Source: an uncultured Pseudohongiella sp. | GTDB taxonomy: Bacteria; Pseudomonadota; Gammaproteobacteria; Pseudomonadales; Pseudohongiellaceae | Length of the DNA stretch: 64,000 nucleotides | Assembly (NCBI GenBank): GCA_965115845.1 | Contig: OZ220475.1 | Location: 1,496,368 to 1,560,367, forward strand | Direction of reading: 5' to 3' | In this document: positions 1 through 64,000 of the stretch, in pieces | Layout: every line of letters starts with the position of its first letter | How positions within the stretch are numbered: the stretch's first letter is position 1 | Notes under the pieces: model-generated | Database searches by the model: none | What the model saw: the letters and a program-made list of their open reading frames with translations, nothing else | What the model was told of the DNA's origin: nothing | Position numbers and translations under genes: made by a program

Positions 1-478
1 ACGGCGCCGCCATCGGATGGGTCTTGCCCGCCGCCGTCACCTGCCGTTCTTCCATCGCTTCGAGCAGCGCCGACTGGGTTTTCGGCGGCGTCCGGTTGAT
101 TTCGTCCGCGAGCAGGATATTGGTGAAAATCGGTCCGGGGACGAATTTCAGGCTGCGGCGGCCCTCGGCCTCTTCCACCACTTCGGAACCGACCACGTCC
201 GCGGGCATCAGATCCGGAGTGAACTGGATGCGGCTGAAATCGACCTGCAGGATATCGGCCACGGTCTTGATCAATAGCGTCTTCGCCAGGCCCGGCACCC
301 CCGTGACCAGACAATGTCCGCCGGCGAACAGGGCGATCAGCAATTCATCGACGATTTCATGTTGTCCGATGATCACCTTGCGGATTTCCTCCGTAATCTG
401 TTTCCTGCCCTCCTGCATGCGTTTGACCAGGCTCAGATCGTCCTGACTTTCCATTGCCGCCGCTGCTGCTTCTGACAT
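1..478 (-). CDS. MoxR-family AAA+ ATPase, N-terminal part (C-terminus beyond window start)
   Basis: Reverse-strand translation from the ATG at 478 gives [67 protein letters not shown] (Walker A), then [33 protein letters not shown] lies upstream. The ORF is open at the window edge, so it is missing from the ORF track. Confidence 0.85.
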
Positions 479-585
479 GCCTCTGTTTCCCGTTATTGGG
501 GGAAATCAACGGATTTCCCGAATTGATGAAGACAGGATATTCGCCTGCCCAGGTATTCTCCGAACCATATTGCCCATGAAATTGT

Positions 586-625
586 CCATGCGCCGCAGAA
601 AAGCTCTGATAAATCAGAGCTTTCC
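586..625. repeat. Solo fragment (module D hairpin) of the modular intergenic repeat family; likely terminator-like stem-loop
   Basis: catgcgccgcagaaAAGCTCTGAtaaaTCAGAGCTTtcc matches the catgcgccgcagGGAAGCTCTGActtgaTCAGAGCTTCC end of the full-length copies. It sits just past the stop of the 625-1506 gene. Confidence 0.6.
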
Positions 626-1506
626 TAATGGCTGAAAGCGTAGATCAGGAAGTTTATGCCGATCTTGTAAGCCTCGTTCGTATAGCGGGTCGGATAGTCG
701 GCGTAAAACGTGTGCTCCCAGCCGTCGCCGAGATCCGTATTGTAATTGGCCAGCATCATGATGCGGCCGTCGTCGTCGAGCACCGCGTAGACTTCCGGCG
801 GATAGTCGGGGTCGTCGAGGCTCATGTAGCCGCCGAAGTCCCAGGTCACCATGCGTCCGGGCACTTGGGCCACTTCGTCTATATCGAAGAATATATGGAA
901 AATCTCGTGGCTCGTGTCCAGTTTGACGATCTCCCGTTCGGGAAAGATCTTGCCGATTTCCATATACATGTCGTCCAGATGCGGCTGTCCCCAGAAATCG
1001 TCGACCATGACGAAGCCGCCCCGGAACATGAACTCGCGCAGGATCTCTATTTCCTCGGCCGTGAAATTCGGCCCGCTATGGCTCGAACCGATCGGCACCC
1101 GCTTCCAGTTCATGTAGAGAAAGATATGCTCGAAGATGCGCGGGTCGGTCAATTGCAGATACGTATGATTGCGGGGATTGGTGTCGATATTGGTGTAGCG
1201 CTGCACCCCGCGCAGGAAATTCTCGTCGGAATCGGGATAGTCCGTATCCCACCAGCCGCCGCGACGGCGCCAGGAAAGGCCCGCCCCGCCATGATTGGCG
1301 TATTGGCCGCGCACCCAGGTGAACTCGGTAATTTCGTCGCCGTAGATGGAGAGGTCTTCCGGGTCGGCGGCGCGCGGCGACTGGGCGCCGGCAGGCGCCG
1401 GCGCGGACAATATCAGATATAGCGAAGCGGCGAGCAAGGCGGCGCGGCGCGCCCGGCCCGCGCCGCCGCAAGGGCCGTCAATTCTCGTCACTGGCGGAGT
1501 TTCCAT
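625..1506 (-). CDS. DUF4159-like protein (secreted), member of the MoxR/VWA operon
   Basis: ORF 625-1653. Start moved to the internal Met (METPPVTRIDGP...), followed by the signal-like LLAASLYLILSAPAPAGAQS. The conserved body FLYMNWKRVP...FMFRGGFVMVDDFWG...YNTDLGDGWEH is recalled as DUF4159. It overlaps the upstream gene's stop. Confidence 0.7.
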   Translation of the reverse strand: METPPVTRIDGPCGGAGRARRAALLAASLYLILSAPAPAGAQSPRAADPEDLSIYGDEITEFTWVRGQYANHGGAGLSWRRRGGWWDTDYPDSDENFLRGVQRYTNIDTNPRNHTYLQLTDPRIFEHIFLYMNWKRVPIGSSHSGPNFTAEEIEILREFMFRGGFVMVDDFWGQPHLDDMYMEIGKIFPEREIVKLDTSHEIFHIFFDIDEVAQVPGRMVTWDFGGYMSLDDPDYPPEVYAVLDDDGRIMMLANYNTDLGDGWEHTFYADYPTRYTNEAYKIGINFLIYAFSH

Positions 1507-4183
1507 CCAGCGACCGCAGCAGGATCTGTTGCGCGCGCAAGTAGCTCGGCGCGGTTTCCAGCGCCCGCAGGACCTGCTGTTTCGCCTCGGCGGGCCGACC
1601 GTCGCGCATATAGGCTTCGGCCAGGCTGGTCCTGGCCGCCACGGGATCGGCAACCTCGAGTTCCAGCAGGATCTCGTATTCGGTCGCGGCCAGCGCGGAA
1701 TCCCCGGTCATGTCCGCCAGCCGGGCGCGCAAGGCGTGAACATCGCTTTCGTACGGATCCACTTGCAGCGCGCGATCGATATAGTATCCGGCGCGTTCGA
1801 AATTCGCCTGCTCCAGCGCGGCCTCGGCCAGGGTCAGCGCGGATCGGTCGTCGTGCTGCTGATTGTCGAGCAGAATCTCCAGCCATCGGTGCTGCTGCGC
1901 CCGGTCGCCTTCGCGTTCGTATATCTGGGACATCACCAGCGCCGGACTCGGATAACCCGAATAGCTCGGCAGCAGTTCGTGGGCGGCCTCGAGCGCCGCC
2001 CTGGCTTCGACAAAGTTCTCTTCCTTGAACAGCACGATGCCGAGTTGCAATTGCGCCATGAAATCGCGCGGATTCTGCTCCAGCCGCGTACGCATGTACT
2101 GTTTCAGCGAATCATTGTTGTACAGCTCGGAAAGCACCGCGCTGGAATTCTCGCGGATGCCGTGACCATGGCCTTCGCCTTCGTCGGGCAAGTCTTCCTG
2201 ATGCGCATGGACATCGATCTCCGCCACGCGCTGCTCGATCCAGTCGCGGAAACCGGCGTCGAATTGATCGGGCGACAGGTCGAAGACTGCGCGAAAACGC
2301 TCGCTGTCCTCCTTGATCAGGCCGTATTGCAGCACGAGTTCGCGCAATTTCCCGAAGCCGTAAGTCTGCTCGATATAGTCCACCACCAGGTAGGACTGGA
2401 AATAGGCGAAGCCGAGGTCGGCATTGCTGCGCGCCCCGCTGAAGGCCGCGTTCAGTTCCGATACCGGCAGATACTTGTCCTCCTGGGCCGCGCGCACGAG
2501 GTCGAGCCCCTGCCGGCGCCCCCAATAGGGCCGCCCTTCCTGTTCTTCCCAGACCGAAATGCCTTCCGACAGCCAGCGCGGGATGCGATTGCCCGTCATC
2601 TGCAAGGTGATGACGTGAGAGAATTCGTGCCAGACGATTTCCTGCCAGTTGGCGCTCAAGGTGTCGGGCGAGATCAAGGTCACCACCTTGCCGAAGCAAA
2701 TGCCCACCAGCGGACCGATATCCGGCAGGCCCACCGAGCGCACGGCAAAATCGCGAGTATCTTCGAATACTTCGATCAGCACCGGATATTCCGGTTCGAA
2801 GTCCCATTTGGCCGTCAGGGAATCCCAGGCTTCCTCGAGCAGGGCCTCGAGATAGGGCCAGAGGATTTCCGCGTCGCGCGGCGACATGCGCGCGAGGAAA
2901 TGTTCGCTTTCCAGCGCGGCGTATTCTTCCAGCGTGTCGAACACGGTCAACAGATTCGAAGACAACACGTTGAAGGGATCGTTCTCGAAGCCGATTTCGA
3001 GATTGGCCCGGCCTTCCTCCTCTGCGCCGAGACGAATCAGATTGCTGCCGAGCAAGGTATAGCCGCGCCAATATCGCGGGTCGGCCCCGATCGCGGCGCG
3101 GGCGTATTCCACGGCTTCGGCGAAGCGGTAATTGCCGCCGAAATGCTCCGCGATATCCGCCAGGAAAACCGGATTGGCGGGACTGAAGGCTTCCACTTGC
3201 GCGGCATGCGCTGCGTAATCCGCCATGCGCTCTTCCATCGCCGCCTGCGAGGCCATGGCGCTGAGCACGCCAAGCGCTTCCGGATTCAGACCGAGCGCGC
3301 GGGAAAAATGGGCGGCGGCTTCCTGTTCTCGGCCGCTGCCTTGCAGGATGCGCCCATAGACTTCCATCGCCGGCACCGAATTCGGATTGACGGCCAGGGC
3401 GCGCTGCAAGGCGCGCTCGTCGCCGGTGATCCGCGCCATGCCGACTAGGGCCGGCACATGGCGGTCATTGATCTCCAGCGCATCCCGATACGATTGTTCC
3501 GCCTCGCCTTCGTTGAATTTTTCCAGGAAAAGATCGCCCCACAGCACATGGGCTTCGAGATTTTGCGGATCGGCCCGGACCGCTTCCTGAAACAGGCTGT
3601 TGGCGTCGTGGAAACGGTCGAGCATCCAGCTCGCCAATGCCGCCATGGCGATGTCCGGCGAGGCGAACACCAGGCCGGCATCATAACGGTCGACCACCTC
3701 TTCAAGCAGCGCAAGGCTTTCCGCCTTGCGGCCGACGAATTGCAACAGGCCGGCGTATTGCGTCAGCGCGCGCGCCGGGGCGCCCTGGACGCCGAGACCG
3801 TCGACGACCGATTGCAGAATCGACAGCGCCTCGGCCGAGGCGCCGGTCATGCGCCTGACTTCGGCCAACTGGGTGCTGACCAGCGGAAAAGCGGCATGGT
3901 CGTCGCCGATCAATTGCTCGCAAACGCGGATCGCCTCGCGATAATTGCCCATGCCGGCGAGGGCCCGGCTGGCGCCGATCACGCCCGCGTTGCGGTCGAG
4001 CCCGTCGGTCTGCAGGAATATCTCGGCGGCGGCCGCATAAGCGCCGGTCCGCAGCAATTGCTCGCCGCGATAGAGCGGCGAATCGTTCGCGGAATCGGGT
4101 TCGTCGAACTGGGCGAACGCGGCGCCGGCCGGCAGCATCAGCGTCGCGACCAGCAAGATGGTTCGCGCCGGGAATTTGTTCAT
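1478..4183 (-). CDS. TPR-repeat protein with HExxH (peptidase MA-like) metalloprotease domain, signal peptide
   Basis: ORF 1478-4252. Likely start MNKFPARTILLVATLMLPAGAAFAQ at 4183, which forms an ATGA overlap with the upstream stop. Has WHEFSHVITLQ...SEGISVWEE (HExxH plus a downstream Glu) and TPR-like repeats at both ends. Confidence 0.7.
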   Translation of the reverse strand: MNKFPARTILLVATLMLPAGAAFAQFDEPDSANDSPLYRGEQLLRTGAYAAAAEIFLQTDGLDRNAGVIGASRALAGMGNYREAIRVCEQLIGDDHAAFPLVSTQLAEVRRMTGASAEALSILQSVVDGLGVQGAPARALTQYAGLLQFVGRKAESLALLEEVVDRYDAGLVFASPDIAMAALASWMLDRFHDANSLFQEAVRADPQNLEAHVLWGDLFLEKFNEGEAEQSYRDALEINDRHVPALVGMARITGDERALQRALAVNPNSVPAMEVYGRILQGSGREQEAAAHFSRALGLNPEALGVLSAMASQAAMEERMADYAAHAAQVEAFSPANPVFLADIAEHFGGNYRFAEAVEYARAAIGADPRYWRGYTLLGSNLIRLGAEEEGRANLEIGFENDPFNVLSSNLLTVFDTLEEYAALESEHFLARMSPRDAEILWPYLEALLEEAWDSLTAKWDFEPEYPVLIEVFEDTRDFAVRSVGLPDIGPLVGICFGKVVTLISPDTLSANWQEIVWHEFSHVITLQMTGNRIPRWLSEGISVWEEQEGRPYWGRRQGLDLVRAAQEDKYLPVSELNAAFSGARSNADLGFAYFQSYLVVDYIEQTYGFGKLRELVLQYGLIKEDSERFRAVFDLSPDQFDAGFRDWIEQRVAEIDVHAHQEDLPDEGEGHGHGIRENSSAVLSELYNNDSLKQYMRTRLEQNPRDFMAQLQLGIVLFKEENFVEARAALEAAHELLPSYSGYPSPALVMSQIYEREGDRAQQHRWLEILLDNQQHDDRSALTLAEAALEQANFERAGYYIDRALQVDPYESDVHALRARLADMTGDSALAATEYEILLELEVADPVAARTSLAEAYMRDGRPAEAKQQVLRALETAPSYLRAQQILLRSLDGNSASDEN

Positions 4184-5283
4184 GGGACCAACTCGTTGAA
4201 TCTGGCGGTAGCGCGCGCCAACTCCACCAGCAGCTGTTCCAGCCGGCGCCAATAATCCTGCTCCAGGAATTCGGTCTTGCGGCCGCGCAAGATAAAAACC
4301 GAACGCTCCAGTTGCTGCATGCGGGTTTTCAGCGCCAGCGCCTCGCCGCCCAGGTTTTCGCTTTCCGCCGCGACGGCGTCGAGATAGGCGATTTCCGCCA
4401 GTTTTCCGTCCGGGTCGTCCGGACCGGGGCCGAGGCTGAACACCGAATCGCCGTTATCGTCGAGTCCGGCGTGTTCCGAGGCGAGCCTGCCTTGCGCCTC
4501 GTACCATTGCTCGACATTGGCCCTGGCGTAATTGAAGGCTTCCAGCATGGACACCCGGTTGTTCCGGTCGAGGTCGCCGGCGCGGCCGTCGAGCGCTTCG
4601 ATGAAATAACGGGAAAATATCGGGTCGTATCTTTCCGAAGGCGACCGCGTGGCCGAGATCACCACCCGTCCTTCGCCGGACAGGAAAGTTGAAAAACCAT
4701 AGCTGGCGCTGGTGGTGTTGATCACGACCATGTCCTGGCGCCCGAACGGGTCGAGCAGTTCGCGAAATTCCGCGCCGGTGATGTCGGGGCCGACGATGTT
4801 GAATTTCGCCTCCTCGCCCGCGCCCGAGCCGTGGCCGATCAGATATACGGTGATCTGGTCGCCCGCCTCCGCCCGCGCGAGCAAGGCCGCGAAGGCCGCT
4901 TCGATGCCCTCGCGGTCGCTGACGCCGTCGACCCGGTCGCCGGGATTGGGGCCGGCCTCGTCCGGGTCGCGCAACAGCGTGATCTCGTCGCTGGAATAAC
5001 CGTAGTCGCGCACCAGGACATCGTGCAGGGAATAGCCCCATTGCCGAAACCGGGAGATGTTTTCCTCGCCCACCGAGGGCCCCACCACGATCACCGCGTA
5101 TTTGGCGGAATCCGGCGACTCGAGAAAGAAATCGCTTTCCAACGGCAGTTGCGCCCATGCGGGCCGCGCCGCCAGGATCCCCAGCAACAAGGCCGCCGCG
5201 GGCAATCGCGCCCATGCGAATCGGGCCGCCGCGGGCAATCGCGGCGGCGCGGCGCTCGCCGGCGATGTCCGCCGCAAGCTCAT
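4180..5283 (-). CDS. Peptidase C13 (legumain/caspase-fold)-like secreted protein
   Basis: ORF 4180-5715. The Arg-rich N-terminal extension is implausible, so the start is moved to MSLRRTSPASAAPPRLPAAARFAWARLPAAALLLGILAARPAWAQ at 5283 (ATGA overlap with the upstream stop). ITVYLIGHGSG and INTTSASYGF resemble C13-type His/Cys blocks; the family is assigned from memory. Confidence 0.55.
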   Translation of the reverse strand: MSLRRTSPASAAPPRLPAAARFAWARLPAAALLLGILAARPAWAQLPLESDFFLESPDSAKYAVIVVGPSVGEENISRFRQWGYSLHDVLVRDYGYSSDEITLLRDPDEAGPNPGDRVDGVSDREGIEAAFAALLARAEAGDQITVYLIGHGSGAGEEAKFNIVGPDITGAEFRELLDPFGRQDMVVINTTSASYGFSTFLSGEGRVVISATRSPSERYDPIFSRYFIEALDGRAGDLDRNNRVSMLEAFNYARANVEQWYEAQGRLASEHAGLDDNGDSVFSLGPGPDDPDGKLAEIAYLDAVAAESENLGGEALALKTRMQQLERSVFILRGRKTEFLEQDYWRRLEQLLVELARATARFNELVP

Positions 5284-7571
5284 GACAGGCCCCGCAGGCG
5301 GCGCGTCGCCCAGTCCAGGCACAACAGGCCGATGATCAAGGCGAGCAGCCACGGCTCGTTCCACAACTCGACCTGCGTTTCCCTGGAATAGGCGTTGGGG
5401 GTGAATTCGATCGCTTCGGGCAATCCGCCGACATCCTCGAGATCGAAATAGCTGCCGCCGGACGCCGCCGCCATGCGCTCGAGCAGGCCGCGGTCGAGGC
5501 CGGCGTTGTTGTATTCGCGCAAGGAAGGCGTGACGACGACCGCGGCCTGTTGTTCGGCGCCTTCCTCGCCGGCGGCGCTGGCGACATCGACCAGCAGGTC
5601 GAATACGCCCTCCTGGTCGGCGACGAAAGCGGCGCGATAGACGCCGTCTTCCTCGATATCCCATTCCATCGGCGCATCGGCGACCTCGTCGAGCGGATTG
5701 GTCGTCTGCAGCCACAGGCTGGCGTCGTTATCGGGCTCGTAGCGTTCATCGAGCACCCGCGCGGTCACCCGCACCTCGTCGCCGATATTGTAGAACTCGC
5801 GGTCGAATTCGAGCGTTACCCGGTTCGGCGCCGCGCCTGCGAGCCAGCGCAGCATCTGGCGCCAGAGAGTTTCATGGGACTGGTCTTCCGAGCGCATCAT
5901 CATCTGCCAGCGCCAGGTGCTCGCCGTGGTCAGCGCAATCACCCGGCCGCTGCCGTAACGCTGGGAGACGATTACGGGCAGGGGCTGATTCTGATATTGC
6001 AGCGCAGGGTGCTCCAGCAGCACCTCGGCGCCCGGCTTGATGCGGCCGGTGACGTAGACCCCTTGCAGATCCGGCAATTGCGACCAGGCGAACAGATTGT
6101 CGGAATCCTCGCCGGCGAGCCGCAGCAAAGGCGAGAACTCTCCGCCTCGCGTCAGGCGCGGCCGGAAAAGCCGGCCCGCGGGATGGTCGCCGCGGCGGAT
6201 GCCGCCGCGCAGGCGGGCCGGCAGGAAATCCTCCTCGACCAGGGTAACCGGCAGGATATCGACCAGGGGCGTGCCGATAAACTCCTCGTCGACCATGCCG
6301 CTCTTGAGCAGGCCGCCGCCGCGTTCGGCGACGAATTCCCCGATCATCCGCAACTGGTCGTCATTGAAGAATTCCTGTTCGATATCGCCGAGGATGATCG
6401 CTTCGTATTCGTAAAGCTGTTCCTTGCCGCGGGGGAAGCCCTCGGCGAGTTCGGTGGGCGACTTGATGCCCTGGCGATAATATTTTTCGGGGCCGGTCTG
6501 CAAATAGGTCGCCAGCCGCAGGGACTCGTCGTCTTCGAGGGCGCGCCTGATGAATTTGTATTCGTTGCGCGGATGTCCTTCGAGATAGAGTATGTCGAGC
6601 GGCGGCTTGTCGGTATTGTCCACCAGGAAACTGTAGCTGTTGTTCTGCTCGATGATTTCTCCGGGCTGCACCGCCACCTTCAGCTCGTATACGATGCGTT
6701 CGGCGCGGTCCGGCTCGACGTCCAGGCTGACTCGCCGGGATACGCCCTCGGCGCCCAGCACGAGGACATCGCTGCTGACTACGGCATCGCCGTCCATGAC
6801 CGAAAGCTCCACTTCCCGGCCGGCGAAGCCCTGGTGGCGCAAGGCCGCCGTCACGGCGAATACCGAGCCTTCCAGCACGGTGCGGGCGGCGCCGACGTCG
6901 ACGATGCCGATATCGAGCGGAATATCCTCCTGTCCCACTCCCACGGCAAACACCGGAATCCGCCGATTGCCGAATTCCTGCGCCGCGATCAACGGGTCCG
7001 CGCCGCTGTTGTCGGCGCCGTCGCTGACCAGCACCACGCCGCCGAGCGGCAGGCCTTCCAGTTGGTCCGCGACCGCTTCCAGCGCCTGGCCGATGGCGGA
7101 ACCGGCGCCGGAAGCGCCGAATTCGCCGCCGGCGCCGACGCGCCTCGTGTCCTGATCGAAAGCGAATATCCGCAACTGGAAGGATTCGGCGAGTTGTTCC
7201 ATCTCGGCGCTTTCGAGCAACTCCGCCGTCGCCGCCTCGAGCCGGTCGCGACCGCCGACGTCAGCGATGGTCATGCTCCGGGAATTGTCGACCAGCACCG
7301 CAAGATAGGTGTCCTGGGGCGAAACCTGCTGGATATTCGCCACCGGCCGCAACAGGCAAAAAAGGATCAACAGCAGCGCGGCCGAACGCAGGCCGACGAA
7401 CCAGGCCTTCCAGCCCGGCGAGACGGGCCGCGTGGTGCGGAAATAGCTCAGCCAGACAGCGGCGACGAGCAGCAGCGCGAACAGTCCGAAGAGTTCGGGG
7501 CCGACGCCGTGGGCAAAGCCCAGCGTGCCTTGTCGCAGGGCGGAAAGAAGAGTGGGCTCGGTTGCTTGCAT
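5280..7571 (-). CDS. Membrane protein with VWA domain and ThuA/GATase1-like C-terminal domain (BatA-like)
   Basis: 763-aa ORF. Two N-terminal TM helices, a MIDAS-like LAVLVDNSRSMT motif, then LDILYLEGHPRNEYKFIRRAL...YEAIILGDI, typical of the GATase1-like domain in these operons. Confidence 0.7.
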   Translation of the reverse strand: MQATEPTLLSALRQGTLGFAHGVGPELFGLFALLLVAAVWLSYFRTTRPVSPGWKAWFVGLRSAALLLILFCLLRPVANIQQVSPQDTYLAVLVDNSRSMTIADVGGRDRLEAATAELLESAEMEQLAESFQLRIFAFDQDTRRVGAGGEFGASGAGSAIGQALEAVADQLEGLPLGGVVLVSDGADNSGADPLIAAQEFGNRRIPVFAVGVGQEDIPLDIGIVDVGAARTVLEGSVFAVTAALRHQGFAGREVELSVMDGDAVVSSDVLVLGAEGVSRRVSLDVEPDRAERIVYELKVAVQPGEIIEQNNSYSFLVDNTDKPPLDILYLEGHPRNEYKFIRRALEDDESLRLATYLQTGPEKYYRQGIKSPTELAEGFPRGKEQLYEYEAIILGDIEQEFFNDDQLRMIGEFVAERGGGLLKSGMVDEEFIGTPLVDILPVTLVEEDFLPARLRGGIRRGDHPAGRLFRPRLTRGGEFSPLLRLAGEDSDNLFAWSQLPDLQGVYVTGRIKPGAEVLLEHPALQYQNQPLPVIVSQRYGSGRVIALTTASTWRWQMMMRSEDQSHETLWRQMLRWLAGAAPNRVTLEFDREFYNIGDEVRVTARVLDERYEPDNDASLWLQTTNPLDEVADAPMEWDIEEDGVYRAAFVADQEGVFDLLVDVASAAGEEGAEQQAAVVVTPSLREYNNAGLDRGLLERMAAASGGSYFDLEDVGGLPEAIEFTPNAYSRETQVELWNEPWLLALIIGLLCLDWATRRLRGLS

Positions 7572-7573
7572 GC

Positions 7574-10500
7574 TCAGCGCGCCGGATCGTCCGCAACCTG
7601 CTGTTCCGACAACACGCGATAGTATTCCTGCACCAGATCGCGATATTCGTCGGGGATGTCTTCCTCGACGGTCGCGTACAACCTCTCGTTGATCTGCTCG
7701 AGTTCGGCCTGGGCGCGCAGCGCGCCTTCAAGTTCGATCACCGGTTGCAGCAAGGCCCTGAGCAACTCGGGCTGGCCGAGAAAGTCCTCGATATCCCGGC
7801 GGGCAATCTGCCGGGCGACCGAACGCGCGTCGCCCCAGGGCAGATTGCCGCCGTCGGCGCGGATTTCTCCGCCCGGGCCATAACGGTCGGCGCCGGGCCG
7901 GGCCGGGCCGCCCCGGGCGTTGCCGCCTTGCCGGGCCTGCTGTTGCAGTTGTTGATCGATCTGTTGCGCCAATTGCCGGGACTGTTGCAACTGTTCGCGC
8001 AATTCTCCCACCGACGGCATGCCCGCCGCCGGCTGATCGCCGTTCTCGCCGAGGGCCAGGATCTGTTGTTCGAGGTCTTCCAGTTGTTCGCGCAGTTCCT
8101 GCGCATTGCTCGCGGCCTGGCGCAGGGAATCGCCGCCGGCGCGCTCCGGGTCGAGCGCGGCCAGACTGCGGGCGAGACCTTCCAGCTGGTCTTCGATGGC
8201 CTGTTCGATATCGGCCGCGAGATTGACCATGCCGTTGCGCAGGATGCGGCTGCTGGTCTGCATTTCTTCCCGGATGGGCCGCAACTCGCGGGTCGCCTCC
8301 TGGGCCTGGGACAACAGGCGCTGGTCTTCGTTGCCGCCGCGGGCGATCACGGCGCGCAACATGTCCTCGATTTGCTCGAGATCCTGCTGTTGCCGCTGCT
8401 GACCCTCGATCAGTTCTCGCAATTCCGCGTCGTCGCGCACCGCCTGACGGGTCTGGCCGAGTCCCAGTTCGCGACTCGCCTCCGCCATGGCTTCGCGCAA
8501 TTCGCGTTGCCGATCAAGCAATTCCCGGCCGCGCTGGCCGAGATTGCGCGCCAACTGGTTGACCGAACGATCGGCCTGCTCGCCGAGGCGGCGCTGCTGG
8601 CGCCGCAGGTTCTCGAGCGCTTTCTGGCTGCGGGCGGCCGCCAGCGAAGGCGAATCGCTCCCGGCGGCTTCCTGCATCTGGCTCGCCGCCTGCTGCAAGG
8701 CCGAAGTCTCCGCGGCGGCGCCGCCCGCGGCCGGCGAATTCTGCTCTTGCCGGGCGTCGGAACGCTGCTGGCCGCGGGACATCTGTTGCGCCAGTTGCCG
8801 CGCTTCCCGGCTCAATTGTTCCTGTTGCCGCATCAATCGCTCCAGTTCCCGCCGTTTCTGTTCTTCGGTCAACTGTTCGGCCCGACGGGCAAGGTTGCGC
8901 TGGGCGCGGGTCAGGCCCTCCTGGCGCCGGGCCAATTCTTCGAGCTTGTCCGCTTCTTCCTGCTGTCTCGCGTTGCGGCCGCGGCTGTTCGGATTTTCGT
9001 AGCGGTTCTCGAGTTGCCCCAATTCCATTTCGAACAGTTCGCGCAGATTCTCGCGTTCCTGTCTCGCCGCCGCGCCGCCTCCGCCGCCGCCCTGCTGCAT
9101 GCTGATCTCGGTGCGGTTGATGCTCGCCTCGGCCTTGAGCAGGTATTGCAATGCCGCCTGCTCGGGCTGCAAGGCGCTGATGACCTGCAGGAGGTCGAGC
9201 TCGCCGGCGGCCAGATTCATCTGTTCGATCGCCAGCGAAAGGTTCGCCACCGCCTGATCGTAGGAATCGTCGGAGAAATTGAGCCGTTCCGAGAGCCGGT
9301 CGATCGACATGCGCGCCCTGCCGACAGCTTCCTGTTGCGATTCGGCGATGATTTCGGCGTCCGCGGCGAATTCCTCCGGAGTCGCCCGGCCTTGCCGGTT
9401 CTTCAATTTCCAGGTGGCGGCGATGATGTCTTTCTGGATCGTCACGAGCGCGCTGCTGTCGCCGCCCTGGCCGCCTCCGCCGCCTCCGCCTCCGCCGCCG
9501 CCCTGACCGCGGCGGAACTCCTGATCAGTGGGGATCACCTGCAAGAAATAGATATCGGAGACGATCTCGCTGGGGCCGTCGAGACCGTTGTTGTCGGCCA
9601 GGGTCAGGTAGTAGCTGACGAAATCCCCCGGCTCGACCCCGAGTTCCTCGAGATAGATCAATTGTTTCCCGGAGACATCGCGCGCGCGTTCCCGCGGCAG
9701 GAAATCGACCGCGACCTCGTCCCCCCCCGCCACGCTGTAATTGAGGTCGAAGCGCGTCAGGCCGTAATCGTCGCTGGCGTCGACCTCGAGCATCACTTCT
9801 TCCAGCGGCATGACGTCCTGGTCGCGGCCGGGCCGGCGCAACGCGAGTTCCGGCGGCTGGTCGGCGATGGCCCGGATGTAATAGTCGAGCGGCTCGAGGC
9901 TGGCGAGTCCGGAATGATCGGTGGCCCGGACGCGATAGACGGCGTCCCGGTCGATCGCGAGCGCCGCGGTTCCGATATTGCCGGCGATGGTCAGCGGCAG
10001 GTCGGGCATCGGCTCGCCTTCCACGGCCGCGTCGAATTCGAGGCGCGCTTCCGCGACCGGCTTGTTGAAGGTCACGCTGAGTTCGACCGCGGTGCCCGCG
10101 GGCGCGATCAGGTCGCCGCCGTCTTCCTCAAGCAGGTCTTCCATTCCGGTGTAGTCCGGATAATCGAACGCGACATCGATCTGTTCGACTTGCGGCAGGT
10201 CGTAGACGCTGATGCGGAATTGCCGCGAATTGCGCGCCTCGTCCTGGTTGAACGCGACGTAATAGATCGTGTCTTCGCGCAGGCTCGGGATGAAATAGCT
10301 GAAAGAGGCGCTGTCGCTGCCGCGGCCGTCCCGCCGCATGGGCAAGTCGCGCCAGTTGACGTTGTCGTCCTGCAAGCGCAAGGTGAGCGCTTCCGGCCTC
10401 GCGCCTTCGACTCGCGCCGTCACGGCGAGGCCGTCGCCGCGCTGTACTGTCGCGTCTCCCGGCTCGATGAATATCTCGATATTCGGCGGCGGTTCGCCGA

Positions 10501-11089
10501 CGACAACGGCGTCGGCGGCCTCGAACGGCCTGAGCAGGCCGGCCAATGCGCCCGAGAGCGACTCGGAAGCGAACAGCGCCGCCGCGACCGCCAGCACGGC
10601 GGCCATGCTCGCCGCCGGCCCCAGCCAGGAGCGCCCCGCCGGCGCAAGGGCCTGCATTTCATGCTGCTGGCGCGCCAGGTGTTGTTCCGCGTCCCGCCAG
10701 AGTTGCGCGATGAACTGCCGGGACACGCCGCGACGGCCGAAACGAAGTTCGTCCTCGGTGAATTCCAGCGATGTGAGCAGACGCTGCTCGAGATCCGGAA
10801 TATGGTCTTCGACATAATGCGCCAGCCGCTTGAACGTGGCGCGGCGGCGGCGCAATACGCCGTACAGCCGCCAGCAAAGCAGTCCGACGCCGGCGAGGAG
10901 GGCGGCGAACATGAGCAGGCCGGCCGCGGGGCCCGGCCGCAGCGCGTCGTACGCCAGCGCGAAGCCGAAAACCAGCAAGGCGCCGGAAACAAGGAACAGG
11001 CTGAGCTGGCGCAACACGAAAAATGCGACGCGATGCCGGCGCAGGTCGTCGAGAGTGGCGTGCAAGCTGGCGACAGTGGGATGCGTCAT
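7574..11089 (-). CDS. Large membrane-anchored coiled-coil protein (DUF4175-like), first gene of the MoxR/VWA operon
   Basis: ORF 7574-11335. Start chosen at MTHPTVASLHATLDDLRRHRVAFFVLRQLSLFLVSGALLV (11089, GGAAA upstream). It has TM helices, long Q/E/R-rich coiled-coil stretches and an 11-Gly run. The family name is from memory. Confidence 0.6.
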   Translation of the reverse strand: MTHPTVASLHATLDDLRRHRVAFFVLRQLSLFLVSGALLVFGFALAYDALRPGPAAGLLMFAALLAGVGLLCWRLYGVLRRRRATFKRLAHYVEDHIPDLEQRLLTSLEFTEDELRFGRRGVSRQFIAQLWRDAEQHLARQQHEMQALAPAGRSWLGPAASMAAVLAVAAALFASESLSGALAGLLRPFEAADAVVVGEPPPNIEIFIEPGDATVQRGDGLAVTARVEGARPEALTLRLQDDNVNWRDLPMRRDGRGSDSASFSYFIPSLREDTIYYVAFNQDEARNSRQFRISVYDLPQVEQIDVAFDYPDYTGMEDLLEEDGGDLIAPAGTAVELSVTFNKPVAEARLEFDAAVEGEPMPDLPLTIAGNIGTAALAIDRDAVYRVRATDHSGLASLEPLDYYIRAIADQPPELALRRPGRDQDVMPLEEVMLEVDASDDYGLTRFDLNYSVAGGDEVAVDFLPRERARDVSGKQLIYLEELGVEPGDFVSYYLTLADNNGLDGPSEIVSDIYFLQVIPTDQEFRRGQGGGGGGGGGGGQGGDSSALVTIQKDIIAATWKLKNRQGRATPEEFAADAEIIAESQQEAVGRARMSIDRLSERLNFSDDSYDQAVANLSLAIEQMNLAAGELDLLQVISALQPEQAALQYLLKAEASINRTEISMQQGGGGGGAAARQERENLRELFEMELGQLENRYENPNSRGRNARQQEEADKLEELARRQEGLTRAQRNLARRAEQLTEEQKRRELERLMRQQEQLSREARQLAQQMSRGQQRSDARQEQNSPAAGGAAAETSALQQAASQMQEAAGSDSPSLAAARSQKALENLRRQQRRLGEQADRSVNQLARNLGQRGRELLDRQRELREAMAEASRELGLGQTRQAVRDDAELRELIEGQQRQQQDLEQIEDMLRAVIARGGNEDQRLLSQAQEATRELRPIREEMQTSSRILRNGMVNLAADIEQAIEDQLEGLARSLAALDPERAGGDSLRQAASNAQELREQLEDLEQQILALGENGDQPAAGMPSVGELREQLQQSRQLAQQIDQQLQQQARQGGNARGGPARPGADRYGPGGEIRADGGNLPWGDARSVARQIARRDIEDFLGQPELLRALLQPVIELEGALRAQAELEQINERLYATVEEDIPDEYRDLVQEYYRVLSEQQVADDPAR

Positions 11090-11356
11090 GAAGTTTCCGC
11101 CATTTTGATTCGCAGTGCCGCGAAGTATCCTCCGCGCTGATCGGGCAGTTCCGGCCAAGCCCAAATATCCCACCAACCCGACCGCGATTGCAAGCGGGAA
11201 GCCCGGAGATTTCGCGGCAAGCGCCATGACCTGCGGGGGCGGGGCATGGGATTTCCCGCGCGAACCCGGCCTGCTTGCGACGGACAGCCCTTTTCGGAGG
11301 GTCGATAATGATCGATCGGAGCCGGGAGGAAACACCCGGCTCCGACAATTCGCGAA

Positions 11357-11983
11357 TCAGGCGGCCTGCTGCTCCGCCACTGTCCGCCCGATGGACTCGC
11401 GCCGGTCGAGCAATTCGAGCAGCGCCCTGATGTTCGGCAACTCGTTGTACGCGTCCCAGTCCAGCGCCTTGCGGCAGACCGCGGTCGCCAGGCCGACGGT
11501 GAAGCGAAAATAGAAATCGGCGTAAGTGATCTGGTCTCCCGCGAGATAGGGATCGAAGCTGGCCAGCGTCGCGAGGCTGGCGAAGCCGCGTTCGAGCAAC
11601 TTGCGCACGGCCTCTTTCTCTTCCGCGCGCGCCGGACGGTTGAAAAACACCTCGCCGTACAGGCGTCGGGCGGGCAACTCGATATACAACTCGATGTGAC
11701 GCATCAATTCCCGCGTCTTCGCCCGGGCGAAGGGGTCGGCGGGATACAGGCCCGGCCCCTCGCCCACCGCGTCGAGATAGTCGATGATGACGCCGGTTTC
11801 GGTGAGAAAGCCCTGCGCTGTCTCGATGCAAGGCACCTTGCCCATCGGACTGCGCGCCAGGAAGTCCGGCTCCCGGTTCGGCTTGACTTCCACCTCCTCG
11901 AAGGCGATGCCCTGTTCCAGCATGATCGCTTTCAGGATGCAGTAATAGTTGCTCAGGCTTATTCCATGGAGTTTGATGGTCAC
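11357..11983 (-). CDS. Glutathione S-transferase family protein
   Basis: KLHGISLSNYYCILKAIMLEQGIAFEEVEV...SPMGKVPCIE...YLAGDQITYADFYF shows the GST N- and C-terminal domains. GTG start at 11983 preceded by AGGAAA. An in-frame ATG at 12043 is the alternative start. Confidence 0.8.
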   Translation of the reverse strand: MTIKLHGISLSNYYCILKAIMLEQGIAFEEVEVKPNREPDFLARSPMGKVPCIETAQGFLTETGVIIDYLDAVGEGPGLYPADPFARAKTRELMRHIELYIELPARRLYGEVFFNRPARAEEKEAVRKLLERGFASLATLASFDPYLAGDQITYADFYFRFTVGLATAVCRKALDWDAYNELPNIRALLELLDRRESIGRTVAEQQAA

Positions 11984-12039
11984 TTCATTTTCCTGTTCGC
12001 AAGCCGCCCGGGACCGCCCGGCCGCGGGTTCGGCAAGGA

Positions 12040-14259
12040 TCATGGTACGGGCTGAAGTCGCGGAAACACGATTTCCTGGCCGATTCGCAGCCGATTCATG
12101 TCGAGCCCGGGATTGTATTGCCGCAATAGCCAGATCGGCGTCGAATAGCGGCTGCCGGCCAGCGTGCTGATGTTCTCGTCGGCTCGCACCCGGTGACTGA
12201 TCACGCCCTGGATGTGGTAATTGGCGAAGAATTCCTGTTGCAGGCCCAGGTGGTATGCGCGCCGCGCGCGTTCGAATCCGGCGATATTGACGCGGGAGAA
12301 GTCGAGCCGCAAACGCTCGCCGACGATGACCGGATCGCTGAACGCCAGATTGTTGAGGCGGCGAATGTCCCGCGCGCGAATATCCAGCCACTCCGCATAA
12401 TGGCCGAGCGTTTCGGAGGCCTGCACTTCGATGGTGTTGTTGCCGTCGACACCGTAGTCCGAAGGATCCGCGGCCAGTTCCGCGCTCAGCATGCGGTCGC
12501 CTTGCGCCGCATCCAGCGCCGGGTCGATGGCCACCGCCAGTTCCTGTTCGCCGGCGACCGGCGCGTCGAGTTGCTGGTCGTCGGGCAATACGGCGGCGGG
12601 CGGCAATATCGGTTCATTGCGCGCGAGCGGCGCCGGTTCCGCCGCGCCCGAACCGGCGTCGACGGCGGACTCCGGCGACTCCGGCGCGCTGTCGTTCGGG
12701 GTCGGGCGCGGCGCGGACGGCGCGGACGGCTCGGCCAAGGCGGCGACTTGCGGCGGTTCGGGGGCGAGGCCGGGAATCCGCAATTGCTGGCCCGGATAAA
12801 TGCGGTCCGGGTCGTCGACGCCGTTGGCGCCGAGCAGTTCTCTTGCGCCGACGCCGAATCGCGCCGCGATCCGGGAAACCGTATCGCCGCGACTGACGCT
12901 ATATACGCCGTCGACCGGCGCCGCTCCCAGGGTCGCCGCCTGATTGTCCTGCGGCAGCAGCAGCCGCTGGCCGATGCTGATCCTGTGCCGGTTGGGCAAT
13001 TGATTCAGCGACGCCAGCCGCGCGACGCTGGTGTTGAAGCGTTGCGCGATGAACGACAGGCTGTCGCCGCGTTCCACCACATAAGCCACATCGGGAGTCT
13101 GGACCGCGAATTTCAGGTCGCCGGGCACCAGCGCCAGCAGGTCTCCGGCGGGAACCCGACCGGCCCGGAACTTGACCGGAAAGCCGCTGGGGATGCGTTT
13201 GGAGCCTTCCCAGACCGCCGGCCGCAACGCCGGATTGTCGGCGCGCAACTGTTCGAGGCCGACGCCGACCGCATCGGCGAGCACCTGGGCGTCGACGAAT
13301 CCGTCCACCCTGATTTCGCGGAAATCCGGCGCGGGATCCATGGCGAAATCGCCGAAATAGCGTTCCAGGTCATTTTCGATCTGCAATACCGCCAGAAACT
13401 GGGCGTAGAAGTTGCGCGAGGCGAAACCGAACAGGCGGCCCCGATATTCGGCGATGATGGTTTCGATGTCGGAGACGCCGGTCTCGCGCACCGCCCGGCT
13501 CATGCCGCCCGCGCCATGGTTGTAGGCGGTCAGCGCGAGCGGCCAGGTGCCGAGCACGCTGTAGTTGTATTCCAGCAGGCTCATGGCCGCATAAGTCGCG
13601 ATATAGGGGTCCATGCGCTCGTCGACGATATGGTCGATGCGCATGAAGCGCTGGCCGGTGGCGCGGCCGAATTGCCACATGCCGGCGGCGGAAGCGCTGG
13701 AAACCGCCGCCGGATTGAACGACGACTCCACATGGGGAAGAATGCCGAGTTCCTGCGGCAGGCCCTTTTCCGCGATGACCCGGCGGATATGTTCCCGATA
13801 GGCGCCGGAACGCCGCAGGCCGCCGAGAAAGCGGTCGGACTGGCCCAGCTGGAAACGCACATTGGAGGCGGCGGCGCGCAAGGTCCGATTGCTCGCGTCC
13901 GCCGGAAAAAGCGCGAGGATCCGCTGCTGCTCCGGATCAAGCCGCTCGCGCTCGCCGCTGCCGAGCACGCGCAAGTCGTCGCGGATCCGGTCCCGGGCAT
14001 CGTCGATGCTGCGCTGGTCGTACGGCACGGTCCGGTAAATGACGGACAGATCCCGGGCGTCGTGGAGATAGCCGTTGCGGGTATTGATCTCCGTATATAC
14101 CTTGATCCAGAAATTCACCGCCGGCTCGATTTCCGGCGGCCGCGGAAACAACTCCGGGGATTGGGCGCAGGCCGCGGCCGGCCAGCTCAGGAAGGCGGCA
14201 AACAGGAAAGCCGCGAGCCCGCGGCCGCGATGACTTCCCTGCGCCGAATCACCTGACAT
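12040..14259 (-). CDS. mltD: Membrane-bound lytic murein transglycosylase D-like (SLT domain plus LysM repeats)
   Basis: HVESSFNPAAVSSASAAGMWQF is the SLT catalytic block. Three LysM-like repeats: YVVERGDSLSFIAQRF, YSVSRGDTVSRIAARF and HRVRADENISTLAGSRY. Start moved to MSGDSAQGSHRGRGLAAFLFAAFLSWPAAACAQ because the upstream MNNSMAGIIQ codons lie inside a repeat copy. Confidence 0.85.
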   Translation of the reverse strand: MSGDSAQGSHRGRGLAAFLFAAFLSWPAAACAQSPELFPRPPEIEPAVNFWIKVYTEINTRNGYLHDARDLSVIYRTVPYDQRSIDDARDRIRDDLRVLGSGERERLDPEQQRILALFPADASNRTLRAAASNVRFQLGQSDRFLGGLRRSGAYREHIRRVIAEKGLPQELGILPHVESSFNPAAVSSASAAGMWQFGRATGQRFMRIDHIVDERMDPYIATYAAMSLLEYNYSVLGTWPLALTAYNHGAGGMSRAVRETGVSDIETIIAEYRGRLFGFASRNFYAQFLAVLQIENDLERYFGDFAMDPAPDFREIRVDGFVDAQVLADAVGVGLEQLRADNPALRPAVWEGSKRIPSGFPVKFRAGRVPAGDLLALVPGDLKFAVQTPDVAYVVERGDSLSFIAQRFNTSVARLASLNQLPNRHRISIGQRLLLPQDNQAATLGAAPVDGVYSVSRGDTVSRIAARFGVGARELLGANGVDDPDRIYPGQQLRIPGLAPEPPQVAALAEPSAPSAPRPTPNDSAPESPESAVDAGSGAAEPAPLARNEPILPPAAVLPDDQQLDAPVAGEQELAVAIDPALDAAQGDRMLSAELAADPSDYGVDGNNTIEVQASETLGHYAEWLDIRARDIRRLNNLAFSDPVIVGERLRLDFSRVNIAGFERARRAYHLGLQQEFFANYHIQGVISHRVRADENISTLAGSRYSTPIWLLRQYNPGLDMNRLRIGQEIVFPRLQPVP

Positions 14260-14287
14260 CTCTGCTTCCGATTCCTCAAGCATCCTT

Positions 14288-14340
14288 TGAATGATTCCAG
14301 CCATGGAATTATTCATTGCCGCAAGACAAAAGTCGGCGCG
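14288..14340 (+). repeat. Modular intergenic repeat, partial copy (modules A plus half of B)
   Basis: tgaatgattccagccatggaattattcattgccgcaagacaaaag. Confidence 0.75.
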
Positions 14341-14356
14341 GTTCCGCCGCCCGCGC

Positions 14357-15310
14357 TCACGGCGCGCCGTCCGCTTCCGCGCCTTCCTTGACCGGAACCA
14401 GCAGATCCTCGCGCGTGACCTTCATGAAGATAATAACGTTCGATGCGACGTAAATTGAAGAGTAAGTGCCGACGATTACGCCGATGATCAGCGCGACGGC
14501 GAATCCCTGGGTGGATTCGCCGCCGATCAGAAGGATCGAGCACAACACGAGCAAGGTCGTGAACGAAGTGATCAGGGTCCGGCCCAGGGTCTGATTCAGC
14601 GAGATATTCACCGTATCGACCGGCCCGGTCTTGCGCAACATGCGGAAATTCTCGCGAATGCGGTCGGAAACGACGATGGTGTCATTGAGCGAATAGCCGA
14701 TGATGGCGAGCAAGGCGGCCAGGGTATTGAGATTGAACTCCATGCCCGCGAGCGAAAAGATGCCGAGGGTGATGACGAGGTCATGGGCCAGCGCGACCAC
14801 GGCGCCGACGGAAAACTTGAACTGGAAGCGCACGGCGATGTAGACCATGATGATGCCGAGCGCCGTCAGCATGCCCAGACCGCCCTGTTCGGCGAGTTCC
14901 TCGCCCACTTTCGCGCTGACATAATCGGAGCCGAGCAAGGTGACCGTCGCGTCGCTGCGCTCTTGCAGGTAGGCCGCGATGGCTTCGCCGGCAAGCGCGG
15001 CCTGTTCCGCTTCGGTGGCCGCTTCGGCGGCGGGGTCGAGGGGCAGCAGCACGCGAATATCCCGGTCGGAGCCGAAATTGACGACCACGGCGTCCGCGTA
15101 ACCCGCCTCTTCCAGTTGGGCGCCGATTTCATCGAGCGGCGCGGTCTGCGAATAATTCAGCCGCACCGACATGCCGCTGGTGAAATCGAGGCCGAACTCG
15201 AGGCCGCGCGAGGCGAGCGAAACCAGCGCGGTCAACACCGCGGCCATGGACAGCGCCGCCGCTATCCGGCGATAGCCCATGAAGTCGACATTGAACTGTC
15301 GCGTCGCCAT
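14357..15310 (-). CDS. secF: Protein translocase subunit SecF
   Basis: 317 aa: MATRQFNVDFMGYRRIAAALS...GLDFTSG...NDTIVVSDRIRE. Lies directly downstream of secD. Confidence 0.93.
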   Translation of the reverse strand: MATRQFNVDFMGYRRIAAALSMAAVLTALVSLASRGLEFGLDFTSGMSVRLNYSQTAPLDEIGAQLEEAGYADAVVVNFGSDRDIRVLLPLDPAAEAATEAEQAALAGEAIAAYLQERSDATVTLLGSDYVSAKVGEELAEQGGLGMLTALGIIMVYIAVRFQFKFSVGAVVALAHDLVITLGIFSLAGMEFNLNTLAALLAIIGYSLNDTIVVSDRIRENFRMLRKTGPVDTVNISLNQTLGRTLITSFTTLLVLCSILLIGGESTQGFAVALIIGVIVGTYSSIYVASNVIIFMKVTREDLLVPVKEGAEADGAP

Positions 15311-15323
15311 CGTCCCGCCCCGT

Positions 15324-17216
15324 TCAGGTCCTGTCGCCGGCCGGCTTGATCGGAAGTATGCCGATCGAAAGGCTGCGCAAGTCGCGCCGGCCGCCGTAAA
15401 TCAGGTTCACCAGCGCCCTGGTGCCGACGATGGCGGTGAACATCGAAGTGAGGATGCCGATCATGAGCGTCACCGCGAATCCCTTCACCGGACCCGTGCC
15501 GATGGTGAACAGCACCGCGGCCACGAGGAAGGTCGTCAGATTGGCGTCGAGAATCGTGGTGAAAGCCCGGTCGTAGCCGGCGCTGATCGCCTGTTGCGGC
15601 GGCAGTCCGTTGCGCAACTCTTCCTTGATCCGGGTAAAGATCAGCACGTTCGCGTCCACCGCCATGCCGACGGTCAGCACGATGCCGACAATGCCGGGCA
15701 AGGTCAGCGTCGCCGGCAACACGGAAGACAGCACGGCGAAGATCAGCACGATATTCATGATCAGGGCGACATTGGCGGCAAGACCGAAAACGCGATAGTA
15801 GAACAGCATGAAGGCCACGACGAGAACGGCCGCGACCTGCACGCCGCGGATCCCCTGCTCGAGGTTTTCCCGGCCCATGGTGGGTCCGATCACCGATTGC
15901 TCGACGATCGTCATCGGCGCGGCCAGCGAACCGGAACTGATCAGCAGCGACAGGTCCATGGCCTCGCGCTGGGTCAGGCCCGTGATGACGAACTGCCGGC
16001 CGAGGGCGGAATTGATGCGGGCGTGGCTGATCAGGCGGCGGTCTTCGTAAAACTCGACTTCCTCGACTTCCTCGCCGTTGCCGTCGACGGTCGCATTGGT
16101 GCGCGAGCGCGTTTCGATCAGCAATATGTCCATCATGTTGCCGACATTGTCGCGCGTGACGCGGTTGATCTGGTTGCCGCCCTGGGCGTCGAGGCTGATC
16201 TGCACCTGGGGCAGGCCGTTCTGGTCGAGCGAGGGGCGCACATTGCTGACCCGGTCGCCTTGCAGGATGACGTCGTTGTCGACATTGACCGCGTATGCGC
16301 CTTCCGGCGTCACGTAGTCATAGGTTTCGTAACTGGAGCGGGGCGCGCCGGGCGCGGCTTCGAGATGGAATTCCAGCGTGGCGATGCGTTGCAGGATGCG
16401 AATCGCCTGGGCCGGATCCTGCACGCCGGGCAATTCGACCACGATGCGGTTCGAGCCCTGCTGCTGCACGGTCGGTTCGGCCACGCCGAGGGCGTCGACC
16501 CGGTTCAGCAAGGTTGTGCGATTGGCCTGCAAGGTATCGCGCTGTATCTGCAACATGGTGTCTTCGGTCATGTTCAGGTCGAGGATGAAGACATCGCCGA
16601 CTTCGCGATTCTGGAATTGCAGTTCGGGGAAATTGTCGATCAATTCCGAGCGCGCCCGGGAGCGGTCGCCGGCAGCGGCGAAGCGGATTTCGATGCGGGA
16701 ATCATCGATCAGGTTCAGGCCGCGGGTGCGGATGCGCAACTCCCGCAGGATGCTGCGCACATTGCCCAGGTTGTCTTCCATGCGGCCGAGCACCGCGGCC
16801 TCGATGTCCACTTCCATGAGGAAATGCACGCCGCCTTGCAGGTCGAGCCCGAGATTCATCTTGCCGGCGCCGATGGCCTGCATCCAGCCGGGCGTGGTGG
16901 GCGCGAGGTTGAGCGCGACGATGAAATCGTCGGTCAAGGCTTCCTCGACCGCGGTCTTGGCGCGCAATTGCTCCTCCACGGTGTCGAACCGCAACAGGAT
17001 GCCGTTGTCGTTCAGTTCCGCGGCGAGCGGCCGCAGTTGGGCGGCTTCCAGCGCCGTGTCGACATTGTCGAGGTCGGCCTGGACGAGTTCCCGGCTTTCG
17101 TGCGTGATCTGCAGCGCCTCGTCGTCCGGATACAGGTTCGGCACCGAATAGAGGACGCCGAGCGTCATCGCGAGCAGGACCAGCAGGTTTTTCCACGCCG
17201 GATATCGGTTCAGCAT
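15324..17216 (-). CDS. secD: Protein translocase subunit SecD
   Basis: 630 aa: MLNRYPAWKNLLVLLAMTLGVLYSVPNLY...LGLDLQGGVHFLMEVD...GMAVDANVLIFTRIKEE. Confidence 0.93.
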   Translation of the reverse strand: MLNRYPAWKNLLVLLAMTLGVLYSVPNLYPDDEALQITHESRELVQADLDNVDTALEAAQLRPLAAELNDNGILLRFDTVEEQLRAKTAVEEALTDDFIVALNLAPTTPGWMQAIGAGKMNLGLDLQGGVHFLMEVDIEAAVLGRMEDNLGNVRSILRELRIRTRGLNLIDDSRIEIRFAAAGDRSRARSELIDNFPELQFQNREVGDVFILDLNMTEDTMLQIQRDTLQANRTTLLNRVDALGVAEPTVQQQGSNRIVVELPGVQDPAQAIRILQRIATLEFHLEAAPGAPRSSYETYDYVTPEGAYAVNVDNDVILQGDRVSNVRPSLDQNGLPQVQISLDAQGGNQINRVTRDNVGNMMDILLIETRSRTNATVDGNGEEVEEVEFYEDRRLISHARINSALGRQFVITGLTQREAMDLSLLISSGSLAAPMTIVEQSVIGPTMGRENLEQGIRGVQVAAVLVVAFMLFYYRVFGLAANVALIMNIVLIFAVLSSVLPATLTLPGIVGIVLTVGMAVDANVLIFTRIKEELRNGLPPQQAISAGYDRAFTTILDANLTTFLVAAVLFTIGTGPVKGFAVTLMIGILTSMFTAIVGTRALVNLIYGGRRDLRSLSIGILPIKPAGDRT

Positions 17217-17256
17217 GATGCGGAGACCCCCCGCGCCGCGCGGCCGGCGCCGATGC

Positions 17257-17583
17257 TCATATCTGCTCCAGCGTGCCTTTCGGCAGCACCGCCGCGACCG
17301 AAGTCTTCTGCAACTTGATTTCCACGCCGGCGGCGACCTGGACCGCCATGTAATCGCCGCTGACCTTGACGACCTTGCCCAGCAGGCCGCCGGAAGTCAT
17401 CACCTCGTCGCCCCTGGAAATGCCGGCGACGAGTTCGCGATGTTCCTTCGCGCGCTTCGACTGCGGCCGGATCAGCAACAACCAGAACAGCAGGATCATG
17501 CCGCCGAACAGGATCAGGTTGAAGAGGAGCGAAGGTGTTTGCGCCCCGCCCTGGGCGTGGGCGGTACTGAAAAGCAGGTCCAT
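17257..17583 (-). CDS. yajC: Preprotein translocase subunit YajC
   Basis: 108 aa: ILLFWLLLIRPQSKRAKEHRELVAGISRGDEVMTSGGLLGKV. Position matches the yajC-secD-secF order. Confidence 0.9.
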   Translation of the reverse strand: MDLLFSTAHAQGGAQTPSLLFNLILFGGMILLFWLLLIRPQSKRAKEHRELVAGISRGDEVMTSGGLLGKVVKVSGDYMAVQVAAGVEIKLQKTSVAAVLPKGTLEQI

Positions 17584-17654
17584 CGGATATCCTCGCGGTC
17601 GTTTTTCCGGTCAGGCCGGCATGTTAATGGGTGCGCGCTGCTATTCTCAAGTCC

Positions 17655-18764
<1,110 letters not shown>

Positions 18765-20345
18765 TCAATGCTCCCGGGTTTCGCTGAACGCCACGGCGGG
18801 CCATTTTTCCATCGCCAGATTCAGGTTCACCTTGCTCGGCGCCAGATAAGTCAGATGTCCGCCGGCGTCGAGCGCCAGATTGTCGCGATACTTGCCGCGA
18901 AAACTTTCCAACTCCCGCGGATTCCCGCATTCCACCCAGCGGGCGTGCCGCACCGCCACCGGCTCATAGTCGCAATCGACGCCGTATTCCTCCTTGAGCC
19001 GGCCAGTGACGACTTCGAATTGCAAGGCGCCGACGGCGCCGATGAGCAAGTCGTTGTTGCGCAGGGGCATGAATACCTGCATCGACCCTTCCTCCGCCAA
19101 TTGCGCGACGCCTTTGCGCAATTGCTTCCATTTCAGCGGGTCGCGCAATCGGATGCGCCGGAACAGTTCCGGCGCGAAATTGGGAATGCCGCGAAATCTG
19201 AGATCCTCGCCGCTGCTGAAAGTATCGCCGACCCGGATCGCGCCGTGATTATGCAAGCCGATGATATCCCCGGACACCGCCGTTTCCGCCATTTCCCGCT
19301 CGCCGGCCAGGAATGTGAGGGCGTCGCTCACCCGCGTCGTCTTGCCGGTGCGGCAATGACGCATTTTCATGCCCTGGCGATATTCGCCGGAACAGATGCG
19401 CAGAAAGGCGACGCGGTCGCGATGTTTCGGATCCATGTTGGCCTGTATCTTGAAGACGAAGCCGCAGAACTTCTCCTCCAAGGCGGAGACTTCCCGGCTC
19501 TGCGCGGCGCGGCCGCGAGGCGGCGGCGCCCATTCGACGAAATCGTCGAGCATCTCCCGGACGCCGAAATTCGCCAGCGCGACGCCGAAATACACCGGCG
19601 TCAATTCGCCGGCGAGATAGGCTTCCCGGTCGAACTTCGCGCCGGCGCCGCGCACGAGTTCGATCTCCTCGCAGGCCTGTTCGCGCCAGTCGCCCAGCAA
19701 CCGCCGCGCCTGCTCGCCATGCAGGCCCCGCAGCCCGGCCGCAGCGCCCGGCCGCCCTCCCGTCGCCGCCGGGAAAGGCGACAGCGAGTCCGTCGCCAGA
19801 TGGTACAGGCCCTTGAATTCCCTGCCCATGCCCAGCGGCCAGTTGATCGGCGCGCAGCGAATGCCGAGCACGCTTTCGATTTCATCGAGCAGTTCCACCG
19901 GGTCGCGGATCTCCCGGTCGAGCTTGTTGACGAAAGTGAACAACGGCGTGTCCCGCAGCCGACAGACATTCATCAACTTGATCGTGCGTTCTTCCACGCC
20001 CCTGGCGCCGTCGACCACCATCAGCGCCGAATCCACCGCGGTCAGCACGCGATACGTGTCTTCCGAAAAGTCCTCGTGGCCCGGCGTATCCAGCAGATTC
20101 ACGACCCGCCGCCGCCAGGGAAACTGCATGATCGAGGAAGTAATCGAAATTCCCCGCTCCTGCTCCATCCGCATCCAGTCCGAAGCGGCCAGCCGCCCGG
20201 ACTTGCGCCCTTTCACGGTGCCCGCGACCTCGATGCGGCCGCCGAGCAGCAGCAACTTCTCGGTAATCGTGGTCTTGCCCGCGTCGGGATGGGAAATGAT
20301 GGCGAGCACCCGGCGCCGTTCGATTCTGTCCCGCAAGGATTCCAT
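18765..20345 (-). CDS. prfC: Peptide chain release factor 3
   Basis: 526 aa: [26 protein letters not shown]...[17 protein letters not shown] (GTPase G1-G3 motifs). Confidence 0.93.
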
Positions 20346-20358
20346 AGGTATCTATTCT

Positions 20359-20420
20359 CCGAACAATTCCATTCATGGAATCATTCATCGTCGCAAAACC
20401 AGAGCATGTTTTCGTCCTGG
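20359..20420 (+). repeat. Modular intergenic repeat, short degenerate copy (A plus B)
   Basis: ccgaacaattccattcatggaatcattcatcgtcgcaaaaccagagcatgttttcgtcctgg. Confidence 0.65.
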
Positions 20421-20427
20421 TATCCCC

Positions 20428-20585
20428 TGAATAATTCCATCCATGGAATTATTCATTGCCGCAAGACAAAAGCGCGGTCTTGCCTTGCTCGCGGATTCGG
20501 CGGCTCGCGCCGTCGAATCCGGCGGGGCTTTTTGGTGCCGCGGGCCTGCGCCACAGGGAAGCTCTGACTTGATCAGGGCTTCCCT
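20428..20585 (+). repeat. Modular intergenic repeat, full-length copy (A-B-C-D)
   Basis: Four modules are present. A: tGAATAATTCCATCCATGGAATTATTCa. B: ttgccGCAAGACAAAAgcgcggtcttgccTTGC. C: GGATTCGgcggctcgcgccgtCGAATCC. D: GGAAGCTCTGActtgaTCAGGGCTTCC. Confidence 0.8.
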
Positions 20586-20751
20586 TGCTTCCGAATGCGA
20601 TAGATGCGCCGCGGGGAAGCGCTGCTTGATCAGCGCCCGGAGGCATGTCCGGCATCGGGCCGGCAAGGCGGGCGATTATAGCAGCGCGAGGCGAGACGCA
20701 TCCCGTCGGGGTAGAATCGCCGGACATGCCGGATATTGCGGGAGGCGGTAC

Positions 20752-21912
20752 ATGGATTTTTCCCTGAGCGCGGAACAATTGGCCTTGCGGGAATCCGTGC
20801 GGCGCTTCGCCCGGCGGGAGTTGCCGGCGATCGCCGCCGAGGTCGAGCGCGACGACGAGCCGCCCGGGCCGGACTTGCGCAAGCGCTTCGCCGAGTTGGG
20901 TTATCTCGGCGTAAATCTTGAAACGCGATACGGCGGCGCCGGGCTCGGCCACCTCGACGCCGCGCTCGTGCTCGAGGAAATCGCCAGCATTTCCATCGCC
21001 GTCGCCTTTCCCGTATTCGAGTCCTGTTTCGGACCCGCCCTCGCCATCGCCCATCTCGGCAGCGAAGAAATGCGGCGGCGGCTGTTGCCCGCGGTCTGTT
21101 CCGGCGCGATCGTCATCGCCGTCTCGATGTCCGAACCCGACGCCGGTTCCGCGCTCACCGACCTCGGCGCGCGCCTGCGCCAGGAGAACGGCAAATTGCT
21201 GCTCAGCGGCACCAAGCGCTGGTGCTCCGGCGCGGGTCATGCCGATGTCTACCTGGTCTATTGCCGGATGTCGGACCAGCCCGGCGCGCGCGGCATCGGC
21301 GCCGTCATCGTGCGCAAGGGCGCGCCCGGTTTCAGTTTCGGCAAACGCGACCGCCTGCTCGGATTCCGCGGCGTGGGCAGCGCGGACATGCATTTCGACG
21401 ATGTCGAGATCGAGCCCGCCGACGTGCTCGTCGCCGCCGGCGGTTTCCGGCGGCTCATGGAAACTTTCGACCTCGAACGCTGCGGCAACACCGCGATGTC
21501 GCTGGCCACGGCCCAGTCGGCCTTCGATTACGCGCTCGATTATTGCCGGCGACGCGAACAGTTCGGCAAGCCGCTGGTCGATTTCCAGGCGGTGCAAATC
21601 CACCTCGCGGAAATGAAGATGAAGCTCGACGCCGCGCGCCTGCTGCTATATCGCGCCGTCACCGGCGCCGCGCGCGGGCTGCCCTCGCTGGCCGACAGCT
21701 CCATCGCCAAGTGTTTCGCCAACGAGACCGCGCGCGAAGTGACGGGCAAGGCGATGCAATTGATGGGCGGCTACGGCTATTCGCGGGAATTCCCCATCGA
21801 ACAGAAATTCCGCGACGGCTGGGGCTGGGGCATCGCCGGCGGCGCCATCGACATCCAGAAAATCAATATCGCCGCGGCCCTGGTCGGACGCCGCTTCGAC
21901 CAGCGGCGTTGA
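20752..21912 (+). CDS. Acyl-CoA dehydrogenase family protein
   Basis: The ORF track starts inside the repeat. The real start is MDFSLSAEQLALRESVRRFARRELP at 20752, with GGGAGG 7 nt upstream. Has the ACAD-type C-terminus YGYSREFPIEQKFRD. Confidence 0.88.
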   Translation: MDFSLSAEQLALRESVRRFARRELPAIAAEVERDDEPPGPDLRKRFAELGYLGVNLETRYGGAGLGHLDAALVLEEIASISIAVAFPVFESCFGPALAIAHLGSEEMRRRLLPAVCSGAIVIAVSMSEPDAGSALTDLGARLRQENGKLLLSGTKRWCSGAGHADVYLVYCRMSDQPGARGIGAVIVRKGAPGFSFGKRDRLLGFRGVGSADMHFDDVEIEPADVLVAAGGFRRLMETFDLERCGNTAMSLATAQSAFDYALDYCRRREQFGKPLVDFQAVQIHLAEMKMKLDAARLLLYRAVTGAARGLPSLADSSIAKCFANETAREVTGKAMQLMGGYGYSREFPIEQKFRDGWGWGIAGGAIDIQKINIAAALVGRRFDQRR

Positions 21913-21941
21913 GCGGCGGCCCGCGCCCGGCATTTTCATCG

Positions 21942-21985
21942 CCCCGCAAAGCGGAACCCCAGGCCGGGGGTTCCGCTTTGCGGGG
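21942..21985. terminator. Strong GC-rich hairpin between convergent genes (bidirectional terminator candidate)
   Basis: CCCCGCAAAGCGGAACCCC-aggcc-GGGGGTTCCGCTTTGCGGGG: a 19-bp perfect stem, 30 nt after the ACAD stop and 50 nt after the stop of the 22036 gene. There is no clear U-tract. Confidence 0.6.
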
Positions 21986-22035
21986 AACGCCGATCAGAGC
22001 AGCGTTCCGGTTGGAGGCGGTGAGCCGCCGAGCCG

Positions 22036-25000
22036 TCAGAGGATGAAATCATCCGCGGTCAAGCTGCCCGGTTTCAATGAACCATCATTATTGAGCATAT
22101 AGCCGTCAATCTCTTCTTCGGTTCTTCCCGCTAGCCCGATGGCCATGTCGGTCTCCTTGTCGAAATCGCCGTTTCCATTGATGTCGACCAATATCCAGAG
22201 AAAATGCGCGAATTGCTCATGCGAGCCACGCGATATTCCGATTTGGTTGTCCACGTAGGTGTCTTCTTTGGTTTTGATAGCCACGATAGTGTGCTGGCCA
22301 AATGTATGGCCGCCCTTATCGTTGACAGCTTTGAAAACCCCTTTCGCTTTTGCCTCGTTTTCATATAGATAGTTCGACAGATTATTGTTATGGGTTATGT
22401 GTTTAATCTCCTTTCCCCCTACCTTTATCGCCAAGTCAAGAGCGCTGAGGTCGATCTTGTCGGCATACGGTTTTAAGGTGCTGCCGCTGCCGCCGGACGA
22501 AACGAAGTTGAAGATGACATCCATGCCTGTCGGATTATCTGCATTGCTGCCCGTAAATGCGACTTGAGAATCGGATGCCTTTTCGTAAACGAACGTGTCC
22601 CTCTCAGATTCAGTTCCGTCACTTTCTCTTGCTGGATGGAAGACGCCGCCCGTCAACTCGTCCCCGCCGGCACCGCCCGCGATTCTGTCCTTGCCCTTGC
22701 CGCCGGCGATAATATCGTCGCCGCCGTAGCCCCACAACTTGTCGTCGCCGCCGCCGTTGTACACGATGATGTCGCCGCCGCCGTCGGAGCCGTGAATTTC
22801 CATGTCGTTTTCAAAGGTGACGCCGTCGCTTCCATAGGTGGGAGCCTCGGAATCGCCAAAAGTGTTGCCGGTCCTCAATGACAATCCGCCGGTGTTGTCG
22901 CGGGCGTCTATCATGTCCAGATCGCTGGTTTTGCCGCTGGTTTCGCCGCCGCCGTTGCCGGACAGATAGAATCCGGCGTTGCCGGTAATTGTCAGCGTTT
23001 CGAGGCCCTCGCCCTCAAGATGGGAAATCTCATGCAGGTAATGCGAAGCCTTCAAATCCGATTTCCCGACGACAACGCTGGAATCCATGGTCAACTCCTC
23101 GATGTCCTCGTCCAAAACGAGCTTCGTGCTCGTCAAGCCCAGATGCGTTATGGTGGAAGGGTCGAGTTCTTTATTCCTTGTGGGGTCTGCGGTGCTGATG
23201 ACGACATCTTTATTGAACGGCACTTTTTCGCCCGAGACCGTTGTGCCGGCGCCGTCGGCGGCAACTCCATAGCTTTTCAAGACGAGACTGGTTTCGGCAT
23301 CGTCGGCGTCTTTTTCCAGCATATAGCTTACATCGAAGTAATATTCATCGCTGCTTGATGATCTTTTGGCTTCGATGGCGAGACCCGACGCGGACTCCCC
23401 GACATTCTCGAACTTGATCGCGGGCGCGGTGCCGGACGTCACGCCTTTGGTCACCGTCAGCTTATGCAGCATGAGTTCCTCGAGATCGTACTTACCGGCA
23501 GCGGCGGACTTGTCGGCCTCCACCGTCAGGGTTGTCTTTTCAAAATTCATGAAGACATCGTCGTCGACATTCTTCAATTGGCTCGCCTTGTTCGCCGTCA
23601 GCGTCAGCGTGTCCTCGCCCGCGCCGCCGTCGACCCGGCTCCTGGCGCTGACGACGACGCCGGCGCCGATCGTGAACATGTCGTCGCCTTCGCCCAGCTC
23701 CGCCTTCAGGCCGTCCTTATGGAATTCCGTCGCCGCGACATCGTCCTTGCCCGAACCGCCCATGTAGCTCTCGACGCTTTTGCCGAGCCTGCTCACCTTG
23801 ACATCGCCGGTCGCCTCGCTCGCGTCGATGCTCTTCAGCGTCGCGGATATGACGATCGGGTCGGCCTCGGTCGGGTTGACCGCCGGCTTGAACTTGGTCG
23901 CGTCCAGCATCAGGTTGCCGGCGCCGGAAACGGAGACCGTCTCGATCTCGTCCGAAGCCAGGCGGATGTTGGAGTCGCCCTTCACCTCGATCGCCAGATC
24001 CTCGATGCCCTTGAGGCACAACTTGCCGTGCTCGCTCGCTGTGGAATACAGGCCGAACTTGTCGACCATCGCCGTCAGCGATGTCGGGTCGTCGCCCTTG
24101 ACATCGTTCTGCACGAGCAGGGTGGTGTTGGTGTTGGCGAGAGAGATATCCGTGATCGCCGTCGAGTAGATGTGCACCGGAACCGTGTCTGCGCTCGCTG
24201 TGATTTGATCTGCGGTGACCGTTGTGCCATCTATTTTGTCGTCCGTCTTGAACTTGCCTCGTTTGTCGGGCGTGCCCAGGCCGTCGTGCACGTCGTCGAG
24301 CGTCACGCTCTCGACCGTCGCGGAAGGCGCGTCCTCCTTGCCCACGTCGACGGTCTTGCCGCCTTCGACCATGATCGAAGTCGTCGTATCCGTGTCGTAG
24401 AGGCCCACATCCGCCATCTTGCTCACGCCTTCAAGCTTGACCGCGGCGGCGTTCATGATCTCGACCGTCGTATCCTTGTCGTCGTCGCCCAGGGATTTGG
24501 ACATGATGTCCGCGCCGCCGGCATCCAGTTCGACATCTCCCTCGACATCGCTCAGGACGACCTCCTTCAGGCCTTCCCAGCCGCTCAAGTCCGCCTCGAA
24601 GTCGCCGCCGCTGTCGACCGTCAGCGTCTCGACGTTCATCACGCTCGCCCCGGAAGAGACGCTGACATTGTCGTCGGAGCCGCTGGAAGAAAGCTCCAGC
24701 GTGTCCATGCCCTCGCCGCCGTCGAGCCGGTCCACGCCGGTCAGGGTCTTCTCGGTGGCGACGAAAGTGTCGTCGCCCAGGGTGCCGTCGAGCCGGTCGA
24801 CACCCGTGGTCAATTCAAAGCTCTTGCCGGGACGCCGCATCATGTCGATGGCTTCCTTCGCAGTATCGACGCTGTCACCGTCGCCGGTCACGCCGCCGAG
24901 CACGCTCGAGGAAGCACCTTCCCAGCGTTTCTCCACGGTGTAATAGGTCGCCACCTGCACCTTGTTGGCGAACATCATGGCGAGGGCGCCGAAATCGCCG

Positions 25001-25389
25001 TAGGCGGGATGGCTTTCCCCCTGCATGCGGATCTCGAACAATTGCCGCACAGCCAGCAAGCCCATCTCGCCCCGGCCCAGGCCGCCGTTGAGCAGGCCCG
25101 TCGCCAGGGCCAGCACTTCCGCCGACGGCGCTTCGCCGAGCGCCGCGGTCAGAAAATCCCGGGCGAACTCCGCGTTCGTGATGAAAAAGGGATACATGGA
25201 CGTGAAGGCGCTCGAGGCGGCGATGTGATTCGCCACCTCCAGCAGGGCCATTTCCGGGCTCATGCCCTTGTCCACGCTTGCGTTGTAGACACCGTACCAT
25301 TCGTTGAGCAGCTCGGTGCCCGGGGCCTTGCCCAGCATGGCCACCGACAGGCCGATTATCGTATCTCTGGTTTGCGCTGTTACCGCCAA
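22036..25389 (-). CDS. RsaA-like S-layer/RTX protein, predicted type I secretion substrate (paralog 1); the start codon shown is TTG without SD
   Basis: 1117 aa. The N-terminus (M)AVTAQTRDTIIGLSVAMLGKAPG and TTGVDRLDGTLGDDTFVA blocks resemble RsaA-type S-layer proteins (from memory). Ca-binding nonapeptides GGGDDKLWGYGGDDIIAGGKGKDRIAGGAGGDELTGG. The C-terminal DTFVYEKASDS...DVIFNF...ADKIDLS matches the T1SS C-terminal target pattern. The protein is acidic and Cys-poor. Confidence 0.8.
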   Translation of the reverse strand: MAVTAQTRDTIIGLSVAMLGKAPGTELLNEWYGVYNASVDKGMSPEMALLEVANHIAASSAFTSMYPFFITNAEFARDFLTAALGEAPSAEVLALATGLLNGGLGRGEMGLLAVRQLFEIRMQGESHPAYGDFGALAMMFANKVQVATYYTVEKRWEGASSSVLGGVTGDGDSVDTAKEAIDMMRRPGKSFELTTGVDRLDGTLGDDTFVATEKTLTGVDRLDGGEGMDTLELSSSGSDDNVSVSSGASVMNVETLTVDSGGDFEADLSGWEGLKEVVLSDVEGDVELDAGGADIMSKSLGDDDKDTTVEIMNAAAVKLEGVSKMADVGLYDTDTTTSIMVEGGKTVDVGKEDAPSATVESVTLDDVHDGLGTPDKRGKFKTDDKIDGTTVTADQITASADTVPVHIYSTAITDISLANTNTTLLVQNDVKGDDPTSLTAMVDKFGLYSTASEHGKLCLKGIEDLAIEVKGDSNIRLASDEIETVSVSGAGNLMLDATKFKPAVNPTEADPIVISATLKSIDASEATGDVKVSRLGKSVESYMGGSGKDDVAATEFHKDGLKAELGEGDDMFTIGAGVVVSARSRVDGGAGEDTLTLTANKASQLKNVDDDVFMNFEKTTLTVEADKSAAAGKYDLEELMLHKLTVTKGVTSGTAPAIKFENVGESASGLAIEAKRSSSSDEYYFDVSYMLEKDADDAETSLVLKSYGVAADGAGTTVSGEKVPFNKDVVISTADPTRNKELDPSTITHLGLTSTKLVLDEDIEELTMDSSVVVGKSDLKASHYLHEISHLEGEGLETLTITGNAGFYLSGNGGGETSGKTSDLDMIDARDNTGGLSLRTGNTFGDSEAPTYGSDGVTFENDMEIHGSDGGGDIIVYNGGGDDKLWGYGGDDIIAGGKGKDRIAGGAGGDELTGGVFHPARESDGTESERDTFVYEKASDSQVAFTGSNADNPTGMDVIFNFVSSGGSGSTLKPYADKIDLSALDLAIKVGGKEIKHITHNNNLSNYLYENEAKAKGVFKAVNDKGGHTFGQHTIVAIKTKEDTYVDNQIGISRGSHEQFAHFLWILVDINGNGDFDKETDMAIGLAGRTEEEIDGYMLNNDGSLKPGSLTADDFIL

Positions 25390-26036
25390 TCAGAACTTGT
25401 TGATATGCCTGCGTATTTGCCGGATTCCCGCGGGCCGGCCGCTGAATCGCCGCGCGAACATGAACGGGAACTTCCGGCCCGCGGAGCCGTCGGCCGGGGC
25501 AGCCTCGCGGCACTCCGTCGAATAATTTTTCGGGGCAGCGACATCGCGTTCTGCGGGCAGCGACACCGCGCGGCGGACCGAAACGCGGCCGCGAAAAAGG
25601 CGCGCATCGCGCGAATCCCTCTCCGGAAACGCGCGCGGCGGCCCGACGGCCGAATCGCCCGCCGTCCCGGCTCGGCGGGTCGCGGGAAAACCAAACTGCT
25701 TGCGGCGGTGCAAGAAATTTGTCGGCAACTATCTGATTTGCAAGTAATAAAATAAGCCGAAGCTCGGCGCTCGACGGCTTTCTCGAAAGCGCTCCCTCGG
25801 CCTGCGAGATGTCTCGCGTTCACTTCCAGGCCGGGGCCGAGGCGGGCCGCGCAACCGGCCGGAACGCGTCGCGGCTGGGCGCAATACCGGCGTTTCGCGG
25901 CCGCTTGGGCGGCCAAAAAATTTCGATAACTTGTGATCCCGGTCACATGCGCGCGGCGCGGGTACTGTCGTACAATATCGCCATGCGAAACCCTTCCCCA
26001 ATTTTACAGGAGCACTCCCAATGGCGGTAACAGCGC
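25374..26036. promoter_or_regulatory. Predicted invertible promoter/start-codon segment (inverton 1), bounded by 15-nt perfect inverted repeats, apparently in OFF orientation
   Basis: Left arm GCGCTGTTACCGCCA (25374-25388) is the reverse complement of right arm TGGCGGTAACAGCGC (26022-36). The left arm is codons 1-6 of the 22036-25389 gene. The right arm is preceded, inside the segment, by a promoter, AGGAG and ATG that point away from the gene. Confidence 0.55.
25932..25976 (+). promoter_or_regulatory. CRP/Vfr-type palindrome plus -10 box inside inverton 1 (class II-like promoter reading toward the right arm)
   Basis: TGTGA-tcccgg-TCACA at 25932-25947. After a 23-nt gap comes TACAAT at 25971-25976. 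AGGAG at 26008-26012 and ATG at 26021. Confidence 0.5.
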
Positions 26037-26164
26037 TTACCGCAAATTGGTTTGCCCGGGCTGCCGGCGGCGATGCCGGACAATGCGCCGGGCCGAAAAG
26101 TCAGGAGAAAAGGGAACAGGCTTCATATTCGCCGGCGCCGGGAACGGCATTCCTCTTGATGTGA
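26021..26164 (+). CDS. 47-codon read-out ORF created by the current inverton orientation (MAVTALTANWFARAAGG...); probably not a functional product
   Basis: AGGAG-N8-ATG. The first five residues, MAVTA, match the S-layer-like gene because they are encoded by the inverted repeat. The ORF is too short for the ORF track and runs toward a convergent gene. Confidence 0.3.
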   Translation: MAVTALTANWFARAAGGDAGQCAGPKSQEKREQASYSPAPGTAFLLM

Positions 26165-26269
26165 AATCAGCGTCGATGGCGGAAGAAAGCAATCCGGTGT
26201 CGCAGGCAGGCGGGTTTTGATGCGGATACATCCGCGGTCATGACCAGAAGCCGGGCCGAGACACTCGTC

Positions 26270-26368
26270 AAACCGGATTCGACGGCGCAAGCCATTGAAT
26301 TCGGGAGCAGGACAAGACCGCGCTCTGGTTCTGCGGCAATTGAACAATTCCACGAATGGAATTGTTCA
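26270..26368 (-). repeat. Modular intergenic repeat, reverse orientation, degenerate (C-B-A)
   Basis: ccggattcgacggcgcaagccattgaattcggg, then agcaggacaagaccgcgctctggttctgcggcaat, then tgaacaattccacgaatggaattgttca. Confidence 0.7.
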
Positions 26369-26376
26369 GCGAATGC

Positions 26377-27012
26377 TCAGTGCACGGTCGCGGATGCGGG
26401 CCGGCCGCCGGTCTGGGCGAATGCGGGATGCAGCAAGTCCGTGCGTCCTACCACGAGCAGGTCGTTGCGATACAGGCTTTTCCCGCCGGTTTCGCCGTCG
26501 ATCCGAAGATCGTCGAGCAGCACGCAGGCAACTTCCTCCTCGGCGACTTCAACGACGACGCAGGGCTTGAAACCGCCGACTGTATTGAGCGAGGCGAGGC
26601 AGCCGACCGCGGCTTCGTGGCGCGGATACTCTCCGGCGGCGGTCTTGAGCGCGCCGGCGGGAAGATAGGGCGCGCCGAAACCCGCGGCGGCGACGATGTG
26701 GATGATTTCAATTACTTCGGGGTCGGTCAGGTCCAGGCGCACGGTATCGGGCTGGTCCGTGCCGCGTCCAAGCCGGCGCTGGTTGACCAGGCGCATGAAC
26801 AGGTCGAGATCGCTCTGGTTCCATTCCAGGATCTCTTCGCCGGCGGAAATACCCGGGTCGGAGGCGAGCCTGAGGATGCCGGTTTCTATGGTGAGGTCGA
26901 AAGTTTCGGAATCGTCGGGACCGGGCACCACCATGGCTACGGAATACGAGCCCTTGTCTTCGTTCGCGCACAACCGCCAGAGAAAAGGCACTTCTCCCGT
27001 CAATTCGATCAT
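26377..27012 (-). CDS. Hypothetical protein, 211 aa, no family recognised
   Basis: ORF 26377-27213, trimmed to MIELTGEVPFLWRLCANEDKGSY at 27012. Strong third-position GC bias on this strand (ATC GAA TTG ACG GGA GAA GTG ...). The opposite-strand ORF 26356-27105 lacks that bias. Confidence 0.55.
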   Translation of the reverse strand: MIELTGEVPFLWRLCANEDKGSYSVAMVVPGPDDSETFDLTIETGILRLASDPGISAGEEILEWNQSDLDLFMRLVNQRRLGRGTDQPDTVRLDLTDPEVIEIIHIVAAAGFGAPYLPAGALKTAAGEYPRHEAAVGCLASLNTVGGFKPCVVVEVAEEEVACVLLDDLRIDGETGGKSLYRNDLLVVGRTDLLHPAFAQTGGRPASATVH

Positions 27013-27333
27013 CGGCGACTCATCAACGCCATGGACGGAGAGGCGCGAGCAGGACTGCGAGGAGCAACATTGCCGGACATTCCACAGGAAGACCTGCGCG
27101 GATAGTACCACAAAACCCGGCGCCGACCGCCGGCGCGCTTCCTTCCAGCCGCTTCGCTCCTTCCATCGGAAGCGCGCGACCCCGTTTTCCCGAACTGAAT
27201 CAACCGTTGTCAAAACGGCGATTCAGCCTCATATGCATCTGAACCGGCGCACGCGCTGGCAAGGCGGAGCCGCAGCCACTATAGTCGGACCATTGCCGAA
27301 AGGGTATTTTCCAGCCTTGCGCGGTCAGCTTCG

Positions 27334-27356
27334 CCATCCACAGAATCTGTGGATAA
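27334..27356. promoter_or_regulatory. Inverted pair of DnaA-box-like 9-mers inside an AT-rich intergenic island
   Basis: ccATCCACAGaatCTGTGGATaa is an 8-bp perfect palindrome. The minus strand of 27348-27356 reads TTATCCACA, the consensus DnaA box. The plus strand of 27334-27342 reads CCATCCACA (7 of 9). Confidence 0.3.
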
Positions 27357-27704
27357 CTTGGTGAATAAGTCCGGGCGATGTTGCGGAAACCTTGCGGCGA
27401 CGGGAATTTCGGCAAAATTGCACAAATTTTGATCAAAAATATAATTTCATTGTATATCAATGAGTTAAATCTTATTTGCCGATCATGAAAAAATATGAAG
27501 CTGCAATTGTCAGCGTTTTGTTTCAGTACGGTCGTTTTTGTGCATAAATTTCCGATCTTGTGCCGGTTCGGGAAAAAGCGGCCATTTGTTGCTTGCTGTT
27601 TTTATTGAATTTTTCCTGAAATAAAAAACCATTCGTTCCAGTTCGCCATGCCGGGAAACGGAACAGCCGCAACGGCGGACAACGGATCGCGACGGACTTG
27701 CGCC

Positions 27705-28778
27705 ATGTCATTCGAAAGATACAACATCGCACGAATGCGGGGCTACGCTCCCGGCGAACAGCCGGATTCGCCCGCGATCATCAAACTCAATACCAATGAG
27801 AATCCGTATCCGCCGCCGGCCGCGGTCGCCGCGGCCTTGCGCGCCATGGACGGCGCCGAACTGCGCCGCTATCCCCCTCCCCTGGCCGACGATTTCCGCG
27901 CTCTCGCCGGGCTGGTCCACGGCCTTGCCCCGGAGAGCATTCTTCCGGTCAACGGCGGCGACGAGTTCCTGCGGCTGCTGCTCGCCACATTCGTCGATTC
28001 CGACGAGATCCTGGCGGTGATGCGGCCGTGTTATTCGCTGTACCCCGTGCTCGCCGCGGCCGCCGGTTGCGGACTGCTGAACATTCCCCTGACCAGGGAT
28101 TGGGGGGTGCCGGACCGCTTGCCGGCGTTATTGCGCGGACACGATGTCAAGATGCTGGTCCTCGCCAATCCCCACGCGCCGACCGGCGGATTGCTGCCGG
28201 TCGACCGCCTGCGCCGGCTCGCGCGGGATTTCGAGGGCCTGCTGGTGCTCGACGAAGCCTACGCCGACTTCATCGACCCCGCCCTCGAGTACGACTCGAT
28301 GCCGCTCGTCAGGGAATTCCCGAACGTGCTGATCTTGCGCACCATGAGCAAGGGTTATTCGCTCGCCGGACTGCGTTTCGGCTACGGCATCGGGCCGCCC
28401 GGCCTGATCCATCCCATGGCGACCAAGACCAGGGACAGCTACAACACGGATCTCGTCTCCCAGAAGTTGGCCAGGGCGGCGCTGGAGTCCAGAGACGAGG
28501 CCGCGCGGACCTGGGCGCGGGTCAGGCGGTCCCGCGAATGGCTGCGCGGCCAACTTGCCGGGCTGGGCCTCGAAACCCTGGCCAGCCAGGGCAATTTCCT
28601 GCTGGCCGCGATTCCTGCCGCCGTCGGCGCCGTCAACCTCTATCGGGCCCTGAAGGAGCGCGGCGTCCTCGTGCGCCATTTCGCCGAGCCCCGGCTCGAC
28701 AACCGGCTGCGAATCACCGTCGGCAGCGAAACCGACAACGAAATCCTCATCGACAAGTTGCGGGACATCCTGCAATGA
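27705..28778 (+). CDS. hisC: Histidinol-phosphate aminotransferase family (class II aminotransferase)
   Basis: MSFERYNIARMRGYAPGEQ...IKLNTNENPYPPP...LRTMSKGYSLAGLRFGYG (PLP-lysine block). Start taken at the second Met of ORF 27648. Confidence 0.8.
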   Translation: MSFERYNIARMRGYAPGEQPDSPAIIKLNTNENPYPPPAAVAAALRAMDGAELRRYPPPLADDFRALAGLVHGLAPESILPVNGGDEFLRLLLATFVDSDEILAVMRPCYSLYPVLAAAAGCGLLNIPLTRDWGVPDRLPALLRGHDVKMLVLANPHAPTGGLLPVDRLRRLARDFEGLLVLDEAYADFIDPALEYDSMPLVREFPNVLILRTMSKGYSLAGLRFGYGIGPPGLIHPMATKTRDSYNTDLVSQKLARAALESRDEAARTWARVRRSREWLRGQLAGLGLETLASQGNFLLAAIPAAVGAVNLYRALKERGVLVRHFAEPRLDNRLRITVGSETDNEILIDKLRDILQ

Positions 28779-29020
28779 TCTTTTCCCTGTTGAAGACCAA
28801 CAAGAAGACTTCCGCCGCCCTCGCCGGCATCGCCATCGGCATCGCGAGCCTGTGGGGATTGTCGCTATGGCAGGATATTTCCGTCGGGGAATTGCTGCGC
28901 CTGCTGCTTGCGGTGCTGGCCATGCTCGGCGGGCTCGCCCTGGTCGCGTTCTGCGCCGTCGCCCTGGGCAAATTGTCATTCGCGGGCGTTGCGCTCCTGA
29001 TCCGGCGCCTGCGCTCCTGA
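28775..29020 (+). CDS. Small membrane protein (81 aa, two predicted TM helices)
   Basis: ATGA overlap with the hisC stop. MIFSLLKTNKKTSAALAGIAIGIASLWGLSLW...LLAVLAMLGGLALVAFCAVALG. Confidence 0.45.
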   Translation: MIFSLLKTNKKTSAALAGIAIGIASLWGLSLWQDISVGELLRLLLAVLAMLGGLALVAFCAVALGKLSFAGVALLIRRLRS

Positions 29021-29722
29021 GAGACGGCCGAGACGGCCGCGCAAGGGCTGCAGATCCCGCCAGCAGAGCTTCTTCAGGTCGGGAAAGGCGAGCATTTCCC
29101 GCAAGCCGCGAGTAATGGTCACTTGCATGCGGACGCCGCCGACGAGACGGGAAAAATCCGTCGCCGACGGCGCGGCCTGCGGAAACAACTCGCTGTCGTC
29201 ATGCGCGAAAATCAGCAAATTGGGACAACGGTCGCGCTGACACAGGTCTTCCAGCAAACGGCCCCGGGCCGCGTCCGTTGCGGCGGGATCCCGATGCGGA
29301 ACGGCGATTTCGGCGCCGGCGGCCAGCGACCTCCCCAGGGCTTGCAGGATATTCGCCAGCAAATCGCGGCATTGCGCGCCTTCCGCGTTTTCCCATTCGT
29401 CTTGCGCGAGCAATGCCAGCGAATCGTCGACGCGCAGATAATGCAGGACGGCGCGCGCGGCGCCGGCCGCGGATTCCGCCGGCGGCGGCCGCGCCCGAAC
29501 CGGGCGCTGCGCCGGCGCGGCGGCGCGTTGCGTCGGCTGGCCGGAACGGCGCGCCGGCGCGTCCGGAGGGCGCGCTCGCCGGGGCTTCGGAGATTCGACC
29601 GGGAAGACCGGCGAAGGTCCGGCATTTTTCGGAACCACCCGCGCGTACCACGGCTGAATTCCCATCAGCGCCAGGTATTCCCGCCGCCTGCTCTCGTTCC
29701 TGTTGCCTTCGGTTTCCGTCAT
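28976..29722 (-). CDS. DNA polymerase III psi (HolD)-like protein with Pro/Ala-rich linker
   Basis: ORF 28976-29971 trimmed to MTETEGNRNESRRREYLALMGIQPWYAR. The N-terminal L-x-x-MGI-x-x-W and the C-terminal LREMLAFPDLKKLCWRDL resemble E. coli HolD QLGITQW and LRANPTARAALWQQI (recalled). The central region is low-complexity. Confidence 0.45.
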   Translation of the reverse strand: MTETEGNRNESRRREYLALMGIQPWYARVVPKNAGPSPVFPVESPKPRRARPPDAPARRSGQPTQRAAAPAQRPVRARPPPAESAAGAARAVLHYLRVDDSLALLAQDEWENAEGAQCRDLLANILQALGRSLAAGAEIAVPHRDPAATDAARGRLLEDLCQRDRCPNLLIFAHDDSELFPQAAPSATDFSRLVGGVRMQVTITRGLREMLAFPDLKKLCWRDLQPLRGRLGRLSGAQAPDQERNARE

Positions 29723-29969
29723 GAGCGCACCGCCTCGACCGGCAGTCCCGGGCGGGAAAATAACCCTTGTCCCGCCGCTTGCGCAAGCGTTCCGGAGCCG
29801 TTGCGCCGGTCCAGATAACCATGAGACCGGATCGCCGTCTCGACAACGGCCGGTTCGGACGGATGCTCGCGCCGCACATCCCGGAGCAGACGCCTGACCG
29901 CAGCGCGGCGCATCCTCATTATTCAGGGGATGCGGCCGTACGACCGGTATTTTCATCGCCTCGAACAGC

Positions 29970-29998
29970 AAAACCCCCGACCGAAGCCGGGGGTTTTT
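29970..29998 (-). terminator. Rho-independent terminator candidate downstream of S-layer-like paralog 2
   Basis: AAAACCCCCG-accgaagc-CGGGGGTTTTT. On the minus strand the stem is followed by TTTTG. It lies 55 nt after the stop at 30053. Confidence 0.6.
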
Positions 29999-30052
29999 GG
30001 GTCTGGGAACACCGAATGACCGGGTTCCGGTTACGACCGGCGAAGCGCCGGG

Positions 30053-33000
30053 TCAGATGAAATCCCCTCCTTGCAAATCACCGGTGCCGCTGTAGGGCTC
30101 CAGCGCCAGCAGCGCAATAGCCATATCAGTGGTGGCGTCGAAATCACCGTCCCCATCTACATCGACAAGAACCCAGGTCACACCCACTGTACCCGTACCC
30201 TCAGCTGAATTACCGATCTTTCGGAAGTCGACGCTCTCCGCGGTAGTCTTGATAGTGGCAACGGTGTTTTTTTGCGGAAACGAATTGCCATCCGCTGGCG
30301 TTTCGAAGGCGCCGGCAAGCTTACCTGAAGTCAGGTATTCCTTTAGCGATGTCTTTCCATCAACAGTCGCATCCCTGACCTGTCCATTCAAGTCCACTAC
30401 ACCGGAAAGATCGATCTTGTCTTCCCCGCTCCTGAAACCAATGATTCTGTCAAAACCAGACGCCGGATCCCCTGCCTGATTGAATTTGATTCGAGAGTCG
30501 GATGCATGTTTGTAAATGAAGGTATCTTTTGCCTCGTCAACACCAGCCGCATAGGTCCCCCCCAAGTAGGAATTGCCAGAATCACCAAAAGACGCAAACT
30601 GAAAGTAAATGTTTGGCTCGTTGTTCAAATTGATGAGCCACAACCAAACTGAACGCGGAATTAATACATCTCCCCCGGCACCGCCGGTAAGCATGTCTTC
30701 TCCCTTGCCGCCAGCCAGCACATCATCTCCCCCGCCACCTTTCAGCTCGGTTTTCATTTCGTGGCCATTGTTGGTCCCATTAAGATTTGCTACCACCCAA
30801 TCATTGACCGGACTACCCTCAACTACCAGTTTCTCCGACGATCCGCTCTTTGCTGCTCTCAGCAAAGCAAGCCCTCCAGAACTTTCTCGCGCATCCACCA
30901 ATTCCAGGGATTGCAGTCCAGCCTTGTCGTAATCCCAAGCTCTGTTTTTCCTGGCTATGGTTGTGTTTATGAAGGTTTTGGCTTCGCCAGTGACTTTGAT
31001 TTCCTCAATCCCATCGCCCTGCCTGACGACAACCCTGTTGACGTAGTCCCCGGCCTTGGGGCGGTTATCGGCAACCGTTGAAATGACTTTCGCCGTGGAG
31101 CGCACGACCAGTTCCTCGATGTCCTTGTCCAAAGTGAGGTCCAATGCCGTCATCTTTACGTTATGCTTTACACCGAAATCCCCTTTCTCGTCCTTCGTGC
31201 CGCCGTCGGTGTGCAGATGCAGCATCAACGAGTCGTCGTCGCCGCCGTCCTCCAGCATGTAGCTCACCACAGCGGTCGTGGCCTGCGCCTTGGTCTCCTG
31301 CGGCTTGCTTTCGTCGTCGGGCTTCGGCTTTTTGCTCGAAACCGCCAGACCGGTGCCGGACATCAGGTTCTTGAACGTGACGCCGCCGGTGCCGGTGCCG
31401 CCGGTCACCTTCAGGTTGTCGATGTCGAGCTCCTTGACATCGTAGGTTCCCGAGCCTTCGCCCGCTTCCAGTGTGATGGTCTCGAAGCCCGTGTAGGCGT
31501 CTCCGGCCCCCTTGAGGTTGGCACCGGTCTTTTCCTTCAACACCAGCGTGTCCATGCCCGCGCCGCCGTCTATCCGGCTCTTGCCGGCCTTGACGTTGGC
31601 GACGGTGAACATGTCGTCGCCGGCGCCGAGGTTCGCCGTCAAGCCGTCCTTCGCGAACGCCGCCACGCTGACTTCGTCCTTGCCCGCGCTGCCCATGTAG
31701 CTCGTGACGCTCGCGCCCAGATTGCTCAACTTGACGGCGCCGCTAGCCTCGCTTGCGTCGACCGTCTTCAGTTTCTTCAGCCCCATCGCGTCCAGCGTCG
31801 TCTTGCCGGAGCCGGACAAGGTCAGTTTCTCCAGCGTCTCGGACGGCTTGACATCGGCCGCTTTCTCCGCCACCGCCGGCGCGAATTTGGTCGCGGACAG
31901 CGTCAGGTCGCCGGCGCCGGAAACGGCGACCGTCTTGATCTGGTCCGAAGCCAGGCGAATGCTGGAATCGCCCTTCACCTCGATCATCAGGTCTTCGATG
32001 CCCTTGAGGCACAACTTGCCGTGCCCGTTGGCCGCGTTGCCGAACCGGTCGACCATGGCCGTCAGCGACATCATGTCCTTGGCGGCGTTCTCCACCAGCA
32101 AGGTGGTGTTGGTGTTGCGCAGGTCGACGGACTCGATCGCCTTCGAGTAGATGTGCACCGGAACCCTGTCCTTGTTGTTGACCGCGGCTGTGTCGCCTGC
32201 GGCCGGCGTGTCGGTGCCGTAGCGCTTGCCGTCGTCGCCCATGCCGTCGTGTACGCCGTCGAGCGTCACGCTCCTGACCGTCTCCGAATGCGCGGTCGAC
32301 TTGCCCACCTCGACACCCATGCCGCCTTCGACCATGACCGAGGTCGTCGTGTCCGTGCCGAAGATATTCACCTGCGCGCGGGCGTTCACGTACTCGAGGT
32401 TGACAGAGGCGGTGTTCACGATCTCTATTGTCGTATCCTTGTCGTCGTCGCCCAGGGATTCGGACACGACGTCCGCGCCGCCGGCATCCAGTTCGACATC
32501 TCCCGCAACGTCCAGCTCGACCGTCGCGAGGCCCGTCCAGCCGCTAAGGTCCGCATCGAAGTCGCCGCCGCTGTCGACCGTCAGCGTCTCGACGTGCATG
32601 ACGCTCGCTCCGGAAGAGATATTGACATCGTCGTCGGAGCCGCTGGAAGAAAGCTCCAGCGTGTCCATGCCCTCGCCGCCGTCGATCCGGTCCACCCCGG
32701 TCAGGGTCTTCTCGGTGGCGACGAAGGTGTCGTCGCCCAGGGTGCCGTCGAGCCGGTCGACGCCCGCGGTCAACTCGAAGCTCTTGCCGGGACGCCGCAT
32801 CATGTCGATGGCTTCCTTGGCCGCGGTCACGCTGTCGCCGTCGCCGGTCACGCCGCCGAGCACGCTCGCAGAGTCGCCTTCCCAGCGCCTGGTAACGGTG
32901 TAGTACGTGGCCACTTCCACCTTGTTGGCGAACATCATGGCGATGGCGCCGAAATCGCCGTAGGCGGGGTGGCTTTCTCCCTGCATGCGAATCTCGAACA

Positions 33001-33349
33001 ACTGCCGCACGGCCAGCAGACCCATCTCGCCCCGGCCCATGCCGCCGTCGAGCAGGTCCGTCGCCAGGGCCAACACTTCAGCCGACGGCGCTTCGCCCAG
33101 GGCCGCGGTCAGGAATTCCGTCGCGAACTCCCTATTCGTGATGAAGAAGGGATACATGGACGTGAAAGCGCTCGAGGCGGCGATGTGATTCGCCAACTCC
33201 AGCAGGGCGTCTTCCGGGCTCATGCCCTTGCCGACGCTCGCGTTGTAGACGCCGTACCATTCATTGAGCAATGCGGTGCCCGGGGCCTTGCCCAGCATGG
33301 CCACCGACAGGCCGATTATCGTATCTCTGGTTTGTGCAGTTACCGCCAA
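30053..33349 (-). CDS. RsaA-like S-layer/RTX protein, predicted type I secretion substrate (paralog 2); the start codon shown is TTG without SD
   Basis: 1098 aa. The first ~290 aa are nearly collinear with paralog 1, and the centre and C-terminus diverge. RTX block GGGGDDVLAGGKGEDMLTGGAGGDVL. C-terminal DTFIYKHASDS...DRIIGFRSGEDKIDLS. Confidence 0.8.
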   Translation of the reverse strand: MAVTAQTRDTIIGLSVAMLGKAPGTALLNEWYGVYNASVGKGMSPEDALLELANHIAASSAFTSMYPFFITNREFATEFLTAALGEAPSAEVLALATDLLDGGMGRGEMGLLAVRQLFEIRMQGESHPAYGDFGAIAMMFANKVEVATYYTVTRRWEGDSASVLGGVTGDGDSVTAAKEAIDMMRRPGKSFELTAGVDRLDGTLGDDTFVATEKTLTGVDRIDGGEGMDTLELSSSGSDDDVNISSGASVMHVETLTVDSGGDFDADLSGWTGLATVELDVAGDVELDAGGADVVSESLGDDDKDTTIEIVNTASVNLEYVNARAQVNIFGTDTTTSVMVEGGMGVEVGKSTAHSETVRSVTLDGVHDGMGDDGKRYGTDTPAAGDTAAVNNKDRVPVHIYSKAIESVDLRNTNTTLLVENAAKDMMSLTAMVDRFGNAANGHGKLCLKGIEDLMIEVKGDSSIRLASDQIKTVAVSGAGDLTLSATKFAPAVAEKAADVKPSETLEKLTLSGSGKTTLDAMGLKKLKTVDASEASGAVKLSNLGASVTSYMGSAGKDEVSVAAFAKDGLTANLGAGDDMFTVANVKAGKSRIDGGAGMDTLVLKEKTGANLKGAGDAYTGFETITLEAGEGSGTYDVKELDIDNLKVTGGTGTGGVTFKNLMSGTGLAVSSKKPKPDDESKPQETKAQATTAVVSYMLEDGGDDDSLMLHLHTDGGTKDEKGDFGVKHNVKMTALDLTLDKDIEELVVRSTAKVISTVADNRPKAGDYVNRVVVRQGDGIEEIKVTGEAKTFINTTIARKNRAWDYDKAGLQSLELVDARESSGGLALLRAAKSGSSEKLVVEGSPVNDWVVANLNGTNNGHEMKTELKGGGGDDVLAGGKGEDMLTGGAGGDVLIPRSVWLWLINLNNEPNIYFQFASFGDSGNSYLGGTYAAGVDEAKDTFIYKHASDSRIKFNQAGDPASGFDRIIGFRSGEDKIDLSGVVDLNGQVRDATVDGKTSLKEYLTSGKLAGAFETPADGNSFPQKNTVATIKTTAESVDFRKIGNSAEGTGTVGVTWVLVDVDGDGDFDATTDMAIALLALEPYSGTGDLQGGDFI

Positions 33350-33995
33350 TCAGAACTTGTTGATATGCCTGCGTATTTGCCGGATTCGCGCGAACCGGCC
33401 GCTGAATCGCCGCGCAAACATGAACGGGAACTTCCGGCCAGCGGAGCCGTCGGCCGGGGCGGTCTCGCAGCGCTCGCCGAATAATTCTCCGGAGCAGCAA
33501 CACCACGTTTTCGGGACGGCGACACCGCGCGGCGGACCGAAACGCGGCCGCGAAAAAGGCGCGCATCGCGCGAATCTCTCCCCGGAAATGCGCGCGGCGA
33601 CCCGGTCGCCGAATCGTCCGCCGTCCCGGTTCGGCGGATCGCGGGAACACCGCCCCGCCTGCGGCGGCGCGAGAGATTTGCCGGCAATTGTTTGATTTAT
33701 CAGTAAATAAATAAGCCGGCGCACGGCGCTCGACGGCTTTCCCGGAAGCGTTCTGTCGACCTTCGAAGAGGCTCGCGATCATTTCCAAGCCGCCGCCGAG
33801 GCGGGCCGCGCAAGCGGCCGGAATGCGCCGCGGTCGGACGGAGCATCGGCGTTTCGCGGTTGCCTGGGCGGGCGAAAAATTTCGATAACTTGTGATCCGG
33901 GTCACATGCGCGCGGAGCGAATGTTGCTATATAATGCCGTTCTGCAACATTTTGTCTTTAATTTCAGGAGCGTCCCAAATGGCGGTAACTGCACA
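33333..33995. promoter_or_regulatory. Predicted invertible promoter/start-codon segment (inverton 2), bounded by 16-nt perfect inverted repeats, apparently in OFF orientation
   Basis: Left arm TGTGCAGTTACCGCCA (33333-33348) is the reverse complement of right arm TGGCGGTAACTGCACA (33980-33995). The interior is homologous to inverton 1 and has the same layout. Confidence 0.55.
33891..33935 (+). promoter_or_regulatory. CRP/Vfr-type palindrome plus -10 box inside inverton 2
   Basis: TGTGA-tccggg-TCACA at 33891-33906. After a 23-nt gap comes TATAAT at 33930-33935. AGGAG at 33966-33970 and ATG at 33979. Confidence 0.5.
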
Positions 33996-34077
33996 TACCG
34001 CGAACTGGTTTGCGCAGCCCGTCGCCAGCGATGCCGAAGGAATCGACGGGCAGTCCGACGGTCCGAATCCTCGATAG
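33979..34077 (+). CDS. 32-codon read-out ORF created by the current inverton orientation (MAVTAHTANWFAQPVASDAEG...); probably not a functional product
   Basis: AGGAG-N8-ATG. It shares MAVTA with the S-layer-like gene through the inverted repeat. It is the in-frame tail of track ORF 33892-34077. Confidence 0.3.
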   Translation: MAVTAHTANWFAQPVASDAEGIDGQSDGPNPR

Positions 34078-34175
34078 CAAGATGTCCGGCGTCAACGCGC
34101 CGACCGCCGGTCCGATGGCGGGGGAAAGCGCGACGGCCGCAACCGCGCGGCAGCTACCGGATCCGCGGCCGACGG

Positions 34176-36482
34176 TCAGGCCTTGGCCGCGCGGATGATG
34201 TTCCATAGCGCCCGGGGCGTGGCGGGCATGTCGACATGATCGACGCCGTGCTCGCGCAAGGCGTCGGCGATCGCGTTCATGATCGTCGGCGGCGCGCCGA
34301 TGGCGCCGGCCTCCCCCGCGCCCTTGATGCCGAGCGGATTGGTCTTGCAGGGAACCAGATGAAGCGAGCAGTCGATATCGACGCAGTCGTCGGCCCTGGG
34401 CATGGCATAGTCCATGAAACTCGCCGACAGCAGTTGGCCGGAAACCGGGTCGTAATGGCAGTCTTCCAGCAACGCCTGGCCGAGACCCTGGACGACCCCT
34501 CCATGGATCTGGCCCAGCAGGAGATCGGGATTGATCGCCTTGCCGAAATCATCGACCACGGTATAACGGACAAGGCCGCTTTCGCCGGTGTCCCGGTCGA
34601 TTTCGACTTCCGCGACATGGACGCCGTTCGGGTAAGTCGCCTGCCGCGGGGCGAAGCCGTCGGTTTCGTCGAAAGCGGAGCCGCCGTCCGCCGGCGCCGC
34701 CCGGGCGGCGACTTGAGCGAAATCCAGGCCGCGGTCGGTGCCGGCGATGCGGAACCGTCCGCCGTCGAAGCGGATATCCGCGACCGCCGCCTCGAGCATG
34801 TCCGCGGCTTTCCCGCTCGCGGTCCGGATCAGTTTCCTCGCGCAGGCGGCGATCGCCGCTCCGCCCACCGGCACGGATCTTGAGCCCGCGGTGCCGCCGC
34901 CGCTGGCGATGATGTCGGAGTCGCCCTGGACAACCTCGATCCGCTCCGGATCGATGCCGAGGTATTCGCACAGAATCTGGCGAAATGCCGTTTCGTGTCC
35001 CTGGCCGTTGGACTGGGTGCCGATATGCAGGCTGACGCGGCCATCGGCCGCGACGATCAGCCGGGCCTGTTCCGGCGCGCCGCCGGCGCAACGCTCGATA
35101 TAGCTGGCAAGGCCGATGCCGCGCAATTTCCCCCGTTGCCGGGCTTCTTCCCTTCTTGCTTCGAATCCGCGCCAGTCGGATCGTTCCAGCGCCAGTTCGA
35201 GCAGCTGCGGGAATTCGCCGCTGTCGTAATGCGAGCCCAGCACGGTCCGGTACGGCATCTCGCCGGCGCCGATCAGATTGCGGCGGCGGATTTCCGCGGG
35301 CCCGACGCCGAGCCGGCGCGCCGCCACGTCCACCAGCCGCTCGATGGCGTAAATCGCCTCGGGCCTGCCGGCGCCGCGATAAGCGTCGACCGGCGCGGTA
35401 TTGGTGAAAACTCCCTGCACGCGGACATATGCCGCCGGAATCCGATAACAGCCGGTCAACATCGGAACCCCCGCCGCGGTCGCGACGAACGGCGCCAACG
35501 GGGACAGACTGGAACCCAGATTGGCGATAGTGGCGACGCGCAGGCCGGTGAAGCGGAATTCTTCATCGAAACCGGCTTCGAGCCGGGTCACATGATCGCG
35601 GCCGTGACTGTCGCTGAGAAAGGACTCGCTCCGCTCGGCTACCCATTTTACCGGCCGGCCGAGTTCCCGCGCGGCATGCAGGATCGCCGCGTATTCCGGA
35701 TAGCAGAATATCTTGCTGCCGAAACCGCCGCCGACATCCTTGCAGATCACGCGGATATCCTCTTCGGCGCAATCGAAAACTCCGCGCAGCAACATCTGCT
35801 TGATGTAATGCACGCCCTGGCAGGAAACGCGCAAGACCATGCGGCCGTTTTCGAGCGAGGCGATCGCTCCGCGAGGCTCCATCGAATTCGGCGCCACCCG
35901 ATTGTTGACCAATTCGAGTTCGACCCGATGCGCGGCGCCGGCAAGCGCGGCATCGGCGGCATCGGCATCTCCCGCGCGCCAGTCGAAACAGCGGTTGTTG
36001 CGCGCCCCGTCCCATAATCGGGGCGCGTCTGCGGCCATCGCCGCGCCGGTCGCGCTGACCGCGGGCAAGGGCTCGTAATCGACGAGGATCGCCTCGGCGG
36101 CATCGAGCGCCTGCGCCCTGGTCTCGGCCGCGACCAACGCCACCGGTTCGCCCGCGTGGCGCACGCGGCCGAGCGCCAGCGCCGGTCGCGGCGGCTTGCA
36201 GCAGGGCGAGCCGTCCGCGTTCGACAATTCCGTCAGGCAAGGCAGGTCGCCGACGCCGGCGGCGCGCAAATCCGCGCCCGCGAACACGCCGAGGACGCCG
36301 TCGGCGGCGCGGGCGGCCGACAGGTCGATTCCAGTTATGCGGGCGTGGGCCCAGGGCGAACGCAAGAACACGCCGACCGTTTGCTCCGGCAGGTTCTCGT
36401 CGTCGAGATACGAGCCGGCGCCGACAAGAAAGCGGCGATCCTCGAAGCGCGCCGCCGGTTGGCCGATACCGAATTTTTTCAT
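34176..36482 (-). CDS. Xanthine dehydrogenase/aldehyde oxidase family molybdopterin-binding subunit (CoxL-like)
   Basis: Start at MKKFGIGQPAARFEDRRFLVGAGSYLDD (36482, AAGGAAA upstream). 768 aa with family blocks GGGFGSK, AYRGAGRPE and KGAGEAGAIGAPP. Confidence 0.85.
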   Translation of the reverse strand: MKKFGIGQPAARFEDRRFLVGAGSYLDDENLPEQTVGVFLRSPWAHARITGIDLSAARAADGVLGVFAGADLRAAGVGDLPCLTELSNADGSPCCKPPRPALALGRVRHAGEPVALVAAETRAQALDAAEAILVDYEPLPAVSATGAAMAADAPRLWDGARNNRCFDWRAGDADAADAALAGAAHRVELELVNNRVAPNSMEPRGAIASLENGRMVLRVSCQGVHYIKQMLLRGVFDCAEEDIRVICKDVGGGFGSKIFCYPEYAAILHAARELGRPVKWVAERSESFLSDSHGRDHVTRLEAGFDEEFRFTGLRVATIANLGSSLSPLAPFVATAAGVPMLTGCYRIPAAYVRVQGVFTNTAPVDAYRGAGRPEAIYAIERLVDVAARRLGVGPAEIRRRNLIGAGEMPYRTVLGSHYDSGEFPQLLELALERSDWRGFEARREEARQRGKLRGIGLASYIERCAGGAPEQARLIVAADGRVSLHIGTQSNGQGHETAFRQILCEYLGIDPERIEVVQGDSDIIASGGGTAGSRSVPVGGAAIAACARKLIRTASGKAADMLEAAVADIRFDGGRFRIAGTDRGLDFAQVAARAAPADGGSAFDETDGFAPRQATYPNGVHVAEVEIDRDTGESGLVRYTVVDDFGKAINPDLLLGQIHGGVVQGLGQALLEDCHYDPVSGQLLSASFMDYAMPRADDCVDIDCSLHLVPCKTNPLGIKGAGEAGAIGAPPTIMNAIADALREHGVDHVDMPATPRALWNIIRAAKA

Positions 36483-36705
36483 GGGATTTCCTTGTCGCGA
36501 ACGCGCCGCGCCGGAGTCCGGCGCGGCATTCCATCGATGCGCGGCGGACATCGCGCGAAAATCCTTCCCGCGAAAACTTTCGCCGCGGCGGCCGGACCGG
36601 CGCCGGTCCCGGGGAGCGCGCCTGTTTTCGCCGCCGATCTTGCCGGAATGGCGCTTCATTGTGTTAGGCTGCTTCGCAACCAGTCAATAGCAGACTGGAT
36701 TTTCC

Positions 36706-36795
36706 CTGAATAATTCCATCCATGGAATTATTCGGCGCCGCAAAGCCGGGATACGGTTTTGCAATGCTCCCGGATTCAACGGCATGCGGCGCGGG
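36706..36795 (+). repeat. Modular intergenic repeat, degenerate copy (A, weak B, C)
   Basis: ctGAATAATTCCATCCATGGAATTATTCggcgccgcaaagccgggatacggttttgcaatgctcccggattcaacggcatgcggcgcggg. Confidence 0.7.
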
Positions 36796-36820
36796 AAAGC
36801 CGAGCGGAGCAAGGCGTATT

Positions 36821-37906
36821 GTGATCGATTCCGGAATTCCCGGCGGCGACGAAATCGGATCCTCCGGGAAACAGCAAGCCAGCATCAAAAAATTCGAATT
36901 TCACGGCAACGGCGCGGACTATTTCCGCATCTGGATCGTCAACTTGTTGTTGAGCATCCTCACGCTGGGGATCTACTCCGCCTGGGCCAAGGTCCGCAGC
37001 AAGCAGTATTTTTACGGCAATACCGAACTCGCGGGCGACCGCTTCGAATATCTCGCCGATCCCGTCGCGATTCTCAAGGGCCGGTTGATCGCCGTGGCGG
37101 CGCTGCTCGCATACACATATGCGAGCTACCTCAGTCTGCTGGCGGCCCCGATCACCTTGCTGCTGCTGTTGCTGCTGATTCCCCCGGTCGTGGTGCAATC
37201 GCTGCGCTTCAATGCGTCCAATTCCGCTTGGCGCGGCGTGCGCTTCGGATTCGACGGCGGCATTCGGCAGGCATATCCGCCGCATTTTTTCTGGCCCTTG
37301 TTCGGCGTCGCCACCTTCGGGATCGGACTCCCTTTCGCGCTATACAAGATCAACCGGTTTCAATACAACAATTACCGCTTCGGCGCCGTCAACTCGACTT
37401 CATCCGCGACCGCGCTCGGATTTTACGGTATCGGGCTCGGCGTTCTCCTCGCGATCATGCTGGCGTTCTTCCTGACCAGCGTCTCGATAACCCTTGTCTA
37501 TTACCTGTTCGGGATCAGCGGCGGCGAAGAATTGCCGGAATCGCCCGAACTGCTGGCGGCGATCACCCTGTTTCCCGCCTATTTCATCTTTTATATTTGC
37601 GTGGCGGCGCTTTACCAGGCCATGTCTTATCGGCTGGTGTTCAATAACCTGGCGATCGGCGACAATCGCTTGCGGAACAGCATTTCCATCGGCTACATCG
37701 GCGTGATCCTGGTCAATTCCATCCTGATCGTCGCCACGCTCGGCTTCTTCTATCCCTGGGCGGCGGTGCGCCGCGCGCGCTATCTGTTATCCAACATGCG
37801 CGTGGAAGCCGCAGATCTCGATACCTTCATCGCCGGCGAACTCGATCATGTCTCGGCCCGGGGCGAAGAGTTCGGCGAAGCCTTCGATCTCGGTATCGGA
37901 TTTTGA
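36821..37906 (+). CDS. DUF898 (YjgN-like) multi-pass membrane protein
   Basis: FEFHGNGADYFRIWIVNLLLSILTLGIYSAWAKVRSKQYFYGNT. The track ORF starts inside the repeat. An in-frame GTG at 36821 with GGAGCAAGG upstream is preferred, but the start remains uncertain. Confidence 0.7.
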   Translation: MIDSGIPGGDEIGSSGKQQASIKKFEFHGNGADYFRIWIVNLLLSILTLGIYSAWAKVRSKQYFYGNTELAGDRFEYLADPVAILKGRLIAVAALLAYTYASYLSLLAAPITLLLLLLLIPPVVVQSLRFNASNSAWRGVRFGFDGGIRQAYPPHFFWPLFGVATFGIGLPFALYKINRFQYNNYRFGAVNSTSSATALGFYGIGLGVLLAIMLAFFLTSVSITLVYYLFGISGGEELPESPELLAAITLFPAYFIFYICVAALYQAMSYRLVFNNLAIGDNRLRNSISIGYIGVILVNSILIVATLGFFYPWAAVRRARYLLSNMRVEAADLDTFIAGELDHVSARGEEFGEAFDLGIGF

Positions 37907-39000
37907 ATGCGGTTCGCGGAAAGTATTATGACGGCGTCCGCAGCAAGGGCCTGGCCGCGAGCCTGTGCTGGTCCGCCGTCGGGGCGGCCGTCGTCACCGA
38001 CGCGGGGCTGCGCATCGATATAGACCGCGCGAAGCTGGAAGTTCCGAGTCCATTGCCGGGCACGCCGACGCGCATCGCTCTGGGCGAAAAGGAGAGCTTC
38101 GTCACCGGGGACAATGCCGCTATCGAGGAGTTGCGCCATGCGCTGGCATTGACCCCCGGCCTTGCCGGGCGCATTGAACGGCGCATGCCGGCGGTGGCGG
38201 CCGCGGCGGCGCTCGCGATCGCCCTGCTTGCCGGGCTCGGCGTCTGGGGCGTGCCGGCGCTGGCTTCGCGACTGGCCTTGCACGTGTCCGAGGATGTCAG
38301 CGCGCGGATGTCGGCAGCCCTGCTGGCGCAATTGGATACCTTTCTGCAACCCTCGCGAATCGAGCCCGAACGGCAGCGGGAGTTGACCCGGTATTTCAAC
38401 TCCCATGGCGAAATCCGCATACTCGAGTTCAGGGACGCCGGCATCTTCGGCGCCAACGCCATTACCCTGGGCGCGACCATGATCGCCTTTTCCGACGCGC
38501 TGGTCGAACTGGCCGATACCGACGAGGAATTATTGGCGGTCTACTTCCACGAACTCGGCCATGCCCGATTGCGGCATGTCGAGCAGAACCTGTTTCGCGG
38601 CTCGGCCTGGCTGGTTCTGCTGACCGTGCTGACCGGAGATGTCGGCGCGGTCGGCGAATTGCTCGTGAGTCTGCCGCTGGCGGCGGGACTGGCGGCCTAT
38701 TCGAGGGAGTTCGAGCGCGAGGCCGACGCCTTCGCCGTGGACCGCCTCATCGAAGCGGGCGTATCGCCTACAGCCCTGGCGAGCATCCTGCAAAAGCTGG
38801 AAGACCATCACGCGCGCCGCGGCGAAGCGGCGCGGTCGGCCGAGACCGGAAACCCCGGACAGCAAACCGATACAGCCGCCGGCGAGCGCTCGACCTTGCT
38901 CTCCCTGCTGGATTACCTCGCCAGCCACCCTCCTGCCGACGAACGCGTCGACTATATCCATTCCCGCATGCGGGAAATCCTTCGGCAGCCGGCGCCGTAG
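37903..39000 (+). CDS. M48-family zinc metallopeptidase
   Basis: VYFHELGHARLRH (HExxH) with TM segments. The N-terminus GKYYDGVRSKG is typical of the M48 partner of DUF898 genes. TTG start overlaps the DUF898 stop. Confidence 0.75.
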   Translation: MNAVRGKYYDGVRSKGLAASLCWSAVGAAVVTDAGLRIDIDRAKLEVPSPLPGTPTRIALGEKESFVTGDNAAIEELRHALALTPGLAGRIERRMPAVAAAAALAIALLAGLGVWGVPALASRLALHVSEDVSARMSAALLAQLDTFLQPSRIEPERQRELTRYFNSHGEIRILEFRDAGIFGANAITLGATMIAFSDALVELADTDEELLAVYFHELGHARLRHVEQNLFRGSAWLVLLTVLTGDVGAVGELLVSLPLAAGLAAYSREFEREADAFAVDRLIEAGVSPTALASILQKLEDHHARRGEAARSAETGNPGQQTDTAAGERSTLLSLLDYLASHPPADERVDYIHSRMREILRQPAP

Positions 39001-39013
39001 CGCGATTTCCATC

Positions 39014-39128
39014 AGGAAAGCCCTGACCAAGTCAGAGCTTTCCTGCGGTACAGGCCCGTGGTACAGGAGAGTGCCGCCGGGTTCGACGGCGCGAGCCGCC
39101 AAATCCGGGAGCAAGACAAAACCACATT
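39014..39128 (-). repeat. Modular intergenic repeat, reverse orientation, truncated (D-C-half B, lacks A)
   Basis: GGAAAGCCCTGAccaagTCAGAGCTTTCC...gggttcgacggcgcgagccgccaaatccgggagcaagacaaaaccaca. Confidence 0.7.
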
Positions 39129-39338
39129 CCGGGAGACGAGGAAAACTTGCCAAGGCAACACGATTGAGACAGTATCGAAATTCCTGCAATCAAAATTCTC
39201 CAACCCATCGCAAGGTCCAGTCATATCCGGATTTCAGGCTCATTTCCTTGCTGGAAATCGCTGGCCGTCAACCGCCTCGACAACGAGAAACCGGCGGTGT
39301 CCCGGATGTGGCGGGCGACCGATACGGGAGCGATTCCG

Positions 39339-39950
39339 ATGGAACTTGAAACGACTGCGAAGGTGCCGGTCGAAAGGCTCCGCCTCGATCCGTTGAATCC
39401 AAGGCTGATCGGCGGGGATGAGAAAGCGTCCGACGAGGCGATTATCGCCCGGCTCTATCGCGCCGCTGAACTCGACGAGTTGCTCCAGTCGATCACTGCC
39501 AACGGTTACATGGACATCGAGCCGCTGGTCGTGATGGGTGATCTCGACTCGGAAAGCGGCGCCTTGACGGTGCTGGAAGGAAATCGGCGGCTTGCCGCAC
39601 TGCGTCTGCTGCGAGAGCCGGATTTGGTTCAGAGGATTCGGGACTCGGAGGGGGTTCGCATTTCAGTGCCGCGTATCGACGACCTGCGCCGAGCCGCCAC
39701 CCTCGACGCGGTGTCGGTGTATCCCGTCGCCAATCGCGAGCGCGCGCGGTCGTTCATCGGCTTCAAGCACATCAACGGCCCGGCGAAGTGGGACGCGTAC
39801 GCGAAGGCGCGGTTTGCGGCGGAATGGTACAGGTCGGGGCGAGCCGAGGGCATTGGTCTGGCGGCTATCGCCAGAGCCATCGGCGACAAGCATGACACCA
39901 TCAAGCGAATGGTTTCCGCCATCTACGTAGTTGGAGCAGGCCAAGGATGA
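39339..39950 (+). pseudogene. ParB/Srx N-terminal domain protein, apparently truncated or frameshifted at its 3' end
   Basis: MELETTAKVPVERLRLDPLNPRLIGG...VLEGNRRLAALRLL is the ParB-like GxxR box. The ORF stops at ...AIYVVGAGQG. A different frame continues as LEQAKDDFALWEMYF for about 35 codons and then stops. Confidence 0.5.
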
Positions 39951-40114
39951 TTTCGCGTTATGGGAAATGTACTTCACCGCCTTCGGGTGCCTCGCCGCGT
40001 CGCGGAAGCGGCGCAGCTCGCGAAGGAACCCGGAACGATGATCGAAGAATACGGCCAGCTGGCGGAAGCCGCGCGGTGGGTCGCGGACTATCGGGGTCGA
40101 GCGAGGGTGGCGGC

Positions 40115-41206
40115 ATGAGACATCGATTCCATTCGATCTGTCCTTATTTCGCCATGTTTCCAGAGACTTTCGTCGAGAAGCATCTCGCGGCGAGCCAGCA
40201 CCGGGGCGTTGTGTTCGACCCGTTCTGCGGGCGCGGGACGGCGGTTTTCCAGGCGCTCTTGCAGGATCGGGCCGCGGCCGGCTGCGATATGAACCCGGTT
40301 GCGGTCTGCATCTCCGGCGCGAAATGCGACCCGCCCGCGCAGCCCGAGGTCGAAACGCGGCTGGCGGAACTGCGCGACGGAGTCCGCTTCGGGGAAAATC
40401 GCGAATGGGACGGCGCCCATGCGGACTTCTTCGAACACTGCTTTCACCGCGACACGCTGTCGCAAGTGCTCCATTTGAGGTCGGCGCTCGACTGGCGCCG
40501 CCGCAGGGAAGACCGGTTCATCGCCGCGCTTTGCCTGGGTGCGCTGCATGGCGAGTCCCACCGGTCGCCCAATTGCTTCAGCAACCGCATGCCTCGCGCC
40601 ATCAGCACGAAACCGGACTATTCGGTGCGATGGTGGCGAAAGAACGGGTATGCGCCGCCGCCGCGCAATGTGTTCGATATCCTCGAACGAATGATCGAGT
40701 ATCGGTTTCGGTCGCGCCCTCCGCAACGAACAGGCAGCGTGGTCGAGTCGGATGCGCGACAAGTCGGCGACGTATTTCCGGGATTGAAGGGTCGCGTGAC
40801 CGACATCATCACCTCCCCGCCCTACCTCGATACAACGAATTATCGCGAGGATCAGTGGCTGCGCCTGTGGTTCCTCGGTTACAGGCCCATGGCTGCGCGC
40901 GACCGCGCCGACGACCGGCACTACAGCAAGGAAATATACTGGGAATTCTTGCGGGCATCCTGGAGAGGACTCGCTCCGTTGCTGGCGAAACAGGCCAGAC
41001 TGGTTGTGCGCATCGGCGGACGGCGCCTGAACAAGGCCGAGTTGCGAGAAGGACTCGCGCGGTCGCTGGAAGCAGGCCTGGACCGCAGCGCGCGGCTCGT
41101 CGATACCGGCATCAGTTCGAGAATCGGCAACACGCAGGCAAACGCATTTCGAGGCGCGAAGGCATCGCAACTCATGGAACATGATTTCACATTCAGTATC
41201 CTTTGA
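40115..41206 (+). CDS. SAM-dependent DNA methyltransferase (amino-MTase; motif I before SPPY), orphan
   Basis: Start MRHRFHSICPYF at 40115 with GAGGGTGG upstream. VFDPFCGRGTAVF is a motif I-like SAM site. DIITSPPYLDTTNY is motif IV, (S/D/N)PP(Y/F). No nuclease gene is adjacent. The stop codon lies inside the next repeat copy. Confidence 0.7.
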   Translation: MRHRFHSICPYFAMFPETFVEKHLAASQHRGVVFDPFCGRGTAVFQALLQDRAAAGCDMNPVAVCISGAKCDPPAQPEVETRLAELRDGVRFGENREWDGAHADFFEHCFHRDTLSQVLHLRSALDWRRRREDRFIAALCLGALHGESHRSPNCFSNRMPRAISTKPDYSVRWWRKNGYAPPPRNVFDILERMIEYRFRSRPPQRTGSVVESDARQVGDVFPGLKGRVTDIITSPPYLDTTNYREDQWLRLWFLGYRPMAARDRADDRHYSKEIYWEFLRASWRGLAPLLAKQARLVVRIGGRRLNKAELREGLARSLEAGLDRSARLVDTGISSRIGNTQANAFRGAKASQLMEHDFTFSIL

Positions 41207-41357
41207 ATAATTCCATCCATGGTTATTCATTGCCGCAAGACGAGCGCGATTTTGTCTTGCTCCCGGATTCGGCGGCTCGCGCCGTCGAATCCGGCAGCGC
41301 TCTTCTTGTACCGCGGGCATGCGCCGCAGGGAAGCTCTGACTTGATCAGAGCTTCCT
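41204..41357 (+). repeat. Modular intergenic repeat, full-length copy (A-B-C-D)
   Basis: tGAATAATTCCATCCATGGTTATTCattgccgcaagacgagcgcgattttgtcttgctcccggattcggcggctcgcgccgtcgaatccgg...cgcagGGAAGCTCTGActtgaTCAGAGCTTCC. Confidence 0.8.
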
Positions 41358-41449
41358 TTGCTGCCGGAATTCGCCTTCGGCGATAAAAATCCCCGCAAGG
41401 AGTTCGAGGCCGGTTGCCGCTCCCGTCCGCCTGACGGATAATCCGGGCC

Positions 41450-42040
41450 ATGGCTGTCTATCCCGAATCCAGACCTCCCGGCCGGCGTATCGGCCAGGGC
41501 ATGCTGATATTCGCCTTCGCCCTGGGGCTGGCCGCGCTGACCCGCCTGTTCGACGGCTGGCTCGGCGGCCAGGTCAATCCGAACCGGAACCTGCAAGGCC
41601 TGATCAATCCGGACGGCGCCCGCGAGGTCGTGCTCGAACGCAACCGCCAGGGCCATTATGTCGCCGACGGCGAAATCAACGGCGTGCCGGCGACCTTTCT
41701 GCTCGACACCGGCGCCACCGATGTCGCCATTCCCGACCATGTGGCGCAAGCGGCGGGACTGCAACGCGGCTATCCCGGCCGCGCCTCGACGGCCAACGGC
41801 ACAGTGACGGTATACGCCACGCATATCGACGAACTCGTCATCGGCAATATCGTGTTGCGCGAGTTGACGGCGAGCATCACTCCCAGCATGGGCGGCGACA
41901 CGATCCTGCTCGGCATGAGCGCCTTGCAACGCATCGAATTCTCCCAGCGGGGCGCGCGACTTACCTTGCGTCAGCCCGCCTCCGCCGACCAGCCCGCAGC
42001 GGCGCCCGCCCCGCCGGGGCCGCGGCGGGGCGGGCTGTGA
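41450..42040 (+). CDS. Retropepsin-like (clan AA) aspartic protease, membrane anchored
   Basis: GHYVADGEINGVPATFLLDTGATDVAIPDHVA has the D-T-G active-site block. An N-terminal TM helix is present. Confidence 0.75.
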   Translation: MAVYPESRPPGRRIGQGMLIFAFALGLAALTRLFDGWLGGQVNPNRNLQGLINPDGAREVVLERNRQGHYVADGEINGVPATFLLDTGATDVAIPDHVAQAAGLQRGYPGRASTANGTVTVYATHIDELVIGNIVLRELTASITPSMGGDTILLGMSALQRIEFSQRGARLTLRQPASADQPAAAPAPPGPRRGGL

Positions 42041-42906
42041 ATCCGGATTCCCGCTCCATCCCGGACGACCTGCGGGAACAGGTGAGCCGGGCGCTGGCCG
42101 AGGACATCGGCGACGGCGATATCACCGCCGCCCTGCTCGACGAGACGGCGACAGGCTCGGGCCGGGCCATGGCGCGCGAAGACACGGTGCTTTGCGGCCG
42201 CCCCTGGGTCAATGAGGTCTATCGGCAACTGGAACCGGCGTCGGCGCCGGACTGGCATTTAGCCGAAGGAGCAAGCGTCCGCGCCGGCGCGGCGCTCTAT
42301 ACGGTTCGAGGCAATATCCGCTCCTTGCTCGCGGCGGAAAGAACCGCGCTCAATTTCCTGCAATTGCTTTGCGGCGTCGCCGCCCGCGCCAGGGAGTTGG
42401 CGACCGCTGTCGCGCATACCGATTGCCGGCTGCTCGATACCCGCAAGACCTTGCCCGGCCTGCGCGGCGCCCAGAAATACGCTGTCCGCGTCGGCGGTTG
42501 CCGCAATCATCGCATGGGGCTGTACGACGCCTTTCTGATCAAGGAAAACCATATCCGGGCCAGCGGCGGAATCGCCCGGGCCATCGCTCGCGCCAGACAA
42601 TCGCGGCCGGACAAACCGTTGCGGATCGAAGTCCGCGACCTCGACGAACTCGAGCAGGCGCTGGCGGCGGGAGCGGATGTTGCGCTGCTCGACAATTTCA
42701 GTCCCCGGCGGATTCGCCGGGCCGTGGCGCTGAACGGCGGTCGCCGCAAGCTCGAGGCGTCGGGCGGCATCGACGAGGCGACGCTGGCGGAAATCGCCGA
42801 AACCGGCGTAGACTATATTTCGCTGGGTTTGTTGACCAAACATTGCCGCGCCGCGGATCTGTCTTTCCTGCTCGATCAACCTTGGCCGGAACGAGAGACG
42901 ACATGA
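42037..42906 (+). CDS. nadC: Nicotinate-nucleotide pyrophosphorylase (carboxylating)
   Basis: LAEDIGDGDITAALL...ERTALNFLQLLCGVA...DTRKTLPGLR...ALLDNF. GTG start overlaps the upstream stop. Confidence 0.9.
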   Translation: MNPDSRSIPDDLREQVSRALAEDIGDGDITAALLDETATGSGRAMAREDTVLCGRPWVNEVYRQLEPASAPDWHLAEGASVRAGAALYTVRGNIRSLLAAERTALNFLQLLCGVAARARELATAVAHTDCRLLDTRKTLPGLRGAQKYAVRVGGCRNHRMGLYDAFLIKENHIRASGGIARAIARARQSRPDKPLRIEVRDLDELEQALAAGADVALLDNFSPRRIRRAVALNGGRRKLEASGGIDEATLAEIAETGVDYISLGLLTKHCRAADLSFLLDQPWPERETT

Positions 42907-43094
42907 AGCGCATGCATCGAATATTGCTGGCCCTGTTCATGCCGGCGGCATCGGCGCATGTCGGCAACCTGGACCGCAACGCCATGAACGACATTCTCGG
43001 GGATTGTCCGGGTTAGGCCGCATTCGTTCGGCCGTTGAAATTCCCGGCCAACTTGCTACCATCGACGTATCTCCGCAGAAGTGGAGGAGCGGCG

Positions 43095-43421
43095 GTGACC
43101 GATCCGGCAGAAGTTCAGCGGATCGCCCTGGCGGCGTTCTCGGCGGGCGCGATAGTGCTCTTCGGTGCTTGCTACGCCGTTTTCCTGGCGCTGGCGCGGC
43201 TGCGCCGTCTCGATATCCTGCGCCGCCTGTCCAACCTGTCCTATCTGGCCCTGGCCGTTGCCGTGCTGGCGCTGGCCCGGCTGCTGCGACTCGAAGGGTT
43301 CTGGCTGGCCCTGGCGGCAATTCTGCTGATCGGCTACTACCTCGCTCCGCGCTTCATCTGGCGGCTTTCCGTCGCCACCCACGATTCCGGCGAAGATCAA
43401 ACAGGAGGACATCATGACTGA
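43095..43421 (+). CDS. Small membrane protein translationally coupled to norC
   Basis: GTG at 43095, preceded by GGAGGAG. About three hydrophobic helices (IALAAFSAGAIVLFGACYAVFLAL...). Its end overlaps the norC start by 8 nt. Confidence 0.5.
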   Translation: MTDPAEVQRIALAAFSAGAIVLFGACYAVFLALARLRRLDILRRLSNLSYLALAVAVLALARLLRLEGFWLALAAILLIGYYLAPRFIWRLSVATHDSGEDQTGGHHD

Positions 43422-44013
43422 TCCGGTCTGGTGGGCAAGCGAGAATTTCTGGCGCAAATGCGCGATCTTCGTGACCGCGTTCATGGCCGTGATTCTCATC
43501 TTTCTCACCTTTCATTCGGTCGACGCGATTACCGCCGGCGGCGAGCGCGTGCCGGCGTATTCGGTGATCAACCATCGCATCGATTACGAGTTCGACGACG
43601 AACGCGGCATGTATGCGCCGGTGATCGGCGCCGAAGCGCCGCTGTTCGGACGCATGCATACCGAAGCCGAGGCGCGGGCGCTGGTCGACCTCGGCAAACT
43701 CACGGTGCAGGCCAAGAACTGCATGAATTGCCATACCCTGTACGGCAACGGCGCCTATTACGCGCCGGATCTGACCAAGGCCTGGCTCGATCCGGGCTGG
43801 GGCAACGAACAGGCGCGGGAAACGCTGATGCTGATGTTCCTGACCGACCCCGTCGGCAATGCCCGCACTTTCGGAACCGGGCGGCGCATGCCCGACCTCG
43901 ACATCACCGAAGACGAGGCGCGCGGCATCATGGCCTTCCTCAAATGGATGTCCGCGGTGGATACCAACGGCTTTCCCTACGGCTTCGAGCCCCTGCCCCA
44001 GGGAGGTGAATAG
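43414..44013 (+). CDS. norC: Nitric oxide reductase subunit C (membrane-anchored monohaem cytochrome c)
   Basis: CMNCHTLYGNGAYYAPDLTKAW: a CxxCH motif plus the NorC signature context. An N-terminal TM anchor is present. Lies directly upstream of norB. Confidence 0.85.
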   Translation: MTDPVWWASENFWRKCAIFVTAFMAVILIFLTFHSVDAITAGGERVPAYSVINHRIDYEFDDERGMYAPVIGAEAPLFGRMHTEAEARALVDLGKLTVQAKNCMNCHTLYGNGAYYAPDLTKAWLDPGWGNEQARETLMLMFLTDPVGNARTFGTGRRMPDLDITEDEARGIMAFLKWMSAVDTNGFPYGFEPLPQGGE

Positions 44014-44015
44014 TC

Positions 44016-45515
44016 ATGGCGCTATCCGCTGATATCCCGGCCGCAACCATCGATGTCGCCGAGCCTCGCGCGGCGGCGCTTTCCGCCGGCCAGCAGCTGG
44101 CGCTGAAATATTTCGTTGCCGCCATGACGCTGTTCGCGGCCCAGACCGTGTTCGGCCTGCTCGCCGGATTGCAGTTCATCTACCCGGAATTCCTGTTCGG
44201 CATTCTCGATTTCAGCGTCAACCGCATGGTGCATCTGAACGCGATGATCTTGTGGATGCTGTACGGTTTCATCGGTTCGATCTATTGGCTGGTGGAAGAC
44301 GAGGCCGGCACCGAACTGGTCGGCAAGAAACTCGCCAATATCAATTTCTGGGTGCTGACCTCGGCGATCGCGGTAGTGGTGGTCGTCTATCTGCTGGTGC
44401 AGACCGGCGCCGGCAGCCTCGCCAGCATCTGGTTCATCAACGAAGGCCGGGAATACGTCGAGGCGCCGCGCTGGGCCGATATCGGCATCGTCGTCTGCAC
44501 CGGCGTGTTCTTCTACAATATCGCCGCAACCTTCATCAAGGGCCGCTGGAGCGGCATCTCCGGCACCCTGGTGCTCGACCTGATCGCCCTGGCCGGCCTT
44601 TATCTGGCGGGCATGTTCTACACCACCAATCTTTCGGTCGACCAGTACTGGTGGTGGTGGGTCGTGCATCTCTGGGTGGAAGCGACCTGGGAGGTGCTGG
44701 TGGGCTGCATCATGGCCTGGGGTCTGATGAAGACCCTGGGAGCGCGCCGCCGCATCGTCACCACCTGGCTCTATATCGAAGTGGCGCTGATGTTCGGCTC
44801 CGGCATTCTCGGCCTGGGCCACCACTATTTCTGGATCGGCACTCCCGAATACTGGCTCGGCCTCGGCGGCTTCTTCTCCGCGCTCGAACCGATTCCGCTG
44901 GTCGCGATGGTGGTGCATGCGGTCTACGACGCCGGCCGGCACGGTTTCAGGAGCAATAATCATCCGGCGCTGGCCTGGCTCATCGCCCACGCCTTCGGCA
45001 ATTTCCTCGGCGCCGGCGTCTGGGGCTTCATGCAGACCCTGCCCCAGATCAATCTCTATACCCACGGCACGCAATGGACCGCTTCCCATGGCCATCTGGC
45101 ATTTTTCGGCGCCTACGCGACCATCAACATCGCCTTTATCTACATCGCCCTGCAACACTGGCGCGGCGATGTCTGGATGTCGAGCGATCTCGCCGACGGC
45201 GGCTGGAAGTGGAAATGGTCGCTCGGACTGCAACACGTCGGCGTCATGGGCATGACCATAGCCTTGCTGATCGCGGGCTACGAACAGTCATTTGTCGAGC
45301 GCGCCATCGGCGGCTCGACCTGGAGCGCCTTCTTCGACGGCCAGACCCGGCCCTGGTTCCTGCAAGCCATGCAATGGCGCGTGGTGTTCGGCGCGGTGAT
45401 GAGCGTCGGCATGGCGATCTTGTTCTGGGATTTGCTGACCATCGGGCGAAACGAGACCCGTCCGGCGAAACAGGTGCCCGACCCGGAAGCCGAGCCGGCC
45501 CTGGAGGGGCTCTGA
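44016..45515 (+). CDS. norB: Nitric oxide reductase subunit B (haem-copper oxidase superfamily)
   Basis: 499 aa and multi-TM. WWWVVHLWVEATWEVL matches the cNOR HLWVE block. HHYFWIG supplies the His-His ligands. Confidence 0.88.
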   Translation: MALSADIPAATIDVAEPRAAALSAGQQLALKYFVAAMTLFAAQTVFGLLAGLQFIYPEFLFGILDFSVNRMVHLNAMILWMLYGFIGSIYWLVEDEAGTELVGKKLANINFWVLTSAIAVVVVVYLLVQTGAGSLASIWFINEGREYVEAPRWADIGIVVCTGVFFYNIAATFIKGRWSGISGTLVLDLIALAGLYLAGMFYTTNLSVDQYWWWWVVHLWVEATWEVLVGCIMAWGLMKTLGARRRIVTTWLYIEVALMFGSGILGLGHHYFWIGTPEYWLGLGGFFSALEPIPLVAMVVHAVYDAGRHGFRSNNHPALAWLIAHAFGNFLGAGVWGFMQTLPQINLYTHGTQWTASHGHLAFFGAYATINIAFIYIALQHWRGDVWMSSDLADGGWKWKWSLGLQHVGVMGMTIALLIAGYEQSFVERAIGGSTWSAFFDGQTRPWFLQAMQWRVVFGAVMSVGMAILFWDLLTIGRNETRPAKQVPDPEAEPALEGL

Positions 45516-45528
45516 TCCAAGTATCCTC

Positions 45529-45690
45529 TGAATAATTCCATCCATGGAATTATTCATTGCCGCAAGACAAAAGCGTGGTTTTGTCTTGCTCCCGGATTCA
45601 ATGGCTTGCGCCATCGAATCCGGCGGCGCATCCCAGCGCCCTGGTTTTGCGGCAATGAACAATGCCGCGGATGGCATTGCCCGGAGGATG
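45529..45690. repeat. Modular intergenic repeat: forward A-B-C joined head-to-head to a degenerate reverse B-A
   Basis: Forward part: tGAATAATTCCATCCATGGAATTATTCattgccGCAAGACAAAAgcgtggTTTTGTCTTGCtcccggattcaatggcttgcgccatcgaatccgg. Reverse part: ttttgcggcaatgaacaatgccgcggatggcattgccc. Confidence 0.7.
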
Positions 45691-45729
45691 CCGAGCGGAC
45701 TGGATGATGCGAATCGGAGGAACAAATTC

Positions 45730-46044
45730 ATGAAAGAAGGTTCAGGAATATTGCTCGCCGCGCTGCTGCTGGCGACCCCGGCGCTGGCCCAGGAAGGCGA
45801 CGCGGATGCGGGCCGCGACAAGGCGACGGCCTGCGCCGCCTGCCACGGCCCCAACGGCATAAGCGCGAATCCGCTATGGCCCAATCTCGCGGGCCAGCAG
45901 GAAGCCTATCTGGCGAAACAGATCAGGGACTTCCGCGACGGCGTGCGCGAGGATATCTCGATGCAGCCCTTCGTGGCGCAATTGTCGGAACAGGACATAG
46001 CCGATCTGGCGGCCTGGTTCGCATCCTTGCCGGCGGGGGGCTGA
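45730..46044 (+). CDS. Class I c-type cytochrome (monohaem, secreted)
   Basis: GGAGGAA SD upstream. MKEGSGILLAALLLATPALAQ signal peptide. CAACHG haem site with a downstream Met (SMQPF). Confidence 0.8.
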   Translation: MKEGSGILLAALLLATPALAQEGDADAGRDKATACAACHGPNGISANPLWPNLAGQQEAYLAKQIRDFRDGVREDISMQPFVAQLSEQDIADLAAWFASLPAGG

Positions 46045-46057
46045 ACGGCGGCGCCGG

Positions 46058-46441
46058 TCACGGCTGGACGATATTGATCTCTTCCATGCCGTTGTCGGGG
46101 TCGAGCGGGGTTTCTCCGGCGGGAAAACCCTGCTCGGCGAGGATATAGGCGACCACATCGGTGTATTCATCGAACATCAGGGAGCCGGGATTGTCGGCCG
46201 GCATGGTGCCCATGATCGACTCCCACAGCCATAACAGCGGCTGGTTATTCCAGGAGCGCAAGGCGTCGCGATAGAAGCGCATGTCGTGGCAGGTGCGGCA
46301 GACGCTGTCGTAAACGGGCTTGCCCGCGTCGGCCTGGGCCTGGGTGAAGACGCCGTCGAGCACGGTCTTTTGTTGCGCGAGAGACCATTGCGCGCCAAGC
46401 AGGCAAACCGCGAACATCGCAATCCGAAACGCTGTTTTCAT
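46058..46441 (-). CDS. Secreted protein with single CxxCH haem-binding motif
   Basis: Trimmed to MKTAFRIAMFAVCLLGAQWSLAQ at 46441 (GGAG upstream). CRTCH motif. The upstream part of track ORF 46058-46810 is repeat sequence. Confidence 0.65.
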   Translation of the reverse strand: MKTAFRIAMFAVCLLGAQWSLAQQKTVLDGVFTQAQADAGKPVYDSVCRTCHDMRFYRDALRSWNNQPLLWLWESIMGTMPADNPGSLMFDEYTDVVAYILAEQGFPAGETPLDPDNGMEEINIVQP

Positions 46442-46496
46442 TTCAACACTCCGCCCGGGCCGGCGCGCGGATCCCGACCAATCCTGTATCCGAACA

Positions 46497-46645
46497 GGGA
46501 AGCTCCGATCAGGCCGGAGTTTCCCTGCGGCGCATGCCCGCGGTACAAGCCCGCAGTATAAGAGAGCGCCGCCGAATCCGCGAGCAAGACAAAACCGCGC
46601 TCCTGTCTTGCGACAATGAATAATTCCATGGCTGGAATTATTCAG
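46497..46645 (-). repeat. Modular intergenic repeat, reverse orientation, full length (D-C-B-A)
   Basis: gggaagctccgatcaggccggagtttccc...gccgaatccgcgagcaagacaaaaccgcgctcctgtcttgcgacaatGAATAATTCCATGGCTGGAATTATTC. Confidence 0.8.
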
Positions 46646-46863
46646 AAAGCTTCGAACCTTAACCCACATCGCTGTTTCTTGCAAGCCTTGCCGGAGCCGA
46701 TTTCCGTCTGCAAAACAACCGCTTACCGGCAAGATTGCGGCCCTCCCGCTGAATGGCCGCTGAACAGGCAGGGCGCGCGGCCAAAAAAATTTTCGGCGGT
46801 TTTTTCTCATTTGCCGGGATTTGCGCCTAGGCTTGTTTCCGCAATCACCAGGAGACGGAAACC

Positions 46864-47280
46864 ATGCAATACTCCCAACGGGGCTTTACCCTGATCGAAT
46901 TGATGATTGTCGTGGCAATCATCGGCATTCTGGCGGCAGTCGCCCTGCCCTCCTATCGCAATTATGCGGAACGCGCCGAGTTCGCCGAACTCGTGCTGGC
47001 GGCAACGCCATTGAAAACCGCGGTGGAACTGGCGATCCAGACCCGCGGCCCCGCCTCGCTGGCGGAACTCGACGGCGGCGCCCTCGGCATACCCGCCAAT
47101 ATCGAGGCGACCGCCGCGGTCCACGGCGCCGACGTGACCGACGGCGTCATCACAATGACCTGGCGGCAGGAAGAAGATTCCAATCTGAGCGGGGCAACCT
47201 ATACCTTGAGCGCCGCCGGCGCGACTGCGCCGGTAACCTGGACCGAAGGCGGCAGCTGCCTGGACAACGGCCTGTGCTGA
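46864..47280 (+). CDS. pilA: Type IVa major pilin
   Basis: [34 protein letters not shown] is the prepilin leader plus the conserved N-terminal helix. A C-terminal Cys pair is present ([10 protein letters not shown]). Confidence 0.9.
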
Positions 47281-48827
47281 CCGCCGCGACAGACCAGCGC
47301 AGCGCGGAAATCCGGGCGGCCGCGGCGGCGCTCGGCGCGCCCCTGCTTGATCTCGACGCTTTCGACCCGCAACTGATCGAGCGCGGCCTGCTCGACCGCA
47401 AGCTGATTCGGCAGCATTGCGTATTGCCGCTGCTGCGCAGCGGCGACCGGCTGCTGCTCGCGCTGTCCGATCCCGCGGCGACGGCCGCGCTGGACGAGGT
47501 CAAGTTCCACACCGGCCTTGCGGTGCAGCCGGTGGTCGTGGAAGCGGACAAGCTCGAACGGGCCTTGCGCTTGCAGGGGCGCGGCGAGGGGCTGCTCGAC
47601 GAACTCGGTCTCGACGAGTTGCAGGCCGAGGCGGCGCCGGAGCCCGGCGCCGCGGGCGAGGCGGCGGGCGCGGACGAAACGCCCATCGTGCGCCTGGTCA
47701 ACCGGCTGCTGCTGGACGCCTTGCAGGCCGGGGCGTCGGATATTCATTTCGAACCATTCGAAACGACCTGCAAGGTCCGCTTCCGCATCGACGGCGTCTT
47801 GCGCGAGATCACCCGCCCGCCGGTCAATATCGCCCGGCGCATTGCCTCGCGGCTGAAAATCATGGCGCAAATGGATATTTCGGAGCGGCGGCTGCCCCAG
47901 GACGGCCGCATCCGGCTGCGCATGGCGGACGGGGGAGTGGATTTCCGCGTCAATACCTTGCCCACGCTGTGGGGAGAAAAGCTGGTGCTGCGCGCGCTCG
48001 ACGGCGGCGGCGAGCAAATGGATATCGAAGCCCTGGGCCTGACGGACGCCCAGCGCGAACAATACCTGCGCGCGCTGCGAAGGAGCCAGGGCCTGATCCT
48101 GGTCACCGGTCCCACCGGCAGCGGCAAGACAGTCACGCTCTATGCCGGGCTGCGCCTGCTCAATACCCCGGAAAGAAATATCGCCACGGTCGAGGATCCG
48201 GTGGAAATAAATCTCGAAGGCGTCAATCAGGTCGCCGTCAACAATCGCGTGGGGCTGGATTTCGCGCTGGCGCTGCGCGCCTTCCTGCGGCAAGACCCGG
48301 ACGTGCTCATGGTCGGCGAGATCCGCGATCCGGAAACGGCCGAAATCGCCGTGAAAGCCGCCCAGACCGGCCATCTGGTACTTTCGACCCTGCATACCAA
48401 CAGCGCCGGAGAAACACTGGCCCGACTCAAGAACATGGGCGTGCCGGCTTTCAATCTGGCGACTTCGGTGCGATTGATCATCGCCCAGCGCCTCGCCCGC
48501 AAGCTTTGCCCGCATTGCCGGCAACCCGCGCGGCTGCCGCGCGAAACCCTGCTCGAGGCGGGCTTCCCGCAAGCCGGGGTCGATGAGCTGGAGTTGTTCG
48601 GCGCCCGGGGCTGCGAACATTGCAAGGACGGCTACCGGGGCCGGGTCGGCGTCTACGAGGTATTGCCCGTCAGCCCGGCCATGGCGGACCTCATCATGCG
48701 CGACGGCGACGCCCTCCGGATCGCCGCCCTGGCAAGCGAGGAAGGACACGGCGACCTGCGCCGGGCGGCGCTCGACAAGGCCGCGGCGGGACTGACCAGC
48801 CTCGACGAAGTCAACCGCGTCGCTTGA
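47274..48827 (+). CDS. pilB: Type IV pilus assembly ATPase PilB
   Basis: GSPII_E-type N-terminal domain ([22 protein letters not shown]). Walker [20 protein letters not shown]...CEHC tetracysteine motif. Start inferred at an in-frame GTG overlapping the pilA stop, because no ATG is available nearby. Confidence 0.88.
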
Positions 48828-48972
48828 GGGAAGCTCTGATCGAGTCAGAGCTTCCCTGCGGCACATGGATGTGCCGCCGGATTCGGCGGCGCGAGCCGCA
48901 GAATCCGGGAGCAAGACAAAACCACGCTTTTGTCTTGCGGCAATGAATAATTCCATGGATGGAATTATTCAG
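48828..48972 (-). repeat. Modular intergenic repeat, reverse orientation, full length; first of a tandem pair
   Basis: GGGAAGCTCTGAtcgagTCAGAGCTTCCCtgcggcacatggatgtgccgccggattcggcggcgcgagccgcagaatccgggagcaagacaaaaccacgcttttgtcttgcggcaatGAATAATTCCATGGATGGAATTATTC. Confidence 0.8.
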
Positions 48973-48981
48973 AGGATACAA

Positions 48982-49117
48982 GGAAAGCTCTGATCGAGTC
49001 AGAGCTTCCCTGCGGCACATGCCCGCGGTGCTGGAGAGCGTCGCCGGATTCGGCGGCGCAAGCCATTGCATACGGGAGCAAGACAAAACCACGCTTTGGT
49101 CTTGCGGCAATGAATAC
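48982..49117 (-). repeat. Modular intergenic repeat, reverse orientation; second of the tandem pair, module A truncated
   Basis: GGAAAGCTCTGAtcgagTCAGAGCTTCCCtgcggcacatgcccgcgg...ccggattcggcggcgcaagccattgcatacgggagcaagacaaaaccacgctttggtcttgcggcaatgaatac. Confidence 0.75.
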
Positions 49118-49141
49118 TTGAGACGGCGGAGGCGGGCGATA

Positions 49142-50350
49142 TTGAACGCGCAGATCGATTTCATCTGGCGGGGAACCGACCGCCGGGGCAAGCCGGCCCA
49201 GGGCGAAATCGCCGAAGCCAGCCTGGCGCTGGCCAAGGCGCGATTGCGGCGGCGGGGGATCCGGCCGGCGCTGGTCCGGCGCAAGCCGCGGCCCTTGTTC
49301 GGCATCGGCCGGGAACGGATCTCGGCAGCCGATATAGCCATCTTTACCCGCCAGTTGGCGACCATGATCAGGTCGGCGATCCCGCTGGTGCAGGCGCTGA
49401 CCATCATGGCCGCAAGCACGGACAATGCCTCGTTGCGCGCCTTGATCCTCAGGGTGCGCGACGATGTCGCCGGCGGCCGCGGACTGGCCGACAGCATGGC
49501 GCGTCATCCGCGCCGGTTCGACTCGCTTTATTGCAGCCTGATAGCGGCCGGAGAATCGTCGGGCACGCTGGAAACCATGCTCGACCGGCTCGCGGGCTAC
49601 CGGGAAAAGTCGGAAAGGCTCAAGTCCCGCATCCGCAAGGCGCTGACCTATCCGGCCGCCGTGGTCTGCGTAGCGCTCGCGGTGACCATGGTGCTGCTGA
49701 CCCGGGTCGTTCCCGTCTTCGCCGAAACTTTCGCGGGATTCGACGCCGAATTGCCCCCGTTCACCCGGTTCGTCCTGCACCTGTCCGACCTTGCCGCGGC
49801 GCGCTGGCGTCATGCCGTCGCGGTCGCCCTGGCCGCGGCCGGCGCCTCGATCTGGCTGCCGCGCCATTCAGCCCGGGCCGACGCCTTGCGGCAACGCCTG
49901 CTGTTGCGCCTGCCGGTGGTCGGGCCGCTGTTGCGCAATGCCGCCGTCGCGCGTTTCTCCCGCACCCTGGCGACGCTGTTCCGCGCCGGCGCGCCGCTGA
50001 CCGACGCGCTCGAGCGCGTCGCCGAGGCGACGGGCAATGCGGTTTACGCCGACGCGGTCCGCGTCATTCGCGAAGACGTGCGCAACGGCCAGTCCCTGAC
50101 CGGGGCGATTCGCGCGGCGAAGCTGTTTCCGCCCATGCTCGAACAACTTGTCGGCATCGGCGAAGAATCCGGCGCGCTTGACGACATGCTCGACAAGTGC
50201 GCCGGTTTTTACGAGGAAGATGTCGAAAATCGGGTAGACCGCTTAACGGCCTTGCTCGAGCCCTTTATAATGGCCGCGCTCGGCCTCCTGGTCGGCGGGC
50301 TGATGATCGCCATGTACCTGCCGATTTTCCGACTCGGTTCGGTCCTCTGA
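49142..50350 (+). CDS. pilC: Type IV pilus inner-membrane platform protein PilC (GspF family)
   Basis: FIWRGTDRRGKPAQGEIEA-like N-terminus, FTRQLATMIRSAIPLVQAL, and a duplicated GspF domain. No in-frame ATG, so TTG at 49142 (GGAGG 8 nt upstream) is proposed. The track ORF start lies inside the repeat. Confidence 0.85.
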   Translation: MNAQIDFIWRGTDRRGKPAQGEIAEASLALAKARLRRRGIRPALVRRKPRPLFGIGRERISAADIAIFTRQLATMIRSAIPLVQALTIMAASTDNASLRALILRVRDDVAGGRGLADSMARHPRRFDSLYCSLIAAGESSGTLETMLDRLAGYREKSERLKSRIRKALTYPAAVVCVALAVTMVLLTRVVPVFAETFAGFDAELPPFTRFVLHLSDLAAARWRHAVAVALAAAGASIWLPRHSARADALRQRLLLRLPVVGPLLRNAAVARFSRTLATLFRAGAPLTDALERVAEATGNAVYADAVRVIREDVRNGQSLTGAIRAAKLFPPMLEQLVGIGEESGALDDMLDKCAGFYEEDVENRVDRLTALLEPFIMAALGLLVGGLMIAMYLPIFRLGSVL

Positions 50351-50364
50351 CTTGTCGCGCGTCC

Positions 50365-51240
50365 ATGCAATTTACGGAATTCCTCGCCAGCTCTCCCGGC
50401 CCGACCTTCGCCGTTTTCCTGATTTTCGGCCTGTTGCTCGGAAGTTTCGTCAACGTCGCGGCCTATCGGCTGCCGCTCATGCTGAATCGGCGATGGCAGA
50501 TCGAAACCAGGCATTTCCTCGGCCTGCTGGAGGATCCCCGCGCCGCCGAGGGCCGGCCCTTCAATCTGCTTCGACCCCGGTCCCATTGCCCGGATTGCAA
50601 GCGCCGGATCAGACCCTGGGAAATGATCCCGGTGTTCAGCTATGCGCTGTTGCGCGGCGAATGCGCCGGTTGCGGGCGGCGGATATCGCCGCGTTATCCC
50701 CTGACGGAACTCGGTTGCGGCCTGCTGGCCGGAGCGCTGGCGTTGCTCTTCGGGCCGGGCTGGCTCGCGCTGGTCCTGCTGCTGTTCTGTTGCGCGTTGA
50801 TCGCGCTCGCGATCATCGATATCGAAACCCGGCTGCTGCCCGACATGCTTACCTTGCCGCTGCTCTGGCTGGGCCTGCTGTTGAACGCATTGTTCCCCGA
50901 CCTGCTCGGAACCGGCGCGGCCGACGCCGTCATCGGCGCGGCCGCCGGCTACCTGTCGCTCGGCGGATTCCATTACGCCTATTACCTGTTGACCGGCAAG
51001 GAAGGCATGGCGCCCGGCGACTTCAAGCTGCTGGCCGCCATGTGCGCCTGGCTGGGCTGGACCGCGTTGCCGTTCATCGTGCTCATTTCATCGGTTGCCG
51101 GCGCGACCCTGGGCCTGATCCTGGTCGCGGTTCGCGGCCGCTCCTGGTCGCAGCCGATCGCCTTCGGCCCATTTCTGGTCTGCGCCGGCCTCGCGGTGTT
51201 GTTCGCGGGGCCGGAACGCATGGCCGGCTGGCTCGGCTGA
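50365..51240 (+). CDS. pilD: Prepilin peptidase / N-methyltransferase PilD (A24 family)
   Basis: MQFTEFLASSPGPTFAVFLIFGLLLGSFVNVAAYRLP...CPDCKRRIRPWEMIPV...CAGCGRRIS...GDFKLLAA. Confidence 0.9.
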   Translation: MQFTEFLASSPGPTFAVFLIFGLLLGSFVNVAAYRLPLMLNRRWQIETRHFLGLLEDPRAAEGRPFNLLRPRSHCPDCKRRIRPWEMIPVFSYALLRGECAGCGRRISPRYPLTELGCGLLAGALALLFGPGWLALVLLLFCCALIALAIIDIETRLLPDMLTLPLLWLGLLLNALFPDLLGTGAADAVIGAAAGYLSLGGFHYAYYLLTGKEGMAPGDFKLLAAMCAWLGWTALPFIVLISSVAGATLGLILVAVRGRSWSQPIAFGPFLVCAGLAVLFAGPERMAGWLG

Positions 51241-51255
51241 CGGAGTTCCGGACCC

Positions 51256-51858
51256 ATGTTCACGGTGGGGCTGACCGGCGGCGTCGGCAGCGGCAAAAGC
51301 ACGGTCGCCCGCATTTTCGCCGGACTGGGGGCGGAAATCATCGACGCGGACCAGATCGCGCGCGCGGTCGTCGCGCCGCCGAGCGCCGCGCTCGACGCCA
51401 TCCGCGCGCGCTACGGCGAGGAAATCCTGACCGGGGAAGGCATTCTCGACCGTCCGCGTCTGCGCCGGCTGGTCTTCGCCGACAGCGCCGAGCGCGACTG
51501 GCTCGAGCGCTTGCTGCATCCCCTGATCGACGAGCGCATTCGCCGGCGCATCGGCGCCTGCGGGAGCGCCTATTGCATGCTCGTTTCGCCGCTGTTGCTG
51601 GAAACTTCCCAACGCCGACTGGTCGACCATGTGCTCGTGGTCGATGTCTCGCGCCAGACCCAATTGCGCCGCAGCTTGTTGCGGGACCGGGACGAACGTG
51701 CCACCATCGAGGCGATCATCGATGCCCAGACAAGCCGCGAGCGGCGCCTGCGCGCCGCCGACGACGTGATCGACAACGAGGGCGCGGAAACCGCGCTGGC
51801 CGCCCGCGCGCGGGAACTGCACGCACGCTATCTGAACCTGGCGCAAGCCCATGAATGA
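51256..51858 (+). CDS. coaE: Dephospho-CoA kinase
   Basis: [21 protein letters not shown] (P-loop). Conserved position after pilD. Confidence 0.9.
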
Positions 51859-52051
51859 AGACGAACCGGTCGCGGTGAACTGTCCAACTTGCGGCAAGCT
51901 GGTGGAATGGATACAAGGCAATCCCTGCCGCCCCTTTTGCGGCGAGCGCTGCCGGCTCGTCGACCTGGGCGAATGGGCCGCCGAAAGGTATCGCGTCCCG
52001 GGCGAACCCGCCCCGCCGCCCGGCAAACCCGATTCCGAACCCCTGCAATAA
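51851..52051 (+). CDS. yacG: DNA gyrase inhibitor YacG (zinc ribbon)
   Basis: [12 protein letters not shown]...[17 protein letters not shown]. Overlaps the coaE end. Confidence 0.85.
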
Positions 52052-52052
52052 G

Positions 52053-52133
52053 CGCATTGGACGCGCGAGCAAGGCAGCAAGACCGCGCTTTGGTCTTGCG
52101 GCAATAAATCATTCCCATGGATGAAATGATTCA
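52053..52133 (-). repeat. Modular intergenic repeat, reverse orientation, degenerate (B-A)
   Basis: gcgagcaaggcagcaagaccgcgctttggtcttgcggcaataaatcattcccatggatgaaatgattca. Confidence 0.65.
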
Positions 52134-52161
52134 GAGGGCGCCCAGGGACGCGCGGCCCGCT

Positions 52162-53136
52162 TCAGCAGACAAAACCGCCGATGCCGGCGACGCCGAACGC
52201 GCCATGGGCCCGCGCCTGGCGCGCCTGCTCCGGACGCATGCCGCCAAGCGCGTATACCGGCAGGCTGGCCTGGTCCGCGAGCCGGCGGAAACCATGCCAG
52301 CCGAGCAGTTGCGCGGCATCGTATTTCCCGGTTGCGCGCACCGGCGAAAGCAGGGCGAAGTCCGCCCCGAGCCGCTCGGCCCGGCGCAGTTCCTCCCGCG
52401 TATGGCACGAGGCCCCGAACAAGCGCCCCGGCGGCGCCGGGCGCGCATCGAGTTGCGCCAGCACGCGGCTCGAGGCGTGAAATCCGCTGTCGGCCCATGC
52501 CGGTTGATAATATTCGGGGGGGTTATTGAACAGCAGCCGCGTCCGGCTGCCCGCCGCCAGTTCCATGGCCAGCAGGAACCATTCCCGATATCTGTCCGGC
52601 GACAGCTTCGGCTGGCGCACCTGGACCAGTTCCCGGCCGGCGGCGACCAGTTTGCGCGTCAATTCGAGGAATTCGCGCTTGCTTTCGACCGCGGGCGTGA
52701 TCGTGATCGTATCCGGCAAACGCAGCAACTCGACAATGCGGGCGTTGGCGGCCGGGAAGTCCGCCGCGAACAGTTCATGCCGCGCCCGCCATTCGATCTT
52801 CTGTCCTTCCCTGCCCGCGGGCGCGCCGACATGGCGACTTGCCAGGCGGACATCGAGCAGCACGCGCTTGTCGGCGTAACGATGCTCGACCCGGCATAGC
52901 GGATGGCTGGCCAGCACTCGCAGGCCGGTTTCTTCGCGCAACTCGCGATGCAGGGCCTGCAAGGGCGGTTCGCCCGGTTCGCGCTTGCCGCCGGGAAATT
53001 CCCACAGACCGCCCTGATGGCTGCCCTGCTTGCGCAAGGCGACGAGCACTTCGTCCCGGTGGTTGAAAACCACGGCCGCCATGACATGAATCGGCGCCGC
53101 GGCGTCCGGGGAGGCTTCAACTGCGATATTCGGCAT
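52162..53136 (-). CDS. mutT: Nudix hydrolase (MutT-like) fused to a ThiE/TenI-like domain
   Basis: Nudix box GGKREPGEPPLQALHRELREETGL. The C-terminal half has the ThiE-like ...ADFALLSPV..T......G...F. Similar fusions are recalled from Pseudomonas. Confidence 0.8.
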   Translation of the reverse strand: MPNIAVEASPDAAAPIHVMAAVVFNHRDEVLVALRKQGSHQGGLWEFPGGKREPGEPPLQALHRELREETGLRVLASHPLCRVEHRYADKRVLLDVRLASRHVGAPAGREGQKIEWRARHELFAADFPAANARIVELLRLPDTITITPAVESKREFLELTRKLVAAGRELVQVRQPKLSPDRYREWFLLAMELAAGSRTRLLFNNPPEYYQPAWADSGFHASSRVLAQLDARPAPPGRLFGASCHTREELRRAERLGADFALLSPVRATGKYDAAQLLGWHGFRRLADQASLPVYALGGMRPEQARQARAHGAFGVAGIGGFVC

Positions 53137-54340
53137 TGATGCGCACGTAGTCGTGGCTCAGGTCGGAGGTCCAGACCGTTTCCCGGCAATCGCCGCGGCC
53201 GAGACGGATATCGATATCGATGTCGGCGCCGGCCATCGCGGCCAGGCCCGCCGCCTCGGAATAGTCCGGATGCGGTTCGCCGCCGGCGACAACCGGGACG
53301 CCGCCGAGGAAAATCCGCAACCTCGCCGGTTCCAGGTCCGGCAGCCCCGCCCTGCCGACGGCGGCCAGAATGCGGCCCCAATTCGGATCCGAAGCGAAAC
53401 AGGCGGTTTTCACCAGCGGCGATTCAGCCACGGCATAGGCCACTTGCAGGCATTCGCCGGCAGTGGCGCCTTCGCTCACGCATATGGCGATGAACTTGCA
53501 GGCGCCTTCGGCGTCGCGGATGACCGCCTGGGCCAGGCGCCGGAATACTCCCGCCAGCGCCGCCCGGAAACCGTCCCGGACAGCGCGGTCCCGTTCGTCC
53601 AGCGCCGCGCCGGCGCCGGTCGCGACCAGCACGCAGGCGTCGTTGGTCGAAGTATCGCCGTCGACGGTGATGCGATGGAAACTGTGTTCCACCTGTTCGC
53701 GCAACAGCGAATCCACCCGGTCGCGGCCGAGCTTCGCGTCGGTGGCGACGAAAGCGAGCAACGTCGCCATGTCGGGCCGGATCATGCCCGCGCCCTTGGC
53801 GATGCCGGCGATGCGCACGGTCTCGCCGCCGCAATCGAATTCGGCGCCGGCGATTTTCGGCCTGGTGTCCGTGGTGAGAATGCCCCGGGCCGCCTCGGGC
53901 CAGGCCGCGGCGTCGAACCGGGCGGTCAATCGCGGCACGGCGTCGATTATCCGGTCGGCCGGGAGCGCCTCGCCGATGACGCCGGTGGAAAACGGCAATA
54001 CCTGCTCGACTTTTGCGCCGCAGCGACGCGCCAGGGCCTCGCAACACGCGAGCGCGGCCGCGCGGCCCGCGCGCCCGGTCCCCGCATTGGCGTTGCCGGC
54101 ATTGATCAGCAGGTAGCGCGGCCGGGCGACGCGCAGGTGCGCCCGGGCGATTTCCACCGGCGCGGCGCAGCAAGCGTTGCGCGTGAATACCGCCGCGGTC
54201 TCGCTGCCGGGAGCGAGTTCCATGGCGACCAGGTCGAGCCGGTCCCGATAGCGGATATTGGCGCGCGCCGCCGCAAGGCGCACGCCGGGAACGGAGCCGA
54301 CGGACTCCGACTGCGAGCCGCCGTCAGCGGATGCGGCCAT
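53117..54340 (-). CDS. argJ: Bifunctional glutamate N-acetyltransferase / amino-acid acetyltransferase ArgJ
   Basis: [24 protein letters not shown] (autoprocessing Thr region) and [13 protein letters not shown]. Start at the second Met (54340), just after the secA stop. Confidence 0.9.
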
Positions 54341-57104
54341 GGCAGAGCTTGTACTTCCTGCCGGAACCGCAGGGACAAGGCGCATTGCGGCCCACTTTCG
54401 GCACTTCGCGGACGAAAGGTTGCGGCCGCGCCTGCTGTTGCGGAGCTTGCCGGGATTGCGGCGGCTGAGGCTGCTGCCGGGCGGCCGCCGCGCCGCTGAG
54501 CGCGGATACGCTCTGATGCTGGAAGCTCATGCGCGCCCGCGCCGCTTCCTGTTGCCGCCGCCGCTCGATGGCGGCGGCTTCATCTTCCTGGCGGATAGTC
54601 GCCTGACTCAACATCTTGACCACTTCGAACCGGAAATTCGACAGCAGCTCCTGAAATAGGGCGAAGGCTTCGCGCTTGTATTCCTGGCGCGGATTCCTGC
54701 CGCCGTAACTGCGCAGGAAGATGCCCTGGCGCATATGATCCATGGTAGCCAGATGCTCCTTCCACAAGGTGTCGAGAATCTGCAACATGATCTGCTTTTC
54801 GAACAGGCGCATCTTGTCGCCCACCGCGGAACACTTGGCGCTGTATTCCTGCCTGAGAACCGCGTCGATCTTTTCCTTGAGCAGTTGTTCGCGCAGCGAT
54901 TCGTCCGCGTCCAGCCATTCGCGAATTGGCTGTTTCGAGCGGAACTCGATTTCGACGGCCTTTTCCAGACCTTCGATATCCCATTGTTCCGGAATGCTTT
55001 GCGGCGGGATGAAGCGGTCGACGAGCTGCGCGACCACCTCTGCGCGCATGTCGTCGAGCAATCCGGTGACATCCTCGTTGCTCATCAGTTCATTGCGCTG
55101 CCGATAAATGATCGTGCGCTGGTCATTGGCGACATTGTCATATTCAAGCAATTGCTTTCTTGTGTCGAAATTGCGTCCTTCCACCTTGCGCTGGGCCTTT
55201 TCGATCGAACGCGTGACCATGCCGGCCTCGATCGCCTCGCCGCGTTGCATGCCGAGGCGGCGCATGAATTTCTTCACGTTTTCTCCAGCGAAAATCCGCA
55301 TCAGGTCGTCTTCCATCGACAGGTAGAAACGCGAATGGCCCGGATCGCCCTGGCGGCCGGCGCGGCCGCGCAGCTGGTTGTCGATGCGGCGCGATTCATG
55401 ACGTTCGGTGCCGATGATATGCAGGCCGCCGGCCGCCACCACCTGGTCGTGGCGCTCCCGCCACGCGTCGCGAATGCGCTGGACGCGGGCCTCGTCGGGC
55501 GACTCCAGCGCTTCGACTTCGGCCTCCCATTTGCCGCCGAGCACGATGTCGGTGCCGCGGCCCGCCATGTTGGTGGCGATGGTCACCGCGCCGGGGCGCC
55601 CGGCCTGGGCGATGATATGCGCTTCCCTTTCGTGGAACTTGGCGTTGAGCACTTCGTGCCTGATGCCGTTCTTCTCCAGGAAGCCCGAAAGCAGTTCCGA
55701 ATTCTCGATCGAGGCCGTGCCCACCAGCACCGGCGCGCCCCTGGCGCTGATCTCGCTGATGTCCCTGGCCACGGCTTCGAATTTCTCTTCCATGGTCAGA
55801 TAGATCAGATCGTTGTCGTCGACGCGGATCATGGGCGCGTTGGTCGGAATGACGACAACATCGAGGCCGTAGATCTGATTGAACTCGAACGCTTCGGTAT
55901 CCGCCGTGCCGGTCATGCCGGCAAGCTTGCGGTAGATGCGGAAATAATTCTGGAAGGTGGTCGAGGCCAGGGTCTGGCTTTCGCTCTGGATCGGCAGCCG
56001 CTCCTTGGCTTCCAGCGCCTGATGCAGGCCCTCGGAAAGGCGCCGGCCCGCCATCGTGCGGCCGGTATGTTCGTCGATCAGCACGATGCGCTGATCCTGC
56101 ACGATGTATTGCACGTCCTTCTGGAACAGGTGATGCGCTTTCAGCGCGGCGTATATGTGATGCAGCAAGTTCAGGTTGGTCGCCGCATATAGCGATTCGC
56201 CCGGATCGAGCATATTGCGGTCGGCCAGCAACTGCTCGACGAAGGCGTGGCCGCCCTCGGTCAATTCGACCTGCCTGGTCCTCTCGTCGACGGTGAAATG
56301 GCCGGATTCCTCGGCCACATAATTGCGATCCATCATTTCCAGCCTGGATCTCTCGACCCGCTGGCCGCGCCTGAGCCGCTGCGCCAGCTTGTCGATGTCC
56401 TGGTAAAGCCGGGAACCGGCTTCGGCGGCGCCGGAAATGATCAACGGCGTGCGCGCCTCGTCTATGAGGATCGAGTCGACTTCGTCGACGATGGCGAAAT
56501 TGAGCGGCTTCTGCATCCGGTCTTCGAGCCTGAACGCCATGTTGTCGCGCAAGTAGTCGAAGCCGAATTCGTTGTTCGTGCCGTAAGTGATGGAACAGCC
56601 GTAGGCGGCCTGCTTTTCCGCCACGCTCATGCCGGCCTTGATCACGCCCACGCTCAGACCGAGGAATTCGTAGATGGGACGCATCCATTCGGCGTCGCGC
56701 TCGGCCAGATATTCGTTCACCGTGACGATATGCACGCCCTCGCCCGCGAGCGCGTTCAGATAGGCCGGCAAGGTCGCCGCCAGGGTCTTGCCTTCGCCGG
56801 TGCGCATCTCGGCGATCGAGCCCTCGTGCAATGCGATGCCGCCGATCAACTGCACGTCGAACTGCCGCATTCGCAAGCTGCGCCTGCTCGCTTCGCGCAC
56901 GGCGGCGAAAGCCTCCGGCAGCAGTTTCCCGAGCGTCTCGCCCTGCTCCAGCCGGGCGCGCAGCGTCTCGGCGCCGGCGCGGATTTGCTGGTCGCTCATG
57001 GCCTCGAATGTCGGCTCGAGCCGGTTGATCGCGGCCACGGTCCTGCGCATCCGCTTCAGCTTGCGCGAATTGCTGCTGCCGAAGATCCTGCTGAATAATT
57101 TCAT
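54324..57104 (-). CDS. secA: Preprotein translocase ATPase SecA
   Basis: 926 aa. [20 protein letters not shown] (Walker A), [19 protein letters not shown], and the C-terminal zinc motif [14 protein letters not shown]. Confidence 0.95.
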
Positions 57105-57211
57105 CTGCCTTCCGGATTCGGCCGCAAACCGGCCGGCGCCGGGGCGGCCGCCGCTCGCGGCGGAACAAGGGCTGATTATAATCTGGAAGCGTCCTTGATT
57201 CAGTCAGGGAT

Positions 57212-58123
57212 TCAGGCGGCGAGCACGGGCCTGACGTAGGAAATGGGCGCGCTGGCTTCCTGGTCGAACCGGACGATTTCCCAGGCGCCGTCGGTCACCT
57301 CGAGCGTTCGCAACAGCGCGTTGTTCAAGGCGTGTCCCGACTTGTATCCCTTGAATTCGCCGATCAGCCCCCGCCCGAGCAGGTAAAGGTCGCCGATCGA
57401 ATCGAGGATCTTGTGCTTGACGAACTCGTCCTCGTAGCGCAGTCCGTCCTTGTTGAGCACCTTGTAGTCGCCGACGGCAATGGCGTTGTCCATGCTCGCG
57501 CCGAGCGCGAGATTGCGATTGCGCAATTCCTCGAATTCGTGCATGAAGCCGAAAGTGCGGGCGCGGGATACTTCCTTGACGAAGGAGGTGCTGGAAAAAT
57601 CCACGGTGGCGGACTTGGTGTATTTGCGATACACCGGATGGTCGTACAGCAATGTGTAACTGACCTTGAAACCGTTGAAGGGTTCGAGGCTGACGGACTT
57701 GTCGCCCTGGCGCAGGCAGACCGGCTTCCTGATGCGGATGAAACTCTTGCTCGCCTGCTGTTCTTCGATGCCGGCGGACTGGATGAGGAACACGAAAGGT
57801 CCGGCGCTGCCGTCCATGATCGGAATCTCGGCGGCGTCGACCTCGATGACGGCATTGTCGATGCCGAGACCGCACAGGGCGGACATGAGATGCTCGATCG
57901 TGGCTATGCGGACGCCGTCCTTGACCAGGGTCGTCGACAAGGTGGTGTCCCCGACGTTGTCCGCGCGGGCGGCGATCTCGACGATCGGATCCAGGTCCGT
58001 CCGGCGGAATGCGATGCCGGCATTGGCCGGCGCCGGACGCAAGGTCAGGTTCACCTTGTTGCCGGTATGCAGGCCGACGCCGGTGGCGCGAATCGGATTC
58101 TTCAGGGTTCGCTGCTTCAGCAC
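57212..58123 (-). CDS. lpxC: UDP-3-O-acyl-N-acetylglucosamine deacetylase
   Basis: (M)[20 protein letters not shown]...[12 protein letters not shown] at 58123 gives the usual N-terminus. The upstream ATG at 58144 is the alternative start. Confidence 0.9.
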
Positions 58124-58272
58124 GGGATCGGGGCCCAGCCTCAAATTGTCGAAATGCTAACAGACTCTGCGCGGCTTCCCAAGATCCGGGACAGCCGCGA
58201 ACGCGCCGATTCTAGCAGCATTTCTCTTGAGACCGGCGAAGAAAGGAAAAGTTCACGACTCCGAAGCTTCTG

Positions 58273-59523
58273 TCAGTCCACGTTCCAGCGAAGAAAGGCC
58301 GGAATATCCAGGTAATCCAGATTGGCCGGAGCTTCCTTCGCGGCCTTTTTCGCGATCGCCCGATCCAGGGCGACCGGCGCGGCGGCCCCGGTTTTTTCCG
58401 CGCCCTGGTCGCGAGCCGCCTGCCGCGAGCCCGCGCCTTGCTGTGCGGCCGCGCGCCTTGCCGCGCGCGGCGGCTCCAGCGACTGCTCCTCTTCCCGCAT
58501 CGGTTCCGGCGCGCCGTCATCCTGTTCATTCTGGAACGCCTTGCCCCGCAGCCCGGTGGCGACGAGGGTGACCTGCACCTTGTCGCCGAGTTCGGCGTCG
58601 ACCACCATGCCGGAAATCAGCATGTCCCCGTCGAGGTCGCAGACCTCCCTGGTTACGTCGCCCACCGCGGTCAGGTCGCTGAGGGTCAGATATTCGCCTC
58701 CCGAAACATTGATGAGAATGCCGGCGGCGCTGCTGATATCGATATTTTCCAGCAACGGACTGGAAATGGCCGCGCGCGCGGCGGCGGCGCCGGGATCGGC
58801 GTCTTCCCGCGAGGCGATGCCGGTTCCCATCATGGCCATGCCGCGCTTCGACATGACGGTCTTCACATCGGCGAAATCGACATTGATATGTCCGGGCTTG
58901 GTAATGATATCGGAAATCCCTTTCACCGCGTCCAGCAGGACATCGTTGGCGGCCGCGAAGGCCTTGATGATGGTCGTGTCCGGCGGCAGCACTTCGAGCA
59001 ATTTCGAATTGGGCACGATGATCAGGGAATCCACCTGCCGGGCCAGGTTGAAAACGCCCTTTTCGGCCACGGCGATGCGTTTCTGCTGTTCGAAGGGGAA
59101 CGGCCGATTGACGATGGCCACGGCGAGCACGCCCATGTCCCTGGCCACTTCGGCTATGACCGGCGCGGCGCCGGTGCCGGTGCCCCCGCCCATGCCCGCG
59201 GCGATGAACACCATGTCCGCTCCCTGCAGGATTTCGCGAATCTGTTCGCGGTCTTCCAGCGCCGCGGCGCGGCCCACCTCCGGGTCCGCGCCGGCGCCGA
59301 GACCGCGGGTTATCTTGCTGCCGAGCTGGATCTTGTTGCTTACGCTGAGCAGCCCAAGCGCCTGGGCGTCGGTATTCGCGCAATAGTATTCAATGCCGGT
59401 GACATTCTCGTTGATCATGTGCTCCACCGCATTGCCGCCCGCGCCGCCGACGCCGATAACCTTGATCCTCGCCGCGCGCATCGGATTCTCAAGAATTTCG
59501 AATGTTTCAGTTCTGTCTGCCAT
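58273..59523 (-). CDS. ftsZ: Cell division protein FtsZ
   Basis: Start MADRTETFEILENP at 59523, with AGGAG upstream. IKVIGVGGAGGNAV and GMGGGTGTGAAPVIAE form the tubulin signature. The track ORF extends into the repeat. Confidence 0.95.
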   Translation of the reverse strand: MADRTETFEILENPMRAARIKVIGVGGAGGNAVEHMINENVTGIEYYCANTDAQALGLLSVSNKIQLGSKITRGLGAGADPEVGRAAALEDREQIREILQGADMVFIAAGMGGGTGTGAAPVIAEVARDMGVLAVAIVNRPFPFEQQKRIAVAEKGVFNLARQVDSLIIVPNSKLLEVLPPDTTIIKAFAAANDVLLDAVKGISDIITKPGHINVDFADVKTVMSKRGMAMMGTGIASREDADPGAAAARAAISSPLLENIDISSAAGILINVSGGEYLTLSDLTAVGDVTREVCDLDGDMLISGMVVDAELGDKVQVTLVATGLRGKAFQNEQDDGAPEPMREEEQSLEPPRAARRAAAQQGAGSRQAARDQGAEKTGAAAPVALDRAIAKKAAKEAPANLDYLDIPAFLRWNVD

Positions 59524-59575
59524 TGCTGCACTCCTGACTATAAAACCGCGCACAGGTTGCGCTTCCATATCCTCC

Positions 59576-59764
59576 GAATAATTCCATCCATGGAATTGTT
59601 CATTGCCGCAAGACAAAAGCGTGGTCTTGTCTTGCGCGCGGATGCGACGACTCGCGCCGTCGAATCCGGCGGTGCTCTTTCATACCGCGGGTTCATACCG
59701 CGGGTTCATACCGCGGGTTCGTACCGCGGGCATGCGCCGCGGGGAAGCCCCGACTTGATCTTCC
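59576..59764 (+). repeat. Modular intergenic repeat, full length, with an internal 13-nt unit expanded to four tandem copies
   Basis: GAATAATTCCATCCATGGAATTGTTCattgccgcaagacaaaagcgtggtcttgtcttgc...gccgtcgaatccggcgg...(cataccgcgggtt)x3 cgtaccgcgggca tgcgccgcggggaagccccgacttgatcttccc. Confidence 0.8.
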
Positions 59765-61015
59765 CTACATGAATCGTCCGAAAAACTTGCGCGCGGCGCC
59801 GAAAAAATCGAGCTTCGCCTCTTTTTCTTCTTCCTGCTCCGCCAGGACGCTCCGCTCTTCGAAATCCTTCAGTCCATACAACAACAGTCCGATGCCGGTG
59901 GAGTAGATCGGATTGCTGGTTATATCGGCACGCCCCCTGACATTCTGAGGCTTTCCGACGCGAACGGGCTCGTGAAAAACCTCCTCGGCCAATTCCGCCG
60001 CGCCGCGCATCTTGCTTGATCCCCCGGTCATGACGATGCCCGCCGCGAGCAGGTTTTTCATCCCGCTGCGAACGAGCTCCTGCTGCACCAGGGAGAAAAG
60101 CTCCTCGTACCTGGGCTCGACCACTTCGGCCAGGTTCTGCAGCGACAACTTCCGCGGACCGCGGTCGCCGACGCTGGGGACCTCGATATCCTCTTCCGGG
60201 TCGGCCTGCTGCACCAGGGCGCAGGCATGCCTGATCTTGAGTTCGTCGGCGTTCTGCCGCGGCGTGCGCAAGGCGGTCGCGATATCGCTGGTAACCTGAT
60301 CGCCCGCGACCGGAATGACGCCGGTATATTGCAATGCGTCCTGAGTGAAGATGGCTATGTCCGTGGTGCCGCCGCCGATATCCACCAGGCATACGCCGAG
60401 TTCCCTTTCGTCGGGAGTGAGCACCGCTTCGCTGGAAGCCAATTGCTCCAGCACGAGTTTTTCGATTTCGAGACCGCAGCGCCGGATGCATTTCTCGATA
60501 TTCTGCGTGGCGTTCATGGCGCAAGTGACCAGATGCGCCTTGGCTTCGAGCCGCACTCCGGACATGCCGAGAGGCTCTTTCACGCCGCTCTGGGAGTTGA
60601 TCGTGTATTCCTGGGGCACGATGTGCAGGATGCGCTCGTCCGGCGGAATGGCCACCGCCCGCGCCGAATCGATCACCCGGTCGACATCGGCCCTGGTCAC
60701 TTCGCCGTCGCGCACCGATACCGCGCCGCTCGAATTCATGCTCTTGACATGACTGCCGGCGATGCCGGCATAGACCGAGACGATTTCGTGGCCGGTCTCC
60801 TCCTGCGCCGCATCCACGGCGCGCTGGATCGACAGCACGGTGGATTCGATATCGACGACGACGCCTTTTTTCATGCCGAGCGAGGGGTGGCTGCCCATGC
60901 CGACGACGGTCAATTCGCCCTTTTCGGAAACCTCTCCCACCAGCGCCACCACCTTGGTCGTGCCGATGTCCAGTCCGACGATGATGTTGCCTTTCCTGCC
61001 TGCTGCGTCATTCAT
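59765..61015 (-). CDS. ftsA: Cell division protein FtsA
   Basis: IIVGLDIGTTKVVALVGE...DIGGGTTDIAIF (actin-fold phosphate motifs). Confidence 0.93.
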   Translation of the reverse strand: MNDAAGRKGNIIVGLDIGTTKVVALVGEVSEKGELTVVGMGSHPSLGMKKGVVVDIESTVLSIQRAVDAAQEETGHEIVSVYAGIAGSHVKSMNSSGAVSVRDGEVTRADVDRVIDSARAVAIPPDERILHIVPQEYTINSQSGVKEPLGMSGVRLEAKAHLVTCAMNATQNIEKCIRRCGLEIEKLVLEQLASSEAVLTPDERELGVCLVDIGGGTTDIAIFTQDALQYTGVIPVAGDQVTSDIATALRTPRQNADELKIRHACALVQQADPEEDIEVPSVGDRGPRKLSLQNLAEVVEPRYEELFSLVQQELVRSGMKNLLAAGIVMTGGSSKMRGAAELAEEVFHEPVRVGKPQNVRGRADITSNPIYSTGIGLLLYGLKDFEERSVLAEQEEEKEAKLDFFGAARKFFGRFM

Positions 61016-61030
61016 TTCCGCGTACCCGTA

Positions 61031-61810
61031 TCAGCGCCGCGCGAGACCGGCGCCGGAATCTTCTTCCCGCAATCTGATGCTGAACTGGCTGCCATAGCGC
61101 AAGTCCACCGCCGCATGCCGGCGGCGTTCGCGTTCCGGCAGGCCGCGATAGAAATCGACATAGCGCTGCAGCCGGTCGACCAGGTCTTCGCTGCCCAGCA
61201 CAACCTCGGTTGCGCCATTCAATTGCAGCCGCCAACTGCGCCGCGGACTCGCGCTCAGACCGCTCAGGCGCAGGTCGGCGGGAAAGAGGATCTGGTTCAG
61301 TCGCTGGTACTGCCGCATTACTTCGAAATGCGAGTCCGGCGGGCCGCTCAGGCGCGGCAGCGACGGGTCGATTCCGGCGAAGGTCGGGCTGATCACCGCG
61401 CCGCGCTGGGTGATCAACTGATCCTCGCCCCAACGCGCGATGACGGTTTCCTCGGTCAGCCGCACGCTCAGCGTGTCCGGCCAGCGCCGGCCGACCTCCG
61501 CGGTTTCGACCCACGGCAGGCTCTCGAGCTGCTTGCGCAGCTGATCGAGATCAAGGTCGAAAAATCCTTCTCCGGCGCGGGGCTCCAGCACCGCCTCGAG
61601 TTCTTCCGCCGTCAGATGACGCAATCCGCCCTCGACCGCGACCCGGGCCAGCGGCGGATTGAGCCACGGCTCCAATTCGCTCCAATATCGTTGCGCGAGC
61701 AGGCCGGCGCTCGCGGCCGAGGTCGCCAGCAAAAGCGCCGACAACACGCGGACAAGGGTCGCGCCGCGGCGGACCCGCCGCGCGGCCGTCCTGTCGCCGG
61801 CGCGGCTCAT
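61031..61810 (-). CDS. ftsQ: Cell division protein FtsQ
   Basis: Start [13 protein letters not shown] at 61810 (ATGA overlap with the ddl stop), a TM helix LSALLLATSAASAGLLA, then a POTRA-like region. The ddl-ftsQ-ftsA-ftsZ order supports the call. Confidence 0.85.
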   Translation of the reverse strand: MSRAGDRTAARRVRRGATLVRVLSALLLATSAASAGLLAQRYWSELEPWLNPPLARVAVEGGLRHLTAEELEAVLEPRAGEGFFDLDLDQLRKQLESLPWVETAEVGRRWPDTLSVRLTEETVIARWGEDQLITQRGAVISPTFAGIDPSLPRLSGPPDSHFEVMRQYQRLNQILFPADLRLSGLSASPRRSWRLQLNGATEVVLGSEDLVDRLQRYVDFYRGLPERERRRHAAVDLRYGSQFSIRLREEDSGAGLARR

Positions 61811-62751
61811 GGCCGCGGGGCCTCCGCCTCGCAAGTCAGTATCCGCGCCATGAGATCGTCGTAACTCCTGCCCAGGCGGCGGGCCGCCATGGGAATAATG
61901 CTATGTTCGGTCATGCCCGGCACCGTGTTTACTTCCAGCAGGAAGAGTTTTCCGTCCCGGTCCCGCATCAGGTCCACCCTCGCCAGCCCCCGGCAGCCGA
62001 GGCCGCGATAGGCGGCGCGAGCCAGGCTGCGCAGTTCCCGGTGTCTTGCTTCCGGGAGTTCGGGCGGGCAGATGTATTCGGTTTCCCGATCCTCGTATTT
62101 CGCCCGATAATCGAAAAACAGGCGCCGCGTGCGCAGTTCCACCGCCGGCAGCGTTTCGTCCTGCAATACGCCGACGGAAAACTCCCTGCCCCTTATGTAT
62201 GTCTCGGCCATTACCGGCGAACCGAAAGCCGCCGCGGCCGAAAACCGGCGTTCGAGTTCGGCGGCGGCGCGCGCGATGCCGACCCCCAGGCTGGAGCCGC
62301 CGGAGACCGGCTTCACCACCGCCGGGCCGAGCCGGGCGATCGCCGCGTCCCAATCGGTATCCGCCCGCAGTTCCATGAAGTCCGCGGTGGCGAGGCCGAG
62401 CTGCCGCCAGACGAGCTTGCTCTTGATCTTGTCCATCGCCAATGCCGAAGCGAGCACCCCGCTGCCGCTATACGGCATCCCCATCGTTTCCAGCAGGCCC
62501 TGGATCGAACCGTCTTCGCCGCCGCGGCCATGCAACATGATGAGCGCGAATTCGGCCTGTTCCGCGGCCAGCCGGTCGGCTACGCCCCGGCCCGCGTCGA
62601 TCGCGGCCGCCGGCAAGTTCAAGCGCCGCAGGCTGCTCCAGGCTGCATTGCCGCTGAGCAGGGAGATTTCGCGCTCGGGCGAGTCGCCGCCCATGAGCAC
62701 CGCGATGCGGCCGAGTCCGGTTACGCTGTCCGGAAGCGCCGGCCCGCTCAT
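61807..62751 (-). CDS. ddl: D-alanine--D-alanine ligase
   Basis: Start [34 protein letters not shown] at 62751 (ATGA overlap with the murC stop). ...[15 protein letters not shown]...EVNTVPGMT. Confidence 0.92.
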
Positions 62752-64000
62752 CGTCCGCTCGCTCCATCGCCGCGGACAAAACCCTTGTCCGCCAGTTCCC
62801 GCGCCAGCGCGCCGACATTGCCGGCCCCCTGGGTGAGCACGATATCGCCGGGCCGCAACAGGCCGCGGAGAATTTCGCGCAATTGACCGTCTTCGTCCAC
62901 GCGAATCGGATCGATCTTGCCGCGCTGCCTGATCGAACCGCATAGCGAATGCGAATCGGCGCCCGGCAGCGGCTTTTCGCCGGCGCCATAGACTTCGAGC
63001 AGCAAGAGCAGATCGACGCCCGACAACACCTTGACGAAGTCCTCGTACATGTCGCGCGTGCGGCTGTAGCGATGGGGCTGGAACACCATCACCAGGCGGC
63101 GGTCGGGCCAGCCCGTCCGCACGGCGGCGATGGTCGCCCCGAGTTCGGTGGGATGATGACCGTAATCGTCGATCAGGCTCACGGCCCCGCCGGGCACCGC
63201 GAACTCGCCGAGTTGCTGAAAGCGGCGGCCGACGCCGGAGAAACCCGCGATGCCGGAGCAGATGTCGGCGTCGGCCACGCCTTCATCGCTGGCGACCGCC
63301 ACCGCGGCGGCCGCGTTCAGGGCATTGTGGCGACCCGGAATCCGCAACTCCAGGGACAGGGGCTCGAGTCCGTCGGGACGGCTGATATCGAATTCGATCC
63401 GGTTTCGATCCTGCTCCAGCCGGGTAATGCGGTAATCCGCCCGCTCGCCGAAGCCGTAAGTGATCGTCGGTCGGGAAATCCGCGGCAAGATGTCGCGCAC
63501 CGCGGGATCGTCGATGCAAAGCACGGCCAGACCGTGAAAAGGCAGGTTGTGCAGGAACTCGACGAAATATTGCTTCAGGTTTTCGAAATCGCCGCCATAG
63601 GTGGCCATGTGGTCGGGCTCGATGTTGGTCACAACCGCCACCAGCGGTTGCAAATGCAGGAAAGAGGCGTCGCTCTCGTCGGCTTCGGCGACGAGGTAGC
63701 GGCTTTCTCCGAGGCGGGCATTGCTTTCGGCGCTGTTCAGGACGCCGCCGATGATAAAGGTGGGATCCAGTCCGCCCGCGGCGAATACCGAAGCCACCAG
63801 GCTGGTGGTCGTGGTCTTGCCGTGCGTTCCCGCGACCGCGACGGCGTGGCGGTAGCGCATCAGCTCGGCCAGCATTTCCGCCCTGGGGATCAGGGGTTTG
63901 CCGGCCCGTTCCGCCGCCCGCAATTCGACATTGTCATTCGGCACGGCGGAGGAATAGACCACTACGTCGGCGGCATCGGCATTGGCGGCGGCGTGCCCGG
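62748..64000 (-). CDS. murC: UDP-N-acetylmuramate--L-alanine ligase (C-terminal ~415 aa; N-terminus beyond window end)
   Basis: [18 protein letters not shown] (P-loop) and DDYGHHPTE. The frame stays open through position 64000. Confidence 0.92.

Follow-up and report, generated by a model that had tools for sequence, protein, structure and literature searches.

A putative family of 36 dispersed, individually switched RsaA-like surface-layer cassettes in an uncultured Pseudohongiella

Most of what is known about variation of S-layer proteins comes from a small number of pathogens, among them Campylobacter fetus. In that species, 8–9 clustered S-layer homologues, represented by sapA and sapB, reportedly share a conserved 5' part and differ in a variable 3' part. 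A single promoter is said to reside on a 6-kb invertible segment, with RecA-dependent recombination taking place within 600 bp of homology and the products leaving the cell by type I secretion. Inversion of multiple promoters is known from Mycoplasma penetrans and Bacteroides. The mpl (P35) family of M. penetrans reportedly comprises ~38 lipoproteins with one invertible promoter per gene; these are said to be small lipoproteins of a wall-less pathogen, encoded by mostly clustered genes with 135-bp switches. Phase variation of promoters through homopolymeric tracts is found in fimbrial and outer-membrane protein genes of Neisseria, Haemophilus and Bordetella. RsaA of Caulobacter crescentus, in turn, is the product of a single-copy gene that is constitutively expressed. 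Finally, the Vpma surface family of Mycoplasma agalactiae is served by a dedicated Xer-like tyrosine recombinase, Xer1, for which a site is present at the 5' end of each family gene (PMC2268961).

The DNA analysed here (hereafter, the window) is a 64,000-nt stretch of the genome of an uncultured Pseudohongiella sp. (contig OZ220475.1). Two of its genes, paralogs A and B, are in our judgement likely to belong to a lineage-specific set of 36 dispersed RsaA-like RTX surface-layer cassettes, which are privately switched and homogenised in their 5' parts. The set resembles the RsaA/RsaDEF system (PDB 5N8P, 6P5T, 6Z7P) in protein size (~1000–1100 aa), in the succession of a helical N-terminal region and a beta-rich calcium/RTX body, and in the predicted export route, a PrtD-type ABC/HlyD/TolC system without a C39 peptidase domain. 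It differs from RsaA in its copy number of 36, with a separate switch before each copy, in the unrelated fold family of the N-terminal domain and in the small number of GGxGxD motifs per protein. With the sap genes of C. fetus the family shares multiple homologues with conserved 5' and variable 3' parts and, as predicted, type I secretion and DNA inversion, but its copies are dispersed, its 650-bp switches are private and bounded by 16–20-bp repeats, and a candidate tyrosine recombinase would act in trans. A single promoter moved by inversion of a large segment, as in C. fetus, was not encountered in this genome, where every copy has a promoter segment of its own.

The mpl genes are alike in forming a surface family of similar size with an own invertible promoter per gene, an arrangement that would allow combinatorial ON/OFF states. 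In contrast to them, the proteins considered here are RsaA-like, ~1100 aa long and predicted to be type I-secreted, the bacterium is a Gram-negative from the environment, the repeat extends over the start codon, and the evolution of the 5' halves is concerted. The Vpma genes, unlike the present ones, form a clustered locus with one promoter. In the capsule and surface-protein invertons of Bacteroides, a global recombinase serves numerous promoter switches at scattered loci in trans, as is proposed here, but these switches control polysaccharide operons. The homopolymeric-tract mechanism is met in a second lineage (see below), whereas the genome of the window has inversion switches instead. Literature searches brought up neither an account of this family nor S-layer invertons of a similar type. 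The environmental bacterium, which is uncultured, would seem to possess a coat-variation system of very large extent that would combine S-layer variation with multi-promoter inversion, on a larger scale and in a free-living gammaproteobacterium.

Genes A and B and the family census

The original prediction described two look-alike genes on the minus strand, ~8 kb apart, and this description holds, the two starts being separated by 7960 nt (Table 1). The genes were also said to be alike over the first 290 codons and to diverge thereafter; accordingly, residues 1–300 are ~90% identical and the whole proteins 51% (BLASTP). At the nucleotide level, a single collinear block of 2205 nt with 82.8% identity was retrieved (BLASTN; 26078..23879 in A, 34036..31872 in B), which extends from ~690 nt upstream of the start to ~codon 500. 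Within the coding 5' part, identity in 240-nt windows is 0.90, 0.88, 0.93 and 0.85. The collinear upstream switch ascribed to both genes was recovered as well, with a mean column identity of 88% (82–88% over ~690 nt). Identical runs of more than 50 nt do exist (the exact A/B runs measure 61, 58, 56 and 49 nt), but the interval put forward as an example is identical at 54 of its 55 positions. Both proteins contain the identity island HGKLCLKGIEDL.IEVKGDS.IRLASD, the C-terminal DTF.Y..ASDS...DKIDLS pattern and GGxGxD motifs (five each), as had been read from them at the outset.

Paralog A consists of a helical N-terminal domain (aa 1–185), an RsaA-like beta-rich region, an RTX region (~aa 870–915) and a C-terminal tail. 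In the assembled orientation its start codon is TTG, without a Shine-Dalgarno sequence, and that of B is also TTG. The in-frame stretch of 112 codons above the TTG start was rejected as a gene; it is Arg-rich and is broken by an indel in copy B. Searches of the window against Rfam (gathering thresholds) and for tRNAs returned no matches, ruling out the conserved upstream tract as a known riboswitch or other known RNA. The gene between A and B that had been read as hisC does match HisC-like aminotransferases, but its TIGR01141 score (264.7 bits) lies under the cut-off of 276.6; for the gene labelled 'holD-like', the profile search gave no match. A crossover between A and B that deletes hisC is plausible and possible in principle.

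Table 1. Coordinates of the features discussed. Positions refer to the window, except in the last two lines, where they refer to the genome.
Feature	Position	Strand	Remarks
Paralog A, 1117 aa	22036..25389	-	OFF state in assembly
Paralog B, 1098 aa	30053..33349	-	Same architecture as A; OFF state
Invertible promoter segment of A, OFF	25374..26036	.	Inverted repeat 25374-25388 / 26022-26036
Invertible promoter segment of B, OFF	33333..33995	.	Inverted repeat, core type TGCA
TGTGA-N6-TCACA site in switch A	25932..25947	+	
TGTGA-N6-TCACA site in switch B	33891..33906	+	
GGAG Shine-Dalgarno (26009-12) and ATG (26021-23)	26009..26023	+	Distal end of switch A
HisC-like aminotransferase between A and B	27648..28778	+	Context only, outside the system
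Terminator-like GC hairpin after gene A	21940..21985	-	Equivalent hairpin after most family members
Terminator hairpin after gene B	29965..29998	-	Followed by T run
PrtD/HlyD/TolC operon	G000:C1:3227887-3232356	-	1.7 Mb from window; genome's single type I system
Xer-like tyrosine recombinase paralog P0112	G000 2646647-2647876		Invertase candidate

The earlier description missed that the similarity between A and B is common to 34 further copies in the genome. The 3.38-Mb genome carries 36 intact paralogs, A and B included, and two partial copies. All intact frames are full-length (1045–1117 aa), and the family occupies 142.8 kb, or 4.2% of the genome. Each copy forms a ~4-kb cassette composed of a 650-bp invertible promoter segment, a 5' part of ~620 codons, a variable C-terminal third and a terminator; in most copies the conserved part reaches ~codon 620, not 290. 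The C-terminal third exists in 34 versions across the family, while a conserved tail (...DMAIAL...DFI), which is a candidate for an uncleaved C-terminal secretion signal, is present in nearly all copies. Internal stops suspected in several paralogs proved to be alignment artefacts, all 36 frames being open. Further 'silent cassettes' had been named as a search target; promoterless ones were not found in this genome, where every copy is equipped with its own invertible promoter.

Likeness to RsaA and a predicted export route

The proposed relationship to RsaA is borne out at the level of sequence profiles. The family profile (alignment A2) matches RsaA in the PDB (6p5t, 5n97, 5n8p, 6z7p; E 1e-24 to 4e-23), with profile positions 187–883 aligning to RsaA residues 248–910, nearly the whole lattice domain; a single sequence used as the query against the PDB gave no RsaA match. 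Foldseek searches with an AlphaFold2 model (mean pLDDT 78) returned RsaA as all of the best six hits (E 4e-17 to 4e-14, probability 1.00), at TM-scores of 0.31–0.44 and ~17% identity. The RsaA N-terminal domain, on the other hand, which the original prediction had proposed to search for, is absent: residues 1–185 do not match it by sequence or fold, and the profile alignment starts only at position 187. For a model of residues 1–200 (pLDDT 87, pTM 0.82), the PDB offered no structure at an E-value below 0.6, and a scan of the genome contig collection, exclusive of the window's own record, with this domain yielded only one distant match, in Rhodothalassium. Position and conservation of this helical domain suggest that it may serve as the anchor.

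The assignment to the RTX type is supported by the Pfam HemolysinCabind profile, which scores 22.3 bits in A, just below the cut-off of 23, and 23.9 bits in B. The RTX region resembles the C-terminal region of serralysin/ZapA and the R-modules of AlgE (beta-roll), and the number of GGxGxD motifs per paralog ranges from 2 to 6 across the family. As predicted, gene coordinates place no type I secretion ABC gene within the window. A search of the genome for such a system, however, retrieved a complete PrtD/HlyD/TolC operon outside it. The ABC gene lacks a C39 peptidase domain and scores 720.9 bits with TIGR01842 (cut-off 510), the HlyD-type gene scores 371.6 bits with TIGR01843 (cut-off 209), and the TolC-like gene reaches 210 bits with TIGR01844, just under the cut-off of 225.15, and 162 bits with Pfam OEP. 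We infer that this system exports the family proteins. Immediately before the ABC gene comes a Crp-family gene, with one for a CHASE2 adenylate cyclase adjacent. Perfect TGTGA-N6-TCACA sequences, which are presumed to be the sites of the Crp-like regulator, occur 37 times genome-wide, and 35 of these fall in family switches.

Architecture and switching could be as described here and the products nevertheless be RTX adhesins, biofilm-matrix or other secreted surface proteins that form no crystalline S-layer. We regard this as unlikely, although the similarity to RsaA is remote in both identity and TM-score, the N-terminal domain is unrelated to that of RsaA, and cadherin domains, typical of adhesins, are carried by more distant relatives. 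Furthermore, seven loci are in the ON state simultaneously (see below), which a single crystalline lattice would not lead one to expect and which suits a mixed adhesin repertoire better. Against such an interpretation stand the extent of the profile alignment, which leaves out almost nothing of the RsaA lattice domain, and the agreement with RsaA in size, predicted export route and domain order, that is, a helical N-terminal part followed by a beta-rich, calcium-binding body. In addition, one distant homolog has been labelled an S-layer protein by its source.

Promoter segments and their orientation

At the 36 loci, an inverted repeat of 16–20 bp, with arms 623–655 nt apart, bounds a segment that contains the TGTGA-N6-TCACA site, a -10 box, a Shine-Dalgarno sequence and the A of an ATG. 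The proximal arm of switch A spans codons 1–6 of gene A. The -10 box of this switch (TACAAT, 25971–25976) is situated 23 nt past the TGTGA-N6-TCACA site, and in the assembled orientation the promoter is directed away from the gene. Inversion of the segment would create GGAG-N8-ATG GCG GTA ACA... as the true start of gene A. Exactly this GGAG-N8-ATG junction is carried by the ON loci, and the element of switch A occurs flipped at seven other loci.

Both orientations are thus represented among paralogous loci of one genome: in the assembly consensus seven loci are ON and 29, including A and B, are OFF. The ON loci read AGGAGCAC-N-ATGGCGGTAAC, and the OFF loci have ...CAACAAGTTCTGA|TTGGCGGTAAC and carry its reciprocal at the far arm; at every locus the ON/OFF junctions are base-precise at the repeat. 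Similarity between segments amounts to 0.82 when flipped ON segments are compared with OFF segments and to 0.83 among OFF segments. The 4-nt core variant is identical in both arms at 35 of the 36 loci (shuffles: mean 11.2, maximum 22, n=10,000), the sole mismatched pair of arms belonging to a truncated copy.

The candidate for the invertase is P0112, a Xer-like tyrosine recombinase paralog in which the catalytic motifs R..K..HxxR..H..Y are intact. Its identity to the one Xer-like enzyme that occurs throughout the genus amounts to 52%, and its orthologs are confined to a few genomes. In three other genomes (G019, L040 and L041) the ortholog is located directly beside family or RTX genes, and it is this gene neighbourhood that suggests the assignment; a further genome of the same genus (G042) has four family copies and no P0112 ortholog. 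Searches of the genome for serine recombinases (PF00239) and for IS110/Piv-type enzymes (PF01548) found neither. Among the other tyrosine recombinases of the genome are an integrase of the P4 type (383 aa) and a fragment of 233 aa.

The orientations might also be fossils of rare inversions that became fixed, in which case expression would today be under Crp-like control only and most copies would be permanently silent. In a related strain, the three orthologous loci available for comparison (29, 35 and 36; 95–98% identity) are indeed all OFF, with no flipped switch among them. Nevertheless, all 36 genes are intact, even though 29 of them would be permanently promoterless, the repeat arms are intact and co-vary at every locus except that of the truncated copy, and the genome encodes a family-linked recombinase whose catalytic residues are intact. 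We therefore find fossil switches rather improbable.

Probable homogenisation of the 5' parts, relatives and a second lineage

Across the family, mean pairwise protein identity is 0.8–0.95 up to ~aa 620 and 0.3–0.5 beyond. Synonymous divergence (median dS) reaches 0.18 and 0.20 in the two 5' regions and 1.10 in the 3' third, where the value is near saturation and partly inflated by alignment error in this poorly alignable part. In codons 2–290, dN/dS is 0.2. GC3 falls from 0.876 in the 5' part to 0.687 in the 3' part. The noncoding 650-bp upstream segment is as conserved as the 5' coding part. The identity of the nearest paralog shifts every 240 nt, with tracts of 96–100% identity to different loci, and local site incompatibility is 0.336, compared to 0.510 +/- 0.005 in permuted data (none of 1000 permutations reached the observed value). 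From the low 5' dS, the mosaic neighbours and the recombination test we infer that frequent gene conversion homogenises the switch and 5' part of all copies, the C-terminal thirds having diverged. The earlier suggestion that the 5' tracts are substrates for gene conversion is thereby strengthened.

Such tracts could, in principle, also generate the variation itself, mainly by RecA-dependent homologous recombination in the manner of the C. fetus sap genes, rather than by site-specific inversion. Roughly 2.5 kb with 83–95% identity is found in every copy and in both orientations, together with evident mosaic tracts of conversion. However, the precision of the junctions at a short repeat, the retention of a promoter at each locus and the fact that chromosome-scale inversions are unnecessary make this very improbable; homologous recombination accounts for the homogenisation, not for the switch. 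That A and B represent nothing more than a local tandem duplication and are alike in the N-terminal third purely through purifying selection, as their common orientation, spacing and low dN/dS might suggest, is scarcely credible and already contradicted by the family census and the dS contrast: 34 more copies are spread across the whole chromosome, A–B identity lies below the family median in nearly every window, the nearest relatives of A are at 0.69 and 3.04 Mb, 5' synonymous divergence is about six-fold lower, the noncoding upstream 650 bp are equally conserved, and the recombination test is positive. The two genes are not a sister pair, as might be read from the original prediction, but belong to a dispersed family; either one has closer kin at distant loci than in the other, and they are never each other's nearest relative.

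If A and B are indeed two of 36 privately switched coat cassettes, the host would export the coat proteins through its single PrtD/HlyD/TolC system and anchor them by the conserved helical N-terminal domain. The invertible segment carries a class II promoter of the Crp type together with a Shine-Dalgarno sequence and the first letter of the ATG, and the candidate Xer-like recombinase would flip each switch independently, so that cells could select which coat variants to produce. They would thereby probably be able to evade phages or predators by which the coat is recognised. Gene conversion would keep the switch and 5' part uniform and leave the C-terminal thirds to diversify; the family would divide into a homogenised anchoring/assembly part and a diversified exposed part. 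The broader picture of a 36-gene coat 'wardrobe', flipped gene by gene by a Xer-derived recombinase, paralleled by a convergent poly-G sister lineage and probably driven by phages or predators outside any host–pathogen setting, is one to which we give about even credence. Should the switches be active, it would become testable how a crystalline coat tolerates the exchange of subunits, which forces favour coat variation in the environment, phage receptors or grazing being examples, and by what steps a housekeeping Xer-type recombinase came to act as an invertase. The engineering of S-layer display could, moreover, draw on the RsaA-like scaffold in its 34 natural variants.

In two relatives (G019 and L041), one promoter-bearing copy and start-less copies appear to adjoin recombinase genes; a sap-like layout of cassettes with a single promoter is suggested for these relatives only. 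A second lineage (ENA ERZ25068685 ctg6966, 3.03 Mb) contains at least 45 homologs. Per-gene switching seems to have been reached along separate routes in the two lineages, and the poly-G sister lineage makes it possible to compare, as in a natural experiment, how two switching mechanisms act on homologous genes. In all seven loci examined there, a G14–G21 tract is positioned between TTGAT and TATAGT boxes, downstream of the same TGTGA-N6-TCACA site.

A and B as members of a dispersed family

The description that best fits the window's two RsaA-like/RTX paralogs, A and B, is that of OFF-state copies in a large family of RsaA-like coat proteins that evolves in concert and whose members are individually switchable. 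BLASTP showed the two proteins to be 51% identical overall, with ~90% identity over residues 1–300 and a much lower value over the remainder. Their DNA shares a single collinear block of 2205 nt (82.8% identity; 26078..23879 to 34036..31872), which begins some 690 nt ahead of the start codons, reaches to near codon 500 and includes identical runs of 61, 58 and 56 nt. These comparisons bear out the original prediction as a description of 5' collinearity, long identical tracts and a divergent remainder; the peptide islands quoted in it, the GGxGxD motifs (five in each protein) and the DTF.Y..ASDS...DKIDLS tail were all found as well. The observation itself is thus confirmed, while the interpretation placed on it is partly supported. 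A HisC-like gene is located between A and B; the assignment of a 'holD-like' gene near them was not confirmed. The window also contains intergenic repeats of ~60–140 nt in both orientations (61–92% identical), which resemble REP or MITE elements; one of them is found a short distance upstream of the switch of A.

Searches of the window's own genome (G000; 3.38 Mb in one contig, C1, 98% complete) with A as the query resulted in ~38 matches. A tblastn census seeded with the first 290 residues of A comprised 36 full-length and 2 partial copies, about 89–95% identical to A over this region. All 36 full-length copies are uninterrupted frames of 1045–1117 aa and, together with their switches, account for 142.8 kb, or 4.2% of the genome. 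Only one of the 35 other full-length copies, the locus at 1893761 (88.6%), resembles A less than B does (89.3%) in the N-terminal part. In 240-nt windows A pairs best with loci at 0.69 and 3.04 Mb, the best partner of B differs from window to window, and the mutual identity of A and B is at or below the family median almost throughout. Tandem duplication therefore does not account for the pair, since A and B belong to a dispersed 36-copy family and are closer to other loci than to each other.

Switches and a candidate recombinase

Each family copy is preceded by a ~650-bp, putatively invertible promoter segment (switch), with an inverted repeat of 16–20 bp (GGTwTGyGCnGTTACCGCCA) at every locus; the arms are 623–655 nt apart and the proximal one spans codons 1–6. 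At 29 loci, including A and B, the promoter faces away from the gene (OFF) and the gene start reads ...CAACAAGTTCTGA directly followed by TTGGCGGTAAC, with a stop codon immediately before TTG and without a Shine-Dalgarno sequence. At seven loci the promoter faces the gene (ON), the start reads ...AGGAGCAC, six further nucleotides and ATGGCGGTAAC, and the far arm carries the reciprocal OFF junction. ON segments, when flipped, are 0.82 similar to OFF segments, the OFF segments being 0.83 similar to one another. Inside the switch of A, a palindrome, a TACAAT box, a GGAG and an ATG read away from the gene, and if the segment were inverted, A would acquire a promoter, a ribosome site and a start codon. 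Two terminator-like hairpins on the gene's strand also lie inside the segment, although as evidence they are weak.

The 4-nt core of the repeat has four variants (CGCT, TGCA, TGCT and TGCG) and is the same in both arms at 35 of the 36 loci, the sole exception being a truncated copy; in 10,000 shuffles the arms matched at 11.2 loci on average and at 22 at most. Strand exchange inside a recombinase core would be expected to preserve such matching of the arms. Both orientations are present among paralogous loci of a single genome and the switches are probably active; three orthologous loci in the assembly of a related strain are in the same state as in the window's genome. In the full-length copy at the contig end (3382695) the switch is rearranged and partly inverted, and a start could not be recognised; the partial copy at 1745389–1745795 is a switch fused to about codon 173.

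Features of the switchable family and of associated loci (positions in the window unless G000 is indicated)
Feature	Position	Strand	Remark
Gene A	22036-25389	minus	open frame, 1117 aa
Gene B	30053-33349	minus	open frame, 1098 aa
TGTGACCGGGATCACA	25932-25947		inside switch A, reading away from gene A
TACAAT	23 nt beyond TGTGACCGGGATCACA		inside switch A
GGAG	26009-12		inside switch A, reading away from gene A
ATG	26021-23		inside switch A, reading away from gene A
REP/MITE-like repeats	20415-20593, 26273-26340, 39014-39144, 41243-41366, 45516-45654, 46550-46646, 48814-49140, 59562-59779		
P0112	G000 2646647-2647876		candidate tyrosine recombinase
PrtD-type ABC / HlyD / TolC operon, complete	G000 3227887-3232356		1.7 Mb from window
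Crp-like gene, FecR-domain protein and CHASE2-adenylate/guanylate cyclase	G000:C1:3232553-3237189 (locus L026, 8554-13189)		adjoins type I secretion operon

Neither serine recombinase nor IS110/Piv-type genes were found in the genome, which carries four tyrosine recombinases. One of these (1150108–1151496) is found as a single copy in almost all genomes of the genus, at 69–89% identity, and, because canonical XerC and XerD are missing (best PF00589 score 55 bits; XerC/XerD models far below cut-offs), is probably the chromosome-dimer resolvase. It may represent a single-recombinase dif system; recombinases of this type, ~400 aa in length, are also found among thousands of gammaproteobacterial MAG proteins. 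P0112 is its 52% identical paralog with intact catalytic motifs. Orthologs of P0112 were found only in G019 and G045, two of the genomes compared, with a broken remnant in a third, G001. In G019, 72 nt separate the end of the ortholog from a family copy that lacks a start, and two metagenomic contigs encode orthologs (74% and 68%) directly beside RTX or family genes. One such contig, L041, has two tandem recombinase genes between divergent family genes, of which one possesses a Crp-type promoter and ATG and the other a TAG at the same junction, in GGCTATAACCGCAG. P0112 is thus a putative invertase on grounds of guilt by association, seen in three independent genomes; the link with the family is not absolute, since a further genome, G042, has four family copies without a P0112 ortholog.

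Protein architecture, export and regulation

Pfam and NCBIfam models gave only weak RTX and serralysin-C-terminal similarity (~aa 860–990), and phmmer matches in the PDB were AlgE R-modules and serralysins. A profile of 23 family members matched the Caulobacter S-layer protein RsaA (E 1e-24) over its residues 248–910, the lattice domain. The AlphaFold2 model (pLDDT 78) consists of nine helices in aa 1–183 followed by a long beta-rich body, and the best six Foldseek hits were all to RsaA (E 4e-17 to 4e-14). The N-terminal domain modelled alone was predicted with confidence (pLDDT 87, pTM 0.82) and had no match in the PDB (best E 0.6); judging from this model, it is not the RsaA N-terminal domain. 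As for the original prediction of RsaA-like, RTX, type I-secreted proteins, the body and the route of export support it, whereas the N-terminal domain does not. A complete type I secretion operon is present in the genome (Table), and the family proteins are predicted to be secreted and to form a lattice.

The genome contains 37 perfect TGTGA-N6-TCACA sites, with 35 in switches; of the remaining two, one belongs to a partial copy and the other precedes a small GD-rich ORF. The latter, the sole perfect site outside the family (3363037–3363901), is accompanied by a TACAAT box and precedes a 266-aa G/D-motif-rich frame, which could belong to the same regulon. One of the two Crp-family genes of the genome, at 3232553–3233251, directly precedes the secretion ABC gene, and genes for a FecR-like protein and a CHASE2 adenylate cyclase lie divergently at its side; this cluster may be a signalling module for coat expression. 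Adjacency and the distribution of sites suggest that the Crp-like protein binds the TGTGA-N6-TCACA site and would thereby control the family.

Concerted evolution and related genomes

Mean pairwise protein identity across the family is 0.8–0.98 up to ~aa 620 and 0.2–0.6 past it. Median synonymous divergence is 0.18 for codons 2–290 and 0.20 for 291–620, compared to 1.10 in the 3' third, a contrast that protein-level constraint alone is insufficient to explain. Conservation is equally high in the 650-bp segment upstream of the gene, although it is non-coding. The nearest neighbour changes every few hundred nucleotides, with 96–100% identical tracts shared with different loci, and a PHI-type test on 359 biallelic sites gave a local incompatibility of 0.336 versus 0.510 ± 0.005 in permutations (0/1000). 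Gene conversion of the 5' tracts, originally proposed for A and B only, was thus the right idea, but it operates family-wide. The repeat unit stretches from ~50 nt before the distal repeat arm to ~60 nt past the stop codon and includes a conserved terminator hairpin. GC3 is 0.876 in the homogenised part versus 0.687 in the variable part, which fits GC-biased conversion or else a separate origin of the 3' parts. Clustering of the C-terminal thirds resolves 34 groups at 90% identity and 15 groups at 70%; a selective agent presumably favours such variation of the coat.

Other species of the genus contain 0–5 family copies. In G019 and G001 only one copy has the TGTGA-N6-TCACA promoter, the others sharing the 5' UTR without it. 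This is a single-promoter layout resembling that of Campylobacter fetus sap; in the window's genome it seems to have been converted into a private mini-switch for each of 36 copies. The distal arm resembles the remnant of a gene start in the opposite orientation. A second lineage (ENA ERZ25068685 ctg6966, a circular 3.03-Mb genome) encodes at least 45 homologs of 36–43% identity. At all seven loci read there, the inverted repeat is absent and a G14–G21 tract lies between TTGAT and TATAGT boxes downstream of the same TGTGA-N6-TCACA palindrome, which is a classical slipped-strand arrangement. The length of this poly-G tract in the promoter spacer varies among loci (L020, L037, L038 and L039). 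The components resemble RsaA, C. fetus sap, M. penetrans mpl, Bacteroides invertons and Vpma/Xer1 (PMC2268961, PMC4232325); the literature searched contained no description of an RsaA-like family combined with per-copy switches and concerted evolution.

At a site where the window's genome has no family member, a related strain (locus L024) possesses one together with its switch. The window's genome (16393–22760) instead carries an insert of 5.4 kb, which includes a P-loop ATPase-like ORF of 697 aa and may represent a defence island. The same strain has an ortholog of the family copy at G000 2984268 that is truncated by a 1.6-kb IS element (L042, 4094–5716), the element being 99.9% identical to an IS copy at G000 1188198.

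What the first reader, a model, noticed from the sequence alone, without database searches (positions are those of the whole stretch)
25374..33995. The inverted-repeat arms co-vary between the two loci, a sign of ongoing arm-to-arm recombination
The core at locus 1 is TGGCGGTAACAGCGC and at locus 2 is TGGCGGTAACTGCACA. The two locus-specific substitutions (A/T and G/A) are present on both arms of their own locus.

One arm is constrained as coding sequence. The other is constrained only as a throw-away ORF. Matching changes on both arms are therefore hard to explain by independent mutation. They are what repeated inversion or gene conversion between arms would produce.

Just outside the core the arms diverge: CAA against CTT or CAT at codon 6.
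Basis: seen in the sequence. Interest (0 to 1): 0.75.

Follow-up and report, generated by a model that had tools for sequence, protein, structure and literature searches.

The report
Two flip-switch promoters with matched spacers
Two neighbouring copies of a flippable promoter, each controlling a large surface protein gene, have recombination sites whose central 6 bases match within a copy but differ between copies, which is the known "spacer code" of recombinase-driven DNA switches seen here in an uncultured bacterium.

Summary
Both arms at locus 1 read TGGCGGTAACAGCGC. Both arms at locus 2 read TGGCGGTAACTGCACA.

Each locus is a ~650-bp promoter cassette lying flipped away from a ~1,100-aa RTX-type surface protein gene. 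The cassette holds a CRP-like site, a -10 box, AGGAG and ATG. Sixteen homologous loci in other gammaproteobacterial MAGs carry the same cassette fused directly to the gene. Flipping the cassette in silico restores that arrangement.

The right arms are near-palindromes with 13-bp arms around a 6-bp spacer: CCAATGGCGGTAA|CAGCGC|TTACCGCAAATTGG. Both locus-specific substitutions lie inside that spacer. They are also the only differences in a 114-nt block around the left arm.

This is the layout of a tyrosine-recombinase core site. There the overlap must be identical in partner sites, and inversion itself can copy a change from one arm to the other. A unique spacer per switch is already described for C. 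difficile RecV switches.

The matching is real and not chance (at most about 4e-4 under independent evolution). "Ongoing" inversion is unproven. Only one orientation is seen, no recombinase lies in the window, and no close relatives exist to widen the sample. I rate it a new member of a known kind.

The parts
22036..25389 (-). Surface protein gene 1 (1117 aa). It has a conserved N-terminal domain and RTX repeats with a serralysin-type C-terminal region. In this orientation it begins with TTG, with no ribosome-binding site and no promoter.
   Evidence: ORF list and translation. Pfam HemolysinCabind scores 22.3 bits against a cut-off of 23. NCBIfam gives a serralysin C-terminal match. GC3 is 0.77. 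dN/dS against paralog 2 is 0.13-0.19 over the first 200 codons.
30053..33349 (-). Surface protein gene 2 (1098 aa), a paralog of gene 1. The first ~300 residues are about 85-92% identical to gene 1; identity falls to about 53% over residues 300-400 and lower beyond. It likewise has a TTG start, no RBS and no promoter.
   Evidence: Pfam HemolysinCabind 23.9 bits and Peptidase_M10_C 20.9 bits.
25360..25392 (-). Left recombination site of switch 1. Read on the minus strand it is inner arm TGATTGGCGGTAA | spacer CAGCGC (25374-25379) | degenerate outer arm AAACCAGAGATACG, which is codons 6-10 of gene 1.
26018..26050 (+). Right recombination site of switch 1: CCAATGGCGGTAA | CAGCGC (26031-26036) | TTACCGCAAATTGG. 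It is a near-perfect 13-6-14 palindrome.
   Evidence: GCGGTAA-N6-TTACCGC matches with 0 mismatches. The extended symmetry shows in the fold. Coordinates.
33320..33352 (-). Left recombination site of switch 2: TGATTGGCGGTAA | CTGCAC (33334-33339) | AAACCAGAGATACG.
33976..34008 (+). Right recombination site of switch 2: CAAATGGCGGTAA | CTGCAC (33989-33994) | ATACCGCGAACTGG.
   Evidence: GCGGTAA-N6-TTACCGC matches with 1 mismatch..
25380..26030 (.). Invertible promoter cassette of switch 1, lying between the two spacers and seen here facing away from gene 1. It carries a CRP-like site TGTGATCCCGGTCACA (25932-25947), a -10 box TACAAT (25971-25976), AGGAG (26008-26012) and ATG (26021).
   Evidence: Flipping it in silico gives the arrangement found in 16 homologs.
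33340..33988 (.). Invertible promoter cassette of switch 2. It carries TGTGATCCGGGTCACA (33891-33906), TATAAT (33930-33935), AGGAG (33966-33970) and ATG (33979).
   Evidence: The interior is about 82% identical to cassette 1.
26021..26164 (+). Decoy ORF of switch 1 (47 aa, MAVTALTANWFA...). It is what the promoter, RBS and ATG read into in the OFF orientation.
   Evidence: Only the first 12 residues are shared with the decoy ORF of locus 2, so it is not a conserved protein.
33979..34077 (+). Decoy ORF of switch 2 (32 aa, MAVTAHTANWFA...).
25314..25427 (.). A 114-nt block around the left site. It is identical between the two loci (33274-33387 in locus 2) except for the two spacer positions 25375 and 25378.
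   Evidence: The chance that both of two differences fall in the 6-nt spacer is 0.0023.
25601..25613 (-). Terminator-like hairpin with a T-run inside the cassette, conserved at 33560-33572 in locus 2. A second one lies at 25756-25775. In the present orientation both face transcription coming from the right toward the big gene.
   Evidence: These are consensus matches only; function is inferred.

Best explanation
Each locus is a phase-variation switch of the invertible-promoter (inverton) kind. A ~650-bp cassette carries the only promoter, the ribosome-binding site and the ATG for a large secreted RTX-type surface protein gene. In this assembly both cassettes point away from their gene, which is the OFF state.

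The cassette is bounded by two recombination sites built like tyrosine-recombinase core sites. Each has ~13-bp binding arms, with TGGCGGTAA as the conserved inner arm, around a 6-bp overlap or spacer. The site overlaps the start codon and the first codons of the gene.

The two substitutions that distinguish the loci lie in that 6-bp spacer. Strand exchange needs the spacers of the two partner sites to be identical, while the spacer sequence itself is free. The spacer positions concerned are synonymous third-codon positions of the gene.

A spacer change on one arm can end up on both arms in two ways. One is heteroduplex segregation after an inversion. The other is selection of a compensating change.

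The result is two switches with different 'spacer codes'. They can flip independently without recombining with each other. Cross-recombination would delete or invert the roughly 7-8 kb of genes between them.

Shown: the anatomy, the non-random matching, the homology to directly fused promoters elsewhere, and purifying selection on both genes. Inferred: the type of recombinase, actual flipping, and the route of homogenisation.
For: 1. Exact inverted cores sit at homologous positions in two paralogous loci. The motif occurs nowhere else in the 64 kb window.
2. All 16 homologous loci from other MAGs have the TGTGA-N6-TCACA site (11 of the 16), AGGAG and ATGGCnGTnACnGC fused directly to the gene, with no inverted copy in the flanks. 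Flipping the window cassettes in silico restores this arrangement and yields MAVTAQTRDTII... with an ATG start and an AGGAG 8 nt upstream.
3. There is one promoter cassette per locus. The inner flanks of the left and right arms show no similarity, so this is an inversion and not an inverted duplication.
4. The right sites are dyad-symmetric around a 6-bp centre. GCGGTAA-N6-TTACCGC matches with 0 and 1 mismatches, and every other window match needs 3. The symmetry extends to about 13 bp on each side.
5. Both locus-specific changes fall in the 6-bp centre. They are the only differences in a 114-nt block around the left site (P=0.0023).
6. Independent evolution of the arms gives the observed pattern in at most 4e-4 of simulations.
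7. Both big genes are intact. Their dN/dS is 0.13-0.19 with dS 0.28-0.47 over the first 200 codons. They have therefore been functional since the duplication, although both lack a promoter, RBS and ATG in this orientation. This implies that the ON state is used.
8. The IR structure is older than the duplication, because homology continues beyond the right arm.
9. A published precedent exists. C. difficile RecV switches have binding motifs around a 6-bp spacer that is identical within a switch and unique to each switch. The stated reason is heteroduplex formation in the spacer (PMC12282940).
Against: - No tyrosine or serine recombinase was found among about 50 ORFs scanned across the window.
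- Only one orientation is observed, and both switches are OFF.
- The outer arm of the left sites is degenerate: about 7 of 14 positions match the right-site outer arm.
- The covariation rests on two loci and two substitutions.
- No close relative or second assembly of this genome could be retrieved, so a wider within-locus versus between-locus test was impossible.
- None of the 16 more distant homologs has the switch, so no comparative evidence of flipping exists.
Confidence: 0.68

Rival explanations
1. The switch is real, but flipping is done by a serine invertase (Hin/Gin/Mpi type) or by RecA-dependent recombination or gene conversion between the short repeats. The matching of the two positions would then come from ordinary gene conversion or compensatory selection, not from an overlap-identity rule.
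For: No recombinase of any type was identified, so the type is open. The two variable positions flank a central GC dinucleotide symmetrically. A 12-2-12 serine-type reading of the site is therefore geometrically possible.
Against: A serine recombinase needs identity only in the central 2 bp. It moves position 11 with the cassette and leaves position 14 in place, so it neither requires nor produces matching at both positions. A palindromic GC crossover would not define orientation. Fifteen to 20 bp is below the usual length needed for RecA-dependent exchange (established knowledge, not tested here). The 13-6-13 layout fits tyrosine-recombinase sites (PMC12282940).
Confidence: 0.14
2. This is a fossil. 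A single ancient inversion of the promoter region, mediated by a short inverted repeat, happened before the locus duplicated. The switch no longer flips, and the matched changes are parallel mutations or chance.
For: Both loci are in the same OFF orientation. The inverted configuration predates the duplication. No recombinase is present in the window and no second orientation is seen.
Against: Matched arms with two locus-specific changes arise in at most 4e-4 of simulations under independent evolution. The right-arm core and its outer arm are conserved in a flank that is otherwise about 60% identical. Both promoter-less genes remain intact 1,100-codon ORFs under purifying selection, with dN/dS 0.13-0.19 at dS 0.28-0.47. 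That is not expected for genes silenced permanently before the duplication.
Confidence: 0.08
3. The right-arm palindrome is mainly an RNA or DNA regulatory hairpin, such as an attenuator, terminator or operator at the start of a leader peptide. On this view it is not a recombination site. Its resemblance to the gene start would reflect a shared translation-initiation region.
For: The scan flags 26024-26043 as a terminator-like stem-loop. Both right arms fold into the hairpin, at -20.2 and -18.4 kcal/mol.
Against: Fold z-scores are weak, at -1.8 and -1.4. There is no T-run at locus 2. A hairpin does not explain why its loop sequence matches the left arm of the same locus 640 bp away on the other strand. 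It also does not explain why the promoter cassette is inverted relative to all homologs. The leader peptides are not conserved beyond residue 12.
Confidence: 0.05

Closest known systems
Clostridioides difficile RecV-dependent invertible switches (flagellar switch, cwpV and others) and their 'spacer code'
   Same: Short invertible DNA segments control surface structures. Each end has two recombinase-binding motifs around a 6-bp spacer. The spacer is identical at the two ends of one switch and differs between switches. The recombinase can be encoded far from the switches (PMC12282940; PMC2784873).
   Different: The phylum and the site sequence are unrelated. Here the site overlaps the start codon and first codons of the regulated gene, and the cassette carries the ATG and RBS. 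The two switches are recent paralogs whose spacers differ only by two synonymous codon changes. The recombinase is unidentified and flipping is unobserved.
E. coli fimS switch (FimB/FimE tyrosine recombinases)
   Same: A promoter sits on a few-hundred-bp invertible element bounded by short inverted repeats. It gives ON/OFF control of a surface structure, and transcription terminators and accessory-factor sites lie in or near the element (from established knowledge).
   Different: fimS has 9-bp repeats in the untranslated region and its recombinase genes are adjacent. Here the repeats are 15-16 bp (about 33-bp sites) and overlap the coding start. No recombinase gene is nearby.
Mycoplasma surface-lipoprotein inversion systems (vpma/Xer1, vsp, and vsa/HvsR)
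   Same: Tyrosine-recombinase sites at the 5' ends of paralogous surface protein genes move a single promoter region relative to the genes (PMC2268961). From memory, the M. pulmonis vsa site lies inside the 5' coding region, as the site does here.
   Different: Those systems shuffle one promoter among many oppositely oriented genes that share the same site. Here each gene has its own cassette, the two genes are in direct orientation, and the sites carry different spacers that should prevent exchange between loci.
Campylobacter fetus sap S-layer antigenic variation
   Same: Paralogous secreted surface-layer type proteins have a conserved N-terminal region and variable remainder. Expression is set by inversion of a promoter-bearing segment (established knowledge).
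   Different: sap inversion uses several hundred bp of conserved 5' coding sequence in oppositely oriented genes and is largely RecA-dependent. Here the repeats are 15-20 bp and the big genes are in direct orientation.
Bacteroides invertible promoters, including the phase-variable S-layer of B. thetaiotaomicron
   Same: Invertible promoters control surface layers or capsules. Many switches are served by a recombinase encoded elsewhere in the genome (PMC4611039, 10.1101/521070).
   Different: The capsule switches use the serine invertase Mpi with a shared repeat consensus. The repeats lie upstream of the coding sequence.

Membership tests
Invertible-promoter switch (inverton) | A short DNA segment is bounded by a pair of inverted repeats. 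| tested here: met
   There are 15-nt and 16-nt perfect inverted cores 633 and 631 nt apart at two paralogous loci, and no other exact copies of the motif in 64 kb.
Invertible-promoter switch (inverton) | A promoter inside the segment can drive the flanking gene in only one orientation. | tested here: met
   The CRP-like site, -10 box, AGGAG and ATG lie at the right end of each segment and face away from the big gene. The same cassette is fused directly to the gene in homologs. The in-silico flip restores that arrangement. Promoter activity itself was not measured.
Invertible-promoter switch (inverton) | Both orientations are present in a population. | not testable with these tools
   No reads are available. 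The genome exists as one assembly, and exact-protein look-ups returned nothing.
Invertible-promoter switch (inverton) | A site-specific recombinase catalyses the inversion. | tested here: inconclusive
   No recombinase domain was found in about 50 ORFs scanned across the window. The rest of the 3.38 Mb genome could not be searched. Recombinases encoded elsewhere are known for other switches.
Tyrosine-recombinase core-type site | Two inverted binding arms flank a 6-8 bp overlap region. | tested here: met
   The right sites are 13-6-14 near-palindromes. The left sites have a good inner arm (10 of 13) and a degenerate outer arm (about 7 of 14).
Tyrosine-recombinase core-type site | The overlap sequence is identical in the two partner sites, while the sequence itself is free to vary. 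| tested here: met
   The spacer is CAGCGC on both arms of locus 1 and CTGCAC on both arms of locus 2. The binding arm TGGCGGTAA is invariant in all four sites.
Tyrosine-recombinase core-type site | Staggered cleavage at the overlap edges by a tyrosine nucleophile. | not testable with these tools
   This requires biochemistry.
Serine-invertase (Hin/Gin/Mpi) site | 12-bp half-sites flank a 2-bp asymmetric crossover, usually with an enhancer in the segment and the invertase gene nearby. | tested here: inconclusive
   The central dinucleotide would be the palindromic GC. No invertase gene lies in the window. An enhancer was not searched for.
C. fetus sap-type homologous-recombination cassette inversion | Long conserved 5' regions lie in oppositely oriented cassette genes. 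| tested here: not met
   The two big genes are in direct orientation. The inverted repeat is only 15-20 nt.
RTX / type I-secreted surface protein | Glycine-aspartate nonapeptide repeats lie near the C-terminus. | tested here: met
   HemolysinCabind scores 22.3 and 23.9 bits against a cut-off of 23, and Peptidase_M10_C scores 20.9 bits. NCBIfam gives a serralysin C-terminal region match. The scores are borderline, and no T1SS genes were seen in the window.

The most novel reading that the evidence does not exclude
The two switches may be a natural snapshot of how orthogonal recombination-site pairs evolve after a switch duplicates. The 6-bp overlap lies in codons 4-5 of the regulated gene. Neutral synonymous drift of the gene could therefore supply new spacer alleles. 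Inversion across a single mismatch, followed by replication, would copy the allele onto the partner arm. Divergent spacers would then insulate the paralogous switches from each other. On this reading the coding sequence of the controlled gene sets the specificity of its own switch.
Probability: 0.3. Interest if true: 0.55.

Novelty: new member of a known kind. Interest (0 to 1): 0.42.

Why it matters
If the switches flip, this uncultured high-GC gammaproteobacterium varies two large secreted surface proteins independently. That would extend promoter-inversion phase variation to a lineage and a protein family where it has not been described.

The pair of young paralogous switches also shows, in nature, the spacer-identity rule that engineers exploit with heterospecific lox and FRT sites. 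It suggests a simple route by which new orthogonal site pairs can arise.

For genome annotation it is a warning. The two big genes look promoter-less and TTG-started only because the assembly captured the OFF state.

Tried and rejected
1. Exact-protein look-ups of both big proteins (two start choices each), of the neighbouring aminotransferase and molybdopterin oxidoreductase, and of two other window proteins all returned nothing. No alternative assembly, and so no alternative orientation, could be found.
2. One genome-collection scan, one metagenome scan and two protein searches gave only 16 loci at 38-55% identity. None has an inverted copy of the gene start. Housekeeping proteins of this genome are singletons at 90% identity. 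The within-locus versus between-locus test could not be extended beyond the two loci.
3. The recombinase hunt scanned about 50 ORFs across the whole window against Pfam, and a few against NCBIfam. None is a recombinase. The unknown ORFs between the switches (26377-27213, 28976-29971) have no family match.
4. An ORF inside the cassette was rejected. The minus-strand ORFs there are not conserved in frame between loci, because of a 1-nt indel near 25515.
5. An inverted duplication of the promoter was rejected. The inner flanks of the left and right arms share nothing outside the core.
6. The N-terminal domain has no Pfam hit and no match to any solved structure. 'S-layer-like' therefore remains an inference from the RTX architecture and the conserved N-terminus.
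7. An IHF-like motif next to the left arm (TATCAACAAGTTC on the minus strand) misses the consensus at one position. It was not pursued.

Full report

Yes. The decamer TGGCGGTAAC occurs exactly four times in the window, as two inverted pairs: 25379-25388(-)/26022-26031(+) and 33339-33348(-)/33980-33989(+).

Direct reading gives TGGCGGTAACAGCGC on both arms of locus 1, and TGGCGGTAACTGCACA on both arms of locus 2.

The two loci are a segmental duplication 7.96 kb apart. Homology runs from about 23907 to about 26100, through the right arm and 65-100 nt beyond it.

**2. What is there?**

- **The genes.** The left arms are the first codons of two large minus-strand ORFs, 22036-25389 (1117 aa) and 30053-33349 (1098 aa). 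Their first ~300 residues are about 85-92% identical and the rest diverges. They carry RTX nonapeptide repeats and a serralysin-type C-terminal region, which marks type I-secreted surface proteins.
- **The OFF state.** In this orientation the genes start with TTG directly after an in-frame TGA. They have no Shine-Dalgarno sequence and no promoter.
- **The promoter cassette.** Each right arm begins with ATG. It is preceded by AGGAG at a spacing of 8 nt, a -10 box (TACAAT or TATAAT) and a perfect CRP-type palindrome TGTGA-N6-TCACA. The ATG opens only a short ORF of 47 or 32 aa. The two short ORFs agree only in their first 12 residues.
- **Homologs.** I collected sixteen homologous loci from other gammaproteobacterial MAGs (Pseudohongiella, Pseudomonadales, Chromatiales; 38-55% identity). 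All have AGGAG and ATGGCnGTnACnGC fused directly to the long gene, and eleven also show the TGTGA-N6-TCACA site. None has an inverted copy of the start in the available flanks.
- **In-silico flip.** Flipping the window segments reproduces that arrangement and yields ATG-started MAVTAQTRDTII....
- **Not a duplication.** The inner flanks of the left and right arms share nothing outside the core. There is one promoter cassette per locus, inverted rather than duplicated.

The loci are therefore invertible-promoter switches, both captured in the OFF state.

**3. Where exactly do the co-varying positions lie?**

The right arms are near-palindromes:

| Site | Inner arm | Spacer | Outer arm |
|---|---|---|---|
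| Right arm, locus 1 | CCAATGGCGGTAA | CAGCGC | TTACCGCAAATTGG |
| Right arm, locus 2 | CAAATGGCGGTAA | CTGCAC | ATACCGCGAACTGG |
| Left arms, both loci | TGATTGGCGGTAA | same spacer as the right arm of the locus | AAACCAGAGATACG (degenerate; codons 6-10) |

The pattern GCGGTAA-N6-TTACCGC matches with 0 and 1 mismatches at the two right arms. All other window matches need 3 mismatches.

Both locus-specific substitutions fall in the 6-bp centre. In the gene they are synonymous third-codon positions (ACA/ACT and GCG/GCA). The same positions vary freely among the sixteen homologs.

Around the left site the two loci are identical over 114 nt (25314-25427) except at these two positions. The chance that both of two differences fall in the 6-nt spacer is 0.0023.

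Around the right site the flank is only about 60% identical. The core and the outer arm are nevertheless conserved.

**4. Is the matching chance?**

I simulated four independently evolving arms. Only the synonymous sites of the left arm were free, and the right arm was given various freedoms. Two or more locus-specific changes with perfect within-locus identity arose in at most 4e-4 of runs, and usually about 1e-5 or less. Independent mutation is a poor explanation.

**5. Mechanism**

Binding arms around a 6-8 bp overlap is the standard layout of tyrosine-recombinase core sites. The overlap becomes heteroduplex in the product, so it must be identical in the two partners, while its sequence is free. 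This is established knowledge for Cre, Flp and lambda Int. It is set out for inversion switches in PMC12282940.

The following is my inference from the standard two-step strand exchange. Suppose an inversion is completed across a single spacer mismatch. One chromosomal strand then carries one parental allele at both sites, and the other strand carries the other allele at both sites. Replication gives daughters with matched arms. A new spacer change is thus either lost or copied to both arms in one step. Positions outside the overlap are not homogenised.

This fits the abrupt loss of arm identity at core position 16 or 17, where the outer arms begin. Selection for a compensating mutation would give the same result.

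A serine invertase needs identity only in a central 2 bp. It would neither need nor create matching at both positions. The 15-20 bp repeats are short for RecA-dependent exchange.

**6. Is the switch in use?**

This is not shown directly. Indirectly, both genes are intact over about 1,100 codons. Since the duplication they have evolved under purifying selection, with dN/dS 0.13-0.19 at dS 0.28-0.47 in the first 200 codons. The duplication itself post-dates the inverted-repeat structure. Genes that lack a promoter, RBS and ATG in this orientation would not be maintained unless the other orientation is used.

Terminator-like hairpins inside the cassette are conserved at both loci. They face transcription that would otherwise read into the silent gene from the right. 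This is consistent with an insulated OFF state, but these are consensus matches only.

**7. What is missing**

- No recombinase gene is present in the window. About 50 ORFs were scanned, and the context is housekeeping: secDF, yajC, tgt, prfC, pilBCD, coaE, argJ, secA, lpxC, ftsQAZ, ddl and murC.
- The genome is a single 3.38 Mb contig whose housekeeping proteins have no relatives above 90% identity.
- Every attempt to retrieve another assembly or the rest of the genome failed.
- The within-locus versus between-locus test could not be widened. It rests on two loci and two substitutions.

**8. Comparison with what is known**

The closest match is the set of RecV-dependent switches in C. difficile. 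There each switch end has two binding motifs around a 6-bp spacer. [quoted passage not shown] The authors call this a spacer code that prevents recombination between different switches (PMC12282940).

The window shows the same logic in an unrelated lineage and with an unrelated site sequence. There are three particular features:
- The site overlaps the start codon and first codons of the regulated gene.
- The cassette carries the ATG and RBS, so the OFF state translates a decoy peptide.
- The two switches are young paralogs whose spacers differ only by synonymous codon changes.

The systems fimS, Mycoplasma vpma/vsa (PMC2268961), Bacteroides invertible promoters and C. fetus sap are more distant analogues. 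The sap-type mechanism is excluded by the short repeats and the direct orientation of the genes.

**9. Verdict**

It is a new member of a known kind. Interest is moderate.

Noticed in passing
window 25932-25947 and 33891-33906; also L001 about 5881-5896 and the upstream regions of L002, L004-L008, L010, L013, L016, L017: A perfect CRP-type palindrome TGTGA-N6-TCACA lies about 24 nt upstream of the -10 box, a spacing typical of class II sites. It is conserved in both window cassettes and in 11 of the 16 homologous loci. The surface protein family therefore appears to be under CRP/Vfr-like control in addition to the switch.
   Followed up: partly
window 25380-25427 = 33340-33387: The 48 nt just inside the left arm are 100% identical between the loci, although the rest of the cassette interior is about 82% identical. 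The stretch is relatively AT-rich. It contains an in-frame TGA immediately before the gene start and a near-IHF motif (TATCAACAAGTTC on the minus strand). It could be an accessory-factor site or the trace of recent conversion between the loci.
   Followed up: partly
L001-L017, first 30 nt of the homologous genes: The first codons (ATGGCAGTnACnGCTGAAACCAGAAC) and the AGGAGTA ribosome-binding region are conserved at the nucleotide level across genomes whose proteins are only 38-55% identical. Most Pseudohongiella-type loci also share a conserved 5'-UTR hairpin (GGTCAGTTTGCGCAAACTGACC). This suggests an RNA-level function for this leader.
   Followed up: no
L008 3040 and 4002: One Pseudomonadales MAG has two tandem direct copies of the RBS plus gene start, 962 nt apart. 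They could be tandem paralogs or a truncated copy. They are in direct, not inverted, orientation.
   Followed up: no
window 27197-27251 and 29802-29856: This is the longest inverted repeat in the region: 55 nt, 76% complementary, 2.55 kb apart. It brackets the aminotransferase gene (27648-28778) that lies between the two switches. Its meaning is unknown.
   Followed up: no
window 39297-41206: Two adjacent plus-strand ORFs lie amid housekeeping genes. One has a weak ParB-like match (TIGR00180, E=0.005). The other has a partial N6/N4 DNA methylase domain (PF01555, E=1.8e-11). Together they may be a remnant of a mobile or defence element.
   Followed up: no
window 26377-27213 (-) and 28976-29971 (-): Two ORFs between the switches have no Pfam or NCBIfam match. 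ORF 26377-27213 has gene-like codon bias (GC3 0.75). ORF 28976-29971 did not pass the same GC3 filter, and the overlapping plus-strand frame 29021-29818 did, so its coding status is uncertain. In the OFF state promoter 1 reads antisense into 26377-27213.
   Followed up: partly
window 8001-9000: There is a strong local AT skew (-0.33) inside the 1253-aa DUF4175-type ORF 7574-11335 (-). It probably reflects compositionally biased coding sequence.
   Followed up: no

What the first reader, a model, noticed from the sequence alone, without database searches (positions are those of the whole stretch)
33329..33999. Inverton 2: the same switch architecture in front of S-layer-like gene 2, also in the predicted OFF orientation
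Seen in sequence:
- A 16-nt perfect inverted repeat, TGTGCAGTTACCGCCA (33333-33348) against TGGCGGTAACTGCACA (33980-33995), extending to 19 of 21 matches.
- Left side: ...caacaagttctgaTTGGCGGTAACTGCACAAACC. This is a TTG start with no SD for the 1098-aa gene.
- Right side, inside the segment: TGTGA-N6-TCACA (33891-33906), TATAAT (33930-33935), AGGAG (33966-33970) and ATG (33979).
- These currently drive only a 32-codon ORF, MAVTAHTANWFAQ..., which ends before a convergent oxidoreductase gene.

The interior is homologous to inverton 1 along its length. Two independent switches would allow four expression states across two antigenically different surface proteins.
Basis: partly seen in the sequence, partly recalled or inferred. 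Interest (0 to 1): 0.9.

Follow-up and report, generated by a model that had tools for sequence, protein, structure and literature searches.

The report
Flipped promoter switch before surface-protein gene
A 650-bp DNA segment carrying this surface-protein gene's own promoter, ribosome-binding site and ATG sits backwards in front of the gene between short inverted repeats, so it is very probably an on/off inversion switch of a well-known kind, caught in the off state, although no flipped copy could be found.

Summary

Support for a switch:
- The enclosed promoter is homologous to the one that directly drives this gene family in about ten relatives. Flipping the segment in silico restores that canonical arrangement.
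- The two window loci carry different IR variants, each mirrored in both of its own arms.
- Both "off" genes are under purifying selection (dN/dS 0.24).
- A third copy exists in an independent assembly.
- Sister lineages appear to phase-vary the same family by other means (poly-G promoter spacers, long-IR gene pairs).

Missing:
- No molecule in the opposite orientation was found; all three retrievable copies are OFF.
- No recombinase is encoded in the 64 kb window.
- The source genome is not retrievable.
- "S-layer" is plausible (acidic RTX protein) but unproven.
- The genome holds at least four paralogs, not two.

Verdict: a probable promoter inverton (about 0.65), a new member of a known kind, of moderate interest.

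The parts
33329..33348 (.). Left (gene-proximal) inverted repeat of switch 2. On the minus strand it is the last two bases of the start codon plus codons 2-7 of the gene (tTGGCGGTAACTGCACAAACC).
33349..33979 (.). Putative invertible segment (631 nt between the arms). It is non-coding and 82% identical to the segment at locus 1 (113 mismatches in 631 nt).
   Evidence: One search shows no codon periodicity (24/26/24). Searches show no Rfam match and no RNA-structure signal.
33980..33999 (.). Right (distal) inverted repeat of switch 2, TGGCGGTAACTGCACATACC, preceded by the A that completes an ATG.
33891..33906 (+). CRP/FNR-type palindrome TGTGATCCGGGTCACA, about 42-44 nt upstream of the inferred transcription start.
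   Evidence: only two exact matches in the window, 0.01 expected; the same motif is conserved upstream of the homologous genes in L001-L003, L005B, L006-L010, L015 and L016.
33930..33935 (+). -10 hexamer TATAAT. In relatives a TATGCT -10-like hexamer lies at about the same distance (21-23 nt) downstream of the palindrome.
   Evidence: The global alignment does not place the two hexamers in the same column. The generic sigma-70 scan found no -35/-10 pair, as expected for an activator-dependent promoter.
33966..33981 (+). Shine-Dalgarno AGGAG (33966-33970), an 8-nt spacer and ATG (33979-33981).
   Evidence: One search shows it collinear with the AAGGAG-N7-8-ATG of relatives.
33979..34077 (+). 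32-codon ORF (MAVTAHTANWFAQ...) currently fed by the promoter. It is conserved with locus 1 only for about 12 codons. It is annotated as a gene in the public record (P0274).
34000..34050 (.). Outer flank belonging to the duplicated unit. Homology among locus 1, locus 2 and L014 ends about 40-70 nt outside the right IR.
30053..33349 (-). Controlled gene 2: a 1098-aa acidic RTX protein (pI 4.5, one Cys) with a TTG start and no SD. The public annotation starts it at Met18 (P0272).
   Evidence: One search gives dN/dS 0.24 against gene 1 over codons 1-285.
33349..33460 (.). Highly conserved interior block next to the left IR (92-97% identical between loci, including a 39-nt invariant run). Possibly a recombinase or accessory-protein binding region (inference).
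33519..33576 (.). 58-nt block invariant in all three switch copies. It contains a weak terminator-like hairpin plus T-run on the minus strand (33559-33572).
   Evidence: One search shows no significant folding signal.
25369..26041 (.). Paralogous switch 1: IR arms 25369-25388 and 26022-26041 (15 nt perfect, 18/20), CRP-type site at 25932-25947, TACAAT at 25971-25976, AGGAG at 26008-26012 and ATG at 26021. Same OFF orientation.
22036..25389 (-). Controlled gene 1: a 1117-aa RTX paralog, 85-92% identical over the first 300 aa and 23-37% identical in the C-terminal part (from about residue 600).

Best explanation
This is a promoter-inversion phase-variation switch (inverton) for a large secreted RTX surface protein, assembled in its OFF orientation.

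The ~630-bp segment between the 20-nt inverted repeats carries the gene family's native activator-dependent promoter (a CRP-type site and a -10 hexamer), the Shine-Dalgarno sequence and the A of the ATG. The crossover lies within the first seven codons. Flipping the segment therefore gives the gene a promoter, an SD and an ATG all at once. In the present orientation the gene keeps only a TTG directly behind a stop codon, and the promoter fires into a short non-conserved ORF.

Inversion is presumably catalysed by a site-specific recombinase encoded elsewhere in the genome. The locus-specific IR cores (ACTGCACA in locus 2, ACAGCGC(A/T) in locus 1) would keep the paralogous switches from recombining with each other.

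Shown: the anatomy, the homology of the promoter to the relatives' promoters, collinearity of the flipped state, IR co-variation, and purifying selection on the genes. Inferred: that inversion occurs, that it is reversible, what kind of recombinase acts, and that a CRP-type regulator gates the promoter.
For: 1. The IRs are real and rare in this window.
2. In L001-L003, L005B and L006-L010 the homologous gene is directly preceded by TGTGA-N6-TCACA, a -10, AAGGAG and ATGGCNGTNAC, with no inverted copy of the 5' end. The window segment, flipped in silico, aligns collinearly with these from about 60 nt upstream of the palindrome into the coding region.
3. Locus 1 and locus 2 differ at two IR positions, and each difference is mirrored in that locus's other arm. 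My estimate of the chance probability is about 0.002, which argues for recombination between the arms since the duplication.
4. Both genes are intact and under purifying selection (dN/dS 0.24, dS 0.32) even though they lack a promoter, an SD and an ATG in this orientation. So they must be expressed at some time.
5. The non-coding interior diverges more slowly (0.205) than synonymous sites (0.317) and holds invariant blocks of 39 and 58 nt.
6. The promoter's present downstream target is not conserved among the three copies. It behaves as a parked promoter.
7. A third copy with the same geometry (20-nt arms, 631 nt apart) sits in a different flank in an independent assembly.
8. Sister lineages show other phase-variation designs for the same family: G14, G17 and G27 tracts in the promoter spacer and ~660-nt inverted 5' regions around a single complete promoter.
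9. On the same chromosome one paralog (P0122) is annotated from Met1, while the two window genes and P0123 are annotated from Met18. This would fit one ON copy, but it is a weak inference.
Against: - No sequence with the opposite orientation was found. All three retrievable copies (locus 1, locus 2, L014) are OFF.
- An exact search for the SD-ATG-IR junction in metagenome contigs found nothing, and the protein-based scans found only distant relatives.
- No tyrosine or serine recombinase is encoded anywhere in the 64 kb.
- The source genome could not be fetched, so neither reads, nor the fourth paralog's upstream region, nor the recombinase inventory could be examined.
- The apparent 13-N8-13 core-site dyad at the right IRs is not statistically distinctive. 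There are 64 such dyads in the window.
- The upstream oxidoreductase gene is co-directional with the surface-protein gene, and only a weak terminator-like hairpin lies between them.
Confidence: 0.65

Rival explanations
1. This is a static rearrangement. An ancestral inversion left the promoter facing away, and the arrangement no longer flips. The window genes would be silent cassettes that serve as donors for recombination or gene conversion into one expression locus (for example P0122), or they would be expressed weakly by read-through from the co-directional upstream genes with translation from TTG or Met18.
For: - All three copies seen have the same orientation.
- There is no recombinase in the window.
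- The gene bodies are mosaic between copies: L014 is like locus 2 at the 5' end and like locus 1 further in.
- Only one paralog is annotated from Met1.
- The oxidoreductase gene upstream is on the same strand.
Against: - Silent donor cassettes would not need a complete promoter, SD and ATG kept intact between matched IRs.
- The IR arms co-vary within each locus after the duplication.
- The promoter elements are conserved between copies (CRP-type site 15/16, SD identical).
- There is an in-frame stop directly before the TTG and no SD before either TTG or Met18.
- A terminator-like element lies in the invariant block on the read-through path.
Confidence: 0.17
2. Exchange happens between loci rather than by local flipping, as in Campylobacter fetus sap. 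Recombination between the right IR of one locus and the left IR of another would invert kilobases and bring a different gene body under a promoter, or homologous recombination would act through the 85-92% identical 5' regions.
For: - The right IR of locus 1 (26022) and the left IR of locus 2 (33333) are in inverted orientation 7.3 kb apart. Recombination there would place gene 2 behind promoter 1.
- A relative (L005) has a sap-like layout with ~660-nt inverted 5' regions and one complete promoter.
- The gene bodies are mosaic.
Against: - The two window genes are in tandem, not opposed.
- The inter-locus IR cores differ at 2-3 of 16 positions, while the intra-locus arms match.
- 16-20 nt is short for RecA-type exchange (my own knowledge).
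- Each gene has its own complete promoter module.
Confidence: 0.12
3. The IR arises by chance, is an assembly artefact, or belongs to a mobile element (MITE- or IS-like terminal repeats).
For: The window is rich in REP/MITE-like repeats. The units are lineage-specific insertions relative to sister species.
Against: - The left IR is the gene's own conserved N-terminal coding sequence, and the interior promoter is homologous to the relatives' native promoter.
- The same structure occurs in two window loci and in an independent assembly.
- Shuffle controls argue against chance.
Confidence: 0.03

Closest known systems
Invertible-promoter switches (invertons) of surface structures: E. coli fimS (FimB/FimE) and the Bacteroides capsule and S-layer promoters
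   Same: A short segment bounded by short inverted repeats carries the promoter. One orientation drives a surface-structure gene. Several paralogous loci each have their own switch. In Bacteroides the recombinase can act in trans from elsewhere in the genome, and one target is a phase-variable S-layer (PMC12548429, PMC10403206, PMC11602134; fimS details are from my own knowledge).
   Different: Here the IR overlaps the start codon and the first seven codons, so the SD and ATG travel with the promoter and the gene keeps only a TTG. The segment is longer (about 650 bp, against 314 bp for fimS). No recombinase gene is adjacent. The host is an uncultured Pseudohongiella-like gammaproteobacterium, and the target is an RTX protein. 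Inversion was not observed.
Ureaplasma mba/UU172 elements and Mycoplasma vsa-type inversions at repeats inside 5' coding regions
   Same: The inverted repeats lie within the 5' end of the coding sequence, so the promoter plus the 5' end is swapped between alternative downstream sequences (PMC3047005 abstract; PMC3599477).
   Different: In those systems the alternative partner is a real gene, giving alternating expression. Here it is a 32-codon ORF that is not conserved between copies. The organisms and proteins are unrelated.
S-layer variation by inversion: Campylobacter fetus sapA homologs and Lactobacillus acidophilus slpA/slpB (my own knowledge)
   Same: Expression of a surface-layer protein is changed by inverting a promoter-bearing segment, with crossover in the conserved 5' ends of paralogous genes.
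   Different: Those systems have two opposed full-length cassettes sharing one promoter on a ~6 kb segment, and C. fetus uses long homology. The window has tandem genes, each with a private ~650-bp switch and 20-nt repeats. The relative L005 resembles the sap layout much more closely.
Clostridioides difficile cwpV switch (RecV)
   Same: A phase-variable cell-wall or surface protein is controlled by a short invertible element with about 20-bp inverted repeats (PMC2784873).
   Different: The cwpV element lies downstream of a fixed promoter and acts through transcription termination (my own knowledge). Here the promoter itself is inside the element.
Homopolymer-tract promoter-spacer phase variation (for example Neisseria porA/opc; my own knowledge; review PMC11868660)
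   Same: It has the same biological outcome, and it is what the nearest non-self relatives (L015, L016) appear to use for the same gene family, with G14-G27 between the -35 and -10.
   Different: The window has no homopolymer of 9 nt or longer. Its mechanism would be inversion, not slippage.

Membership tests
Promoter inverton (site-specific invertible promoter switch) | A pair of inverted repeats flanking a short (about 0.1-1 kb) segment next to a gene | tested here: met
   20-nt arms, 19/20 complementary, 631 nt apart, abutting the start codon. Such repeats are rare in shuffles.
Promoter inverton (site-specific invertible promoter switch) | A promoter inside the segment that would drive the adjacent gene in one orientation only | tested here: met
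   At sequence level, the CRP-type site, TATAAT, AGGAG and ATG face away from the gene. They are homologous to, and after an in-silico flip collinear with, the promoter of the gene family in relatives. No transcription start site data are available.
Promoter inverton (site-specific invertible promoter switch) | Both orientations coexist in a population (reads or assemblies) | tested here: inconclusive
   Only three copies were retrievable and all are OFF. The junction search found no hits.
Promoter inverton (site-specific invertible promoter switch) | A cognate tyrosine or serine recombinase | tested here: inconclusive
   None was found in the 64-kb window with Pfam or NCBIfam. The rest of the 3.38-Mb genome could not be searched. 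Recombinases acting in trans are known (my own knowledge; PMC11602134 cites Mpi).
Promoter inverton (site-specific invertible promoter switch) | Evidence that the two arms recombine (concerted evolution of the IRs) | tested here: met
   Two locus-specific substitutions are mirrored in both arms of each locus. My chance estimate is about 0.002.
sap/slp-type S-layer cassette inversion | Two opposed full-length paralogous genes flanking one promoter-bearing invertible segment | tested here: not met
   The far side of the segment has only a 32-codon ORF, and the two paralogs are in tandem on the minus strand.
sap/slp-type S-layer cassette inversion | Long conserved 5' regions acting as the inverted repeats | tested here: not met
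   The repeats are 20 nt, and homology beyond them is absent. The relative L005 does meet this feature.
RTX-type S-layer protein (RsaA-like) | RTX calcium-binding nonapeptide repeats near the C-terminus | tested here: met
   PF00353 scores 23.9 bits (cut-off 23) for gene 2 and 22.3 bits for gene 1. PDB sequence matches are weak (best E = 0.012) and fall only on RTX blocks.
RTX-type S-layer protein (RsaA-like) | Type I secretion (no N-terminal signal peptide, T1SS partner genes) | tested here: inconclusive
   T1SS ABC and MFP genes lie next to the homolog in L001 and L009. None is present in the window.
RTX-type S-layer protein (RsaA-like) | An N-terminal anchoring domain structurally related to a known S-layer protein | tested here: not met
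   The AlphaFold2 model of residues 1-155 is helical with pLDDT about 70-90, but no PDB match reaches E <= 0.001. The alignment had only three sequences, so this test is weak.
RTX-type S-layer protein (RsaA-like) | Forms a two-dimensional lattice on the cell surface | not testable with these tools
   Requires microscopy or biochemistry.
Class II CRP/FNR-dependent promoter | A TGTGA-N6-TCACA palindrome centred about 41.5 nt upstream of the transcription start | tested here: inconclusive
   The palindrome is exact and unique to the two loci, and it is conserved across the family. Its centre is about 42-44 nt upstream of the start inferred from the -10. The start site is not mapped.
Class II CRP/FNR-dependent promoter | A cognate Crp-family regulator | not tested
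   A Crp-family gene and a CHASE2 cyclase lie next to the homolog in L001 and L009.
Slipped-strand (homopolymer) phase variation | A long homopolymer or short tandem repeat in the promoter spacer or the 5' coding region | tested here: not met
   The window has no homopolymer of 9 nt or longer. L015 and L016 have G14-G27 tracts.

The most novel reading that the evidence does not exclude
The genome runs a multiplexed surface-coat switchboard. At least four paralogous RTX surface-protein cassettes would each carry a private promoter-SD-ATG inverton. The IR cores differ between loci but match within a locus, in the way heterospecific lox or FRT spacers do. One trans-acting recombinase could then flip each locus independently without scrambling the chromosome. 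Expression of whichever copy is ON would be further gated by a cAMP/CRP-type signal. The switch-plus-gene unit would itself be a copy-and-insert module that has spread into housekeeping neighbourhoods.
Probability: 0.2. Interest if true: 0.65.

Novelty: new member of a known kind. Interest (0 to 1): 0.42.

Why it matters
If confirmed, this would show that an uncultured, free-living Pseudohongiella-like gammaproteobacterium stochastically switches among several antigenically different surface coats, most plausibly to escape phages or grazers. Phase variation has mostly been studied in host-associated bacteria.

The comparative picture is the more interesting part. The same gene family seems to have acquired on/off control at least three different ways in neighbouring lineages: an invertible promoter, poly-G promoter spacers, and long inverted 5' regions around a shared promoter. 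That makes it a natural system for asking why and how phase variation evolves.

Practically, the finding also flags an annotation problem. Gene callers start both window genes at Met18 and annotate the parked 32-codon ORF as a gene.

Tried and rejected
**Searches that found nothing useful**
- Exact-protein look-ups meant to retrieve the source genome or the same strain all failed: oxidoreductase, aminotransferase, YajC, the 100%-identical Tgt P0002, and P0122.
- An exact search for the SD-ATG-IR junction in metagenome contigs returned nothing.
- The protein-pattern scan of metagenomes gave three distant loci only.
- The first homolog search was swamped by RTX words and gave one hit. The third returned nothing.
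- No recombinase was found among the GC3-supported ORFs (apart from a few short or overlapping ones) and the additional unannotated ORFs of the window, using Pfam at relaxed E-values and NCBIfam.

**Ideas tested and dropped**
- Interior ORFs are not coding. Substitutions show no codon periodicity, and two 1-nt indels separate the copies.
- The interior is not a structured RNA or a known RNA family. There is no Rfam hit in either segment, and folding z-scores are near zero.
- I noticed a loxP/FRT-like 13-N8-13 dyad at the right IRs (10/13 matches). I downgraded it because 64 such dyads occur in this GC-rich window.
- A MITE or IS origin of the repeats is rejected. The left arm is the conserved N-terminal coding sequence, and the promoter is the family's own.
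- Structural support for "S-layer" failed, with no PDB fold match.
- The generic sigma-70 scan finds no -35/-10 pair on either strand of 33200-34400, so there is no evidence for an alternative promoter facing the gene.
- The remaining ~540 bp of the interior has no detectable homolog in the relatives' loci.
Full report
**1. Observation**

- The repeat finder reports arms at 33329-33348 and 33980-33999: 20 nt, 95% complementary, 631 nt apart. The perfect core is the 16-mer TGGCGGTAACTGCACA.
- On the minus strand the 1098-codon ORF (30053-33349) begins with TTG. An in-frame TGA lies immediately upstream, and there is no purine-rich SD.
- At the other end, on the plus strand and facing away from the gene, lie TGTGATCCGGGTCACA (33891-33906), TATAAT (33930-33935), AGGAG (33966-33970) and ATG (33979). 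They open a 32-codon ORF.
- A paralogous locus 7.96 kb upstream has the same layout: IR arms at 25369-25388 and 26022-26041, and gene 22036-25389(-).

The features are unlikely to be chance.
- Perfect IRs of at least 15 nt spaced 50-2000 nt occur three times in the window, against 0.5 expected.
- The CRP-type palindrome occurs only at the two loci, against 0.01 expected.

**2. The gene and the organism**

Both large genes encode acidic (pI 4.3-4.5), one-cysteine proteins with RTX repeats near the C-terminus. They share an N-terminal region that is 85-92% identical over the first ~300 residues, and 23-37% identical in the C-terminal part (from about residue 600).

An exhaustive profile search shows the N-terminal domain defines a sizeable family: 1,165 representatives, 80 of them at E <= 1e-30. 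An AlphaFold2 model of the domain is helical with moderate confidence over residues 1-155. It has no significant match among solved structures, and PDB sequence matches are weak (best E = 0.012) and fall only on RTX blocks. "S-layer-like" is therefore plausible, and it is supported by T1SS genes next to the homolog in L001 and L009. It is not demonstrated.

Tgt is 100% identical to a protein on a 3,382,958-bp contig that could not be fetched. It is 80-87% identical to proteins of uncultured Pseudohongiella-type MAGs. The window is ordinary chromosome (secDF-yajC-tgt-prfC, T2SS, secA, lpxC, ftsZAQ).

**3. The key comparative result**

Related loci came from GTDB genomes and metagenomes. In L001-L003, L005B and L006-L010 the homologous gene is directly preceded by the same module:
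- a conserved TGTGA-N6-TCACA about 120 bp before the ATG (172 bp in L006);
- a -10-like TATGCT;
- a 5' UTR;
- AAGGAG and ATGGCNGTNACNGC.

None has an inverted copy of the gene's 5' end within 5 kb. I flipped both window segments in silico. The resulting sequence aligns collinearly with these fixed arrangements, from about 60 nt upstream of the palindrome, through the SD and its spacing, into the coding region.

So the promoter module inside the segment is the gene family's own promoter. The window state is that promoter turned around between repeats made from the first seven codons.

**4. Evidence that this is a working switch rather than a fossil**

a. IR co-variation. The two window loci differ at two positions of the IR (GTAACAGCGC against GTAACTGCAC). 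In each locus the same variant is present in both arms. The switch predates the duplication, because interior, arms and about 40-70 nt of outer flank are homologous. The arms must therefore have been homogenised within each locus afterwards. By my calculation, coincidence has a probability of about 0.002.

b. Purifying selection. Both genes are intact, with dN/dS 0.24 and dS 0.32 over codons 1-285. Yet in this orientation they have no promoter, SD or ATG.

c. A constrained interior.
- It is non-coding, with mismatches by phase of 24/26/24.
- It has no Rfam hit and no folding signal.
- It still evolves more slowly (0.205) than synonymous sites, and it contains invariant runs of 39 and 58 nt shared by all three copies.

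d. No conserved target in the present orientation. The sequence currently downstream of the promoter is not conserved beyond about 12 codons among copies.

e. A third copy. L014, from ENA assembly ERZ24894574, has 20-nt arms 631 nt apart. It lies in a different outer flank and has a mosaic gene body.

**5. Family context**

The nearest non-self relatives are L015 and L016. They carry G17, G27 and G14 tracts exactly between a TTGA(T/C)T -35 and a (T/C)ATAGT -10 of three paralogs. These are the only long homopolymers in those loci, and this is the classic slipped-strand design.

L005 has two divergent paralogs whose 5' UTR and 5' coding regions form ~660-nt inverted repeats 7 kb apart. Only one of the two retains the CRP-type site, which resembles the C. 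fetus sap layout.

Repeated, independent invention of on/off devices for this family raises the prior that the window architecture is one too.

**6. What is missing**

- I found no molecule in the opposite orientation. All three retrievable copies are OFF.
- Searches for the junction and for close relatives in public contigs were empty or distant.
- The source genome is not retrievable.
- No recombinase is encoded in the window.
- The oxidoreductase gene upstream (34176-36659) is co-directional with the surface-protein gene. Read-through is therefore a formal route to expression. The only obstacle detected is a weak terminator-like hairpin inside the 58-nt invariant block.
- The right IRs look like a 13-N8-13 core site (10/13), with the locus-specific differences falling in the 8-nt spacer. 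Such dyads occur about once per kb here, so I report this only as a lead.

**7. Additional facts about the genome**

- The public annotation starts both window genes at Met18 (P0272, P0273) and annotates the 32-codon ORF as a gene (P0274).
- Two more paralogs lie on the same chromosome. P0123 is also called from Met18. P0122 is called from Met1.
- With the same caller on the same genome, P0122 probably has a better start context, which could mean an ON copy. This is inference only.
- In two sister species the secDF-tgt-prfC-acyl-CoA-dehydrogenase-aminotransferase neighbourhood is conserved but lacks the surface-protein gene. Window 21913-26375 is therefore a 4.46-kb lineage-specific insertion of a complete switch-plus-gene unit.

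**8. Mechanism proposed**

A trans-encoded site-specific recombinase exchanges strands within TGGCGGTAAC(T/A)GC(A/G)C. Inversion joins the CRP-type promoter, AGGAG, an 8-nt spacer and the A of ATG to ...TGGCGGTAACTGCACAAACCAGAGAT..., which switches the gene ON. The reverse event parks the promoter over a junk ORF. The mismatched cores between loci should disfavour inter-locus events. A Crp-family activator probably gates the promoter when it is ON; such a gene lies next to the homolog in L001 and L009.

The anatomy, homology and co-variation are shown. The recombination itself, its reversibility, the type of enzyme and the CRP dependence are inferred.

**9. Comparison with known systems and verdict**

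Invertible promoters controlling surface structures are a well-catalogued class. One survey reports tens of thousands of candidates, including 2,673 from marine metagenomes (PMC11602134). Phase-variable S-layers are known in Bacteroides (PMC12548429). Inversions at repeats inside 5' coding regions are known in Ureaplasma (PMC3047005).

This locus differs in detail:
- the start codon and SD ride on the element;
- there are private switches on at least three paralogs, with locus-specific cores;
- the target is an RTX protein;
- the host is an uncultured Pseudohongiella-like bacterium.

It does not differ in kind. I rate it a probable inverton (0.65), a new member of a known kind, of moderate interest (0.42). 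The convergent evolution of phase variation across the family is the most attractive angle.

Noticed in passing
L015:9838-10001 and 14365-14538; L016:6508-6668: The nearest non-self relatives of the gene carry G17, G27 and G14 tracts exactly between a TTGA(T/C)T -35 and a (T/C)ATAGT -10, downstream of a TGTGACTGGAATCACA site. These are the only homopolymers of 10 nt or longer in those loci. This looks like slipped-strand phase variation of the same gene family.
   Followed up: partly
L005:2212-2876 and 9893-10557: Two divergent paralogs whose 5' UTR and 5' coding regions form ~660-nt inverted repeats (84-98% identical) 7 kb apart. Only copy B keeps the CRP-type site. In copy A the homology breaks exactly at the palindrome. 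The layout resembles Campylobacter fetus sap.
   Followed up: partly
window 21913-26375, compared with L017:3968-3992 and L018:6995-7010: Gene 1 plus switch 1 plus flank is a 4.46-kb insertion into an otherwise conserved tgt-prfC-acyl-CoA-dehydrogenase-aminotransferase neighbourhood of sister species. The switch-plus-gene unit behaves like a cassette that has been copied to new sites. L014 has the same unit in yet another flank.
   Followed up: partly
source chromosome (3,382,958-bp contig), outside the window: At least four paralogs are on the same chromosome. The public annotation starts both window genes (P0272, P0273) and P0123 at Met18, starts P0122 at Met1, and annotates the parked 32-codon ORF (P0274) as a gene.
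   Followed up: partly
window 14277-14332, 20349-20593, 26273-26359, 36696-36791, 39014-39144, 41192-41366, 45516-45692, 46496-46650, 48814-49140, 59562-59779: An abundant family of intergenic REP/MITE-like elements, 60-150 nt long, with the palindrome GAATAATTCCATCCATGGAATTATTC and a GC-rich hairpin. It occurs in both orientations. One copy lies in the right flank of locus 1, and a related sequence is at the start of L014.
   Followed up: no
L001:1-6881; L009:73-6444; L007:18838-20700: In some relatives the homologous gene sits near type I secretion genes (ABC and AprE-like MFP), a Crp-family regulator and a CHASE2-domain nucleotide cyclase. This fits the conserved TGTGA-N6-TCACA site. None of these genes is in the window.
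   Followed up: partly
window 33519-33576: A 58-nt GC-rich block is invariant in all three switch copies. It includes a weak minus-strand hairpin plus T-run (33559-33572) oriented toward the gene in the OFF state. Its function is unknown; it might be an insulator, a terminator or a protein-binding site.
   Followed up: partly
window 33686-33716: An AT-rich island sits in the middle of the GC-rich segment. On the minus strand, AATCAAACAATTG fits the IHF consensus WATCAANNNNTTR as I recall it. The locus 1 copy has one mismatch. It might be a DNA-bending site, as in fimS. This was not tested statistically.
   Followed up: no
window 39297-41206: An adjacent gene pair: a small protein with weak ParB-N/HTH similarity, and a DNA methyltransferase (N6_N4_Mtase). 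It may be an orphan or mobile methylase module.
   Followed up: no
window 29964-30073 (-): A sub-threshold Rfam match to the Pseudomonas rnk leader (26.7 bits against a gathering score of 55, E = 0.35), just downstream of gene 2's stop. Probably chance.
   Followed up: no
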